NCBI RefSeq assembly: GCF_036365525.1
Contig: NC_090409.1
Coordinates: 38,636,437 to 38,700,436, forward strand
Source of the DNA: Heterodontus francisci
Taxonomy: Eukaryota
DNA length: 64,000 nt
Reading direction: 5' to 3'
Shown here: positions 1-64,000 of the stretch, in pieces
Numbering within the stretch: position 1 is the stretch's first letter
Layout: the number at the start of each line of letters is the position of its first letter
Notes under the pieces: model-generated
What the model was told of the DNA's origin: nothing
The model's input: the letters and a program-made list of their open reading frames with translations, nothing else
Database searches by the model: none
Program-made: the position numbers and the translations under genes

Positions 1-925
1 TCAGACACAAACCCAGATGCAGACCCAGAGCCAGACACAGACCCAGACACGGACCCAGATGCAGACCCAGAGCCAGACACAGACCAAGACACAGACCCAG
101 TGCCAGACACAGACCCAGACATAGACCCTGACACAGACCCTGACACAGACCCTGATACAGACTCCAACTCAAACCCAGACACAGACCCAGACACAGATAG
201 AGACCCAGGCACAGACCCAGAGCTAGAGACAGACACAGACTCAGAGACACAGACACAGAAACAGACTCAGACACAGACCCAGCGCCAGACACAGACCCAG
301 ACATAGACCCTGATACAGACCCTGATACAGACTCCAACTCAAACCCAGACACAGACCCAGACACAGATAGAGACCCAGGCACAGACCCAGAGCTAGAGAC
401 AGACACAGACTCAGAGACACAGACACAGAAACAGACTCAGACACAGACCCAGCGCCAGACACAGACCCAGACATAGACCCGGATACAGACCCTGATACAG
501 ACTCCAACTCAAACCCAGACACAGACCCAGACACAGATAGAGACCCAGGCACAGACCCAGAGCTAGAGACAGACACAGACTCAGAGACACAGACACAGAC
601 CCAGAAACAGACCCAGGCACAGACTCAGACCCAGACCCAGATGCAGACCCAGAGCCAGACACAGACCCAGACACGGACCCAGACACAGATCCAGAGCCAG
701 ACACAGACCCAGACTCAGACCCTGATACAGGCCCTGATACAGACTCCAATTCAAACCCAGACACAGACCCAGACACAGATAGAGACTCAGACACAGACCC
801 AGATACAGACCTAGACATAGACCCAGACGCACAGCGTGACGCAGACACAGACCAAGATACAAACCGAGACACAGACCCAGACACATACCCAGACACAGAA
901 CTAGACTCAGACCCAGATGCAGATA
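1..925. repeat. Degenerate hexamer tandem repeat (CAGACA/CAGACC) with a ~170-bp higher-order period
   Basis: GACACA/GACCCA units throughout; block CCTGATACAGACTCCAACTC recurs at 151, 321 and 491. Confidence 0.9.
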
Positions 926-926
926 G

Positions 927-1280
927 ATGCACACTCACACTTACACAAACACTGACAGATACACTCAACTGACACACACACTCTCACANNNNNNNNNNNN
1001 NNNNNNNNNNNNNNNNNNNNNNNNNNNNNNNNNNNNNNNNNNNNNNNNNNNNNNNNNNNNNNNNNNNNNNNNNNNNNNNNNNNNNNNNNNNNNNNNNNNN
1101 NNNNNNNNNNNNNNNNNNNNNNNACAATCACACACTCACACCCACACACACATAATAACACTCTCACACACACTCACACACTCACACGCACACTCATACT
1201 CACACTCTCACACATACACACTCACAATCACATACACTCGCAGACGCACATTTTTATTCGCAGACTCACACACACTCATG
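927..1280. repeat. (CA)n-rich microsatellite containing an assembly gap (N 989-1123)
   Basis: CA/CACT runs flank the N block. Confidence 0.9.
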
Positions 1281-1334
1281 CACTGCTACCCATTTCTCTA
1301 AGTCTTTATCTCTCTATCTTTCTATCTATCTCGT

Positions 1335-4300
1335 AATCACTGAATCACAGAACTGTTACAGCACAAAAGGAGGCCATTTGGCCCATCGTGTCTGCACTGG
1401 CTCTCCAAAGCAGCAATTCACCAAGTGCCATTCCCCTGCCTTCTCCCCGTAACCCTGCACATTCTTCCTTTTCATATAACTCTCCAATTCCCTTTTGAAT
1501 GCTTCAGTTGAACCTGCCTCCACCACGTTCTCAGGCAGTGCATTCCGGACCTTAACCACTCGCTGCGTGAAAAAGTTTTTCCTCATGTCACTTTTGCTTC
1601 TCTTATCAAATATTTTAAATCTATGCCCCCTTGTTCTCAATCCTTTCACGAGTGGGAACAGTTTCCCCGTATCTACTCTGTCCAGACCTCTCATGATTTT
1701 GAACACCTCGATCAAATCACCTCTCAGCCTTCTCTTCTCCAAGGAAAACAGTCCTAACTTCTCCAATCTATCTTCATAACTGAAATTACTCATCCCTGGA
1801 ACCATTCTCGCGAACCTTTTCCATACTCTCTCCAATGTCCTCACGTCTTTCCTCAAGTGCGGCGCCCAGAACTGGATGCAATACTCCAGCTGAGGATGAA
1901 CTAGTGTCTTATACAAGTTCAACATAACTTCCTCGCTCTTGTACTCTATACCCCTATTAATAAAGCCCAGGATACTGTATGCTTTATTAACTGCTCTCTC
2001 AACCTGTCCTGCCACCTTCAATGACTTATGCACATATACACCCAGGTCACTCTGCTCCTGCACCCCTTTTAGAATTGTATCCTTTGTTATATTGTGTCTC
2101 CATGTTCTTCCTACCAAAATGAATCACTTCACATTTCTCTGCATTGAACTTCATCTGCCACCTGTCTGCCCATTCCACCAACTTGTCTATGTCCTTTTGA
2201 AGGTCTACACTATCCTCCTCACAGTTCACAATGCTTCCAAGTTTCGTATCATCTGCAGACTTTGAAATTGTGCCCTGTACACCAAGGTCTAGGTTATTAA
2301 TATATATCAGGAAAAACAAGGGTCCCAACAATGACCCCTGGGGAACTCCACTACAAACCTTCCTCCAGCCTGAAAAGCCTCCACTAACCACTACTCTCTG
2401 TTTCCTGTCACTCAGACAATTCCGTATCCGTGTTGCTACCATCCCTTTTATTCCATGAGCTACAAATTTGCTCCCGAGTCTGTTGTGTGGCACTGCATCA
2501 AACGCCTTTTGAAAGTCCGTGTACACCACATCAACAGCATTGCCCTCATCACCCCTCTCTGTTACCTCCTCCAAAAACTCCAGAAAGTTAATTAATCTTG
2601 ATATTCCCTTAACGGATCTATGTTGGTTTTCCTTAATGAACCTGCATCTATAGGATCATTGGACAGGACCCAAGTGACTGTTAGTTTTGTCCTCAAATAT
2701 TGTTTCTAGAATTTTCCCCATGACTGAAGTTAAACTGACTGGGCTGTAGTTGCTGGGCTTATCTTTACATACTTTTTTGAACAAGGGTGTAACATTTGTC
2801 ACTCTCCAGTCTTCTGGCACCATCCCTGAGTCTAAGGAAGACTGGAAAATTATGGCCAGTGTCTCCGCAATGTCCATTATCACTTCACTCACTTGGATGT
2901 ATCTCATCCGGTCCTGGTGCCTCAGCAACTTTAATAAAGGCAGCCTATCCAATACCTCCTCCTTATCAATTTTAACCCCTTCAAATGTCTGAATTACCTC
3001 CTCTTTCATCATGATCTTCTTCCATGGTAAAGACAGATGCAAAATATTCATTTAACATCTCTGCCTCCATGCTTTTCGGACCCTAATCGGCTCCACTCCT
3101 CCTTTCACCACCCTTTTACTATTTTTAACTCCAATGGAAGACTTTTGGATTCCCTTTTATGTTAGCTGCCAGTCTCTTTTCTTACACTCTCATTGATTCT
3201 TATTTACTTTTTCACTTGCCATCTGAACCTTGTATATCCAGCCTGGTTCCCTGTTGTATTATCCATCTGACATCTAGAATAAGCACACTTTTTCCTCTTC
3301 ATCTTAATCTCTATCTCTTTTGTCATCTAGGGAGCTCTGGATTTGTTAGTCCTACATTTCCCCTTCGTGGGAATGTGCCTTGACTCTGCCCGAACTATCT
3401 TTTCTTCAAAGGCAGCCCATTTTTCAGTTACCATTTTGCCTGCCAATCTTTTTTCCGATTTATCTGGGCCAGATCCATTCTTACCTCATTAACTTGGTTT
3501 TCCCCCAGTTAATTATTCTTACTCTGGATTTTTTATTTTATTTTAGAGATACAGTACTGAAACAGGCCCTTCAGCCCACCAAGTCTGTGCCGACCATCAA
3601 CCACCCATTTATACTAATCCCACATTAATCCCATATTCCCTACCACATCCCCACCTTCCCTCAATTCTCCTACCACCTACCTACGTGAGGGGCAATTTAT
3701 AATGGCCAATTTACCTATCAACCTGCAAGTCTTTGGCTGTGGGAGGAAACCGGAGCACCCGGTGGAAACCCACGCGGTCACAGGGAGAACTTGCAAACTC
3801 CACACAGGCAGTGTCCAGAACTGAACCCGGGTTGCTGGAGCTGTGAGGCTGCTTGTCCTTTTCCATAGCCAACCTAAACATTATGATACAATGGTCACTG
3901 TCCCCCAAATGTTCCCCTACTGATACTTGATCCACTTGGCCCACCTTATTCCCAAGACCCAGGTCTGGAAGCACCTCCATCTTCATTAGACTGGAAATAT
4001 ACTGTTGTAGAAAATTTTCCTGAACATACTCTAAGAACTCTTGCCCCTCTCTGCTCTTTACACTATTACTATCCCAGTCTATATTCGAATAATTACAGAC
4101 CCCCATTGTAACTACAATATAATTCTTGCACCTCTCTATAATTTTCCTTGCAAATGTGTTCCTCTACATCGTTCCCACTAGTTGTTGGCTTATAAACTAC
4201 ACAGAGCAATGTAATTGCCCCTTTTTGGTTCCTCAGCTCTAGCCAAATATATCCTGTCCTTGACCCCTCTGGGACATCCTCTCTCTCCAGCACTGCAGTG

Positions 4301-4620
4301 TGCTCCTCAATCAATACTGCCACCTCTTCCCCCACTTCCTTTCTTTCCAGGACACCCTGCATCCAGGAATATTTAATGCCCAGTCCTGCCATTCTTTGTG
4401 CCAGGTCTTTGTTATCGCAAGAACATCATATTCCCACATGGCAATCTGTGCCTGTACCTCACCAACCTGATTTACGCATTCACATACACTCACTTAAAGC
4501 TCATTTCAACTTTATTGCTTTCCCCTTTACTCTGAACCCACCTAATACTTGATTATCTCCTACTCTAGTGCAATCTGTCTCTCCTGATTCTCTGTGCACC
4601 TTGGTATTCCTCTCTTGTAT
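1335..4620 (-). mobile_element. CR1 LINE, degenerate ORF2 (endonuclease + RT + C-terminus), interrupted by a SINE
   Basis: ORF fragments 4311-4493 and 3711-4106 (APE), 2656-3051, 2047-2574 (DFQKAFD, GVPQGS, ADDTKL), 1356-2117 (LYKTLVHPQLEYC); short repeat tail near 1335-1355. Confidence 0.92.
3531..3852 (-). mobile_element. V-SINE (HE1-like), 5'-truncated, inserted in the CR1
   Basis: Reverse strand reads GGGTTCAGTTC (B-box-like), then V-domain GTGTGGAGTTTGCAAGTTCTCCC...CCGGGTGCTCCGGTTTCCTCCCACA, a CR1-like 3' end and a (TAAAA)n tail. Confidence 0.8.
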
Positions 4621-4636
4621 TACCTATCTGTTTACC

Positions 4637-5135
4637 CATCTCTCTCTATCTCTCTTTCTATCTATCTCTCTATCTCTGTCTGTATCCAACTATCTCTCTC
4701 TATCTATCTCTCTCTCTCTCTACCTATCTATCTCTATCTATCTATCCCTCTCTGTCTATCTCTCTATCTGTCTATCTCTCTCTCTCTATCTTTATGTCTA
4801 TCTCTCTTTTTGTCTATCTATCTCTCTCTCTATCTATATGTCAATCTCTCTCTCTACCTATCTCTCTCTCTATCTATATGTCTATCTCTCTTTTTTGTTT
4901 ATCTCTCTATCTATCTATCTATCTGTCTCTCTCTATCTATATGTCAATCTCTCTCTCTACCTATCTCTCTCTCTATCTGTCTGTCCATCTATCTATCTAT
5001 CTATCTATCTATCTGTCTCTCTCTATCTATATGTCAATCTCTCTCTCTACCTATCTCTCTCTCTATCAGTCTGTCCATCTATCTATCTATCTATCTCTCT
5101 ATCTATCTGTCTATCTACCGAACTATCTGTCTATC
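4637..5135. repeat. (CT)n/(CTAT)n compound microsatellite
   Basis: Directly visible; the overlapping ORFs are low-complexity artefacts. Confidence 0.95.
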
Positions 5136-5379
5136 TGAGAAGCTGGTGTCTGTCTCCATGTTGCTCAACTCTTTTTGGTGAGTGTCTTTCATGAAAAACC
5201 ACTTACAGAACAGGTTGGAGCCTTCAGCAGTGGGTGTCTGGGCACACAAGTTTCTGTCACGTGACTGAGCCTTCCAGAGTAGGATTGTCACAGTGAAGGT
5301 AAGGCAGAGTCACTGAGCATTTACAACAGTTAATTGCTCCGGTTGTAATTTCTTGGTCCCAGCTGCTTGCCTGTACACA

Positions 5380-7010
5380 TATTCCTTAATTCCCTGAGAA
5401 ACCAAAAATCTGCCAATCTCAGCCATAAATTTACTCAACAACTGAGCATCCACATTCCTCTGCGGTAGAGAATTCCAAAGATTCACAATGCTTTGAGTGA
5501 AGAATTTCTCCTCAATCCCTTATCCTGAGACTGTTCCCCCGTATTCTAGATTCCCCAGCTAGGGGGAGACAGTGTCTCAGTGTCAACCTGACAAACCCCC
5601 TCAGAATCTTGTATGTCTCAATTAGACTGCCTCTCATTCTTCTAAATTCCAGAGAATATGAGCCCAATTTACTCAGCCTCTCATCATAGGACAACCCCCT
5701 CATCCCAGGGAGCAATTTAGTAAATCTTCACTGCACCACCTCCAGTGCAAGTATATCTTTTCTTAAATGTGGAGACCAAAACTGCACACATTATTCCAGG
5801 TGCGGTCTCACCACAGCCCTGTACTATTTTAGTGAGATTTCTTTATTCCTGTACTCCAATCCCCTTTGCAATAAAGGCCAACATGTCATTTTCCTTCCTC
5901 ATAGCCTGCTGCACCTGCATGTTAACTTTGTGCGTTCCTTGTACGAGTTCCCCCCAAGTCTCTCTCTGAACATCAACACTTACCAGTTTCACACCTTTTA
6001 AAAAATATTCTGCTTTTCCATTTTTACGACCAAAGTGAACAACTTCACACTTCCCTACATTATACTCCATTTGACATCTTGTTGCCCATTCACCTAACCT
6101 GTCTATATCTCTTTGCAGCCTCTCTACATCCTCCCTGCAGCTTACCTTTCCATCGAGCTTTGTACCATTCGATACATTACTCTCTGTCTCTTCATCCACA
6201 TAGAGTGTAAACAGCTGAGGCCCCAGCACTGATCCTTGTGGCACCCCACTATTCACTGCCTGCCAACTTGAAAATGCCCCATTTATGCCCACTGTCCGCT
6301 TCCTGTCTGTTAACCAATCCTCTATCCACACTAATATATTACCCCCAACACCATGAGCCCTTATCTTGCCTATTAATCTTTTATGTGGTACCTTATCGAA
6401 TGCCTTTTGAAAATCCAGGTATACGACATCTATTGGTTCCCCTTTATCTACCCTACTAGTTACATCTTCAAAAAAACTCTAATAAATTTGTCAAACAGGA
6501 TCTCCCTTTAGTAAAACTATGCTGACTTGTTCTAATCATACTATGTTTTTCCAAGTGCAATGTAGAGACTTCTTTAACTATAGTTTCCAGCATCTTCCCA
6601 ACGACTGATGTTGGGCTAACTGGCCTGTAGTTCCCTGTTTTCTCTCTCCCTCCTTTCTTGAAAAGCGGTGTAACATTTGCCAACTTGCAATCTGACAGGA
6701 ACATTCCTGAATCTAAGGAATTCTGGAAAATCATAGTCAGCGCATCTACTATCTCTGCAGCTATCTCTTTTAGAACCCGAGGGTGTATGTCATCTGGTCC
6801 TGGGGACTTGTCAGATTTTAGCCCGTCAAGTTTCTCCAATACTTTTTCTCGACTGATATCAATTTCCTGAATTTCCTCACTCTTTTTAGCTCCAAGGTTA
6901 CTGCCTATTTCTGGAATGGAACTTGCATCTTCTACTGTGAAGACAGACACAAAATATTTGTTCAATGCCTCTGCCATTTCCTCATTCCCCATGATGATTT
7001 CTCCTGTCTT
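5380..7010 (-). mobile_element. CR1 LINE fragment (RT and C-terminal region), second subfamily
   Basis: ORFs 6468-7079 (KSPGPD, NYRPVS), 5843-6331 ([10 protein letters not shown]), 5512-5715. Confidence 0.9.
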
Positions 7011-7025
7011 TGTCCTGGCCAGTAA

Positions 7026-8210
7026 CATAGATTTCCAAAAGGCGTTTGATACAATGCTGCACAACAGACTTGTGAGCAAACAGATAGCTCATGGAATAAA
7101 AGGGACGGCAGCAACATGGATATGAAATTGGCTGAGTGACAGGAAACAGAGAGTAGTGGTTATTGGATGTTTTTCAGGCTGGAGGAAGGTTTGTAGTGGA
7201 GTTCCCCAGGGGTCATTGTTGGGACCCTTGTTTTTCCTGATATATATTAATAACCTAGACCTTGGTGTACAGGGCACAATTTCAAAGTCTGCAGATGATA
7301 CGAAACTTGGAAGCATTGTGAACTGTGAGGAGGATAGTGTAGAACTTCAAAAGGATGTAGACAAGTTGGTGGAATGGGCAGACAGGTGGCAGATGAAGTT
7401 CAATGCAGAGAAATGTGAAGTGATTCATTTTGGTAGGAAGAACATAGAGAGGCAATATAGAATAAAGGATACAATTCTAAAGGGGTTGCAGGAGCAGAGG
7501 GACCTGGGTGTATATGTGCATAAGTCATTGAAGGTGGCAGGACAGGTTGAGAGAACGGTTAATAAAGCATACAGTATCCTGGGCTTTATTAATAGGGGTA
7601 TAGAGTACAAGAGCAAGGAAGTTATGTTGAACTTGTATAAGACACTAGTTCGGCCTCAGCTGGAGTATTGTGTCCAGGTCTGGGCGCCGCACTTGAGGAA
7701 AGACGTGAGGACATTGGAGAGAGTACAGAAAAGATTCACGGGAATGGTTCCAGGGATGAGGAATTTCAGTTATGAAGATAGATTGGAGAAGTTAGGACTG
7801 TTTTCCTTGAAGAGAAAGCTGAGAGGTGATTTGATCGAGGTATTCAAAATCATGAGGGGTCTGGACAGAGTAGATAGAGAGAAACTGTTCCCACTGGTGA
7901 AAGGATCGAGAACGAGAGGGCACAGATTTAAAGTATTTGGTAAGAGAAGCAGAAGTGACATGAGGAAAAACTTTTTCACGCAGCGAGTGGTTAAGGTCTG
8001 GAATGCGCTGCCTGGGAACGTGGTGGAGGCAGGTTCAACTGAAGCATTCAGAAGGGAATTAGACAGTTATATGAAAAGGAAGAATGTGCAGGGTTACGGG
8101 GAGAAGACAGGGGAATGGCACTACGTGAATTGCTCTTTTGGAGAGCCGGTGGTGAGACAATGGGCCGAATGGCCTCCTTCTGTGCTGTAACAATTCCGTG
8201 ATTCTGTGAC
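7026..8210 (+). mobile_element. CR1 LINE, 5'-truncated, young copy
   Basis: Open 344-aa ORF 7156-8190 with RT C-terminal half; (ATTCTGTG)-type tail; near-identical to 1335-2520 in opposite orientation. Confidence 0.93.
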
Positions 8211-8373
8211 ATCTCCACCACAGGACAACTGCTACCTAGTCATCTGCCACATATGAGATTACTTCCTCATCCCGTTCTCTTGCCCTCGGTTTATCAAGGG
8301 TCCTGCCATCAGCATCAGCTGCCAATGTACTGGCATTGGCCCCAAACTTGTGGGCAATGTCCACCAAGCTTGT

Positions 8374-9225
8374 GAGCAGTGACCCCTAAACCCACGAGCA
8401 GTGACTCCTAAACCTGAGAGCAGTGATCCCTAAACCCACGAGCAGTGACTCCTAAACCTGAGAGCAGTGATCCCTAAACCCACGAGCAGTGACTCCTAAA
8501 CCTGAGAGCAGTGATCCCTAAACCCACGAGCAGTGACCCCTAAACCCATGAGCAGTGACTCCTAAACCCACGAGCAGTGACTTCTAAGCAGTGACCCCTA
8601 AACCCACAAGCAGTGACCTCTAAACCCACGGGCAGTGACTCCTAAACACACGAGCAGTGACTCCTAAGCAGTGACCCCTAAACCCACGGGTAGTGACCCC
8701 TAAACCCACGAGCAGTGACTCCTAAACACACGAGCAGTGACTCCTAAGCAGTGACCCCTAAACCCACGAGCAGTGACTCCTAAGCAGTGACCCCTAAACC
8801 CACAAGCAGTGACTCCTAAACCCACAAGCAGTGACTCCTAAACCCACGAGCAGTGACTCCTAAACCACAAGCAGTGACTCCTAAACCCACGAGCAGTGAC
8901 TCCTAAACCCACAAGCAGTGACTCCGAAACCCACAAGCAGTGACTCCTAAACACACGAGCAGTGACTCCTAAGCAGTGACCCCTAAACCCACGAGCAGTG
9001 ACTCCTAAGCAGTGACCCCTAAACCCACAAGCAGTGACTCCTAAACCCACAAGCAGTGACTCCTAAACCCACGAGCAGTGACTCCTAAACACACGAGCAG
9101 TGACTCCTAAGCAGTGACCCCTAAACCCACGAGCAGTGACTCCTAAGCAGTGACCCCTAAACCCACAAGCAGTGACTCCTAAACCCACAAGCAGTGACTC
9201 CTAAACCCACGAGCAGTGACCTGTA
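8374..9225. repeat. Minisatellite, ~22-bp unit GAGCAGTGACTCCTAAACCCAC with shorter variants; resumes at 11111-11137
   Basis: Tandem units visible; one more unit lies immediately after the CR1 tail at 11111. Confidence 0.93.
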
Positions 9226-9235
9226 AACTCACGGC

Positions 9236-11110
9236 TGCGAGGTTTGCTAGTGTCACTTCGGAGGGTTTAAACTAGTGTGGCAGGGGGGTGGGAACCAGAG
9301 CAGTAGGACAGCAGGTGAAATAAATGAAGGGGAACGAGTAAATAAGGCTCGTAAAACTAAGAGGAAGAGCAGGCAGGGAGATGTTGCTGAGCACAGCGGG
9401 ACTGGTGGTCTGAAGTGCATTTGTTTCAATGCGAGAAGTATAACAGGTAAGGCAGATGAACTTAGAGCTTGGATTAGTACTTGGAACTATGATGCTGTTG
9501 CTATTACAGAGACTTGGTTGAGGGAAGGACAGGATTGGCAGCCAAATGTTCCGGGATTTAGAAGCTTCAGGCGGGGTAGAGGGGGATGTAAAAGAGGTGG
9601 GGAGTTGCATTACTGGTTAAGGAGAATATCACAGCTGTACTGCGGGAGGACACCTCGGAGGGGTCATGCAGCGAGGCAATATGGATGGAGCTCAGGAATA
9701 GGAAGGGTGCAGTGACGATGTTGGGGGTTTTCTACAGGCCTCCCAACAGCCAGCGGGAGGTAGAGGAGAAGATATGTAGACAGATTTTAGAACGATGTAG
9801 AGGTTGTAGTGGTGGGTGATTTTAACTTCCCCTATATTGACTGGCACTCACTTAGTGCTAGGGGCTTGGATGGGGCAGAATTTGTGAGGAGCATCCAGGA
9901 GGGCTTCTTGAAACAATATGTAGATAGTCCAACTGGGGATGGGGCCGTACTGGACCTGGTATTGGGGAATGAGCCCGGCCAGGTGGTCGAAGTTTCAGTA
10001 GGGGAGCATTTCGGGAACAGTGACCATAATTCCGTAAGTTTTAAGGTACTTATGGATAAGGATAAGAGTAGTCCTCGGGTGAAGGTGCTAAATTGGGGGA
10101 ACGCTAATTATTACAATATTAGGCAGGAACTGAAGAATTTAGATTGGGGGCGGCTGTTTGAGGGTAAATCAACATCTGACATGTGGGAGTCTTTCAAACG
10201 TCAGCTGATTAGAATCCAGGACCAGCATGTTCCTGTGAGGAAGAAGGATAAGTTTGGCAAGTTTCAGGAAGCTTGGATAACGAGGGATATTGTGAGCCTA
10301 GTCAAAAAGAAAAAGGAAGCATTTGTAAGGGCTGGAAGGCTGGGAACAGACGAATCCCTTGAGGAATATAAAGACAGTAGGAAGGAACTTAAGCAAGGAG
10401 TCAGGACGGCTAAAAGGGGTCATGAAAAGTCATTGGAAAACAGGATTAAGGAGAATCCCAAGGCTTTTTATACAAATATAAAGAGCAAGAGGGTAACCAG
10501 GGAAAGGGTTGGCCCACTCAAGGACAGAGAAGGGAATCTATGTGTGGAGCCAGAGGAAATGGGCGAGGTACTAAATGAGTACTTTGCATCAGTATTCACC
10601 AAAGAGAAGGACTTGGTGGATGATGAGTCTAGGAAAGGGAGTGTAGAGAGTCTGGGTCATGTCGTTATCAAAAAGGAGGAGATGTTGGATAAACTCAGAT
10701 TGTTTTCACTGGAACAACGGAGGTGGAGGGGCGACATGATAGAGGTTTACAAAGTTATAAGTGGCATGGACAGAGTGGATAGTCAGAAGCTTTTTCCCAG
10801 GGTGGAAGAGTCAGTTACTAGGGGACAGAGGTTTAAGGTGAGAGGGGCAAAGTTTAGAGGGGATGTGCGAGGCAAGTTCCTTACACAGAGGGTGGTGAGT
10901 GCCTGGAACTTGCTGCCGGGGCAGGTGATGGAAGCAGATACGATAGCGACGTTGAAGAGACATCTTGACAAATACATGAATAGGATGGGAATAGAGGGAT
11001 ATGGACCCCGGAAGTGCAGAAGGTTTTAGTTTCAGCAGGCATCAAGATCGGCGCAGGCTTGGAGGGCCGAATGGCCTGTTCCTGTGCTGTACTGTTCTTT
11101 GTTCTTTGTT
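9236..11110 (+). mobile_element. CR1 LINE with internal deletion of the RT domain
   Basis: APE motifs (NARSI, ITETWL, GDFN, SDHN) run into the C-terminal LFSLEQRR..RGDMIEVYK region at ~10680 with no PQG/ADD motifs; (GTTCTTT)n tail. Confidence 0.9.
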
Positions 11111-11534
11111 CAGTGACCCCTAAACCCACGAGCAGTGCCACCAGAACCTGCAAACATTGCACCCATAACAGAGTAAGAAATTCAGAAACTTCAAGTTCAC
11201 TTTATAAGGATGTTGGACAACGGGTGGGAGATTATGCAAAGGAGTTTAGTGCCAGCACGTTGTCAGCAGTGGGAACATCAATATTTGGTTGGCTCACGAA
11301 CAAAAGCATTTTTCACATTTGGTTCCCATGCTGATACCAGTGGGCAACATTGTTCAGTTTACAATTCCTCAGTCAGGTGCAGTCTTGTCGGAACAGGTTT
11401 AGACCAGGATGGTTTCAACAGGCAAATCTTTTCTGCAGTTTGTGAACAGGAAAGGGGGAGGCTTGACTGGCAGAATCAATCGTCAGGTGAGGTGCACTGG
11501 GCACCAAATGATCACTTGCTTTTGAGTCATTAAG

Positions 11535-12560
11535 TCGGGGGTTCAAGTCCCAGGGACTTGAGGACAAACTCCAAGCTGACACTCCCAGTTCCTGTACTGA
11601 GGGAGTGCGGCACAGTTGGAAGGTCAGTATTGAGGGAGTGCTGCACTGTCAGAGGGTCAGTACTGAGGGAGTGCTGCACTGTCGGAGGGTCAGTACTGAG
11701 GGAGTGCGGCACAGTTGGAAGGTCAGTATTGAGGGAGTGCTGCACTGTCAGAGGGTCAGTACTGAGGGAGTGCTGCACTGTCGGAGGGTCAGTACTGAGG
11801 GAGTGCCGCACTGTCGGAGGGTCGGTACTGAGGGAGTGCCGCACTGTCGGAGGGTCAGTACTGAGGGAGCGCCGCACTGTCAGAGGGTCAGTACTGAGGG
11901 AGTGCCGCACTGTCGAAGGTGCCGTCTTTCAGATGAGACATTAAACCGTGGCCCCCGTCTACCCTCTCAGGTGGGTGTAAAAGATCCCACGGCCACTATT
12001 TGGAAGAAGAGCGGGGGGGGCGTGGGGGGGAGTTCTTCCCGGTATCCCGGGGACAAAATTTATCCCTCAACCAACATCACAAAAAAAAAATGATCTAGGT
12101 CATTATCTCATTGCTGCTTGTGGGATCTTGCTGTGCGCAAACTGGCTGAAGTTCTTCCCCACATTAGCACAGCGACCTAAAGGTCCTGCTACCCGACCCG
12201 AACCCGACAGGACCTGACGACACGTGTCGGCACTTCCAGATCTGGCAGTTGGACTCGGGTTGGACCGGACACGCTCTGTCACAGATAAGTGAATTCAATG
12301 TCAATTTAATGTTTGAACTGGAAAGGTGGTTTCATTACCGTTATGTTAAGCTTGTGCAGATCAGCAACAATGTGAAAAATGGGAGGTAGGTCAACCGATG
12401 GGCGGGTCGCCCGCGGTTCTGTTGGGCTCAGGTCGGGCATTTTGTTTGCCGACCCGAACCGTCCTTTCAAGCGACTACACTTTCGAAAGGTACTTAATTG
12501 ACTGGAAAGTGCTTTAGGGTATCTGGGGGCTGTGACAGGTGCTATATAAATCCAGGTTCT
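11535..12560 (+). mobile_element. Deu-domain SINE (SacSINE1/AmnSINE-like) carrying ~10 internal 33-bp tandem units (11594-11920)
   Basis: GGTTCAAGTCC B-box; units CAGTACTGAGGGAGTGCTGCACTGTCGGAGGGT; body GGTGCCGTCTTTCAGATGAGACATTAAACCG; tail GCTATATAAAT. Confidence 0.8.
12178..12470. mobile_element. Putative non-autonomous DNA transposon (MITE, hAT-like) inserted in the SINE tail
   Basis: ACCCGA/TCGGGT subterminal repeats; AGCGAC duplicated on both sides, splitting the SINE motif ACAGCGACTACAC; relatives at 29248 and 29891. Confidence 0.5.
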
Positions 12561-13032
12561 CCATTACGACAGCCGTATCGTGTCTTTGTGCAGTGACCTC
12601 CATTACCAGAACTTATTTCAGTAAAAGGTCCCAGTCAGCCACATGAGGATATATTCGGGACAGGAGACCTAAAAGCTCGCTCAAAGAGTTCAGTTTTTAA
12701 GGAATGACTTAATGGAGGAGAGAGAGAGGGGCGCAGGAATTTAGGAAGGAATGCGCCATGATTGCTTTGACATCCCTCAGCTCAATGGGAGTCACTGGGG
12801 GGAATTTTTCCCTGTTTTTCACCAAGATCGCTTGTGACTCATAGGTCAGAAGACTGACTCATAAGCCAAAACAAGTAGAGTTGGCTTGCCTTCAGAGAAG
12901 GTGACTGAGAAAACAAGATAAAGGTTTTATTTCTGTTCCAAATGCAAATCATTTACTAATGCCCCAACAATGATGCACTGCTGTTTTTGACCAAATGCAC
13001 GTAATTTGTATTGTGTAACGAACCTCCGTTCA

Positions 13033-13765
13033 CTCCATTTTTACTGGAGAATCACCTTTGCTCTGTTAGAGATCGGCTCGCAGGGAGGTGTGTCTCCTGA
13101 AGTGCTGCAATGTCTACATTGAGTCCACTGAGCTCTTCCGAGAATCGTTGATTTGTGTCAGGTCTTCCAACAGGCCAGGACACATAGTTCTGACATTCCA
13201 GCTTGCAAAACGAAGGGCTGGTACCTTCTTTCCTTTTTTTGGTCGTGCTGTTTGGTGCGGTGTTGCAGTCCACTTGTCGGGCAATGACCTTGAGCTCCAA
13301 GCACCCATTGAAGCAGGTGGACTGTGGCGGGACAGAACCTTACTGACCGGGGGCTGCCCGGTTTGAGGCGGGGCGGTAGCTGTCCAGTGAGGTGCGATGA
13401 CCTCTCCCACCGACAAAGGCAACCCGTGGCGCCCAATCTCCATGCCAATTGAGCTGAACTTATAACCCGTAACTGCTGCCTTCCGTGTTGTTTCAGTCGC
13501 TGTGAGGCGACTATGGAGTGACCTCTCCATGGCCCATGCCTGGGCGGATGTACGGAGGTTGTGAGTTGCCCAAGCGTCAAAACCCACCTCTCGGCCTTCC
13601 TGGTGGGGGCCAAAGGAGTGCAGAGCACGATGTTTGGCAGCGGTATGGCTGCAGGAACTGCCGGAAACATGCCACATGACTGCCTTCGGGGTTCCGCTAC
13701 GGATTTTATGTCAGGGTTTACTCCCTTAGCCTTGGGCTCTCCTGAGACTCCCACAAGGCAGTGGG
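13033..13765 (-). mobile_element. RTE LINE 5' fragment (5' UTR and start of endonuclease)
   Basis: ALRFASWNVRTM and DIAALQETHL motifs in ORFs 13114-13677 and 13052-13300. Confidence 0.8.
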
Positions 13766-14010
13766 GTTGTTAGCTCCTATCCCTGAAGGGGGTGCAAGGG
13801 GGGAGGGGAGAGGGTGCAGGGGAAGGGAGTGCGAGGGGGGACCTGGGAAGGGGGGGTGGGGAGAAGCGGGTGCGAGGGGGGAGGGGATGCGAGGGGGTGC
13901 AAAGAGGGGAGGGGATGCAGGGGGTGCAAGGGAGGTGGGGGTGGGGGAAGAGGGTGCTGGGGGGAAGGTGGTGTAGAGGGGGTGGGGGAGGCGTCCAGCG
14001 GGGGTCGCGA

Positions 14011-14074
14011 CCCTGGCCAGCGCCTTCCAGGTGGGCATGTAGCGCACACAGTGACCGCACCAGGACGAGAAGAA
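14011..14074 (-). pseudogene. Orphan fragment resembling the thioredoxin active site of QSOX sulfhydryl oxidases
   Basis: FFSSWCGHCVRYMPTWKALAR matches the recalled QSOX1/2 pattern F(F/Y)xSWCGHCxx(Y/F)xPTW(K/R)ALA; flanks unrelated. Confidence 0.7.
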
Positions 14075-14239
14075 CAAACTTCGGAGGTCAAGCAGCAGAA
14101 AGGCCATTGTCAAACACCATTCTATTTCTATCGCACCTAGCTATTAAGCCTAGCTGCCACATTTAAATCACATTTAGTAATTAATCTTGTAGTCTTGCCA
14201 ACTCCCAATTTGTGCTGTGGCTACCTGTCTAACTCTAGT

Positions 14240-15050
14240 CCGTTTAATCTGGACAAATGTGAGGTAATGCATTTTGGAAGGTCTAATGCAGGTGGGAAGT
14301 ATACAGTAAATGGCAGAACCCTGAGGAGTATTGACAGGCAGAGAGATCTGGGCGTACAGGTCCACAGGTCACTGAAAGTGGCAACGCAGGTGGATAAGGT
14401 AGTTAAGAAGGCATACGGCATGCTTGCCTTCATCGGTCGGGGCATAGAGTATAAAAATTGGCAAGTCATGCTGCAGCTGTACAGAACCTTAGTTAGGCCA
14501 CACTTAGAATATTGCGTGAAATTCTGGTCGCCACACTACCAGAAGGACCTGGAGGCTTTGGAGAGGGTACAGAGGAGGTTTACCAGGATGTTGCCTGGTC
14601 TGGAGGGCATTAGCTATGAGGAGAGGTTGGAAAAACTCGGATTGTTTTCACTGGAACGACGGAGGTGGAGGGGCGACATGATAGAGGTTTACAAAGTTAT
14701 GAGCGGCATGGACAGAGTGGATAGTCAGAAGCTTTTTCCCAGGGTGGAAGAGTCAGTTACTAGGGGACATAGGTTTAAGGTGCGAAGGGCAAAATTTAGA
14801 GGGGATGTGCGAGGCAAGTTTTTTACACAGAGGGTGGTGAGTGCCTGAAACTTGCTGCCAGGGAAGGTGGTGGAAGCAGATACGATAGCGATGTTTCAGA
14901 GACATCTTGACAAATACATGAATAGGAAGGGAATAGAGGGATATGGGCCCCGTAAGAGCAGAAGGTTTTAGTTTTGGCAGGCATCAAGATCGGCGCAGGC
15001 TTGGAGGGCCGAATGGCCTGTTCCTGTGCTGTACTGTTCTTTGTTCTTTG
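14240..15050 (+). mobile_element. CR1 LINE 3' fragment, same subfamily as 9236-11110
   Basis: ORF 14195-14848 (LYRTLVRPHLEYC); near-identical 3' UTR and GTTCTTT tail. Confidence 0.92.
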
Positions 15051-16215
15051 TAGACTCTATATACTGTTTGCTGCAGCAGGCTGTTTAGGTAGACTCTATA
15101 TACTGTTTGCTGTAGCAGGCTCTTTAAGTAGACTCTATCTACTGTTTGCTGTAGCAGGCTGTTTAAGTAGACTCTACATACTGTTTGCTGCAGCAGGCTG
15201 TTTAAGTAGACTCTATATACTGTTTGCTGTAGCAGGCTGTTTAAGTAGACTCTATATACTGTTTGCTGTAGCAGGCTGTTTAGGTAGACTCTATATACTG
15301 TATGCTGTAGCAGGCTGTTTAGGTAGACTATATGTACTGTTTGCTGTAGCAAGCTGTTTAGGTAGACTCCATATACTGTTTGCTGTAGCAGGCTGTTTAA
15401 GTAGACTATATGTACTGTTTGCTGTAGCAAGCTGTTTAGGTAGACTCCATATACTGGTTGCTGTAGCAGGCTGTTTAAGTAGACTATATATACTGTTTTC
15501 TGTAGCAGGCTGTTTAGGTAGACTCTATGTACTGTTTGCTGTAGCAGGCTGTTTAAGTAGACTCTATATACTGTTTGCTGTAGCAGGCTGTTTAAGTAGA
15601 CTCTATATACTGTTTGCTGTAGCAGGCTGTTTAAGTAGACTCTACATACTGTTTGCTGTAGCAGGCTGTTTAGGTAGACTATATATACTGTTTGCTGTAG
15701 CAGGCTGTTTAGGAAGACTCTACATACTGTTTGCTGTCGCAGGCTGTTTAGGTAGACTCTATATACTGTTTGCTGTAGCAGGCTGTTTAAGTAGACTCTA
15801 TATACTGTTTGCTGTAGCAGGCTGTTTAAGTAGACTCTATATACTGTTTGCTGTAGCAGGCTGTTTAAGTAGACTCTACATACTGTTTGCTGTAGCATGC
15901 TGTTTAGGTAGACTCTATATACTGTTTGTTGTAGCAGGCTGTTTAAGTAAACTATATATACTGTTTGCTGTAGCAGGCTGTTTAGGTAGACTCTATATAC
16001 TGTTTGCTGTAGCAGGCTGTTTAAGTAGACTCTATATACTGTTTGCTGTAGCAGGCTGTTTAGGTAGACTCTATATACTGTTTGCTGTAGCAGGCTGTTT
16101 AAGTAGACTCTATATACTGTTTTCTGTAGCAGGCTGTTTAGGTAGACTCTATATACTGTTTGCTGTAGCAGGCTGTTTAAGTAGACTCTACATACTGTTT
16201 GCTGTAGTATGCTGT
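15050..16215. repeat. 39-bp minisatellite, left half (~30 units)
   Basis: Unit TAGACTCTATATACTGTTTGCTGTAGCAGGCTGTTTA(A/G)G. Confidence 0.95.
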
Positions 16216-16289
16216 TTAAATACTCTCGATTGTTTGCTGTTATGCGCAAATGAAATAGACTCTGTCGTTTCTTGCTTGTGAATCAGTTT

Positions 16290-19200
16290 TCCATTTTGGA
16301 TACTGTGAGATCGATGGTTCCTCAGGGGAGTGCAGCCAGAGCAAAATCCATGGCACCATGGGTGGCTCAGCTGCACAGGAGGGTAGGAAGAAGAGTGGAA
16401 GAGCAATAGTGATGGGGGATTCGATAGTCAGGGGTTCAGACAGGCGTTTCTTCGGCAGTAAACATGACTCCAGGATGGTGTGTTGCCTCCCTGGTGCCAG
16501 GGTCAAGGATGTCATGGAGAGGCTGCAAGACATCCTTCTGGGGGAGGGTAAAATGCCAGAGGTCGTGGTCCACATTGATACCAATGACATAGGTAGGAAG
16601 AGGGATGAGGTCCTGAAAGCAGATTTTAGGGAGTTAGGAAGGAAATTAAAAAGTAGGACCTCCAAAGCAGTAATCTCAGGATTACTCCCAGTGCCACGTG
16701 CTAGTGGGAATAGGAGGATTGATCGATTCAAGGATATTCAGCATTTACGAAGGACAGGCAGAAAGGATAAGGAGGTGGTGTTGCGCTGATAATAAGAGAT
16801 GAGATCAGTATATTAGTAAGGGAGGATCTCAGACCTGAAGAACAAAATGTGGAATCTGTTTGGGTGGAGTTAAGAAACAGCAACAGGCACCAAACATTGG
16901 TAGGAGTTGTTTATTGGCCACCAAACAGTAGCGATAGTGTGGGGCATGGTATTAATCAGGAGATTAGAGAAGCATGTGGCATGGGTAATTATGGGTGAAT
17001 TCAATCTTCATATAGACTGGGTAAACCTAATGAGCACTAATGCCGTGGAGGATGAATTTCTGGAGGGTATTAGGGATGGTTTGCTCGGGCATAATAGAGA
17101 GAAACTATTTCTGCTGGTTAGGGAGTCTAGAACTAGGGACCAGAGTCTAAAAATTAGAGCCAAGCCTTTCAGGAGTCGAGTTAGGAAACACTGGGGAACC
17201 AACAGGATAACAGGTTATTTTAGATCTAGTATTATGTAATGAGAAAGGGCTAATTAATAACCTTGTTGAAAAAGAACCTTTAGGGATGAGTGACCATAAT
17301 ATGATAGAATTTTACATTATGTTTGAAAGTGAGGTAGTTCAATCTGAAGCCAGGGTGTAAAATTATGAAGGTATGAGGGTCAAATTGGCAGAGGTGGATT
17401 GGGAAAATACATTAAAAGGTGTGACAGTACATAGGCAATGGATAGTCTTTAAAGAAATATTACATAGTTTACAGCGACTATACATTCCTTCAAGACACAA
17501 AAACCCCCAAAAGTAAAGGCAGTCAACCGTGGATACAAAGGAAGTTAGGGATTGTATAAGATTAAAAGAAAAGGCCTATAAAGTTGCCAGAAACAGTTGT
17601 AAACCTAAGGACTGGGAGGATTTTAAAATACAGCAAAGGACAACCAAGAAACTGATAAGGGAAGGAAGATAGAATATGAATGTAAGCTAGCAAAGAATGT
17701 AAAAATGAACTGTAAAAGCTTCTATAGGTACGTAAAAGGGAAACGTTTGGCGAAGACAAATGTGTGTCCATTACAGGCAGAGTCAGGGGAATTTATAATG
17801 GGGAATAGGGAAATGGCAGAGAAGCTAAATGATTACTTTGTGTCTGTCTTCACAGAAATCTCCCAGAATTAGAGATCCAAGGGATTCGGGGAAATGAGGA
17901 ATTGAAGGAAATTAGTATTAGTAAGAAGGTTGTATTGGAGAAGTTAATGGGGCTGACGGTTGATAAGTCCCCAGGACCTGATATTCTACATCCCAGAGTG
18001 TTGAAAGAGGTAGCTATGGAGATAGTGGATGCATTGGTGATCATCTTCCCAAATTCTGTAGATTCTGGAGCGGTTCCTGCAGATTGGAAAGTCGCAAATG
18101 TCACCCCACTATTTAAGAAGGGAGGGAGAGAGAAAACAGGGAATTACAGACCTGTTAGTCTTACATCAGTCATTGAGAAAATGCTAGAATCTATTCTAAA
18201 GGATGTGATAAATGGACACTTGGATAATAATGATCTGATTGGGCGTAGTCAACATGGATTGATGAATGGGAAATTATGTTTGACAAAGCAGTTGGTGGTT
18301 TTTGAGGATGTTACTAACAGAATTGATAAAGGGGAGTCGGTGGACATGGTATACTTGGATTTTCAAAAGGCTTTTGATAAAGTCCCCCACAGGAGATTGG
18401 TTAGCAAAATTAAAGCACATGGGATAGGAGGTAATATACTGGCATGGATTAAGGATTGGTTAACAGGAAGAAAGCAGAGAATAGGAATAAACGGGTCATT
18501 CTCGCATTGGCAGGCTGTGACTAGCGGGGTACCGCAGGGATCAGTACTTCGGCCCCAGCTGTTCACAATATATATCAATGATTTGGATGTGGGGACCAAA
18601 TGTAATATTTCCAAGTTCGCAGATGACACAAAACTAGGTGGGAATGTGTAGTATGAGGAAGATGCAAAGCAGCTTCAAGGGGGTTTGGACAGAATTAGTG
18701 AGTGGGCAAGAACGTGGCAGATGGAATATAATGTGGAAAAATGTGAGGTTATCCACTTTGGTGGGAGGAACAGATGTGCAGAGTATTTCTTAAATGGTAA
18801 GAGATTAGAAAGTGTAGATGTACAAAGGGACCTGGGTGTCCTTGTCAATAAGTGACTGAAAGCTAACATGCAGATGCAGCATGCATTTAAGAAGGCTAAT
18901 GGTATGTTAGTCTTTATCACAAGAGGATTTGAGTACAGGAGTAATGAAGTCTTGCTTCAATTGTATAGAACCTTGGTTAGACCGCACCTGGAGTACTGTG
19001 TGCAGTTTTGGTCCCCTTACCTTAGGAAGGATATTATTGCTGTAGAGGGAGTGCAACGAAGGTTCACCAGACTTGTTCCCTGGGATGGCGGGTCTGTCCT
19101 ATGAAGAGAGATTGGTGAAACTGGGCCTGTATTCTCTAGAGTTTCGAAGAATGAGAGGTGATCTCATTGAAACCTACAAAATACTGAACGGGATAAACAG

Positions 19201-19536
19201 GGTAGATGCAGCTAAGATGTTTTCCCCTGGTCGGGGAGTCTGGAACCAGGGGACACAATTTCAAAATAAGGGGGAAGCCACTTAGGACAGAGATGAGGAG
19301 AAATTTCTTTACTCCGAGGGTTGTGAATCTTTGGAATTCTCTACCCCAGAGAGCTGTGGAAGCTCAGTCATTGAATATGTTTAAAGCAGAGATTGACAGA
19401 TTTCTAAATACAAATAACATAAAGGGATATGGGGATAGTGTGGGAAAAAGACATTGAAGTGGATGATTGTATTGAATGGCGGAGCAGGCTCCATGGACTG
19501 AATGGCCTGCACCTGCTCCTATGTTCCAATGTTCCC
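16290..19536 (+). mobile_element. CR1 LINE, long degenerate copy (ORF1 esterase remnant + ORF2)
   Basis: GDSIVRG..CCLPGA..VHIDTND (SGNH esterase-type ORF1); RT ORF 17902-18651 with FADDTKL; (ATGTTCC) tail. Confidence 0.92.
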
Positions 19537-21675
19537 AGACTGTTTGCTGTAGTGTGCTGTTTAAATAGACTCTGTAGACTGTTTGCTGTAGTGCCATTGA
19601 TTAAATAGACTCTGTAGACTGTTTGCTGTAGTGTGCTGTTTAAATAGACTCCGTAGACTGTTTGCTGTAGTGTGCTGTTTAAATAGACTCCGTAGACTGT
19701 TTGCTATGGTGCGCTATTTAAATAGACTCTGTAGACTGTTTGTTGTAGCGTGCTGTTTAAATAGACTCTGTAGACTGTTTGCTATGGTGCGCTATTTAAA
19801 TAGACTCTGTAGACTGTTTGTTGTAGCGTGCTGTTTAAATAGACTCTGTAGACTGTTTGCTGTAGTGCCATTGATTAAATAGACTCTGTAGACTGTTTGC
19901 TGGAGTGTGCTGTTTAAATAGACTCTGTAGATTGTTTGCTGCAGTGTGCTGTTTAAATAGACTCTGTAGACTGTTTGCTATCGTGTGCTGTTTAAATAGA
20001 CTCCGTAGACTGTTTGCTATGGTGCGCTATTTAAATAGACTCTGTAGACTGTTTGCTGTAGTGTGCTGTTTAAATAGACTCTGCAGACTGTTTGCTGGAG
20101 TGTGCTGTTTAAATAGACTCTGTAGATTGTTTGCTGTAGTGTGCTGTTTAAATAGACTCTGTAGATTGTTTGTTGTAGCATGCTGTTTAAATAGACTCTG
20201 TAGACTGTTTGCTGTAGTGCCATTGAGTAAATAGACTCTGTAGACTGTTTGCTGTAGTGTGCTGTTTAAATAGACTCTGCAGATTGTTTGCTGTAGTGTG
20301 CTGTTTAAATAGACTCAATAGACTATTTGCTGTAGTGTGCTGTTTAAATAGACTCTGTAGATTGTTTGTTGTAGCATGCTGTTTAAATAGACTCTGTAGA
20401 CTGTTTGCTGTAGTGCCATTGAGTAAATAGACTCTGTAGACTGTTTGCTGTAGTGTGCTGTTTAAATAGACTCTGTAGACTGTTTGCTGTAGTGCCATTG
20501 AGTAAATAGACTCTGTAGACTGTTTGCTGTAGTGTGCTGTTTAAATAGACTCTGTCGACTGTTTGCTGTCGTGTGCTGTTTAAATAGACACTGTAGACTG
20601 TTTGCTGTGGTGTGCTATTTAAATAGACTCTGTAGACTGTTTGCTGTCGTGTGCTGTTTAAATAGACTCTGTAGACTGTTTGCTGTCGTGTGCTGTTTAA
20701 ATAGACTCAATAGACTGTTTGCTATGGTGCGCTATTTAAATAGACTCTGTAGATTGTTTGCTGTAGTGTGCTGTTTAAATAGACTCTGTAGACTGTTTGC
20801 TGTAGTGCCATTGAGTAAATAGACTCTGTAGACTGTTTGCTGTAGTGTGCTGTTTAAATAGACTCAATAGACTATTTGCTATGGTGCGCTATATAAATAG
20901 ACTCTATAGACTGTTTGCTGTAGTGTGCTGTTTAAATAGACTCTGTAGACTGTTTGCTGTCGTGTGCTGTTTAAATAGACTCTATAGACTGTTTGCTATG
21001 GTGCGCTATTTAAATAGACTCTGTAGACTGTTTGCTGTAGTGTGCTGTTTAAATAGACTCTGTAGACTGTTTGCTGTCGTGTGCTGTTTAAATAGACTCT
21101 GTAGACTGTTTGCTGTGGTGTGCTATTTAAATAGACTCTGTAGACTGTTTGCTGTCGTGTGCTGTTTAAATAGACTCTGTAGACTGTTTGCTGTGGTGTG
21201 CCATTTAAATAGACTCTGTAGACTGTTTGCTGTCGTGTGCTGTTTAAATAGACTCAATAGACTGTTTGCTATGGTGCGCTGTTTAAATAGACTCTATAGA
21301 CTGTTTGCTGTAGTGTGCTGTTTAAATAGACTCTGTAGACTGTTTGCTGTGGTGTGCTATTTAAATAGACTCTGTAGACTGTTTGCTGTCGTGTGCTGTT
21401 TAAATAGACTCTGTAGACTGTTTGCTGTGGTGTGCTATTTAAATAGACTCTGTAGACTGTTTGCTGTCGTGTGCTGTTTAAATAGACTCAATAGACTGTT
21501 TGCTATGGTGCGCTATTTAAATAGACTCTGTAGATTGTTTGCTGTAGTGTGCTGTTTAAATAGACTCTGTAGACTGTTTGCTGTAGTGCCATTGAGTAAA
21601 TAGACTCTGTAGACTGTTTGCTGTAGTGTGCTGTTTAAATAGACTCTGTAGACTGTTTGCTGTGGTGTGCTGTTC
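19537..21675. repeat. 39-bp minisatellite, right half (~55 units)
   Basis: Unit TAGACTCTGTAGACTGTTTGCTGTAGTGTGCTGTTTAAA. Confidence 0.95.
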
Positions 21676-21869
21676 AAACGGCCTCCCTCACCTCAAGGGA
21701 GAAATGTAACTAGAAAGGGCAGCACTGGGAGAAGAGATTCAAGGTGGATCCACAGTATCAGAGTGTTGAGTTACAATGGGGAGACTGTGTCAGGCCTGCA
21801 TATCTCCGCCTGTAAGAGGTGAGAGATTAAAATGTTTTGCACTCCCAAGCCCATCCTAGTGATGTTTCA

Positions 21870-22310
21870 ATAGAATTACATAAAATCTCCAGCACAGAAA
21901 CAGGCCATTCGGCCCATCTGCTCCGTGTTGGTGTTTCTGGCCCACACGAGCCTCCTCCCACCCCCTCTCCATCTCACCCTATCACCATATCCTTCTATTC
22001 CTTTCTCCCTCATGTGTTTATCCAGCTTCCCCTGAAACACATCGATACGATTCACATCAACCACTCCCTGTGGGAGCGAGTTCCACATTCTCACCACTCT
22101 CTAGGGAAAGACATTTCTCCTGAATTCCCCACTGGATTTATTAGTGACTGTCTGATATTGATGGCCCCCGAGTTCTGGTCTCCCCCCCACAAGTGGAAAC
22201 ATCGAAAGTTTAAAGACCTCAATCAGGTCACCCCTCAGCCTTCTCTTTTCTAGAGAAAAGAGGCCCAGACTGTTCAGTCTTTCCTGATGGTTATAACCTC
22301 TCAGTTCATC
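21870..22310 (-). mobile_element. CR1 LINE 3' fragment
   Basis: VRMWNSLPQGVV..KLDKHM; GGCCGAATGGCC 3' motif. Confidence 0.85.
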
Positions 22311-22532
22311 CAGAAACTCAGGAGTTAAATCAAACCCAGTGCCATAAGATAAACAGTCTACTCTGCACAGGCAGTGAGGTTCCTACGTGTGTTGAGGGGC
22401 AGTCTAACCCAATGTGGTATGGTCAAGAAATACAAACTATCACTGAGTGTGTTATTAAATCAACAACCTCCCTCACAGAGACTGCATGGAGCAGGTGGTT
22501 ATTTATACAATGAAAACTTTAGCACCAATGAG

Positions 22533-23600
22533 ACAGTGTAGAGGGAGCTTTACTCTGTATCTAACCCCATGCAGTACCTGTCCTGGGAGTGTTTGATGGG
22601 GACAGTGTAGAGGGAGCTTTACTCTGTATCTAACCCTGTACTGTACCTGTCCTGGGAGTGTTTGATGGGGACAGTGTCGAGGGAGCTTTACTCTGTATCT
22701 AACCCCCGTACTGTACCTGTCCTGGGAGTGTTTGATGGGGACAGTGTAGAGGGAGCTTTACTCTGTATCTAACCCCCGTACTGTACCTGTCCTGGGAGTG
22801 TTTGATGGGGACAGTGTAGAGGGAGCTTTACTCTGTATCTAACCCCATGCAGTACCTGTCCTGGGACTGTTTGATGGGGGACAGTGTAGAGGGAGCTTTA
22901 CTCTGTATCTAACCCCCGTACTGTACCTGTCCTGGGAGTGTTTGATGTGGACAGTGTAGAGGGAGCTTTACTCTGTATCTAACCCCCGTACTGTACCTGT
23001 CCTGGGAGTGTTTGATGGGGACAGTGTAGAGGGAGCTTTACTCTGTATCTAACCCCCGTACTGTACCTGTCCTGGGAGTGTTTGATGTGGACAGTGTAGA
23101 GGGAGCTTTACTCTGTATCTAACCCCGTACTGTACCTGTCCTGGGAGTGTTTGATGGGGACAGTGTAGAGGGAGCTTTACTCTGTATCTAACCCCATGCA
23201 GTACTTGTCCTGGGAGTGTTTGATGGGGACAGTGTAGAGGGAGCTTTACTCTGTATCTAACACCCCCGTACTGTACCTGTCCTGGGAGTGTTTGATGGGG
23301 ACAGTGTAGAGGGAGCTTTACTCTGTATCTAACCCCCGTACTGTACCTGTCCTGGGAGTGTTTGATGTGGACAGTGTAGAGGGAGCTTTACTCTGTATCT
23401 AACCCCGTACTGTACCTGTCCTGGGAGTGTTTGATGGGGACAGTGTAGAGGGAGCTTTACTCTGTATCTAACCCCCATGCAGTACCTGTCCTGGGAGTGT
23501 TTGATGGGGACAGTGTAGAGGGAGCTTTACTCTGTATCTAACCCCCCGTGCTGTACCTGTCCTGGGAGTGTTTGATGGGGACAGTGTAGAGGGAGCTTTA
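22533..23600. repeat. 69-70-bp minisatellite (~15 units); partial units also at 24995-25036, 28260-28325 and 47199-47349
   Basis: Unit GACAGTGTAGAGGGAGCTTTACTCTGTATCTAACCCCCGTACTGTACCTGTCCTGGGAGTGTTTGATGGG. Confidence 0.95.
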
Positions 23601-24994
23601 GTGCCCACAACCTCTGGAACCGACTGAGCGGTGTCTGTTGGATGTGTGGGGGGAGCGGGAGGATGTGCAGCGGCGCCACCCTGGGCTGCCAAGGTGGAGT
23701 TGGCAGCCGGGAGGTTGGGGCAGTTCTTACGAACGTGCCCCACCCCCTTGAAAGCATGGCACCGCACCCCGACCGAGGTCCAGATGATGTGGTAGGCTGC
23801 CCCTTGGATCTCCACACTGAAGTGGCCCTCCAAGACCTCCTCCCGCACCAGCTGCATGAATAGCTGGCGGGGGAAGGATGTTTTCCCGAAGACCGAGCGG
23901 GACTGGGGTGATCCCAGACCTCACCTCCCCCAGATGGTGCAGGTGGGGGAGGAGGAGCTCACTGGGAATGAAGGGCGGGACGTTTGATAACATGATCCGC
24001 TGCACAGTGGCCCCCAGAGTGTCCACCAGCAGGAAGGTTCCCCCCACCCACAGTGAGTCCCTTACTCAGGGCCAGGGACACCGTCCTCTCGGTCTTCAGG
24101 AAGAACACACCCTCCCCGTACATCTTTGAAGCTGCAACAATGGCCGAGGGGCCGACAACATCGGCCATTGTCTTTACGCAGGCCTCAATAGACATGTTGG
24201 GGTGGGGATAGCTCTTCACCCCATGGCTGGATGTTATTAATTTAAAGGGTACTGGGACCACATGGGCAGCCACAGAGGCTGCAGCTGCATAGGTAGTAGA
24301 GGGCCCCGCCACCGGTGATGAAGGGCTTGCCATGGGTCTCAGAGCTAAACCCAACCCAAATTGTAGGCTTGCAAATTGAACAAAATGAAAGATTCACAGG
24401 AGATACTGAAGTTAAAAACAAACAACAGGTTGGGGAGAGACTAGGGGTATAGAAGAGAGGGAAAGACAAGCTGTAAGGGATGACTTGCTCTCAGGAGATG
24501 GTGCACTTAAAACAGTCTTTGCCAGCACTCTTAGTCTTCCGGTCTTCTGGTTGGGGCAGGCATCTTCACCTGGGTCAGCTGAATCTGCCCAAGCACTATC
24601 TATCCCCTTCCGTCTCGTTAGCCGGGCAGCTTCAGTTAACCCAGGCTGGGCAGTTGGAGTGGGGAGTGAGCTTCCCTGTGTGCTTGTTACAGCATCAGAG
24701 ATCCCTACAGAATTGGCAGCCCCACTCCTTGTTCCTCCCCCGATAGTCCAAAGCAAAGCAAACTACTGGTGTTCAGCACCCACCTCCAAACAAAGCCTCG
24801 TTTCCAACAAACATTTCGTTCTTCACTGTAAAGGTGATTGCTGGATCAAACTTTTCTCTGCTTGGTTGTAACTGCTCTCCCTCTGCTCGGTGTAGCTCCT
24901 CTCTCCCCCTCTGCAACCTCCAATTGCCACCAGCACTGTCAGCTGAGACTCGTTTCTGCAATCAGCGGTCAGCACCTCCAACCAGGCAGCAGCC
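23601..24994 (-). mobile_element. Tx1-clade LINE, 5' UTR plus N-terminal ORF1 only (3'-deleted)
   Basis: ORF pieces 23959-24354, 23727-24047 and 23468-23857 align with ORF1 of the 47350-53840 element (LSNVPPFIP, knuckle CHAFKGVGHVRKNC). Confidence 0.9.
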
Positions 24995-25039
24995 AACTCC
25001 GTGCTGTACCTGTCCTGGGAGAGTTTGATGGGACAGCAA

Positions 25040-26780
25040 GTATCTTCTTTCTTTGGCCTCCTTATCTCGAGAGACAATGGGTAAGCGACTGGAGGTGGTC
25101 AGTGGTTTGTGAAGCAACGCCTGGAGTGGCTATAAAGGCCAATTCTAGAGTGACAGACTCTTCCACAGGAGCTGCAGATAAATTTGTTTGTCGGGGCTGT
25201 TACACAGTTGGCTCTCCCCTTGCGCTTCTGTCTTTTTTCCTACCAACTACTAAGTCTCTTCGACTCGCCACACTTTAGCCCCGCCTTTATGACTGCCCGC
25301 CAGCTCTGGCGAACGCTGGCAACTGACTCCCACGACTTGTGATCAATGTCACAGGACTTCATGTCGCGTTTGCAGACGTCTTTAAAGCGGAGACATGGAC
25401 GGCCAGTGGGTCTGATACCAGTGACGAGCTCGCTGTACAATGTGTCTTTGGGGATCCTGCCATCTTCCATGCGGCTCACATGGTCAAGCCATCTCAAGTG
25501 CCGCTGACTCAGTAGTGTGTATATGCTGGGGATGTTGGCCGCCTCGAGGACTTCTGTGTTGGAGATACGGTCGTGCCACCTGATGCCAAGGATTCTCCGG
25601 AGGCAGCGAAGATCGAATGAGTTGAGACGTCGCTCTTGGCTGACATACGTTGTCCAGGCCTCGCTGCCGTAGAGCAAGGTACTGAGGACACAGGCCTGAT
25701 ACACTCAGACTTTTGTGTTCCGTGTCAGTGCGCCATTTTCCCACACTCTCTTGGCCAGTCTGGACATAGCAGTGGAAGCCTTTTCCATGAGCTTGTTGAT
25801 TTCTGCATCGAGAGACAGGTTACTGGTGATAGTTGAGCCGAGGTAGGTGAACTCTTGAACCACTTCCAGAGCGTGGTCGCCGATATTGATGGATGGAGCA
25901 TTTCTGACGTCCTGCCCCATGATGTTCGTTTTCTTGAGGCTGATAGTTAGGCCAAATTTGTTGCAGACAGCCGCAATCCTGTCGATGAGACTCTGCAGAC
26001 ACTCTTCAGTGTGAGATGTTAATGCAGCATCATCAGCAAAGCGGAGTTTCCTGATGAGGACCTTCCGTACTTTGGTCTTCGCTCTTAGACGGGCAAGGTT
26101 GAACAACCTGCCCCCTGATCTTGTATGGAGGAAAATTCCTTCTTCTGAAGACTTGAACGCATGTGAGAGCAGCAGGGAGAAGAAGATCCCAAACAGTGTG
26201 GGTGCGAGAACACAGCCCTGTTTCACACCACTCAGGATAGGAAAGGGGTCTGCTGAGGCGCCGCTATGCTGAATTGTGCCTTTCATATTGTCATGGAATG
26301 AGGTGATGATACTTAGTAGCTTTGGCGGACATCCGATCTTTTCTAGTAGTCTGAAGAGACCACGTCTGCTGACGAGGTCAACAGCTTTGGTGAGATCAAT
26401 GAAAGCAACGTAGAGGGGCATCTGTTGTTCACGGTATTTCTCTGGCGGAGGGAGAACAGCATGTCAATGGTGGATCTCTTTGCTCGAAAGCCACACTGTG
26501 CCTCAGGGTAGACGCGCTCAGCCAGCTTCTGGAGCCTGTTTAAAGCGACTCGAACGAAGACTTTCCCCTCTATGCTGAGCAGGGAGATTCCACGGTAGTT
26601 GTTGCAGTCACCGCGGTCACCCTTGTTCTTATAGAGGGTGATGATATTGGCATCGCGCATGTCCTGTGGTACTGCTCCCTCATCCCAGCACAGGCAAAGC
26701 AGTTCATGGAGTGCTGAGAGTATAACAGGCTTGGCACTCTTGATTATTTCAGGAGTAACGGCGTCCTTTCCAGGGGCTTT
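25040..26780 (-). mobile_element. RTE LINE, 3' half (RT domain and 3' end)
   Basis: NYRGISLL, FIDLTKA, GVKQGCVLAP and FADD motifs; (AAG)-type tail near 25045. Confidence 0.92.
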
Positions 26781-27324
26781 CCAGGGACAGCAAGTATAGG
26801 ACATGAAAAAGTCTCCAGTCTGACCTTGACTAGTATAAACTTTACAGATTAATCTGTTTTGTCGACTATAAGAACTTTGAAAGGAACTGTTAAGAAAAGA
26901 GAGATCCGCTGAATAAGAATAATACAATAAATACTCTTCTTGTCTCAAAAAAAGTTTCCACACATTATTATTAAAGGGCAACTTCTGCAAACAGGATATT
27001 TTTGACACAGAGAAAAATCACCTGCAATTATCCCTTTAAAAAAAGTTCCTTGATGGGGTTTCCCCCACTGTGGCGAGGAGTAAATAACAGACTAGTTCAA
27101 AGGACAACTCCCCAGCTGTGGTAAACTAGCTGCCCTTAGCCTCTCAGGATTGAGGTCTGAATAAGGTCCTCAGCACCAGTAGGGAGTTTGGTGGTGGTAG
27201 GGAAGGGGAGAGCTGGGTACTGGAGTTAATCACCCAGGGCTCCCCTTCTCCTGTGGCCCCAATGACACATGCACAGGATCGTGCTTGGCCGTGACGCTCC
27301 CAAGGTCGAGCAGCCTGTTAATTA

Positions 27325-28222
27325 CAGCCGTGGTTCAGTTGGGAAATGCTCTTTCACCTCTAAGCCAGAAGCTCGGGGAGCGCACTCCGGAGACTTGACT
27401 GCAGCATTCAGGCTGATGCCCCCAGTACAGTACTGAGGGAGTGCCGCACTGTCGGAGGGATGGTACTGAGGGAGGGCCGCACTGTCGGAGGGTCAGTACT
27501 GAGGGAGTGCTGCACTGTCGGAGGGTCGGTACTGAGGGAGTGCTGCACTGTCGGAGGGTCAGTACTGAGGGAGTGCGCACTGTCGGAGGGTCAGTACTGA
27601 GGGAGTGCCGCACTGTCGGAGGGATGGTACTGAGGGAGGGCCGCACTGTCGGAGGGTCAGTACTGAGGGAGTGCTGCACTGTCGGAGGGTCGGTACTGAG
27701 GGAGTGCTGCACTGTCGGAGGGTCGGTACTGAGGGAGTGCCGCACTGTCGGAGGGTCAGTACTGAGGGAGTGCCGCACTGTCGGAGGGTCAGTGCTGAGG
27801 GAGTGCTGCACTGTCAGAGGGTCAGTACTGAGGGAGTGCGCACTGTCGGAGGGTCAGTACTGAGGGAGTGCCGCACTGTCGGAGGGTCAGTATTGAGGGA
27901 GTGCCGCACGATCAGAGGGTCAGTACTGAGGGAGTGCGCACTGTCGGAGGGTCAGTACTGAGGGAGTGCCGCACTGTCAGAGGGTCAGTACTGAGGGAGT
28001 GCGCACTGTCGGAGGGTCAGTACTGAGGGAGTGCCGCACTGTCGGAGGGTCAGTACTGAGGGAGTGCGCACTGACGGAGGGTCAGTACTGAGGGAGTGCG
28101 CACTGTCGGAGGGTCAGTACTGAGGGAGTGCCGCACTGTCGGAGGGTCAGTATTGAGGGAGTGCCGCACTGTCGGAGGGTCAGTACTGAGGTCGTGCCGC
28201 ACTGTCGGAGGGTCAGTACTGT
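27325..28222 (+). mobile_element. Deu-type SINE head plus ~24 copies of the 33-bp unit (body missing)
   Basis: A-box-like GTGGTTCAGTTGG, then array 27428-28220. Confidence 0.8.
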
Positions 28223-28377
28223 GGCAGAGTGTAGAAGGTTATTTACTCTTTACCTGAGCAGTATAGAGGGAGCTTTACTTTGTATTTAACCCCTGCTGTA
28301 GCTGCCCTGGGAGTGTTTGATGGGGGAATTTTTTCTGTTGTGTTGGGATGTGGCTAACACAGAAGATGGCATAAATC

Positions 28378-29220
28378 CTTTTTTTCATTCGTACATGGGA
28401 TGTGGGCGTCGCTGACCGGGCCAGCATTTATTGCCCATCCCAAATTGCCCTTGAGAAGGTGGTGGTGAGCTGCCTTCTTGAACCACTGCAGTCCATGTGG
28501 GGTAGGTACACCCACAGTGCTGTTAGGAAGGGAGTTCCAGGATTTTGACCCAGCGACAGTGAAGGAACGGCGATATAGTTCCAAGTCAGGATGGTGTGTG
28601 ACTTGGAGGGGAACTTGCAGGTGGTGGTGTTCCCATGTATCTGCTGCCCTTGTCCTTCTAGGTGGTAGAGGTCACGGGTTTGGAAGGTGCTGTCGAAGGA
28701 GCCTTGGTGCATTGCTGCAGTGCATCTTGTAGATGGTACACACTGCTGCCACTGTGCGTCGGTGGTGGAGGGAGTGAATGTTTGTAGATGGGGTGCCAAT
28801 CAAGTGGGCTGCTTTGTCCTGGATGGTGTCGAGCTTCTTGAGTGTTGTTGGAGCTGCACCCATCCAGGCAAGTGGAGAGTATTCCATCACACTCCTGACT
28901 TGTGCCTTGTAGATGGTGGACAGGCTTTGGGGAGTCAGGAGGTGAGTTACTCGCCACAGGATTCCCAGCCTCTGACCTGCTCTTGTAGCCACGGTATTTA
29001 TATGGCTACTCCAGTTCAGTTTCTGGTCAATGGTAACCCCCAGGATGTTGATAGTGGGGGATTCATCGATGGTAATGCCGTTGAATGTCAAGGGGAGATG
29101 GTTAGATTCTCTCTTGTTGGAGATGGTCATTGCCTGGCACTTGTGTGGCGCGAATGTTACTTGCCACTTATCAGCCTAAGTCTGGATATTGTCCGGGTCT
29201 TGCTTCATCTGGACATGGAC
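28378..29220 (-). mobile_element. Non-LTR retrotransposon 3' fragment (CR1/L2 group; IYKAQVRSVMEY family)
   Basis: ORF 28672-29130; SWNSLP motif; shared 3' end GGGCAATAAATGCTGG. Confidence 0.88.
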
Positions 29221-29890
29221 TGGAAGCTGAGATCAGCATCGGGGACGTAGAGCGTGGCTACCCAACCCGAACCCGACGGGACCCGACGAAATGCGTCGGG
29301 TTTGGGTCAGGTCAGGTCTCTCTTGTGGGTCCACAATTCAGGCTCGTGCTGGGTTGGGTGTGGACAGAGATCAGGACAAATTGAAATCAGAGGTGAGAAG
29401 CGTTGGGGGTCGGGGGGTGGTGGGGGGGGGGGAGAAAGAAACAGTTACAAGTTCTGACATAAAGCGCCCGAGTGAAATTAACCTAACTCCTTCCACTCTG
29501 AAATCTATCAAGTCCGGGAGAAAGTGACAAGCCAGGGGAAGATACCAGTAACTGCAGTAAGTACAGAAACATCAACTGAGTTCCTGCTTTCATCTGTACT
29601 TGGCCCAAGGATTTCAAATTATCTGGAAATTGGGAGATTAAGCTTCCCAACCTGAGTTCCCCACAGAGATTTTTTTTTTTTGTGAATGACATCGGAATTT
29701 GATACAGCTCAGAAGCTTGTTCGTTACATTGCGTGATTTCCTGAAGTGGATACGTCTTTTCCCCACGGGTGCTCAGGGTCTTGGTGCCTTCGCCTGTTTG
29801 AAATCAGTGTTTGTTGGGTTTTTTTGAACTTTATGATGTTAATTGAACACGGGTACATCAACAACTGGTACCTGTACTCGAACATTGGTC

Positions 29891-30027
29891 TAAAGTCTGG
29901 CTACCCGACCAAACCCAAATACGTGTGTCGGGTGCGGGTCAGGTCGGGCACTGAAAAAAATTATAAAGGCCTCATGCCCGGGAGGTGGGGGGGGGGCGGT
30001 TTTAATTTTATACCCAAGCCAGGTTCT
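29891..30027. mobile_element. Putative MITE with imperfect ~12-bp TIRs; related piece at 29248-29360
   Basis: TAAAGTCTGGCT...AGCCAGGTTCTA; internal ACCCGA/TCGGGT repeats. Confidence 0.45.
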
Positions 30028-30199
30028 AAAGGGACATAATTATCTTGGGATGAAACTTTTGTGCAGCTTGCATAGCAGTTCACTGCAACTGTTGTCAATT
30101 CTGAATCCCTCTCTCTGAAGTGTGGGAAGGAAAGCTTGTTCATTGATAGAAGAAAGAGTTAAAAATCTGTCGACGAACTGGGAACAGTGAGAGTTTGAG

Positions 30200-30361
30200 A
30201 ACCACACCTCCCTCTACAGCCACACAGACAGCATATCCGCTTAGTGTATTCACAGCTGAAATATGTCTTGTGAGTATTAACCTGACTTGCAGGCTTGTGT
30301 CAGATTAGTGACTGCTGTGTTCGACCTGTCTCTCTGCAGTGTTTGATACCCAGTCTTCAGG
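30200..30361 (+). other. Candidate 5' non-coding exon of the B7-family gene (start uncertain)
   Basis: Consensus donor CAGG|GTAAGT at 30362 in unique sequence; the ATG exon opens right after an acceptor, so an upstream exon is expected; in-frame TGA upstream means it would be non-coding. Confidence 0.4.
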
Positions 30362-30462
30362 GTAAGTGAGACTCTCCAAGTATTTTAACCACACTGTCTT
30401 TTCGGTAGTTGGCTACCAAAGTTAGACTCACAGTTGTGAACTTTCCTTGTCTGGGTCAGTTC

Positions 30463-31370
30463 NNNNNNNNNNNNNNNNNNNNNNNNNNNNNNNNNNNNNN
30501 NNNNNNNNNNNNNNNNNNNNNNNNNNNNNNNNNNNNNNNNNNNNNNNNNNNNNNNNNNNNNNNNNNNNNNNNNNNNNNNNNNNNNNNNNNNNCTCTTTCA
30601 GTCTCTCTCTCTCTGCCTTTCTGTCTCTTTNNNNNNNNNNNNNNNNNNNNNNNNNNNNNNNNNNNNNNNNNNNNNNNNNNNNNNNNNNNNNNNNNNNNNN
30701 NNNNNNNNNNNNNNNNNNNNNNNNNNNNNNNNNNNNNNNNNNNNNNNNNNNNNNNNNNNNNNNNNNNNNNNNNNNNNNNNNNNNNNNNNNNNNNNNNNNN
30801 NNNNNNNNNNNNNNNNNNNNNNNNNNNNNNNNNNNNNNNNNNNNNNNNNNNNNNNNNNNNNNNNNNNNNNNNNNNNNNNNNNNNNNNNNNNNNNNNNNNN
30901 NNNNNNNNNNNNNNNNNNNNNNNNNNNNNNNNNNNNNNNNNNNNNNNNNNNNNNNNNNNNNNNNNNNNNNNNNNNNNNNNNNNNNNNNNNNNNNNNNNNN
31001 NNNNNNNNNNNNNNNNNNNNNNNNNNNNNNNNNNNNNNNNNNNNNNNNNNNNNNNNNNNNNNNNNNNNNNNNNNNNNNNNNNNNNNNNNNNNNNNNNNNN
31101 NNNNNNNNNNNNNNNNNNNNNNNNNNNNNNNNNNNNNNNNNNNNNNNNNNNNNNNNNNNNNNNNNNNNNNNNNNNNNNNNNNNNNNNNNNNNNNNNNNNN
31201 NNNNNNNNNNNNNNNNNNNNNNNNNNNNNNNNNNNNNNNNNNNNNNNNNNNNNNNNNNNNNNNNNNNNNNNNNNNNNNNNNNNNNNNNNNNNNNNNNNNN
31301 NNNNNNNNNNNNNNNNNNNNNNNNNNNNNNNNNNNNNNNNNNNNNNNNNNNNNNNNNNNNNNNNNNNNNN
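30463..31370. other. Assembly gaps (N 30463-30592 and 30631-31370)
   Basis: N runs. Confidence 1.
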
Positions 31371-31559
31371 CTGTGTATCTTGAAGGATGGAAGCCTCCTA
31401 TCTTGAACTCAAAGGGAAATTTAGAAAGAATGCTCCGGAGAAAAGACAGTCATGGAAGTTAAGAGCTGTGCTCACTTTCTTCTGATCTCTGCACACCCAG
31501 TGCAGAACAGGACCACAAAGAGGAACCCTGCGCAGTTCTGGTCTCCATCTCATGAAAAT

Positions 31560-32065
31560 ATTAGTGGATGACACTAAATTTCAATTGGGAGAGGGTGTCG
31601 TTAATAAAGAGGAGGACAGCGAACAAATAAACTTACAGAACGGGAGTGTAATTAACAAATGGATTTCAATATGTATCAGTGTGAGGTGGTATATTGTGGC
31701 AGTAACTGTAAGGAGTGTCACATAGTTTAGTTAATAAATGTCGAAATGAGGTAAGGATTGGAGAGATCAGGGAGTAGAGATACACCGATCACTAACAGTT
31801 GTGATACAAGTTAATAAAGCTATAAAAAAAAAGCAAACACAGCATTGAGGTTCATATCTACAGGGATAGAATTGTTAATCGGACACATTATGTTAAACTT
31901 GTATCAAACCTTGGTTAGACTACACTTGGAACACAGATCTGGTCTCCATATTTTGGAAAGGATATAGAGGCACTGGAGAAGCTGCCAATAAAATGTCCAA
32001 AGATGTTATCAGGACTCAGCAGTTATAACTATCAGGAAAGACTGAACAGGCTGTTTCTCTAGAAA
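31560..32065 (+). mobile_element. Old, decayed CR1 fragment
   Basis: Remnants GATGACACTAAA and GTTAAACTTGTATCAAACCTTGGTTAGAC. Confidence 0.65.
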
Positions 32066-32434
32066 TAATGGTTTGAAATGTTTTTAAACTTGTCAGATCC
32101 TTGGCTCCAGCTTCTGTGTGGATTGTGTTTTTGGGAGATTACCGAAAGCCACGATGGGATTTCCTACATTGTTTCGAGCACACTCTTTATTGGGGATGAC
32201 TGGGGAACACTGCAAAGGGACAAGAGGAGGCCTTTCATGAGCTGTTTATCACAAGCAGATTTGCAGATTATTGGCTGGTGCTTAGTTTATGATTAAGAAC
32301 AGCAATTGGCAAAGATCGAGAGTTTATGTTTGGCATTTACTGATGCATGTAAACAATTATAATTCTATCCTTTTTTTGTGCAAAGTTGGAGCACACATAC
32401 AGGCCATTTGTTCCAGCAGACCAATACTGGAGTG

Positions 32435-33500
32435 TTTTTTTAATTCATTCATGGGATGTGGGCGTCACTGGCCAGACCAGCATTTATTGCCCATCCCTAA
32501 TTGCCCTTGAGAAGGTGGTGGTGAGCTGCCTTCTTGAACCGCTGCAGTCCATGTGGGGTAGGTACACCCACAGTGCTGTTAGGGAGGGAGTTCCAGGATT
32601 TTGACCCAGCGACAGTGAAGGAACGGCGATATAGTTCCAAGTCAGGATGGTGTGTGACTTGGAGGGGAACTTGCAGGTGGTGGTGTTCCCATGCATCTGC
32701 TGCCCTTGTCCTTCTAGTTGGCAGCGGGTTTGGAAGGTGCTGTCGAAGGAGTCTTGGTGAGTTGCTGCAGTGCATCTTGTAGATGGTGCACACTGCTGCC
32801 ACTGTGCGTCGGTGGTGGAGGGAGTGAATGTTTGTAGATGGGGTGCCAATCAAGTGGGCTGCTTTGTCCTGGATGGTGTCGAGCTTCTTGAGTGTTGTTG
32901 GAGCTGCACCCATCCAGGCAAGTGGAGAGTATTCCATCACACTCCTGACTTGTGTCTTGTAGATAGTGGACAGGCTTTGGGGAGTCAGGAGGCGAGTTAC
33001 TCACTGCAGGATTCCCAGTCTCTGACCTGCTCTTGTAGTCACGGTATTTATATGGCTACTCCAGTTCAGTTTCTGGTCAATGGTAACCCCCAGGATGTTG
33101 ATAGTGGGGGATTCAGTGATGGTAATGCCATTGAATGTCAAGGGGAGATGGTTAGATTCTCTCTTGTTGGAGATGGTCATTGCCTGGCACTTGTGTGGTG
33201 CAAATGTTACTTGCCATTATCAGCCCAAGCCTGGATATTGTCCAGGTCTTGCTGCATTTCTGCACAGACTGCTTCAGTATCTGAGGAGTCACGAATGGTG
33301 TTGAACATTGTGCAATCATCAGCGAACATCCCCACTTCTGACCTTATGATTGAAGGAAGGTCATTGATGAAGCAGCTGAAGATGGTTGGGCCTAGGACAC
33401 TACCCTGAGGAACTCCTGCAGTGATGTCCTGGAGCTCAGATGATTGACCTCCAACAACCACAACCATCTTGCTTTGTGCTAGACATGACTCCAACCAATT
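32435..33500 (-). mobile_element. Non-LTR retrotransposon 3' part (IYKAQVRS family) with RT motifs
   Basis: [14 protein letters not shown] in ORF 33207-33494; ORF 32497-32940. Confidence 0.9.
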
Positions 33501-33961
33501 CTCGTAGAGTTCAGCTGGGCCTCAATGAATCTCTCTCTCTCTCTCTCTCTCTCTGTCGCATCACCTACTCTTGTTTCTCGTCCAATGCCCATGCACATGT
33601 GCATCACTGCATATTGATCAGGAGCAGAGATAATAACTGACATTCCCTACTCCCCTCTGCCCTCCCTTGTGAGCCCAGGGTGAGGAAGAGAGGGGTGATT
33701 GGGGGTGGGGCAGGGTGGAGGAAGGGGAAGCTTTATATCAGCCAGTGGGGCGACCAGAGAACAGGCACTACGATGCCCTTCATGGTCGAATAGCTTAACA
33801 GCATCTCCAGAGGAAAATTCCAGGTTGAGAAAGGCAGCGAAAGCACTGCCGGATGTGGAATTTGGCGACTGGGAAGACTCGTCCAAGAGAGAGCTTTACA
33901 TTAACTGAACCAAGCACTGTCCAAACCCAACATTAACAGACACTTTATCCTCTGTTTTAGG

Positions 33962-34013
33962 ATGAAGACACTATTTCTCAGGCTATTAATGTCAGTACTC
34001 AGTGCTGTAACAG
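33962..34013 (+). CDS. B7-family (ICOS-ligand-like) gene, signal-peptide exon
   Basis: Acceptor TCTGTTTTAG|G, then MKTLFLRLLMSVLSAVT; phase-1 donor G|GTAGGT is in frame with the IgV exon. Confidence 0.8.
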
Positions 34014-34069
34014 GTAGGTGTCTGACATTATCCTGTATTCTTTGCTGACAAGCTCAGAGTGGGGAAGTT

Positions 34070-34520
34070 GCCTGGAGAGACTGGAGAAGCTGGGATTGTT
34101 CTCCTTGGAGCAGAGAAGGTTAAGGGGGAGATTTAATCGAGGTGTTCAGAATCATGAGGGGGTTTTGATGGAGTAAATGAGGAGAAACTGTTCCCAGTGA
34201 CAGGAGGGTCGGTAACCAGAGGGACACAGATTGAGGATAATGGGTAAAAGAACCAGAGGGGGGGAGAGGAGGAGAATTTTTTTGACGCAGTGAGTTGTTG
34301 TGATCTGGAACGCGCTGCCTGAAAGGGCGGTGGAAGCAGATTCAATAGTAACTTTCAAAAGGGGGAATTGGGAGAAACACTGGAACGGGAAAAATTTGCA
34401 GGACGATGGGGGAAAGAGCAGGGGGGGGGAGAGTGGGATTAATTGGATAGATCTTTCAAAGAGCCAGCACAGGGATAATGGGCTGAATGGACTCCTCCTG
34501 TGCTGGATCATTCTATGAAG
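34070..34520 (+). mobile_element. CR1 3' fragment (intronic)
   Basis: LEKLGLFSLEQRR and IWNALPERAVEA motifs. Confidence 0.85.
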
Positions 34521-34651
34521 TGTAAAATCTTGACTGGTCTAGAATGACTATTATGGGATAGCATTGTCAGGGGTGGGGTCAAGGGAAAGAAATATCAGAC
34601 GGGGCGTATGACTGCAAGTTTTTCAGCCCCCTCTCACAAGATGTAACATCC

Positions 34652-35412
34652 TGAGGACAGTAAGAAACTAATTGCTGTGGCAGACACATCTTCAGGACAG
34701 TCAGAGACTAATTGCTGTGGCAGACACATCTTCAGGACAGTAAGAGACTAATTGCTGTGAGATACAGCATAAGGACAGTTACAGACTAATTGCTGTGGCA
34801 GACACATCTTCAGGACAGTCAGAGACTAATTGCTGTGAGACACATCGTCAGGACAGTAAGAGACTAATTGCTGTGAGACACATCTTCAGGACAGTAAGAG
34901 ACTAATTGCTGTGAGATACATCTTCAGGACAGTAAGAGACTAATTGCTGTGAGATACATCTTCAGGACAGTAAGAGACTAATTGCTGTGAGACACATCTT
35001 CAGGACAGTCAGAGACTAATTGCTGTGGCAGACACAGCTTCAGGACAGTCAGAGACTAATTGCTGTGGCAGACACATCTTCAGGACAGTCAGAGACTAAT
35101 TGCTGTGAGACACATCGTCAGGACAGTAAGAGACTAATTGCTGTGAGACACATCTTCAGGACAGTAAGAGACTAATTGCTGTGGCAGACACATCTTTAGG
35201 ACAGTAAGAGACTAATTGCTGTGAGATACAGCACAAGGACAGTCAGAGACTAATTGTGTGGCAGACACAGCTTCAGGACAGTAAGAGACCAATTGCTGTG
35301 AGATACAGCATAAGGGCAGTTAGAGGCTAATTGCTGTGAGACACAGCTTGAGGACAGTTAGAGACTAATTGCTGTGGCAAGCCCGTCTTCAGGACAGTTA
35401 GAGTCTAATTGT
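34652..35412. repeat. 38/40-bp minisatellite (intronic)
   Basis: Unit CAGGACAGTAAGAGACTAATTGCTGTG(GC)AGACACATCTT. Confidence 0.93.
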
Positions 35413-35984
35413 TTTCTTTGTATGGTAGCCCTTTTCACGCTACACCTAACTTCTTTTCCATGGAAACTTGGAGAGGAAGTATCTCTTCTCGTCTCCCCAG
35501 TGCCTGGGCCCACACTGATTAGTGAGGCTTGACCGGCTATTCGGCTATTGGTGCATCACCACTGAGTAAATCCTGTTCTCACCCAATGTCTGTGCACTTG
35601 TATATTGCCAGATATTGATTTGGAGCAGGGACCATGGCTGATTTCCATCCCCACAACCTCTGAACTTTGCGGCACCTTGATAGCGGGGGGATTCAGCGAT
35701 GGTAATGCCGTTGAATGTCAAGGGGAGATGGGTCGTCTCTCTCTCTTTCTCTCTTGTTAGACACAATCTCACAGGCCCACATTTAAGCAGCTAGCATTTG
35801 GCACTCAAGCTTATGCAGCTGTTTTCGATTGATGATTCCTTGGCCGTGTTGTGAGATTATGATGGGATGTAGAAATTCTTTACATCGTCCCACAGGCTTA
35901 GAAATGATAACAATTAAGCTTTCATGCATAATTGAATTCTGGGAGGAAAATGAGCCTCATTTCATCGAATCTGGTGATAATTGT

Positions 35985-36335
35985 GTGGCGGTGACATCAC
36001 TGGACTAGAAAACCAGACTTCTGGGATTGATGCCCTGCAAGATGAATTCCAAATCCTGGGAAACTTAACTAAATAAATCTGGGATGATGTGTGAAACTGT
36101 TGAATTGCAGTAAAAACCCATCTGGTTCGCTAATGTCCTTTAGGGAAGGAAATCTGCCGTCCTTACCTGGTCTGGCCGACATGTGACTCCAGACCCACAG
36201 CGATGTGGTTAACTCTGAACTGCGCTCTGAAATGGCCGAGCAAGACACTCACTTAATGTTCAAGAAGGAGGCTTGTCACCGCCTTCTTGAGGGCAATTTG
36301 GAGATGGGTAATAAATGCTGGCCTCGCCAGCGATA
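35985..36335 (+). mobile_element. SINE sharing its 3' tail with the IYKAQVRS LINE; second copy at 58020-58385 (-)
   Basis: Body GGAAGGAAATCTGCCGTCCTTACCTGGTCTGGCC...; tail GGGCAATT..GATGGG.AATAAATGCTGGCC. Confidence 0.7.
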
Positions 36336-36339
36336 CCCA

Positions 36340-36745
36340 GAAAACAGTCTCTGGGTTTCCCATGGATCCAGCCCCTCAGTTCAGCTTGGTGGGGGGACCT
36401 TACACTGTGGTCTTTCCCCATTGAGCCTTTGCTGCGGCTGCCCCAAGCTTTAGTGCGTCCCTCAGCGCGTAGTCCTGGACCTTGCAATGTGCCAGCCTGC
36501 AACATTCGGTGGTGGACAACTCTTTGCGCTGGAAGACCAGCAAGTTTCGGGCAGACCAAAGGGCGTCTTTCACCGAATTGATGGTCCTCCAGCAGCAGTT
36601 GATGTTTGTCTCGGTGTGCGTCCCTGGGAGCAGCCCGTGGAGCACAGACCCCTGTGTTACAGAGCTGCTCGGGATGAGCCTCGACAAAAACCACTGCATC
36701 TCTTTCCACACCTGCTTTGCGAAGACACATTCCAGGAAGATATCT
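36340..36745 (-). mobile_element. Tx1/L1-type ORF2 C-terminal fragment (different family)
   Basis: ORF 36400-36711 WKEMQWFLSRLIP...KDALWSARNLLVF resembles the region after zf-RVT. Confidence 0.7.
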
Positions 36746-36792
36746 GTACCGTCATTTTATTTTGAGTTTAATTGATTCCTCTTGCCTTGCAG

Positions 36793-37125
36793 TCTCTGAA
36801 TTAAAGGTCACTGGGACCCACAGGGGTGAAATCATCCTGCCATGCAGCAGTAAAGACAGATCTATCACAAGGGCTTACTGGCAGAAACAGACAAGCTCGG
36901 AACCACATGTGTTGAAAGCATTTTGCAAAACTCCACATAATGACTGCGAAAGGATCAGTCCTGCTTACATCAATCGATCAACCTTCACTGGCAATTTACA
37001 GCAGGGAAATTACTCTCTCAAACTCCGTGACCTCACACTCGCAGATGAAGGACATTACTACTGCGTGCTGCAAGGGGAGACGCAATGGATCGACACTGGC
37101 TGTAACATTGAGGTGAAAGTCGTAG
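36793..37125 (+). CDS. B7-family (ICOS-ligand-like) gene, IgV exon
   Basis: TTGCAG| acceptor and G|GTAAG donor, phase 1/1; V-set motifs ILPC, YWQ, YINR, GNYSLKL, DEGHYYC, EVKV. Confidence 0.93.
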
Positions 37126-37174
37126 GTAAGAGAGATTTAAGCCGTGGCTCTTTTTCCTCTAACTGGGGCTGAAA

Positions 37175-37600
37175 GGGTTAAGTTGCCAGGACAGGTTGCA
37201 CAGACTGGGCTTTGTATTCCCCTTGAGTGAAGAAGATTAAGGGGGTGATCGAATTGAGGGGGTCGATAGGGAGAAACCATTTCCTCTGTCGGGGGGAGAG
37301 TCCAGAACAAGGGGGTAGAACCTAAAAATTGGAACCAGCCCATTCAGGGGGTGATGCCAGGAAGCATTTCTTCACACAAAGGGCAGTGGGAATCTGCAAC
37401 TCCCTCCCCCCCCCCCCCCGAGAAAGCTTTCGAGGCCGGAGGGTGAATTGGAAATTTCCAAACTGAGACTGACGGATTTTTGTTGGGTGAGGGGATGAAG
37501 TTTACAGAACCAAGGTGGGGAGATGCCTCCTCTTGTCCCATGGGTCAAGACAGAACAGGGTCGAAGGGCTGAATGGCCCTCCTCCTATTCCTATATACCT
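37175..37600 (+). mobile_element. CR1 3' fragment (intronic)
   Basis: GAAGATTAAGGGGGTGATC and GGGCTGAATGGCC 3' motifs. Confidence 0.75.
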
Positions 37601-37862
37601 TTGTTTCCCCCCCCCACCCCCAGTGAAAGGAGCGAGTGTGCGGCTGCCAAGCGAGGGGGAAGCGCTGGGTGCGACGCCTCGCGCGGTCGAATAGCCCACC
37701 GCCAGCCGGCACTGAGGTGACTTAAAGCCAGGTGCGGGGAAGCTGCCAGAGCTGGGGGAGGACGCCAAACCAGAAGCGGAAGGGGGAGAGGAGGTGATGG
37801 GGGATGCTTTTTACCGGCAGGTCTGACACATGTTAACAGCTCGACTTTCTTTGAATCGGAAG

Positions 37863-38156
37863 CTCTGTACAGTGAACCGAAAATCATCATATCGAGGGAG
37901 GATCTTCGGCTGCACGAAGAGGTCAATCTCACCTGCTCCAGCAGCAGTGGCGACCCAAAGGCAAAAGTACGATGGATCAATCAAACTGACAAAAGTGACT
38001 TTGCAGAAGAGCAAGTGATGACAACACTTGGAAGTGGGGAGCACGGAATATACAATATAACCAGCGTCCTGAGGACCAAAGTCAGTCAGGACTTTATCAT
38101 TTGTCAAATCTTCAACGACATTACAGAAGCAAACAAGACATCGAAACCATTCAACT
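37863..38156 (+). CDS. B7-family (ICOS-ligand-like) gene, IgC exon (alternative in-frame start at 37821)
   Basis: ALYSEPKI..EVNLTCSSSSGDPKAKVRWINQTDKS..GIYNITSVLR..IICQIFN; WINQTDKS parallels recalled ICOSL WINKTDNS; donor T|GTAAGC, phase 1. Confidence 0.9.
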
Positions 38157-38242
38157 GTAAGCATTGGTTGGTTGTCAAATTTGCCTGCAGTTTAATTGAA
38201 CACATTAATCGCAGCAATGTACTGCAGCCCATCAGGGGCATC

Positions 38243-41240
38243 TCTCTGTGGCTCAGTGGGTATGACTGTCTCAGAGTCAAAGGATCATGGCTTTAAGGCC
38301 TATTCCAGAGATTTGAGCCTAAAATCTAGGCCAACTTTTCACAGTGCCGGTACTGAGGGAGTGCCGCACTGTCGGAGGGTCAGTACTGAGGGAGTGCTGC
38401 ATTGTCGGAGGGTCAGTACTGAGGGAGTGCCGCACTGTCAGAGGGTCAGTACTGAGGGAGTGCCGCACTGTCGGAGGGTCAGTACTGAGGGAGTGCTGCA
38501 TTGTCGGAGGGTCAGTACTGAGGGAGCGCCGCACTGTTGGAGGGTCAGCACTGAGGGAGTGCCGCAGTGTCAGAGGGTCAGTACTGAGGTCATGTCACAC
38601 TGTCGGAGGGTCAGTACTGAGGGAGTGCCGCACTGTCAGAGGGTCAGTACTGAGGTCATGTCGCACTGTCGGAGGGTCAGTACTGAGGGAGTGCCGCACT
38701 GTCGGAGGGTCAGTACTGAGGGAGTGCCGCACTGTCGAAGGGTCAGTACTGAGGGAGTGCCGTACTGTCGGAGGGTCAGTACTGAGGGAGTGCCGCACTG
38801 TCAGAGGGTCAGTACTGAGGTCATGTCGCACTGTCGGAGGGTCAGTACTGAGGGAGTGCCGCACTGTCGGAGGGTCAGCACTGAGGGAGTGCCGCAGTGT
38901 CAGAAGATCAGTACTGAGGGAGTGCTGCATTGTCGGAGGGTCAGTACTGAGGGAGCGCCGCACTGTTGGAGGGTCAGCACTGAGGGAGTGCCGCAGTGTC
39001 AGAGGGTCAGTACTGAGGTCATGTCACACTGTCGGAGGGTCAGTACTGAGGGAGTGCCGCACTGTCAGAGGGTCAGTACTGAGGTCATGTCGCACTGTCG
39101 GAGGGTCAGTACTGAGGGAGTGCCGCACTGTCGGAGGGTCAGTACTGAGGGAGTGCCGCACTGTCGAAGGGTCAGTACTGAGGGAGTGCCGTACTGTCGG
39201 AGGGTCAGTACTGAGGGAGTGCCGCACTGTCAGAGGGTCAGTACTGAGGTCATGTCGCACTGTCGGAGGGTCAGTACTGAGGGAGTGCCGCACTGTCGGA
39301 GGGTCAGCACTGAGGGAGTGCCGCAGTGTCAGAAGATCAGTACTGAGGGAGTGCCGCACTGTCGGAGGGTCAGTACTGAGGGAGTGCTGCACTGTCAGGG
39401 GGTCAGTACTGAGGGAGTGCCGTACTGTCGGAGGGTCAGTACTGAGGTCGTGCCGCACTGTCGGAGGGTCAGTACTGAGGGAGTGCCGCACTGTCGTAGG
39501 GTCAGGACTGAGGGAGTGCTGCACTGTCGGAGGGTCAGTACTGAGGGAGTGCTGCACTGTCGGAGGGTCAGGACTGAGGGAGTGCTGCACTGTCGGAGGG
39601 TCAGTACTGAGGTCGTGCCGCACTGTCGGAGGGTCAGTACTGAGGAAGTGCCGCACTGTCGGAGGGTCAGTACTGAGGGAGTGCTGCATTGTCGGAGGGT
39701 CAGTACTGAGGGAGTGCTGCACTGTCGGAGGGTCAGTACTGAGGGAGTGCTGCACTGTCGGAGGGTCAGTACTGAGGTCGTGCCGCACTGTCGGAGGGTC
39801 AGTACTGAGGAAGTGCCGCACTGTCGGAGGGTCAGTACTGAGGGAGTGCTGCATTGTCGGAGGGTCAGTACTGAGGTAGTGTCGCACTGTAGGAGGGTCA
39901 GTACTGAGCGAGTGCCGCACTGTTGTAGGGTCAGTTTTTCAAAAATCATTTCTGGGATGTGGGCGTCGCTGGCCAGGCCAGCATTTATTGCCCATCCCTA
40001 ATTGCCCTTGAGAAGGTGGTGGTGAGCTGCCTTCTTGAACCGCTGCAGTCCATGTGGGGTAGGTACACCCACAGTGCTGTTAGGAAGGGAGTTCCAGGAT
40101 TTTGACCCAGCGACAGTGAAGGAACGGCGATACAGTTCCAAGTCAGGATGGTGTGTGACTTGGAGGGGAACTTGCAGGTGGTGGTGTTCCCATGCATCTG
40201 CTGCCCTTGTCCTTCTAGTTGGTAGAGGTCGCGGGTTTGGAAGGTGCTGTCTAAGGAGTCTTGGTGCATTGCTGCAGTGCATCTTGTAGATGGTACACAC
40301 TGCTGTCACTGTACGTCGGTGGTGGAGGGAGTGAATGTTTGTAGATGGGGTGCCAATCAAGTGGGCTGCTTTGTCCTGGATGGTGTTGAGCTTCTTGAGT
40401 GTTGTTGGAGCTGCACCCATCCAGGCAAGTGGAGAGTATTCCATCACACTCCTGACTTGTGCCTTGTAGATGGTGGACAGGCTTTGGGGTGTCGGGAGCT
40501 GGATCAAAATCCTGGAACTCCCTTCCTAACAGCACTGTGTGTGTACCTACCCCACATGGACTGCAGCGGTTCAAGAAGGCAGCTCACCACCACCTTCTCA
40601 AGGGCAATTAGGGATGGGCAATAAATGCTGGTCTGGCCAGTGACGCCCACATCCCAGAAATGAATTTTGAAAAGTTCCTCTAGTTTTAAAACATAGAATC
40701 AGAGAATGATCCAGCACAGGAGTAGGACATTCGGCCCATCATCCCTGTGCTGGCTCTTCGATAGATCTATCCAATTAGTCCCCACTCTCCCCCCTGCTCT
40801 TTCCCCCATCTCCCTGCAAATCTTCCCCCTTCCAGTATGTCAGAGGGTCAGTACTGAGGGAGTGCTGCACTGTCGGAGGGTCAGTCCTGAGGGAGTGCTG
40901 CACTGTCGGAGGTGCCGTCTTTCAGATGAGACATTAAACCGAGGCCCCCGTCTGCCCTCTCTGGTGGGTGTAAAAGATCCCACGGCCACTATTTGGAGGA
41001 AGAGCGGAGGGGGGGAGTTCTCCCCGGTGTCCTGGGGACAATATTTATCCCTCAACCAACATCACTAAAAAAAACAGAAGATCTGGGTCATTATCACATT
41101 GCTGTTTGTGGGATCTTGCGGTGCACAAATTGGCTGCCGCATTTCCTGCATTACAACAGTGATGACACTTCAAAAAAAAGGACCTTATTGTCTGTGAGGC
41201 TCTTTGGGACGTCCTGAGGAGGCGAAAGGCGCTGGAGAAA
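38243..41240 (+). mobile_element. Deu-domain SINE with ~48 internal 33-bp units (38349-39935), interrupted by LINE pieces; body resumes at 40840
   Basis: A-box TGGCTCAGTGG at 38249, then the array; Deu body 40910-41235. Confidence 0.85.
39936..40675. mobile_element. LINE 3' fragment (-) plus an inverted copy of its last ~175 bp (+)
   Basis: 39936-40110 is near the reverse complement of 40498-40675. Confidence 0.88.
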
Positions 41241-41401
41241 TGAGAGTTATGGAAGTGTCAGGCGCTTGCCTTTGCTCAGGGATTGTGTTGTGTGACTCCA
41301 GTCCTCTGCTGCCCCCTGTTGGGATCCCCACGTGTTGCACACACAGTAACACAGTGAGTGAGGCTCAGGCCTCGAACAGTCACAGAATCCGCAACGACCG
41401 A

Positions 41402-42215
41402 ACCCTCCCTATCTCTGTAACCTCCTCCAGCCCCGACAACCCTCCCTATCTCTGTAACCTCCTCCAGCCCCGACAACCCTCCCTATCTCTGTAACCTCCT
41501 CCAGCCCCTACAACCCTCCCTATCTCTGTAACCTCCTCCAGCCCCTACAACCCTCCCTATCTCTGTAACCTCCTCCAGCCCCTACAACCCTCCCTATCTC
41601 TGTAACCTCCTCCAGCCCCTACAACCCTCCCTATCTCTGTAACCTCCTCCAGCTCCTACAACCCTCCCTATCGCTGTAACCTCCTCCAGCCCCTACACCC
41701 CTCCCTATCTCTGTAACCTCCTCCAGCCCCTACGACCCTCCCTATCTCTGTAACCTCCTCCAGTCCCTACAACCCTCCCTATCTCTGTAACCTCCTCCAG
41801 CCCCTACACCCCTCCCTATCTCTGTAACCTCCTCCAGCCCCTACACCCCTCCCTATCTCTGTAACCTCCTCCAGCACCTACAACCCTCCCTATCTCTGTA
41901 ACCTCCTCCAGCTCCTACAACCCTCCTTCTCGCTGTAACCTCCTCCAGCCCCTACAACCCTCCGAGATCTCTGCGCTCCCTCCAATTCCGCTCTCTTGCC
42001 CATCACTCCACCATTGGCGGCCGTGCCTTCAGCTGCCTGGGGGCCCTAAGCTCTGGAATTCCCTCCCTAAATCTCTCCGCCTCTCTCTCTCCTCCTTTCA
42101 GACACTCCTTAAAAACCGACCTCTTTGACCGAGCTGTTAGTCGCCAGTCCCTAATATCTCCTGATGTGGTTTGTCGGACTTACGTCCCTGTTTCATTACA
42201 TTAAAGGCACTAGAT
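41402..42215 (+). mobile_element. L2 LINE 3' end with internal 37-bp minisatellite (~15 units, 41402-41960)
   Basis: Unit ACCCTCCCTATCTCTGTAACCTCCTCCAGCCCCTACA followed by GGRAFSCLG..KLWNSLP-encoding L2 end. Confidence 0.82.
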
Positions 42216-42392
42216 CAATGCAGGCTGTTGTTGATCGGATCGATATTGGTGCTTCTGAACTCAGAGGAGAGGGAGAAATCCCCAAAACCAGATAAGGTGT
42301 TAATTGACTGTGAAGCACAGACACTGCAAGCACTAACATAAAAAAACACATAAAAAAAAGTGGGTAAGCACATTGGAAAGAAACTAAACAAA

Positions 42393-43520
42393 CTCACCGC
42401 TTCCCCTCCCTCCCAGAACCGTGACAGGGTTCCCCTTGTCCTCACTTTCCACCCCATCAGCCTCCATATCCAAAGGATCATCCTTCGCCATTTCCACCAC
42501 CTCCAGCGTGATGCCACTTCCAAACGCATCTTCCCCTCCCTTCCCCTGTCAGCATTCCGAAGGGATCGTTCCCTCCGCGACACCCTGGTCCACTCCTCCA
42601 TTACCCCCACCACCTCGTCCCCGTCCCATGGCACCTTACCCTGCAATTGCAGGAGGTGTAATACCTGCCCATTTACCTCCTCTCTCCTCACTATCCCAGG
42701 CCCCAAACACTCCTTTCAGGTGAAGCAGCGATTTACTTGTACTTCTTTCAATGTAGTATACTGTATTCGCTGCTCACAATGTGGTCTCCTCTACACTGGG
42801 GAGACCAAGCGCAGACTGGGTGACCGCTTTGCGGAACACCTCCGCTCAGTCCTAAAGCATGACCCTGAGCTTCCGGTCGTTGGCCATTTCAACACTCCCC
42901 CCCTGCTCTCATGCTCACACCTCTGTCCTGGGATTGCTGCAGTGTTCCAGTGAACATCAACGCAAGCTCGAGGAACAGCATCTCATTTACCGATTCGGCA
43001 CACTACAGCCTGCCGGACTGAACATTGAGTTCAATCATTTCAGAGCATGCTGGGACCCCCATTATATGCTTTGTTATTTTTTTATTTTTCCTTTCTTATT
43101 TGATTATTTTATTTTAGGTTTTTCAGTTTGTTTAGTTTGTTTGCACTGTGCTTACCCACTGTTTTGGTTTTATTAATGTGGTTTTTTATGGGTGTGCTTG
43201 GAGTACTCGGTACTTTACAGTCAATTCACACCCTCTCTGCACTAACACTTTGTCTTTCACCACACTATTAACATATTGTTTTCCTTTGTTCCATGACCTT
43301 CTGGTCGGTTATTCTCTGTGACCTTGTCCTAGCTACACCTTCTCCTTTGTTATCTCTTGCCCCACCCCCACTCTACTTGCTTAAAACCTTTGACATTTCT
43401 AATATTTGCCAGTTCTGAAGAAGGGTCACTGACCCGAAACGTTAACTCTGCTTCTCTCTCCGCAGATGCTGCCAGACCTGCTGAGTGTTTCCAGCATCTG
43501 CAGCATTTTGCTTTTATTTT
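42393..43520 (+). mobile_element. Penelope-like element 3' part (GIY-YIG endonuclease plus terminal region)
   Basis: NVVYCIRCSQCGLLYTGETKRRLGDRFAEH; CNCRRCNTC linker; GLNIE end. Confidence 0.9.
43411..43447 (+). ncRNA. Minimal hammerhead ribozyme motif (Penelope-associated)
   Basis: AGTT-CTGAAGA-A-GGGTC-ACT-GACCC-GAAA-CG-TT-AACT: stem I AGTT/AACT, stem II GGGTC/GACCC, palindromic ACGT in place of stem III. Confidence 0.75.
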
Positions 43521-43699
43521 TTCGGTGATGATTGACCCTCCACTCTCTCCCCTCACTCCCCCGGACAGGCTGCACAGGATGACATGTGCTGCCCTCCGTG
43601 TCGAACAGCTCTGTCATCTGTCCACGGGGCGAAATGCTTCAGGGGACAGAAGCGGACTGGAATCCAGCTGAGGCAGCGGAGAGGAGGCCAGGGAAATTT

Positions 43700-44165
43700 T
43701 GGAAAGAATCATCAGGTCTTATATCACAGGAGGAGTCCATTCGGTCCATCGTGCCTGTGTTAGCTCTTTGAAAGATCGATCCAATTAGTCCCCACTCTCC
43801 CCGCACCCCCTGCTCTTTCCCCCATCGCCCTGCAAATTTTTCCCCTTCCAGTATTTCTCCGATTCCCCCTTTTGAAAGTTACTATTGAATCTGCTTCCAC
43901 CGCCCTTTCAGGCAGCGCGTTCCAGATCACAACAACTCACTGCGTCAAAAAAATTCTCCTCATCTCCCCCTCTGGTTCTTTTACCGATTATCCTCAATCT
44001 GTGTCCCTCTGGTTACCGACCCTCCTGTCACTGGGAACAGTTTCTCCTCATTTACTCCATCAAAACCCCCTCATGATTTTGAACACCTCGATTAAATCTC
44101 CCCCTTAACCTTCTCTGCTCTGAGGAGAACAATCCCAGCTTCTCCCAGTCTCTCCAGGTAACTTA
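43700..44165 (-). mobile_element. CR1 3' fragment
   Basis: Reverse-complement relative of 34070-34520. Confidence 0.85.
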
Positions 44166-44579
44166 CCTGTAATCCCTATGGAAACAGGGATATTATGCGT
44201 GTCTTGTGTGTTTATATTTATGAAGGAGGGAAAGGTGGGGCTGATTTAACAGTGAAAGGATTAGGGACAGAGAGAGAGAGAAAACCAAGCCAAAATCGAA
44301 AGGGTTTAGCCTGTTGTTCCTTTAAAAAATGTCCCATTTTGACAAAAGTGGGAGGACTTCAACCGGCGTTAATATTCTGTGTCCCGGGGCATGGGTCCCC
44401 CTCTGTCCAGTGCCCCCTTGTATCTGATTTTTGATTGGTCAAAGATTGTCCACTGTTGTCTCGTCCTTGCAGGGCCTGTGCTGGGATGGAAGAAAGAAGA
44501 AACCTGCATTTAAGAGGCGCCTTCCACCCTTAAGGCTAACCATTGGCTGTGAAGCGCCAATTAAATACTCTCTGAATTC

Positions 44580-45292
44580 TCGTTACTGTTGTAATGCAGG
44601 AAACGCAACAGTCAATTTGCGCACAGCAAGATCCCACAAACAGCGATGTTGATAATGACCCAGATCATCTGGTTTTTTTTTAGCGATGTTGTTTGAGGGA
44701 TAAATATTGTCCCCAGGACACCGGGGAGAACTCCCCACCCCCCCCGCCCCCCACCACTGCTCTTCTTCCAAATAGTGGCCGTGGGATCTTTTACACCCAC
44801 CTGAGAGGGCAGACAGGGGCCTCGGTTTAATGTCTCATCTGAAAGACGGTACCTCCGACAGTGCAGCACTCCCTCAGTACTGACCCTCTTACAGTGCGGC
44901 ACTCCCTCAGTACTGACCCTCTTACAGTGCAGCACTCCCTCAGTACTGACCCTCCAACAGCGCGGCACTCCCTCAGTACTGACCCTCCGACAGTGCAGCA
45001 CTCCCTCAGTACTGACCCTCCGACAGTGCAGCACTCCCTCAGTACTGACCCTCCAACAGTGCAGCACTCCCTCAGTACTGACCCTCCAACAGTGCAGCAC
45101 TCCCTCAGTACTGACCCTCCGACAGTGCAGCACTCCCTCAGTACTGACCCTCCGACAGTGCAGCACTCCCTTAGTACTGGCACTCAGAGTGCCAGCCTGA
45201 ATTTTGTGCTCAAGTCTCTCGAGTGGGGACTCGGGCCCCGAAACCTCCTCTCTCAGAGGCGACAGTGCTCGACCCGCTGAGCCACGGCTGAC
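44580..45292 (-). mobile_element. Deu-domain SINE with ~10 internal 33-bp units
   Basis: Minus-strand head GCCGTGGCTCAGCGGG at ~45290; array 44853-45178; Deu body 44580-44850. Confidence 0.87.
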
Positions 45293-45393
45293 ACAAGGGA
45301 GGGGGAAGGGTGGTGAAAAGGTTGAGATGGATGAACGAGAAAAAGGTTTACTTGCTGACTGTTTTCTTTCTCCCTCTCTCGTTTCTCTTTCAG

Positions 45394-45503
45394 TGTTCCA
45401 GCGTGCAACGCCAGGACTCAGAACTTCGAGTGCGGACAACGAGAAAACTGCGCCCATTGTTTGTTACATTCTAATCGTCGGTCTCTCACTGTTTTACAAG
45501 TAA
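45394..45503 (+). CDS. B7-family (ICOS-ligand-like) gene, terminal exon: stalk plus hydrophobic C-terminus
   Basis: Long polypyrimidine tract and CAG| acceptor; in phase with IgC; LFQRATPGLRTSSADNEKTAPIVCYILIVGLSLFYK-stop. Confidence 0.78.
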
Positions 45504-45746
45504 ACACTTTTGATTTTCTCATGTAATCTGAATGGCTCTCTGCTTTTGACAGTGAGAGGGCACAGACTTGTGCATGTTGCATCTCTTCTCAAGTTCAGCT
45601 GCCCATCCATTGGGGCTGGTGCTAAGGTAATCGGAATATTATCCTCCGCGGTGATGAGAAGGTATGAGGGGTATGGGTTACGACTGCTGGCTCCTAACCC
45701 TTTGACCACCCCCCCACCCCCGCAACTCAAAAACCCCCTCCCGCAA

Positions 45747-45752
45747 AATAAA
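45747..45752 (+). terminator. Candidate polyadenylation signal AATAAA (alternative ATTAAA at 46144)
   Basis: First AATAAA seen downstream of the stop at 45503. Confidence 0.35.
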
Positions 45753-46189
45753 AACGTTAACAGGAGCGGAATTCAACCTCAACCCAATTGTGTTAAAGTC
45801 TTGGGTCGGGTCCCATTGCGGGCGCCAGGCCAGGTCGAGGGATGGAGAGCCAGCCAGTGAATGCTGGTGACTTCCGACCTTGCAGCCCAGCAACAGCCAG
45901 TCGCCAGCGTCTCTCGTCGCCCGCCGTCCCGCCACCCCAGGTTGGCACGCAGCCACGTTTGACCTCAGGATGTCTGCCGACTGAAAACGCTGCCTGCACC
46001 ACGAGCAATGCCACGGGGCTGCTGATGCTCGTCAAGCACAAGGAAGGGAATGGAGGAGATTGTTGTCAAAATGGAGGCTGGAAGGGATTTTACTGGGATT
46101 TTTCTACCTGAATATGTATCATTTATTGTGTCTGATTAATTATATTAAAGGAATGACTTGGAAATTCTGGTTGGCTATTTCAAATATCC

Positions 46190-46945
46190 TGCCTCAACCC
46201 ATCCCCTTCTGAAAATCTCATCCATTCCTTTGTTACCTCCAGACTAAACCCTTTCAACGCTCTCCAGTCCGGATTTACAACTCCCCCCGCCACCTCACAC
46301 CCTCCATCAACTTCAGCCCATCCCAAACCCTGCCACCCGCACCGTGTCCTAACTCACACCCAGTCCCGTTCACCCTTCACCCCCTGTTACTCGCTGACCG
46401 ACACTGGCTCCCAGTCAGGTAACACCTCCCATTTTAAAATTCAAATCCTCGTTTTCAAATCCCTCCATGACCTCCTCGCCCCCCTTCCCTATCTCTGTAA
46501 CCTCCTCCAGCCCCGACAACCCTCCCTATCTCTGTAACCTCCTCCAGCCCCTACAACCCTCCCTATCTCTAAAACCTCCTCCGGCCCCTACAACCCTCCC
46601 TATCTCTGTAACCTCCTCCAGCCCCTACAACCCTCCGAGATCTCTGCCCTCCCTCCAATTCCGGCCTCTTGACCATCCCCCGATTCCCATCGCTCCACCA
46701 TTGGCGGCCGTGCCTTCAGCTGCCTGGGGGCCCTAAGCTCTGGAATTCCCTCCCTAAACCTCTCCGCCTCTTTCTCTCCTCCTTTAAGACGCTCCTTAAA
46801 AACCGACCTCTTTGACCGATATTTTGGTTGCCGGTCCCTAATATCTCCTAATGTGGCTCAGGGTCTAACTTGGTTTGATAACACTTCTGTGAAGCACCTT
46901 AGGACAGTCTGCTACATTAAAGGTGCTATATAAATGCAGGTTATT
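46190..46945 (+). mobile_element. L2 LINE 3' fragment with ~4 copies of the 37-bp unit
   Basis: HWLPV..FKI-encoding region; GGTGCTATATAAATGCA tail. Confidence 0.82.
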
Positions 46946-47198
46946 GTGTCTAACACATTCTGGGGAGCAATTATTCAGAGCAAACGCAACAATTACTCTT
47001 GGATCCCGAACATACGCAAGCCTGAAATGCAGACAATCCCAGGCAACCCAAATGCTGTTCCCTCTTCTAATCCTCACATTCGGAATTTCTTGATCCAAGA
47101 AAACTGAACCCATTCTCTGGGCTGTTGCCTCAATCCTAAATCAGAACAGGAGCACCTGTTCACAACGTGAGATGTTGGAGAATTCAGCATTACAGCTC

Positions 47199-47349
47199 CA
47201 GCACGGAGTTGGATACAGAGTAAAACTCCCTCTACACTGTCCCCATCAAACACTCCCAGGACACGTACAGTACGGGGGTTAGATACAGAGTAAAACTCCC
47301 TCTACACTGTCACATCAAACACTCCCATGGCAGGTACAGCACTGGGATT
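47199..47349 (-). repeat. Two units of the 70-bp minisatellite abutting the Tx1 5' end
   Basis: GATACAGAGTAAAACTCCCTCTACACTGTCCCCATCAAACACTCCCAGG... Confidence 0.9.
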
Positions 47350-47977
47350 GGCTGCTCTCTGATTTGGGAGCCTGAGTGCATCAACGAGGTGCAGCTGACT
47401 GTTGCTGTGTGTACAGGTTGGAGGCTGCAGGCTGTGTGACTGCTGCAAGAGGGAGAGACTGAGACTGAAAGAAGGGTTTTTCCACATTTTCAACAAAGGA
47501 AGGAAGGCAGAGAACTGGAAGCTCTTTTGTGAGTTTGCTTGGTACTGAAAGTCTTTTTCATTGATTGTTGGGGGTGGGGAAAGAAGAGACCTGAAGACCT
47601 TGGGTGGGGCTGTATTGTTCAATAGGGAGCTCCTGTGTTTAACATCTTTGGATAGGGAGCTCCCTCCCCACCCCAACTATTAAGCCTGGGACAGCTGGAG
47701 CTGCCCAGGTGAAGAGACTTATTATCTGAACATTGAAGGAGGCGTGTGCCTGGGCAGCTTACAGCTGACCCAGGTGAAGACATCACCCCACTCTCCCAAC
47801 TGGAAGACCAGCTACAAGACTTGTGCAATACTAACAAAGACTGATTCCTCTTGGCCTTCCTCTCCCTCAGCCTCTTTCCCCTGTGCTACATCCTTTAAGT
47901 GTTACATTTTTGATTTATTGTATTTGCTCTTTTCTTTTTTTTTGCTCTCAACAAAGTGCCTGTAACTCTTCTACCCC

Positions 47978-49989
47978 ATGACTTCTCAGTCCTCTCCGGT
48001 GGCGGGGCCCTCCTCTGCTGCAGCAGCTGCGACAGCTGCTCCTGTGGCCCCGTCACCATTTAAAATCTTAACATCAAAGCATGGGGTGAAGAGTTACACC
48101 CATCCTAATATGACTATTGAGGCTTGTGTTAAGGCAATGGCCGTGGTTGTCGGCCCCTCGGCCATTGTTGCAGCCTCAAAGATGGATGGGAAGGCTGTGT
48201 TCTTCCTGAAGACCGAGCGGGCTGTGTCCCTCGCCCTAAGTACGGGGCTCACAGTGGGTGGGATTTTCCTGCCAGTGGACCCTCTGGGGGCCACTGCACA
48301 TCGGGTAATCTTGTCGAACGTCCCACCCTTCATTCCTGATGAGCTCCTCCTCCCCCACCAACACCTTCTGGGGGAGGTGAGGTCAGGGATCACCCCAGTC
48401 CCGCTCGGTCTTCGGGAGCACAGCCTCCGACATGTCTACTCCTTCTGTCGCCAGCTATTCATGCAGCTGGCGCAGGAGGGGGTCTTGGAGGGCCACTTCG
48501 GTATAGAGTTTCAGGGGACGGCCTACCGCGACTTCTGGACCTCGGATGGAGCGCGGTGCCACGTCTGCAAGGGGGTGGGGCATGTTCGTAAGAATTGCCC
48601 CAACCTCCCGGCCGCCAGCTCCACCTCGGCGGCCCAGAATGGTTCCACAGCACCTCCTCCCACTCCCCAACACATCCAATAAACACCGCTCAGTCGGTTC
48701 CGGAGGCTGTGGTTTTCACAGCCTCCAGCGGGGAGGGGAGCGTCTGTCCGAGCGGAAGGAAGACGCGGGGAAAAAAGAAACATCATGAGGCGCGTCCCCT
48801 GGACACTTTGACTCAACCCAAGCCTGAGCTCAGCCCAAAGCCCATTCCCATGGAATCCACCTGTCCCAGGGCTGGGCTCAGGCCCAGGGGGACTAAAAAG
48901 GAAAAAAAGGGTGCGGAGGCTTCTGATGACATGGAGGTCTCTGAGTCTCCGCGCCCAAGTGCGAAAAAGAGGAGAAGGCACCCCTCCACAGAAATAACAC
49001 AGGGCCCTGAGGTGCAGGGCCCATCTGTTGGAGGGGAGCTGCCTCCTGTTTCTGGTCCTCAGGTACCCCCTACCGCCACCACCAAGGCTACAAAGTCCGG
49101 GCAGGTGCTCCCTATTCCTCAGGATGGAGGGGAGGGGATGGCCCCGGTACATGAGGCCCCTCCTGAAGGAGTAAGTGGGGCCCTGCTTGTGGTGGGGGAG
49201 CCTGGGGAAGCCGCCCATTCTGCCACTGCTACTGGGTCGGGTGTCCTGAATGAAGGGGAGGGCGAGGACCCAGAGGGTCGGGCCTCCCAGCCGGAGTCCA
49301 CCACCAACCAGGAGACACCCGACCCAGTTATAACTGAGAATGCTGCCCCATCTGCTGGGCCTGTGGGTGCTGGCGGAGCGGGAGATAGCCTCCTCCCTCC
49401 GCCTCCAGTCTCGGCTGCGGCTGGTTTCCCGGAGTCGGGAACTTCTGTCTCCCCTGGACCACTCATTGCCCTGGGGACGGAGGTGGAGGGGGGTCCTGAA
49501 CCGCTGGTGCCTACAGGCTCCAGTTTCACAATAGAACCCAGAGATCCTGGGGGTGGGATCGTGACGGAGGCGGGACCAGCTGGCGCGGCCGGGACGTCCG
49601 CCCCACAGTGTGTGGTGGATGTGTCGGCCGCTGGCGGTGACGACCCGGAGGAGGATGGGGATTCGGTGCGGGGCACGGAGGATGATCTTGATTCCATCGC
49701 CAGTGAGGTGGTGGAGTCCCTCGTGCCTCCCACCGAATCTCCTCTCATCCCCACGGCGGAACTCCAGGATTTCCTCGCGGCTTGCAGAGGTTGCCGCAAT
49801 AAAGTTCAGCTGGCCCTCGACCGTTGGTCAAATCTGGCGCTGATCATACAGTCCGTCCGTGCCGCCCTTAAGATAGCGGGCAAGCGCGCGGACGTGAAAC
49901 TGGTTGAGAGGTGCCGTTTTAATGTGTTCCTCAATGGGTTGCTGGGGGAGTGGAGGGCCAGGTGCACTTCCACTCCCTCCTCAGAGTGA
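47978..49989 (+). pseudogene. Tx1 ORF1 (gag-like, CCHC knuckle), one frameshift near 48665
   Basis: ORFs 47978-48682 and 48595-49989; CHVCKGVGHVRKNC; Pro/Glu/Gly-rich C-terminal half. Confidence 0.88.
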
Positions 49990-50021
49990 GGTGTTTGTGA
50001 CGGGTTTTAATTACCTTTGAC

Positions 50022-53000
50022 ATGAAGATAACCATAGCCAGCCTCAACATCAACGGCAACAGAGGGGCTCACCGCAGATTTCACAAGCTCTCAGTCCTTA
50101 GGGAAGGGAGATACGCGGTGAGCTTTCTGCAGGAAACCCACACCGTTCCGGGAGACGAAGCCACCTGGCTCCTGGAGTGGCAGGGTGGGGTCTACATGAG
50201 TCACCTCACCCCTATTTCTAGTGGGGTGGCTATCTTGTTGGTCCCGACCTTTCAGCCGGAGATCTTGGGGGTCAAGGAGCTAGTGCCGGGCCGCTTGCTC
50301 CACCTCGCCGTTCGCCTGGGTAGCGTGCCGCTCCACTTTGTGAACGTGTACGCGCCCAGGCCCGGCGCGTTGCAAGCGCGCTTCTTTGAAGAAGTGTCCG
50401 CTCTCTTGAGCTCCATCGATAGCGGCGAGTGCATCATCCTCGGGGGGGATTTTAACTGCACCCTCGAGGTGGGGGATCGCTCCGGTCCCCAGCGCAGCCA
50501 AGCGTCGGTGGAGAAGTTGAGGGGACTGATCAGCTCCCTGAACTTGGTGGACGTCTGGCGGAATCTCCATCCCGACTCCAGCGCCTTCACGTGGAGGTCT
50601 GGAGGAGGGGGGTTGCGAATCGACCGCCTCTACATTTCGCAGGCGTACGTCTCCCGCGTTTCGGCAGCCTCCATGCGGCTGGTGCCGTGCTCGGACCACC
50701 GCCTGGTGTGGGCGGAGTTTACTCCGCTCCGCACGCGGGCGGGGTCCGCGTACTGGCACTTTAACAACCGGCTGCTGGAGGACGTGCGATTTCGGGACTC
50801 GTTCTGTCGATTCTGGGCCGACTGGAGAAGGAAGCAGGGGGGCTTCCCCTCCTTGAGGCCATGGTGGGATGTGGGCAAGACTCACATCCGCGTCTTCTGT
50901 CAGGAGTACGCGAAGGGGTCGGCCAAGAGGCGGGAAGCCGAGATCGGGCGCCTTGAGAGGGATGTGCTCGACTTGGAATCCCGCCTCGGTCATGCCGTCG
51001 TGGACCCGGCTCTGTGGCAGGCGTACAAAGAGAAGAAGGGCGCGCTGAGGGACCTGCAGCTCATAGGGTCCCGAGGCGCGTACGTGAGGTCGCGGATCCA
51101 GATCCTGGAAGATTTGGACCGTGCCTCACCCTTCTTCTACTCACTGGAAAAATGGCGGGGGGTCCGTAAGCAGCTCATCGAGCTGCTGGCCAACGACGGA
51201 TCCTCCATCACGGATCCGGAGGGAATGGGCCTCCTGGTCCGGACTTATTTCAGTGCGTTGTTCTCTCCGGATCCGTCCAGCGAGGATGCGCGCAGAGTTT
51301 TGTGGGAGGACCTGCCGCAGGTCAGCCCGGAGGGCGCCGAAGGATTGGAGGCTCCGCTCACGTTGGCGGAGCTGACTGGCGCCCTCCACCAGCTCTCGAG
51401 GGGCAAATCCCCAGGGCTGGATGGGTTGACTGTGGAGTTCCTCAGGGCGTTCTGGGACGTCCTGGGGGACGATTACGCGCGGGTCCTGGGGGAAAGCCTG
51501 GCGACCGGGGAGATGCCCCTCTCGTGGCGCAGGGCGGTCATCGTCCTGCTGCCGGAGAGGGGCGATCTCCGCCTGCTTAAAAACTGGCGTCCGGTCTCCC
51601 TCCTCAGCACGGATTATAAGATCTTTGCCCGGGCTATGTCGACCCGCCTGTGCTCTGTGCTGGCCCACATGATCCACCCCGACCAGTCCTACGCGGTCCC
51701 GGGCCGGTCCATCCAGGACAACATCCACCTGGTCCGGGACCTGATCCATCTTTCCCAGAGGACTGGTCAGTCGATCGCCTTTCTCTCCCTCGATCAGGAG
51801 AAGGCGTTCGACAGGGTGGATCACGATTACCTTTTCGAGACTCTGCGCGCTTTCGGACTCGGGCCGCATTTTGTGGCCCGGGTTCGACTTTTATATGCCG
51901 CCGCAGAGTGTCTAGTCAATGTTAACGGGTCCTTGACGGCGCCCCTTCGATTTGGGAGAGGAGTGCGTCAGGGGTGCCCCATGTCCGGCCAATTGTATAC
52001 CATCTGCGTGGAGCCCTTCCTGTGCCTGCTCCGCAGGGGGTTGACGGGATTGGCTCTGCGCGAGCCGGCCATGCGGGTCGTCCTCTCGGCTTACGCCGAC
52101 GACGTGCTCCTCGCAATCACAGATCCCGTTGACTTGCGGAGGATGCGCGACTGCCAGCAGACCTTTTCTGCCGCGTCCTCCGCGAGGATCAATTGGGAGA
52201 ATTGTTCCGGACTCCTGGTTGGTCAGTGGCGGGTGGACTCCCTGCCGGAGGAGATGACACCTTTTGCGTGGAGCACCACGCACCTCCTCTATCTGGGAGT
52301 CCACCTTAGCCCCGCTGAGGAAGCCTGGCCGGCAAACTGGCAGGAGTTGGAGGCGAAAGTCACCGCTCGGCTGGGGCGCTGGACAGGACTGCTCCGAGTG
52401 CTTTCCAACAGGGGCCGAGCGTTGGTCATAAACCAACTGGTGGCCTCCATGCTGTGGTACCGGTTGGTCACTTTGGACCCGCCCCCTGTATTTGCCACCA
52501 AGATCCAGAAGAAACTCGTCGATTTCTTCTGGGGCAAGAGGAAACACTGGGTCTCTGCCGCGGTCCTGAGTCTCCCGATCGAGGAGAGCGGTCAGTCGCT
52601 GGTGTGCGTCCGCACCCAAGCTGCGACTCTCCTCCTTCGGACCCTGCAGAGATACCTGTACGTCGAGCGTCCTCCCAGATGGTGTGCGCTGGCGACGTAT
52701 TTTTTCCGCCAGTGTCACTGCCTTCAAGCTCCCGGTGGAGTCCGTTAGCCACGCCTCTCTGAGGGAGTTGCCTGTTTTTTACCGGGATCTATTCCGAGTC
52801 TGGAACATGGTCGCCTCCAGTCAGGGCGCTCCCCCGCCGGCGGAGGTGAGCGCCTCGGCTGTCCGGGCGGCCGACTCCGGGGACGGTCCGGCGGGCGGAG
52901 GAGTAGCCGAAACCCCCGGGACGCCCCTCACTGCGGGTGGCGAGGGGGCTCGGGAGTGCTGAGCGATCCCAGCGGAGCTGACCCCCGCTCAGCCGGAACT

Positions 53001-53750
53001 GATCATCGGACCCAGGCCCCGAAACCCTCCTCGGGAGCCGGTCCCGCACAACTCGAACTGCCTCTCGGAAATGCCCTCCGTGCCATTCCAATCGGCGCGG
53101 AGGGGTTTCCTGTACGGGCTGCTCCTGCACACTCTCCACTTCCTCACCTCGGCAGCCAGCCGGACACGCCCTGGCGGTCCGCGTTGCCATCTGGCGGCGA
53201 GGGGAAACCCCGATGGAGGTCTCTCTACGCGGGAGTCTTCCCCCTTTACATTGGGGACCTGGGGTGGAGGGTGCTGCACAGAGCAGTCCCGTGCAATAGG
53301 CTTTTAAGTAGGTTCACGGACTCCCAGGCCAGCTGTACTTTCTGCGGCCTGGACGAGTCCGTGTTCCACGTTTATACGGAGTGTGCGAGGTTGCAGCCCC
53401 TCTTTGAGTATCTGAAGGGGCTGCTCCTCAAATTCTGGCTGCACTTCAGTCCCACGCTCCTGATCTTTGGGCACCCGGTTGCGGAGGGGCTTGGGCCGGG
53501 AGGAGGATCTCCTCGTCGGTCTGCTCCTGGGCCTGGCCAAGGTGGCAATTCACAGGTCCAGGCTGCGGGCCGTCGGGGGGGTCCGTCCTCCCCGTTTGCC
53601 TGCCCCTCTTCCGCGGTTACTTTCACGCCCGGGTGTCCCTGGAGAAGGAGCATGCGGTGTCCGCCAGTACGCTTGAGGCCTTCCGCGACCGGTGGGCACC
53701 GCAGGGACTGGAGTGCATCGTCGACGCCGAGAATGGCATTTTAATTTGAG
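50022..53750 (+). pseudogene. Tx1 ORF2 (APE endonuclease, RT, zf-RVT); open for 908 aa, disrupted after ~52720
   Basis: SLNING, LQETH, GGDFN, RIDR, SDH; KNWRPVSLL, DQEKAFD, GVRQGCP, YADD; CTFCGLDESVFHVYTEC. Confidence 0.93.
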
Positions 53751-54164
53751 TTTTTTGTTTATTTATCTGGTTTTAATAAAGTTATTTTAAAACTGTAAAT
53801 ATGTACATAAAGGGGGCCTGAGGAATAAGGCCCAGGACAGGATAGGTGGAGAATATTTTGCACTGATATTAAAGGGCTGTTTTCCTGTCGGTTAAACACA
53901 GACCCATTACCAGCCTCAGATCTGTGACAGTGGAACTGAAACCAATGCTGTTCAGGTGACAGAATGACGTCGGAATTGCAACTTCTGGTGGCTTGGAATG
54001 GACAGGAAGTGGAACTGTCGGTCACGGGTGTCGGTAGAAAAGGAAGATCTTCTCTTTTCCAGACCCGCTGTGTCGCTTGTATTCTTTGATCAAAGCTGTA
54101 CTCCGAAAACCAGGAGACAAAGTGTGATCGAGGCTGAACAGTGAACAGAGCAGTGAAGCATTTC

Positions 54165-54746
54165 ACTAGCGCCTTTGGATGTCCCAAAGTGCCTCACGGC
54201 CAACGAAATTCTTTTTTAGAAGTGTGGTGACTGTAATATCGGAAACACGGCAGTCAATTTTTACACAGCAAGATCCCGCAACCAGCTGTGTGATAATGAC
54301 CCAGATCGTCTGTTTTTTTTTCCAGTGATGTTGGTTGAGGGATAAATATTGTCCCCAGGACACCGGGGAGAACTCCCCCGCCCCGCTCTTCTTCCAAATA
54401 GTGGCCGTGGGATCTTTTACACCCACCTGAGAGGGCAGACGGGGGCCTCGGTTTAATGTCTCATCTGAAAGGCGGCACCTCCGACAGTGCAGCACTCCCT
54501 CAGTACTGAGCGTCTGACAGTGCAGCACTCCCTCAGTACTGACCCCCCTCCGACAGTGCGGCACTCCCTCAGTACTGAGCGTCTGACAGTGCAGCACTCC
54601 CTCAGTACTGACCCCCCTCCGACAGTGCAGCACTCCCTCAGTACTGACCCTCCGACAGTGCAGCACTCCCTCAGTACTGACCCTCTGACAGTGCGGCACT
54701 CCCTCAGTACTGACCCTCTGACAGTGCGGCACTCCCTCAGTACTGA
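54165..54746 (-). mobile_element. Deu-domain SINE body with ~8 33-bp units; head displaced by the adjacent LINE
   Basis: Array 54480-54746; body 54165-54480; head remnant near 55725-55795. Confidence 0.83.
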
Positions 54747-54751
54747 CAGTC

Positions 54752-55722
54752 CAAGGCCCAACCATCTTCAGCTGCTTCAACAATGACCTTCCTTCAATCA
54801 TAATGTCGGAAGTGGGGATGTTCACTGATGATTGCACAATGTTCAGCACCATTCGCGACTCGTCAGATACTGAAGCAGTCCGTGTAGAAATGCAGCAAGA
54901 CCTGGACAATATCCAGGCTTGGGCTGGTAAGTGGCAAGTAACATTCGCGCCACACAAGTGCCAGGCAATGACCACCTCCAACAAGAGAGAATCTAACCAT
55001 CTCCCCTTGACATTCAATGGCATTACCATCACTGAATCCCCCACTATCAACATCCTAGGGGCTACCATTGACCAGAAACTGAACTGGAGTAGCCATATAA
55101 ATACAGTGGCTGCAAGAGCAGATAAGAGGCTAGGAATCCTGCAGCGAGTAACTCACCTCCTGACTCCCCAAAGCCTGTCCACCATCTACAAGGCACAAGT
55201 CAGGAGTGTGATGGAATACTCTCCACTTGCCTGGATGGGTGCAGCTCCAACAACACTCAAGAAACTCAACACCATCCAGGACAAAGCAGCCCGCTTGATT
55301 GGCACCCCATCTACAAACATTCACTCCCTCCACCACTGACGCACAGTGGCAGCAGTGTGTACCATCTACAAGATGCACTGCAGCAACTCACCGAGGTTCC
55401 TTTTGACAACACCTTCCAAACCCGCGACCTCTACCACCTAGAAGGACAAGGGCAGCAGATGCATGGGAACACCACCACCTGCAAGTTCCCCTCCAAGTCA
55501 CACACCATCCTGACTTGGAACTATATCACCGTTCCTTCACTGTCGCTGGGTCAAAATCCTGGAACTCCCTTCCTAACAGCACTGTGGGTGTACCTACCCC
55601 ACATGGACTGCAGTGGTTCAAGAAGGCAGCTCACCACCACCTTCTCAAGGGCAATTAGGGATGGGCAATAAAATGCTGGCCTGGCCAGCGACGCCCACAT
55701 CCCATAAATGAGTATTTAAAAA
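54752..55722 (+). mobile_element. Non-LTR retrotransposon 3' part (IYKAQVRS family)
   Basis: ORF 54803-55339; conserved 3' end. Confidence 0.9.
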
Positions 55723-56039
55723 ATGTCAGCCTGGATTATGGATCTGTGGAGTCCAGATTTGACCCCACATGCTTGTGACTCAGAGGCGAGAGTGTCCAAA
55801 ACCCACTGATAACGCAACGGGTCGTGAGCAGAATAGTTACTGATGAAGAAATCAGATTAGAGTCGCAGGAATAAATCTGGCAGATTCTGTTGACAACAGA
55901 GACATGTCAGAATTTAGCAACATGCCTTTGTTCATCGAATGACCCTGAGCAGTAAACGAATACAGACACGTCTCTGAGAAGGGAGCCATTCATCCAGCTT
56001 ATCTGCACTGTGAGCCCTGTACTGGAAAGACAGAACGAG

Positions 56040-56590
56040 AGGGGGAGAGAGAGAACTTAGAACCGTGAGCTGAGGAGGTCCCAAAGCCCCTCACAGCCAA
56101 TGAAGGACTTCTTTCTGAAGTGTGGTCACGGTTTTAATGCAGGAAACGCGGCAGTCAATTTGCGCACAGCAAGATCCCACAAACAGCAATGTGACAATGA
56201 CCCAGATCATGCTTTTTAAATTGAAATAAAAACAGAAAGTGCTGGAAACACTCAGCAGGTCAGGTCCAGCAGCATCTGCGGAGAGAGAAGCAGAGTTGAC
56301 ACTTCAGCTCTGCGGCTCTTTGAAAGATCTATCCAATTAGTCCCCACTCTCCCCCCTCATGATTTTGAACGCCTCGATTAAATCTCCCCCTTAGCCTTCT
56401 CTGCTCTAAGGAGAACAATCCCAGATTCTCCCAGTCTCTCCGCATTAACTGAAGTCTCTCATCCCTGGGACCATTCCAGTAAATCTCCCTCCGCACCCTC
56501 TCCAAATCCTTTCCGCTCTTCCTAACGTGGTGCCCAGAATTGGACGCAAGTGGGACCTGCCCAGTTTTTGTCCTCTGTTTATAAAGCCCA
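56040..56590 (-). mobile_element. Mosaic of Deu-SINE tail, Penelope terminal fragment and CR1 fragment
   Basis: GCACAGCAAGATCCCACAAAC; GCTGGAAACACTCAGCAGGTC; ORF 56329-56613 LGLFSLEQRR. Confidence 0.7.
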
Positions 56591-57239
56591 AGATACCAAG
56601 TTGAAGTAACCAAACATTTGAAGGAACTGGCTGAAATGTGAATGGCATTGAAGGCCTACTTAGGCCCCAGCCAATCCTGGGACTAAATTTCTCAGCAAGC
56701 CCAGTGAGAGGCTTCCCCTCCTGGGGGCTCTTCCATTCAATTTTTTTCCCCCTTCTCTTTCTGATTTGGAACCACAGGAAGGCAACCGATTCGAAGTAAA
56801 GACTCCAAAAAAGGACTGGAAAGTCCCTTTTAGTCATCCCCACAGTGAAAAAAATCAAGACATTTCAGTTGTGATCTGAGGGCCACACAAAGGCCAGTTC
56901 TGACGACAGCTCTCCACCTGGAGCACTTTTATAACCTGCTCATGTGCAGGCCAGACTTCGAATGGTGGACTATTACAGCACCGAGGAGACCTTTCTGCCC
57001 ATCAGGTCAGTACTAGCTCTCTGAAAGTGCTCCCTGTTCGGCACCTTACTGTACATTTCAGGTGTTTAACCATTAACCTACACATGGGATCTTCTGGACT
57101 GGTTTTGATTGTCCGAAGGGGTTGGAAAGCAATTTTCCCTTCGAGACCCTTCCAGGAGATTAGATGTCTGAGGAGGATTAGGAAATGTCTGGATAAGATG
57201 TGCTCAGCAATCGTAAGACTGATCTTTCCCTGCCTGTTA

Positions 57240-57632
57240 TTTGCGATAACAACAATTTGCATTTATATAGGGCCTGTAGTTTAGCAGAACGCTCAGTCAA
57301 AATTTGACCCCGAGCCACACGAGGAGATATCAGGGACGGGCGACCAAAAGCTCGGTCAAAGAGGTCGGCTTTTACGGAGCGTCTTAAAGGAGGAGAGAGA
57401 GAGAGGCGGAGAGGTTCAGGGAGGGGATTCCAGAGCTTGGGCCCCAGGCAGCTGAAGGCACGGCTGCCGAGGGTGGAGCGATGGGAATCGGGGGGGGATG
57501 GGCGAGAGGCCGGAATTGGAGGAGGGCAGAGATCTCGGAGGGTTGTCGGGGCTGGAGGAGGTGACAGAGATAGGGACTGGTGTAGGGAGAGGGGTGGGGG
57601 GTGCAACGAGGCCCTGGAGGGATTTGAAAACA
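57240..57632 (-). mobile_element. L2 LINE 3' fragment
   Basis: GSRAFSCLGPKLWNPLP in ORF 57178-57606. Confidence 0.8.
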
Positions 57633-57689
57633 GTGGCCAAAGACTTCTTCCTATGTTCGCGATGAAATCAGCTTGAGGTCACAGTCATT

Positions 57690-58385
57690 ACGGAACAGGA
57701 GGGGGACCACTCGGCCCATCGGGTCCATGCTAGCTCTCTGTGGAGCACTCCAGTCAGTCTCACGCCCCCGCTCCATCCCCGTTACCCTGCAGGTTTATTC
57801 CCCTCAACCTCCCATCCAGTTCCCTTTTGAAATCATTGATATTCTCCGCTTCCCCCACCCTCGTGGGCAGCGAGTTCCAGGTCACTACCACTCGCTGTGT
57901 AAAAAAAACGTTCCTTGTACCATCAGCGAATAGGAACAGCTTTCCTTTGTCCACCCTAATCTTGTACGTCCCAATCAGATCTCCCCTCAATCTCCTTTTC
58001 CCCCAAGGAGAAACTCCTTCGTGGGACGTGGGCGTCACTGGCCAGGCCAGTATTTAATGCCCATCCCGAATTGCCCTTGAACCGAGAGTCTTGCTCGGCC
58101 ATTTCAGGGGGCAGTTCAGAGTCACCCACAATGCTGTGGGTCTGGAGTCACATGTAGGCCAGACCAGGTAAGGACGGCAGATTTCCTTCCCAGAAGGGCG
58201 TTGGCGAACCAGATGGGTCTTTTCACGACAATCGATGACCGCTATCAATCCCAGATTTTTATTCATTATTGAACTGAATCTAAATTCCAGGAGTTGCCGT
58301 GGTGGGATTTGAACCCGTGCCCTCAAGGCATTAGCCTGGGCCTATGGATTAGTAGTCCAGTGACATGACCACTACGCCACTATCT
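57690..58385 (-). mobile_element. CR1 3' fragment (57690-58010) and tRNA-derived SINE (58020-58385)
   Basis: FFTQRVVVTWNSLP; minus-strand TGGCGTAGTGG A-box and GGTTCAAATCC B-box. Confidence 0.8.
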
Positions 58386-58689
58386 CCCCCGTCTCCCTTT
58401 TATTCATTTTCACTTCCCTTTCCTGCAGCTGACTGCCAGTTTAACAAGTTACAGTGATTCATTCTTTGACGAGAGTCTAAAGAAATGTCTCAGTGTGGGT
58501 TGACGTCTCGCGCTCTCTCTCTCTCTCTCTCTCTCTCAGTCTTCCGCCTCCTCCTTCCACACGTGACAGAGTGTGTTTTCACATGTCAAGGCAACAGCAA
58601 AGGACGAGAGGTTTCACTTCCTCGCCATGCAGAAACTGTGATGTAAACACAGACTGAATTCACTGCCAGGGATATAGACAGACACTAGA

Positions 58690-59190
58690 GCGCAAGAACT
58701 TCGGAAACAGGGGCAGGGGGAGGCCATTCGGCCCCTCGAGCCTGCTACCCCATTCAATAAGATCATGGCTGATCATCTATCTCAACTCCACTTTCCTGCC
58801 CTATCCCTCGATCTCCCTCAGCGCCCAGAAATCTCTCGATCTCGGTCTTGAATATGCTCAACAACTGAGCATCCACAGCTCTCTGGGGTAGAGAATTCCA
58901 GAGATTCACAACCCTCTGAGTGAAGACATTCCTCCCCATCTCAATCCCCAATGGCCGACCCCTTAACCTGAGACTGGGACCCCCCCCCCGCCCCCAGTTC
59001 TGGACTCTCTAGTCGGAGGGGAAACAGCCTCTCAACATCTACCCTGTCAATACCTCTGAGAATTTTATACATTTCAATGAGATCACCTCTCATTCTTCTA
59101 AACTCCAGACAATATAGGCCCAATCTATTCAGTCTCTCCTCATAGGACAACCCCCTCATCCCAGGAATCAGTCCAGTGAACCTTTATTGA
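58690..59190 (-). mobile_element. CR1 3' fragment
   Basis: ORFs 58941-59159 and 58763-58951. Confidence 0.85.
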
Positions 59191-59861
59191 ACCCTGCCTC
59201 AGAATAATACAGCATGGAAGGAGGAATATGGAGATAGAGCAGGACAGCGAGGTTAAGTTGGAAGATCAGCCATGGTCTTACTGAATGGCGGGACTGAATA
59301 GCCTCCTCCTGTCCCGAACAGGCATCTCAGCCTCGATACCCCACTCTGTCTCTCCCTCTCTCTATTTCTCAATCATTTCCTTCTGAGATTCCCCTCCAGT
59401 CTCACTGTCTTGTATAGAAACTCGTCCGCCCACAACTAGCGAGATAGTTTCAAGCGGCACTTCCTGTGGCATGTAAACTGTGGAATGTGGCATGGTTCAA
59501 AAATAAGGAGAGAGTGTGACGTTTGGAAATGGAAACCCACACTGAGAGCTGGTTACATCACCCTAACCACCACCACACAGGATAAATCCTCCTTCAGATA
59601 AATGTAAAGCCACTGCTACTGTTTGCATCAGCTGAGTGACAGTCTACTTCCGAAAAAGCTTTCTGCTCAGAGGCCCACATTTACATTGGCTGCTTTTATT
59701 CATATACAAATGCTGGGCTACGGGTTCCATCGAGTGAAAAGAAACCATCAACGCATGAATGAATGAACCTGCATTTAGATAGCACCTTTCACAAGTTCAG
59801 GGAAGCCCAAAGGTTTTACAGGCACTTTTGAAGTGTAGTCTCTACTGTAATGTTGGAAATT

Positions 59862-60514
59862 TTCCCATCCAAGACCATCCTTCCAGTCTCCTAACTCTTC
59901 CATCGAAGACCATCCCTCCAGTCCCCTAACTCTCCCATCGAAGACCATCCCTCCAGTCTCCTAACTCTCCCATCGAAGACCATCCCTCCAGTCCCCTGAC
60001 TCTCCCATCGAAGGCCATCCCTCCAGTCTCCTAACTCTCCCATCGAAGACCATCCCTCCAGTCCCCTGACTCTCCCATCGAAGACCATCCCTCTAGTCCC
60101 CTGACTCTCCCATCGAAGACCATCCCTCTAGTCCCCTAACTCTCCCATCGAAGACCATCCCTCCAGTCCCCGAACTCTCCCATCGAAGACCATCCCTCAA
60201 GTCCCCTAACTCTCCCATCAAAGACCATCCCTCTAGTCCCCTGACTCTCCCATCGAAGACCATCCCTCTAGTCCCCTAACTCTCCCATCGAAGACCATCC
60301 CTCTAGTCCCCTCATTCTCCCATCGAAGACCATCCCTCTAGTCCCCTAACTCTCCCATCAAAGACCATCCCTCCAGTCCCCTAACTCTCTCATCGAAGAT
60401 CATCCCTCTAGTCCCCTAACTCTCCCATCGAAGACCATCCCTCCAGTCCCCTGACTCTCCCATCGAAGACCATCCCTCTAGTCCTCTAACTCTCCCATCG
60501 AAGACCATCCCTCT
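59862..60514. repeat. 35-bp minisatellite (~18 units)
   Basis: Unit CTCTCCCATCGAAGACCATCCCTC(C/T)AGTCCCCTAA. Confidence 0.95.
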
Positions 60515-61199
60515 GGTTCAGTAGTTTAAATGGAATTTACTACAGGGTATAAGACTGAGGTAACTTTGGTTCACACCTTGTGTGCTCCCAGTCATGTAAT
60601 TCCGTCCCTACATCTCTCCCGTCTCTCTCTCTCTCCCCCCCCTTTAAGATGCTCATTAAAACTGAACTCTTTGACCGAGCTTTTGGTCACCGGTCCCGAA
60701 TATCTCCTCATGTGCCCCGGGGTCAGACCGCGTCTCATTTTCCTCTGCGGCGCGGCATGCTAAAGATGCTATTGTTGACCTTGGGCCTTGCTGAGCAAAG
60801 GTTATCGACCCAGTAATTCGGAAGTGAAAGAAAGCCCCTTCGATTGACTTCATGGAGAGGATGGGTTTGTATTCTTAAAATGGAGCCCTAACAACGTCCT
60901 GAACAAGGCTGGACTGTAAAAATCTGATGTCACCCCCCCAGACCTGTCTGGCCACTCTCTGAGTCACCGTGTGGCAATATCAGATGTCATAATGACAACT
61001 TCAAAACAGAAACAGCACAGGAATGTCGTTCCTGATGATGTCATCCATACTCAGGAATACCATCACACGAGGCCTAGTGACCCCTAGTGACATGAACTGG
61101 GGCATTTAACAGCTCCAGGATCCATTCCACAATAAGCCAAGTTAACATAGCACAATGGGTAAGTTTTGTAAGGGTAAGATGCAAAGCTGGGAAGAGGCC

Positions 61200-61590
61200 A
61201 CAGAATCACGCAGCTAGGAAGGAGGCTGTTCACCCCATCGTGCCTGTGCTGGCTCTTTGAAAGTTACTATTGAATCTGCTTCCACCGCCCTTTCAGGCTG
61301 CGCGTTCCAGATCACAACAACTCACTGAGTCAAAAAAAATTCATCTTCCCCCTCTGGTTCTTTTACCGATTATCTTCAATCTGTGTCCCTCCGGTTACCG
61401 ACCCTCCTGCCACTGGGAACAGTTTCTCCTCATTTACTCCATCGAAACCCCCTCATGATTTTGAACGCCTCGATTAAATCTCCCCCTTAACCTTCTCTGC
61501 TCTGAGGAGAACAATCCCAGCCTCTCCAGTCTCTCCACATTAACTGATGTCCCTCATCCCTGGGAGCATTCCAGTAAATCTCCCTCTCCC
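61200..61590 (-). mobile_element. CR1 3' fragment
   Basis: Same family as 43700-44165. Confidence 0.85.
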
Positions 61591-61619
61591 ATGATGAGGA
61601 TTATAAAAATACACTCAAA

Positions 61620-63385
61620 TACCTACAAAAGGATATAGATAGGTCAAGTGTGTGGGCAAAGATCTGGCAAATGGAGTATAATGTGGGAAAATGTGAAATT
61701 GTCCACTTTGGCAGGAAGAATAAAAAAGAAGCATATTATCTAAATGGTGAGAGATTGCAGAGCTCTGAGATGCAGAGGGATCTGGGCGTCCTCGTGCATG
61801 AATCGCAAAAGGTTAATATTCAGGTACAGCAAGTAATTAGGAAAGCTAATAGAATGTTATTGTTTATCGCGAGGGGAATTGAATATAAAAGTAGGGAGGT
61901 TATGCTTCAGCTATAAGGGCATTGGGAGGGTGAGTTGTGAGGAGGATGCAGAGAGGCTTCAGGGTGATTTGGACAAGTTGAGTAAGTGGGCTAATGCATG
62001 GCAGATGCAGTATAATGTGGATAAATGTGAGGTTATCCACTTTGGTAACAAAAACAGGAAGGAGATTATTATTTGAACAGCGAGAAACTGAGAGAGGTCA
62101 ATATGCAGCAAGACCTGGGTGTTCTCGTACACCAGTCGCTGAAGGTAAGCATGCAGGTGCAACAGGTGGTAAAAAGGCAAATGGTATGTTGGCCTTCATA
62201 GCGAGAGGATTCGAGTACAGGAGCAGGGATGTCTTGCTGCAATTATACAGGGCCTTGGTGAGGCCACACCTGGAATATTGTGTGCAGTTTTGGTCTCCTT
62301 ATCTAAGGAAGGATGTTCTTGCTATAGAGGGAGTGGAGCGAAGGTTTATCAGACTGATTCCTGGGATGGCGGGACTGACGTATGAGGAGAGATTGAGTCG
62401 GTTAGGATTATATTCGCTGGAGTTCAGAAGAGTGAGGGGGGATCTCATAGAAACTTATAAAATTGTTTGACAGGGTAGATGCAGGAAGGATGTTCCCGAT
62501 GGTGGGGGAGTCCAGAACCAGGGGTCATAGTCTAAGGATACGGGGTAAACCTTTCAGGACTGAGATGAGGAAGAAATTTCTTCACCCAGAGAGTGGTGAG
62601 CCTGTGGAATTCACTACCACAGAAAGCAGTTGAGACCAAAAGATTGTATGTTTTCAAGAAGGAGTTAGATATAGCTCTTGGGTCTAAAGGGATCAAAGGG
62701 TATGGGGTGAAAGCGGGAACAGGTTACTGAGTTGGATGATCGGGCATGATCATAATGAATGGCGGAGCAGGCTCGACGGGCTGAATGGCCTACTCCTGCT
62801 CCTATTTTCTATGTTTCTATGAATGTGGGCATAGTGCTGTGTATAGTACTGTGTATAGTACTGGTCTCCTTATTTGAGGAAGGATGTAAATGTGTTGGAG
62901 GCAGTACAGAGAAGGTTTACTAGACTAATACCTGGAATGGGCGGGCTGTCTTATGAGGAATGATTGGACAGGCTAGGCTTGTATCCGCTGGAATTTCGAA
63001 GAGTAAGAGGAGACTTGATTGAAACATATAGGATTCTGAGGGATCTTGACAGGGTGGATATGGAGAGGATGTTTCCCCTTGTGGGAGAATCTGGAACTAG
63101 GGGTCACTGTTTAAAAATAAGGGGTCACCCCTTTAAGACAGAGGTGAGGAGAAATCTTTTCCTCTCAGAGGGTCGTGAGTCTTTGGAATTCTCTTCCTCA
63201 AAAGGCAGTGGAAGCAGAGTCTGTGAATATTTTTAAGGCAGAGGTAGATAGATTCTTGATAAGCAAAGGGGGTGAAAGGTTATCAGGGGTGTGGAGTCGC
63301 GATTACATTCAGATCAGCCATGAATGGCAGAGCAGGCTTGAGGGGCTGAGTGTCCTACTCTTGCTCTGAATTCGTATGATCGTTT
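61620..63385 (+). mobile_element. Nested CR1 fragments: 61921-62822 lies between two pieces (61620-61920 and 62860-63385) that look like one interrupted CR1
   Basis: WQMEYNVGKCE..EVMLQL breaks at ~61915; WSPYLRKD resumes at ~62860; the inner copy has its own (ATGTTTCT) tail. Confidence 0.85.
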
Positions 63386-63714
63386 GTACGTACTGGCACA
63401 GAGGAAGCATTTTAACAAGTAACCTCATGAGGTTTGTGCACACATGTTGATCTCATAGGAAGGCGGTATCTCTCTCAGGGGAAAGTCCGGACCTTCTCAT
63501 TTCAGTTTAAGCATAGAACCTCCTAGACTTGACTGGAGCAACAGTGAAACCCTGCAGCGAACGGATACCGGTGATAGCGTGAGTGGAACTCAAAGTTCAG
63601 TGTCTCAGCGGGGCTGACAACACACTGTTCTACTTTGCATTTCCTCCATGTTACCCATTCAAAGTAAGTTATAACTTTTTCAGAACTTTTAAAGTATCTT
63701 AAAACTGAAGGAAA

Positions 63715-63960
63715 ACGCTTGGGAATTGTTTGAAACTGAAGATAACCTTTTTGTGAACAGTTTCAAACAGATGATAAAGTTTTGGGGAATAGTTTAAAAT
63801 TTAAGTGAAACTTTTGGGAATAGTTTGAAGCTGAGGGAAACCTTTTGGGGATTAGTTTAAAATTTAAGTTAAACTTTTGGGAAGGATTTCAAATTTGAGT
63901 TTAAATTTTGGGACTAATTTCAGATTTAACATTACATTTTGGGAATAAATTAAAACGACA
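63715..63960. repeat. Degenerate AT-rich tandem repeat (~32 bp)
   Basis: Recurrent AACTTTTGGGAATAGTTTAAAATTTAAG-like units. Confidence 0.6.
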
Positions 63961-64000
63961 GGTAACTTTTTGAAATATCTTAAAACTGCAGGCAAGTGGC

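Follow-up and report, generated by a model that had tools for sequence, protein, structure and literature searches.

The horn shark Heterodontus francisci carries a four-exon gene of the B7 family that is expressed with a tailless last exon, belongs to a clade of tailless proteins from sharks and rays, and has a tailed neighbour in tandem. We consider it moderately probable that this elasmobranch-wide clade represents a GPI-anchored paralogue from an ICOSL-like gene cluster, which would signal to T cells in the forward direction only.

Gene structure and transcripts

The gene occupies positions 33962-45503 (+ strand) of the window, the whole 64-kb stretch of DNA that was analyzed. Its four coding exons have GT-AG ends, are joined in phases 1/1/1, and encode 262 residues and a stop. 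The protein is letter-for-letter equal to RefSeq XP_067874473.1/XP_067874474.1, named 'CD276 antigen homolog [Heterodontus francisci]'. The features of the gene are as follows.

33962-34013 (52 nt), + strand: coding exon 1, with start codon ATG at 33962, residues 1-17 as the putative signal peptide, and a phase-1 donor
36793-37125 (333 nt), + strand: exon 2, IgV domain, residues 18-128
37863-38156 (294 nt), + strand: exon 3, CD80-like IgC domain, residues 129-226
45394-45503 (110 nt), + strand: coding part of exon 4, with a short stalk, a GPI-signal-like C-terminus and TAA at 45501-45503
45426-45434, + strand: candidate omega, omega+1 and omega+2 residues (S238-S239-A240) from a rule-based scan, with 24 residues after omega
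45456-45497, + strand: terminal hydrophobic run I248-Y261 (14 residues; 16 with A246-P247), followed by one Lys
45500-45501, + strand: cryptic donor GT (CAA/GTAAAC, 6/9 consensus letters), unused in the contigs seen
45504-46160, + strand: 3'UTR, with ATTAAA at 46144-46149 as the likely poly(A) signal

The signal peptide was assigned by eye; residues 1-17 are signal-peptide-like, and this character is conserved across the alignment of the tailless clade. The basking-shark gene model lacks the segment. An acceptor-like AG at 33959-33960, just before exon 1, makes an upstream 5'UTR exon possible. Exon 2 matches a V-set domain (Pfam E 2.6e-11) and exon 3 a CD80-like C2-set domain (Pfam E 2.8e-8), such that signal peptide, IgV and CD80-like IgC each lie on their own phase-1 exon, as is the layout of the B7 family. 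The IgV domain contains the canonical pair Cys35/Cys108 and the additional Cys62, Cys69 and Cys121, and the IgC domain contains Cys153/Cys209 and four N-glycosylation sequons. Exon joining, Pfam domains and RefSeq identity thus bear out the first-pass annotation, made from the sequence alone, in its description of four phase-1-joined exons giving signal peptide, IgV, IgC and stalk. Near 37821, upstream of exon 3, lies a second acceptor in the same frame, which was discarded since the RefSeq model uses 37863.

Transcripts were examined in contigs from four runs guessed to be RNA, which represent one sample of one study. Each of the four runs has a contig whose alignment begins precisely at 45394 and whose loose end equals the 30 nt at the 3' end of exon 3 (38127-38156), and contigs pass the stop codon into the 3'UTR, ending at 46160, 46155, 46149 (three pieces) and 46066. 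Cleavage of the transcript would lie near 46160; the contigs contain no poly(A) tail. The intron bins at 45243-45371 have no contig cover, and the contigs of the four runs contain no joint or loose end at the 45500 donor. The apparent lack of a cytoplasmic tail, proposed earlier with the proviso that the AA/GTAAAC donor at 45500 might add one, therefore holds in the transcripts seen, where exon 3 is spliced to 45394 and the stop is read through. The exon 3-4 junction is the sole splice directly seen in the contigs; exons 1-3 are supported by the RefSeq match and by upstream contig portions of 780, 802 and 782 nt, compared with 679 nt of coding sequence. Contigs lose rare variants, and a tailed isoform that is minor or from another tissue is thus possible. 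Downstream of exon 3, 108 pyrimidine-rich acceptors in phase 1 were screened for an alternative membrane-span exon. Four of them give a hydrophobic segment, and exon 4 accounts for one of these. The other three (44158, 47871 and 61311) are weak and unsupported, and none combines a long run with a basic tail.

C-terminus of tailless and tailed proteins

The horn-shark protein ends with S238-S239-A240, a polar spacer, the hydrophobic run I248-Y261, which begins at omega+10, and a terminal K262. The S-S-A triplet, polar spacer, hydrophobic stretch of ~16 residues and final lysine described earlier are all present in the sequence, and the proposed GPI-signal type of layout stands, as a layout, for the whole tailless clade. 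The last 40 residues were compared between nine tailless proteins of the clade and 15 tailed relatives. All nine tailless proteins end 0-5 residues after a hydrophobic run of 13-18 residues, whereas all 15 tailed relatives continue for 14-69 residues beyond runs of 15-26 residues. The six positions after the run contain 0-1 basic residues in 9/9 tailless proteins and 1-4 in 15/15 tailed proteins. The best 13-mer hydropathy is 1.66-2.91 in the tailless and 2.73-4.07 in the tailed set (Mann-Whitney p 2.7e-4), with four of the nine tailless proteins at about 2.0 or less (lowest 1.66). The horn-shark value of 2.78 lies inside the tailed range, and a short membrane span is therefore possible for this member. 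Pro, Ser, Lys, Gln or His is found inside several runs of the clade (Mustelus, Stegostoma); hydrophobic runs interrupted by polar or charged residues are more in keeping with a GPI signal than with a membrane span.

The S-S-A triplet, offered earlier as a hint of GPI attachment, is present but weakly specific, since a small-residue triplet under a loose rule occurs in 8/9 tailless and 9/15 tailed proteins. The rule was tightened after this version failed to separate the two sets, and the post hoc rule (triplet 5-13 residues before the run) gives 8/9 versus 5/15 (Fisher p 0.013); the tailless protein of Hypanus lacks the triplet. Mean pairwise identity within the clade is 0.16 for stalk plus signal, compared with 0.39 for IgV and 0.35 for IgC; the C-terminus keeps its character while its sequence diverges. 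A tenth tailless protein, from the basking shark, has the same type of C-terminal end.

Relationship to other B7 proteins

The best solved matches of the horn-shark protein, by profile and by fold, are members of the B7 family. Per V+C unit the best profile match is ICOSL (120.7 bits), followed by two-Ig CD276 (101), CD86 (88), CD80 (80) and PD-L1 (77 bits). For exon 3 taken by itself, the highest-scoring match is CD276. ICOSL is also the best fold match (Foldseek E 1.9e-18), and superposes with a Z of 19.4 and an rmsd of 2.6-3.0 over about 200 residues, a margin of 1.0 Z over CD276. B7-H4 (4gos, an IgV-only chain) is absent from the best 60 profile matches and the best 50 fold matches listed, and was recovered by a search with the lungfish protein.

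In a careful tree of 35 rows, nine tailless proteins from sharks and rays group as a single clade with support of 100/100. The full set of 61 rows was subjected to a quick tree only, and the careful tree leaves out 26 of them: extra butyrophilin-like and other units from the outgroup side, near-duplicates, rows with long branches, and P0102/P0040, which were placed near the tailless clade without resolution. The clade lies in a group (96/95) with ICOSL, tailed shark paralogues and ICOSL-like proteins of fish, and CD276 rows, which have a different strand-C motif, fall outside it. The tree gives no firm branching order inside the group. In AU tests, p is 0.18 for the tailless clade with tetrapod ICOSL, 0.41 with the tailed shark paralogues, 0.058 with CD276 and 0.19 with lungfish P0164, none of these groupings being rejected. 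The phylogeny suggested earlier thus places the clade loosely, in a group that includes ICOSL, in a tree whose rows do not include CD80, CD86 or VTCN1 (B7-H4). The label 'ICOSL-like' likewise stands as far as ICOSL is the best solved match; because tailed shark genes with an ICOSL-type Y-x-G-V tail exist (P0129 and P0077), as does a tandem tailed paralogue, the horn-shark gene is probably a paralogue rather than shark ICOSL proper.

This tailed B7 paralogue starts 10.8 kb downstream of the tailless gene on the same strand.

56962-57005, + strand: first coding exon of the tailed paralogue XP_067874476.1 (P0157, isoform X1 model), 15/15 residues identical, donor GT at 57006

Beyond this exon the gene continues past the end of the window, in which nothing was seen beside the tailless gene apart from this tandem B7 paralogue and repeats. 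Tailless and tailed genes are also found on contigs of the same size in sawfish (10,237,845 bp) and basking shark (282,690 bp). Together these data point towards an expanded ICOSL-like cluster in sharks, which would comprise two or more tailed lineages and a conserved tailless one.

Eight of the ten tailless-clade records, from other species and the horn shark itself, are automatic gene models, and a single orthologous group is spread over the automatically assigned names CD276-like, CD86-like and ICOSL-like. Word-index homologue searches returned one row with the exon, seven with the alignment and two with the white-shark protein; members in chimaeras or bony fish may thus exist. The elephant-shark supplement gave no match for ICOSL, B7-H2, CD86 or CD276. 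The literature searched contains no description of a tailless elasmobranch B7 clade; Flajnik et al. 2012 and Zhang et al. 2009, which lie outside its coverage, may bear on novelty.

Candidate receptor-binding face

All nine clade members contain the strand-C motif R44-x-Y46-W47-Q48. The ICOS-contact set compared comprised Y51, Y53, Q55, L114, L116, Q118, G121 and F122 of ICOSL. Y53 and Q55, which are among the receptor-binding strand-C residues of ICOSL according to PMC7545189, align with the invariant Y46 and Q48 of the tailless clade. The position of Y51 is occupied by an invariant Arg and that of L114 by Val, and the FG-loop contacts are not kept. PMC11599192 describes two or three CD28/CTLA4-like receptors without assigned ligands in cartilaginous fish, and reports that no ICOS orthologue was found there. 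The tailless and tailed lineages of the cluster provide named candidate ligands for these chondrichthyan receptors.

Proposed function and alternative explanations

The tailless clade would stem from a tandem duplication within a cluster of ICOSL-like genes and would predate the shark-ray split, which took place roughly 270-300 million years ago. The N-terminal signal would direct the protein into the ER, and GPI transamidase would cut at or near Ser238, remove a 24-residue hydrophobic pro-peptide and attach a GPI anchor, so that the IgV-IgC ectodomain is displayed on the outer leaflet and no part of the protein reaches into the cytosol; judged from sequence, we regard entry, cleavage, attachment and display as quite probable. 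The GFCC' face of the IgV domain could then bind at least one of the CD28/CTLA4-like receptors that cartilaginous fish possess, two or three in number, and give lymphocytes a forward-only signal, without the tail-dependent reverse signalling of ICOSL, a role that the tailed paralogues may retain. To receptor binding and forward-only signalling we give about an even chance. Release of the ligand by phospholipase is possible and is the least supported step of the proposal. More tentatively, elasmobranchs may have retained a dedicated GPI-anchored B7 gene beside tailed ICOSL-like paralogues since before the shark-ray split, the ligand side of costimulation being shared between two kinds of molecule. 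The tailed ligand would act in both directions, and the GPI-anchored one, clustered in rafts and releasable by phospholipase, would be a forward-only ligand or decoy that tunes the three unassigned CD28/CTLA4-like receptors; this layer of T-cell control would be absent in bony vertebrates, or replaced there by protease shedding of ICOSL.

The C-terminus could instead belong to a type I membrane protein with an uncleaved short membrane span and a one-residue tail, as was later proposed for B7-H4 (PMC2760136). The horn-shark run of 14-16 residues, with its hydropathy of 2.78 and terminal Lys, would suit such a span, and AlphaFold places a helix at 251-257 (pLDDT under 50). Across the clade, however, the runs of 13-18 residues are shorter than the 15-26 of tailed relatives, four of nine members have low hydropathy, some runs contain polar or charged residues, and no member has a basic cluster after the run; we judge this arrangement unlikely. 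A mainly soluble decoy, which is briefly GPI-linked and then shed, or is secreted, and which blocks CD28-family receptors instead of stimulating them, would be compatible with a tailless protein, with the zebra-shark isoform model P0017, which stops right after IgC, and with the decoy action of soluble B7-H4 in mice described in PMC2760136. P0017 is a single gene model, though, and a terminal hydrophobic run, needless in a protein that is simply secreted, is kept in all nine members and the basking-shark protein, which renders the decoy quite unlikely.

The clade might also be the shark lineage of B7-H4, CD276 or CD80/CD86, a relabelling compatible with a GPI anchor. RefSeq names its members CD276-like, ICOS-ligand-like or CD86-like, the AU test retains a grouping with CD276, an Atlas feature match points to a VTCN1 cluster (0.94), and R-x-Y-W-Q also resembles strand C of CD80. 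Against this stand the exclusion of the CD276 rows from the 96/95 group and their other strand-C motif, the lead of ICOSL over CD86 and CD80 by 33-41 bits, the absence of 4gos from the best 60 profile matches listed although the lungfish protein finds it, and the linkage in basking shark to a gene of the Y-x-G-V-tailed subclade. Another family is accordingly an improbable assignment. A missed tail exon or a decaying pseudogene is very improbable: a GT donor does overlap the last codon and the RNA contigs come from one sample, but this artefact is largely refuted by read-through into the 3'UTR in all four runs, an intact frame equal to RefSeq, the same C-terminal end in ten elasmobranch records, and the lack, among the 108 downstream acceptors, of any giving a long run and a basic tail.

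Comparison with known systems

If the GPI anchor is real, the gene would plainly exemplify a B7 gene whose GPI linkage is built in and has been kept throughout sharks and rays, the mammalian example, B7-H4, being disputed. Given the ordinary B7 fold, it is comparative immunology that benefits, and no new mechanism is implied. ICOS ligand (ICOSLG, B7-H2, CD275) shares with the horn-shark protein the signal-IgV-IgC-stalk layout, the strand-C Tyr and Gln, and a W-I-N-x-T-D motif in IgC. In contrast to ICOSL, the horn-shark protein has an Arg at the Y51 position and an extra Cys pair (62/69) in IgV, and lacks the 20-25-residue membrane span, the basic juxtamembrane residues and the Ser/Tyr tail motif; the latter two carry reverse signalling in mammalian ICOSL, according to PMC8597029. 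CD276 (B7-H3), whose name RefSeq uses, is the second-best match per V+C unit and the best for exon 3 alone, but its rows stand apart in the tree at 96/95 (AU p 0.058) and differ in strand C. CD276 has a membrane span and a tail.

B7-H4 (VTCN1, B7S1) is likewise a tailless B7 protein, with a disputed anchor: it was reported to be partly PI-PLC sensitive (PMC3817299), and was called GPI-anchored first and transmembrane later (PMC2760136). Unlike ICOSL, B7-H4 is not among the top matches listed for the horn-shark protein, and the taillessness of the two is likely a convergence. For rainbow trout CD80/86, a splice form predicted to be GPI-anchored was reportedly described by Zhang et al. in 2009. 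It is thus another fish B7 with a predicted GPI-anchored form, but is reported to arise by alternative splicing from a gene for a transmembrane protein, in a single teleost lineage, whereas the shark form is a dedicated gene across sharks and rays, in which the only last exon observed is GPI-type. Paired GPI-linked and transmembrane forms are known elsewhere in the immunoglobulin superfamily, as in CEACAM5/6 beside CEACAM1, CD58, and CD16a/b. In these cases, too, one ectodomain family comes in a GPI-type version next to a version with a tail; they are young mammalian or primate events, whereas the shark pair is common to sharks and rays.

Gene structure and transcript evidence

The tailless gene comprises four coding exons, joined in phase 1, that together encode 262 residues followed by a stop:

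33962-34013, + strand, coding exon 1
36793-37125, + strand, coding exon 2, V-set domain
37863-38156, + strand, coding exon 3, CD80-like C2-set domain
45394-45503, + strand, coding exon 4

A search with exon 2 returned a single protein, a Heterodontus francisci CD276 antigen homolog (262 aa, 100% identity) that represents two RefSeq records on a 44,089,062-bp contig and is exactly the product of the four-exon model of the first-pass annotation, which is thereby borne out. The C-terminal layout described there is also present in this protein: S238-S239-A240 is followed by a polar spacer, then by the 14 hydrophobic residues of I248-Y261 and a single Lys. The Cys62/Cys69 pair is typical of the clade described below. 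Cys121 (exon 2, horn-shark protein P0004), a G-strand cysteine, lacks an evident partner in the horn-shark and white-shark proteins and, judged from sequence, might form a disulfide-linked dimer; catshark and zebra shark have an additional N-terminal cysteine that could pair with its equivalent.

Expression was assessed in four runs guessed to be RNA, which contain 0.57-0.67 of the words of 45300-46450. Contigs aligned to 45200-46470 start exactly at 45394 in all four runs and carry the final 30 nt of exon 3 as their loose end. The last exon is thus spliced to exon 3, and the contigs continue past its stop. No joint or loose end was found in the contigs of any run at 45500, the cryptic donor overlapping the last codon through which a cytoplasmic tail might have been added. 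The contigs end at 46160, 46155, 46149 and 46066, adjacent to an ATTAAA at 46144, and coverage in intron bins was zero in the four runs. In three runs the upstream part of the contig measures 780-802 nt, which by length only fits the 679 nt of exons 1-3 plus a 5'UTR of about 100-120 nt. No convincing alternative membrane-span exon was seen among 108 acceptors scanned after exon 3. A minor tailed isoform may nevertheless exist beyond these transcripts, since all four runs derive from one sample of unspecified tissue and contigs lose rare forms. The tailless end is a real, expressed and conserved feature.

A C>T change at 45479 in three of the four runs is synonymous (Val255) and probably allelic. 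A short acceptor-to-GTAAGT stretch at 30340-30368 (+), seen by eye just 5' of an N gap, may serve one of the two RefSeq transcripts as an upstream 5'UTR exon.

A conserved tailless clade

A protein search over 1.84 billion representatives gave 1,280 matches. Among the best 150, the best single-unit matches were from white shark, smooth-hound, cloudy catshark, zebra shark, sawfish, stingray and electric ray, with one additional record, at 26-43% identity to the horn-shark protein. The nine proteins form one clade in a 35-row tree (support 100/100). In all nine, the hydrophobic run spans 13-18 residues, the protein ends 0-5 residues later, and at most one basic residue follows; in the 15 tailed relatives the run is 15-26 residues long, with 1-4 basic residues behind it and 14-69 residues between it and the C-terminus. 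Apart from the horn-shark junction and the additional record, whose entire frame lies on a 1,093-nt contig, the members are automatic gene models. A basking-shark protein, 80% identical to the white-shark member and outside these counts, has the same tailless end. Identity within the clade is 0.39 in IgV, 0.35 in IgC and 0.16 in stalk plus signal; the C-terminal end is conserved in character, not in sequence. GPI signals usually keep character rather than sequence.

No published description of the clade was found in the literature searched, which left most subscription journals uncovered, and the accessible portions of PMC12151841, PMC9245511, PMC6795676, PMC13262535 and PMC3964593 do not mention it; an earlier mention in print is possible. 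Lungfish P0164 (XP_043936239.1), which falls on the CD276/PD-L1/B7-H4 side of the tree, is also a B7 with almost no tail, and the tail may have been lost repeatedly among B7 proteins.

Placement within the B7 family

The clade profile scores highest against ICOS ligand (120.7 bits per V+C unit), followed by two-domain CD276 (101 and 99), CD86 (88), CD80 (80) and PD-L1 (77); four-domain CD276 scores 196 bits, equal to two units of about 97 each. ICOS ligand is also the best Foldseek match to the AlphaFold model of the horn-shark protein (mean pLDDT 79.6), and the best by VIA-align (Z 19.4, rmsd 2.6-3.0, about 200 residues; CD276 Z 18.4). The ICOSL-like label proposed from the sequence therefore stands by profile and fold, but exon 3 by itself scores best with CD276, and the AU test rejects none of the unions tried: p values are 0.058 for the clade with CD276, 0.41 with the shark tailed group, 0.18 with tetrapod ICOSL and 0.19 with the lungfish protein.

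In the 35-row tree, a group with 96/95 support unites the clade with tetrapod ICOSL, six further shark/ray proteins, of which four have a membrane span and tail and two are truncated, and fish proteins with ICOSL as their best profile match; CD276, the lungfish protein and butyrophilins fall outside, and branching inside is not resolved. Because the AU test rejects no union, the rows do not include CD80, CD86 or B7-H4, and the profile of the shark tailed group scores similarly with CD276 (151) and ICOSL (144), "ICOSL-group" is the best label, short of proven orthology.

Five proteins of gar, coelacanth and other fish (P0114, P0079, P0127, P0110 and P0093; alignment A3) match ICOS ligand best, at 150 bits against at most 122 per unit. 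One carries the name butyrophilin-like protein 10; from their sequences, they are likely under-annotated fish ICOSL-like genes.

Membrane attachment

The horn-shark protein would enter the ER, be cleaved at or near Ser238 and receive a GPI anchor, a course we consider quite probable; the anchored protein would then present its IgV face to lymphocytes. Eight of nine clade members, versus five of 15 tailed controls, have a small-residue triplet 5-13 residues ahead of the run (p 0.013), weak evidence since this rule was refined after a looser version gave 8/9 versus 9/15. Counting against a GPI anchor, the horn-shark run reaches a 13-residue hydropathy (2.78) on a par with the least hydrophobic spans of tailed proteins (from 2.73), the stingray protein has no such triplet, and one zebra-shark isoform model ends after IgC. 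Zhang and colleagues are reported to have described, in 2009, a trout CD80/86 splice form of GPI type. The known tailless B7 is B7-H4: one account has it partly sensitive to PI-PLC (PMC3817299), another has it transmembrane (PMC2760136).

Receptor face and signalling

ICOSL contacts ICOS through strand-C Y51, Y53 and Q55 and F/FG residues, according to the available text of PMC7545189. The 53 and 55 positions are Tyr and Gln in all nine clade members, the Y51 position is an invariant Arg, and the ICOSL FG-loop residues are not kept in the alignment. Since many tailed relatives also have the strand-C motif, it marks the group and not a receptor. Two or three CD28/CTLA4-like genes are known from cartilaginous fish, in which no ICOS has been recognised (PMC11599192); we put at about even the chance that these receptors are the partners of the clade. 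Reverse signalling has been ascribed to ICOSL (excerpts of PMC12750674 and PMC8597029); having no tail, the tailless protein could not signal in this way. It may stimulate, inhibit or, once shed, act as a decoy.

Neighbouring paralogues and the rest of the window

A tailed paralogue (XP_067874476.1), whose records lie on a contig of the same size, begins 10.8 kb beyond the observed 3' end on the same strand:

56962-57005 (span given to 57007), + strand, first coding exon of the tailed paralogue, 15/15 residues matching

This exon ends in phase 2 and joins a G-ATG exon start, mirroring the acceptor ahead of the tailless-gene ATG (33959-33962), which suggests a common exon layout of the duplicated genes. 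Tailless and tailed genes are both on 10,237,845-bp contigs in sawfish and 282,690-bp contigs in basking shark, linkage being judged from equal sizes, and on separate contigs in smooth-hound. The basking-shark neighbour falls in a subclade whose complete members have Y-x-G-V tails; these resemble the tails of reptile and amphibian ICOSL and fit the basic and Ser/Tyr motif that is conserved in the tails of mammalian ICOSL (PMC8597029). On this evidence sharks appear to carry three or more ICOSL-like lineages, one of them tailless and two tailed. P0129 (epaulette shark), P0077 (smooth-hound) and P0037 (basking shark) carry CD276-homolog annotations; the complete proteins among them, two in number, have the ICOSL-type Y-x-G-V motif and are the best candidates for shark ICOSL proper.

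The remainder of the window consists of repeats and retrotransposon remains:

47966-53744, + strand, largely intact non-LTR retrotransposon between the two B7 genes, with ORF1-like frames followed by the next feature
50001-52748, + strand, 915-aa endonuclease and reverse-transcriptase frame
23468-24393 and 36400-36756, - strand, fragments of the same family
34646-35411, 38350-39935, 41401-41963, 44852-45179 and 46486-46636, tandem arrays of 33-38-bp units filling introns and flank

Judged by eye, the retrotransposon family is L1/Tx1-like.

Follow-up and report, generated by a model that had tools for sequence, protein, structure and literature searches.

The closest described relative of the element family reported here is Tx1L of Xenopus laevis (YTX2, P0021), which likewise has two open reading frames (ORFs) and encodes an APE endonuclease and a reverse transcriptase (RT). 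Tx1L targets another repeated DNA, Tx1D (PMC1950540, PMC4494074). Tx1-Mar and Tx1-9_AMi are also vertebrate Tx1 elements that prefer a non-genic repeat (PMC4494074, Kojima 2015); the families in that paper also show tandem insertions around a duplication and were judged by the same truncated-copy test that is applied below. Keno, Dewa, Kibi and Koshi likewise belong to the Tx1 clade and insert at a fixed base of a multicopy sequence. Dewa was reportedly described by Kojima and Fujiwara in 2004 as targeting tRNA gene clusters. Keno targets U2 genes, and Kibi and Koshi target TC or TTC microsatellites (PMC4494074). The Tx1 preferences in print thus comprise RNA genes, microsatellites, DNA transposons, LTR elements and satellites (PMC4494074). 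The main text of that paper names Mariner, Harbinger, LTR elements and microsatellites and does not contain the word "shark"; satellites appear among the known targets in the legend of its Fig. 3 ("Sat, satellites"), and its supplements may name satellite-targeting families.

R1Bm, R7Ag, SART1 and R2 belong to other clades, and their targets (rDNA, telomeric repeats) are maintained by the host. Reverse transcription by R1Bm is accurate only when downstream target sequence is present, and 3' transduction has been seen for R1Bm and R7Ag in assays and is known for L1 (PMC7265360). R2 is co-transcribed with its own target (PMC7265360, PMC4494074).

Here, we followed up two Tx1 copies in a window of 64,000 nt from the shark Heterodontus francisci (contig NC_090409.1) and scanned 6.0 Gb of genome for their relatives. 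We have little doubt that this family inserts at one base of a 69–70 bp minisatellite, which is dispersed and lies mostly at chromosome ends. It is likely that targeting and seeding go together, i.e., that a recently active Tx1-clade LINE prefers one minisatellite site and also spreads that site. Our literature search, which covered sources other than Repbase, Dfam and most subscription papers, found nothing on the family, the repeat or the seeding of target arrays in vivo.

The copies in the window and their family

The initial annotation described two Tx1 copies, A and B, in opposite orientations that begin in a common register of a 70-bp repeat, and both junctions it quoted are present (Table 1). 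It had set the boundaries at 47350 (B) and 24994 (A). These positions fall 9 nt (B) and 8 nt (A) past the start of the element, and the letters in between are its head: the true start is the A of CAGC/A, at 47341 in B and 25002 in A. The cut site within the unit is CAGC/ACGGGGTTAG, read CAGC/ACGGGG (the slash marks the cut). The 5' UTRs of the two copies had been called homologous yet diverged, and two 5' UTR blocks are indeed 68–75% identical. Over ORF1, the identity is ~80% for DNA and 76% for the protein (101 aa).

Table 1 Features of the window around the two Tx1 copies (position 1 is the first letter of the window)
Feature	Position	Strand	Remark
About 2 units of the 69–70 bp minisatellite upstream of copy B	47199–47340	+	Ends at cut site CAGC/
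Element head of copy B, 15 nt	47341–47355	+	Resembles downstream half of target
5' UTR of copy B	47341–47977	+	One of several UTR types
ORF1 of copy B, CCHC zinc knuckle	47978–49989	+	Stop near 48680, indel near 48665
ORF2 of copy B: APE endonuclease, RT, putative C-terminal zinc-binding region	50022–53744	+	Open to 52748; indels near 52727, 53146, 53480 and 53576 break the frame
3' UTR of copy B	53745–53833	+	Cut inside first terminal hairpin, no poly(A)
11-nt unit match after copy B	53831–53841	+	
Copy A: head, 5' UTR of another type, first part of ORF1	23601–25002	−	3' part lost
Remnant of one unit upstream of copy A	25003–25036	−	Ends at cut site
70-bp repeat array downstream of copy A, 15.3 units	22532–23600	−	Joined out of register
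LINE fragment, presumably of RTE type, directly upstream of the unit remnant of copy A	25030–26797	−	RT domain shown
Lone, decayed unit of the 69–70 bp repeat	28259–28325	−	88% identity

Copy B is near full length and 96.8% identical to an intact copy, with both ORFs broken. It is without the remainder of the 3' hairpin region and without a poly(A) tail, and its relatives have both. The 11-nt unit match reported after it (CCCAGGACAGG) is present, with a rough chance estimate of 6e-5, and does not make a clean 3' junction; most simply, it is probably the leftover of a downstream array after a deletion. Copy A had been placed inside an array. The array itself is real, and the far-side join at 23601/23600 is not an insertion junction: copy A stops within ORF1, and its contact with the array is out of register, a state that a later deletion would produce. 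On its 5' side there is only ~34–43 bp of a single unit (25036–24995), and the adjacent LINE fragment is flanked by a 14-bp duplication of its own (26797–26784 and 25043–25030). As neither A nor B has a clean 3' junction, the proof of targeting must come from other copies; the window by itself proves a shared 5' register and nothing further.

Other features of the window were recorded as well. Two immunoglobulin-superfamily exons, a V-set followed by a CD80-like C2-set, lie at 36678–38296 (+) between the two Tx1 copies and are read as a B7 or butyrophilin-like gene. A 33-bp minisatellite occurs five times (11594–11919, 27428–28221, 38350–39935, 44852–45179 and 54478–54747), apparently inside one SINE-like element, which we take to be SacSINE1/DeuSINE-like. 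Arrays of 37, 38, 39 and 35 bp are also present. A frame at 42354–42953 (+), presumably Penelope-like, has a weak GIY-YIG match (E 1e-3, below cut-off).

ORF2 of the family begins with the APE endonuclease, followed by the RT (Pfam Exo_endo_phos at 6–226, RVT_1 at 519–762). Its conserved motifs align with Tx1L, with 51.6% identity over 1,237 aligned residues (48.9% in the endonuclease). The C-terminus matches zf-RVT with E 2e-4 and 22.2 bits against a curated cut-off of 27.5, a broken frame having been used. Among the best 120 of 271 matches to ORF2 residues 1–500, the top one (91%) is labelled Heterodontus francisci, and the next are Xenopus Tx1L (49%) and turtle proteins (49–50%). ORF1 is separate, measures 676–699 aa from stop to stop in intact copies, shows the CCHC pattern CX2CX4HX4C in B and in intact copies and gave no Pfam match. 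Poly(A) tails, 5' truncation and target site duplications are all found in the family, even if copy B has lost its tail. Judged by these sequence features and by similarity, the family is assigned to the Tx1-clade non-LTR retrotransposons.

An open ORF1 together with an open ORF2 is carried by 16 of 77 long loci, and 21 open ORF2 proteins are 97.4–100% identical. Hence, with near-identical open ORF2 proteins and intact copies in the genome, the family is young and recently active. Its 5' UTRs fall into seven types that are 62–83% alike, on ORF2 DNA that is 97–100% alike (typing of 15 of the 18 full-length loci, those that could be parsed, plus A and B). The preferred interpretation of copies A and B is that they represent UTR variants within a single lineage, A having no ORF2 for comparison. 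L146 and copy B share the first 34 nt of the 5' UTR with the L147 group and are 66% alike with it overall, at 99–100% identity in ORF2, a pattern of UTR swapping or of chimeras among stacked copies. The terminal hairpin of the 3' UTR is tandemly repeated in L121, L134 and others, up to six times in L134. Contigs from four runs (their type guessed), compared with an intact copy, covered the whole element and the unit in two organisms, with starts, strand and junctions unreadable.

Insertion register in the minisatellite

The target has a period of 69–70 bp, unlike the TC or TTC microsatellites of Kibi and Koshi. A U2 snRNA or tRNA target as in Keno or Dewa was not indicated, with no Rfam match at gathering level in 47100–48000. 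A ribozyme or structured RNA in the unit was rejected, as folding is no better than in shuffles (z −0.2 to −0.8) and no Rfam family matched; a short 5S-like insert in L108 had no Rfam support either. The targets of Tx1L and Tx1-Mar lie in a DNA transposon, whereas the shark target appears to stand free, as a tandem repeat whose flanks are unrelated. By eye, no shared flank was seen in 20 arrays picked by the unit, and the unit was accordingly rejected as the tail of a SINE or LINE.

Genome-wide, a run of seven A followed by the unit at the insertion register gave 1,837 exact matches (transduced junctions included), compared with 0 and 0 at two control positions of the unit. The other counts are also exact matches and thus lower bounds: at least 25,050 units, 1,328 element 3' ends and 425 heads of the B type, of which 291 directly follow the unit and 58 a poly(A) tail. 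Over all fetched loci, 768 A-rich runs were examined. Unit sequence follows 189 of them, and in 186 cases it resumes at unit positions 68–4, within a few bases of the cut. Inspection by eye of the 30 best 3'-end matches showed a tail and then the unit or the head of another copy, in one register, at 27 loci, the exceptions being B itself, L002 and L008. At the 30 best 5'-end matches, the element follows the unit in 27 cases and a tail in three. Twenty of these loci, chosen by hand and all with an upstream unit, were taken full length; 18 end in the unit and two in front of another head. The same locus-specific unit variant stands on both sides of the element at L127, L133 and L140, so these copies entered existing arrays.

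The proposal that the family targets the minisatellite is upheld by this alignment of flanks: on either side, the repeat meets the element at one fixed base, a duplication is present, this holds for 5'-truncated copies too, and the copies are independent insertions on many contigs, with a preference for the base that is not strict. The 14 truncated on-target junctions found over all loci keep 0–14 bp of the unit before the element, and none keeps more than 14 bp within the 22-bp window examined. If the unit were no more than a 5' monomer or promoter of the element and there were no targeting, it should not stand on both sides of truncated copies with duplications, nor should the 3' junctions be in register, and none of 21 full-length copies is off target with a 5' unit. 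As the sole explanation, the 5' monomer is refuted by the truncated on-target copies, and we regard it as very improbable, notwithstanding the upstream alleles described below, which speak for it.

To quantify the preference, 79 of the first 100 exact 3'-end matches by position, all on contigs C1–C5, were classified. The other 21 were left out (20 all near contig ends, one adjoining another match), which probably lowered the on-target share. The classes were assigned by hand, and for 12 of the 79 copies they conflict with an automatic call of the first 3' junction. In this classification, 34 copies are on target (21 full-length and 13 truncated), nine are in register at the 3' end only, their 5' end being unseen or rearranged, and 36 are off target. 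In PMC4494074, a Tx1 family is called target-specific when one sequence type occurs in more than 20% of the flanks. Here, one type occurs in 34 of 79 flanks strictly and in 43 of 79 with the 3'-only cases, so the family is target-specific by this measure, though far from strict. As the flanks of 36 of the 79 copies are unrelated, we speak of a strong preference and not of a strict rule. Tx1L is described as stringent, whereas about half of the sampled shark copies lie off target.

The initial annotation had named a single insertion duplicated with its flanks as one case that would overturn it, and the independent truncated copies refute this. L042/L047 and L052/L057 do look like segmental or assembly duplicates, and each of the 43 sites that are on target or in register is no more than 25 Mb away from a contig end, compared with 4 of the 36 off-target sites, as would be seen if element and repeat merely co-occurred near chromosome ends. 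However, truncation points, tails, UTR types and outer flanks differ among the copies, and co-location cannot yield a single-base register. We give duplication or mere co-occurrence next to no credence. As the on-target sites all lie near contig ends, chromatin or survival in the germ line may add to the bias.

Off-target copies, the element head and new arrays

All 36 off-target copies are truncated (41–2,524 bp, median 272). Full-length copies are thus 21 on and none off target, compared with 13 on and 36 off among the truncated ones (Fisher p 2e-9). An automatic search found a duplication in 21 of the off-target copies, 14 bp long in 14 of these. The duplication starts with A in 20 of the 21 cases and is preceded by C in 19; hence, the cut is fixed at C/A. 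The surrounding bases echo the target, with C at −4 (11 of the 21), A at −3 (12 of the 21) and a purine at +4 (19 of the 21). Off-target sites have C/A in common with a weak CA-N-C context and nothing further. L114 (C1) and L180 (C3) are independent off-target insertions at nearly the same base of another dispersed repeat, which suggests a secondary hot spot. At L156, a tRNA-like sequence (Rfam 38 bits, 1869–1963, −) lies directly upstream of an off-target truncated copy.

These contexts would also fit an endonuclease that reads the address alone, as in Tx1L, with the likeness of the head to the target and the transductions being by-products without a role in targeting. We consider this quite possible, though not probable. 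The Tx1L endonuclease nicks almost only at its target (PMC1950540), and in the shark, 13 of the 49 resolved truncated copies are on target without having a head, where 3e-5 to 9e-5 would be expected (assumed CA frequency 0.07). The endonuclease alone does not explain why full-length copies are on target in 21 of 21 cases against 13 of 49 truncated ones, nor why the head is kept across 5' UTRs that are 62–83% alike. The specificity loop, which has been tied to site choice in the Tx1L endonuclease (PMC1950540), has 11 residues there and seven, mostly glycine, in the shark family, i.e., four fewer. Such a short, glycine-rich loop would fit a looser enzyme and proves nothing.

Full-length copies have no separate duplication; the unit passes straight into the head, AC(T/G)GGG(A/G)TTGGCT, which is kept across UTR types. 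The likeness of head and target is modest. Over 15 nt, 10 positions match the unit with five G, one antisense register matches equally well (10 of 15), and for the unit with four G another ungapped alignment scores better than the one at the register. The head itself serves as a target, as 58 of 425 heads have a tail in front, L104 and L187 show 14-bp duplications of head sequence, and new copies are stacked in front of the heads of older ones. At 11 of the 13 diagnostic positions that fall within 35 nt, the last unit before the head has the consensus and not the allele of its locus, compared with 4 of 34 in interior control units (seven informative loci of 14, positions not independent, no truncated-copy control); beyond −35, these seven loci gave no contrast. 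This hints, less strongly than in the case of 3' transduction, that the RNA carries upstream unit sequence at its 5' end. A similar pattern would result if the protein favoured consensus units.

The initial annotation had offered, as an alternative to targeting, that the element carries the unit as a 5' monomer and thereby seeds the satellite. The element does seed it, mainly by 3' transduction and not as a 5' monomer, and the two models do not exclude each other: 18 of the 36 off-target copies carry transduced target sequence, and 18 do not. At L158, in the middle of a contig, a 14-bp duplication of unrelated DNA encloses a truncated copy of 921 bp followed by a tail, 4.3 units and another tail. 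L119 and L155 are built alike, with the array enclosed by the tail and a 14-bp duplication, and 4.3 units is the longest transduced array. At L074, the array measures 286 bp and bears a tail and a duplication, and an element body is absent. The unit contains AGTAAA, which can serve as a variant poly(A) signal. Tails after unit sequence start 8–26 nt past this AGTAAA in 49 of 108 cases (28% expected), and transcripts seem to be polyadenylated there. A further 24 of the 108 tails begin inside the first 15 nt, in keeping with insertions of a tail alone that made a short duplication.

It could be argued from the new arrays at L158, L119, L155, L074 and L071, and from the internal tails in many arrays (13 in L061), that the element made the dispersed minisatellite and that the arrays are accumulated transductions. 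We consider this unlikely. The 20 arrays picked by the unit show a tail and an outer duplication in three cases (L071, L074 and L073, the last being the L158 locus), so most arrays are not shown to be element-made; 17 are without these outer marks. The units also far exceed the exact 3' ends in number (see above), and a decayed unit without any element exists in the window. L061 (G000:C1, ~9.68 Mb) is an 897-bp cluster with partial units between its tails at a period of ~46 bp; the scar of an insertion has here given rise to a secondary tandem repeat.

Proposed mechanism and implications

The site, the register, the duplication length, the transduction and the stacking can be read directly in the genomic DNA. 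Target-primed reverse transcription by an APE endonuclease and RT is established for this class of elements. In the shark family, the APE domain would nick the bottom strand opposite C/A and the top strand about 14 nt downstream. The RNA would start with the target-like head, probably preceded by some upstream unit sequence, and a complete cDNA would pair through the head with the 14-nt overhang only at the target. Such pairing would explain why full-length copies are on target and have no separate duplication. Transcripts would often read through the tail into the unit and be polyadenylated after AGTAAA, giving rise to the transductions. The read-through RNA may also anneal to the primer strand, something that has been reported for R1Bm (PMC7265360).

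Taken further, element and minisatellite could form a self-feeding pair, in which target homology at the two ends of the RNA guides a loosely specific endonuclease and read-through copies provide a major path for the dispersal and lengthening of the minisatellite. We put this forward tentatively, as a possibility that is rather improbable in full.

With these findings, the list of Tx1 targets gains a new entry, and the family concerned is young and has intact copies. They also provide genomic cases of a site-preferring retrotransposon that creates new arrays of its own target; unlike in R1Bm, R7Ag, SART1 and R2, the transduction in the shark demonstrably does so at new sites. With its stereotyped 14-bp stagger, its short specificity loop and its target-like head, the family lends itself to separating recognition by the endonuclease from RNA–DNA pairing in targeting. 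Chromosome ends and small chromosomes of sharks are rich in tandem repeats (PMC10620051, bioRxiv 2025.06.08.657570), and array seeding is one testable cause of this richness. If the self-feeding reading is true, much of the safe ground on which the element lands is of its own making.
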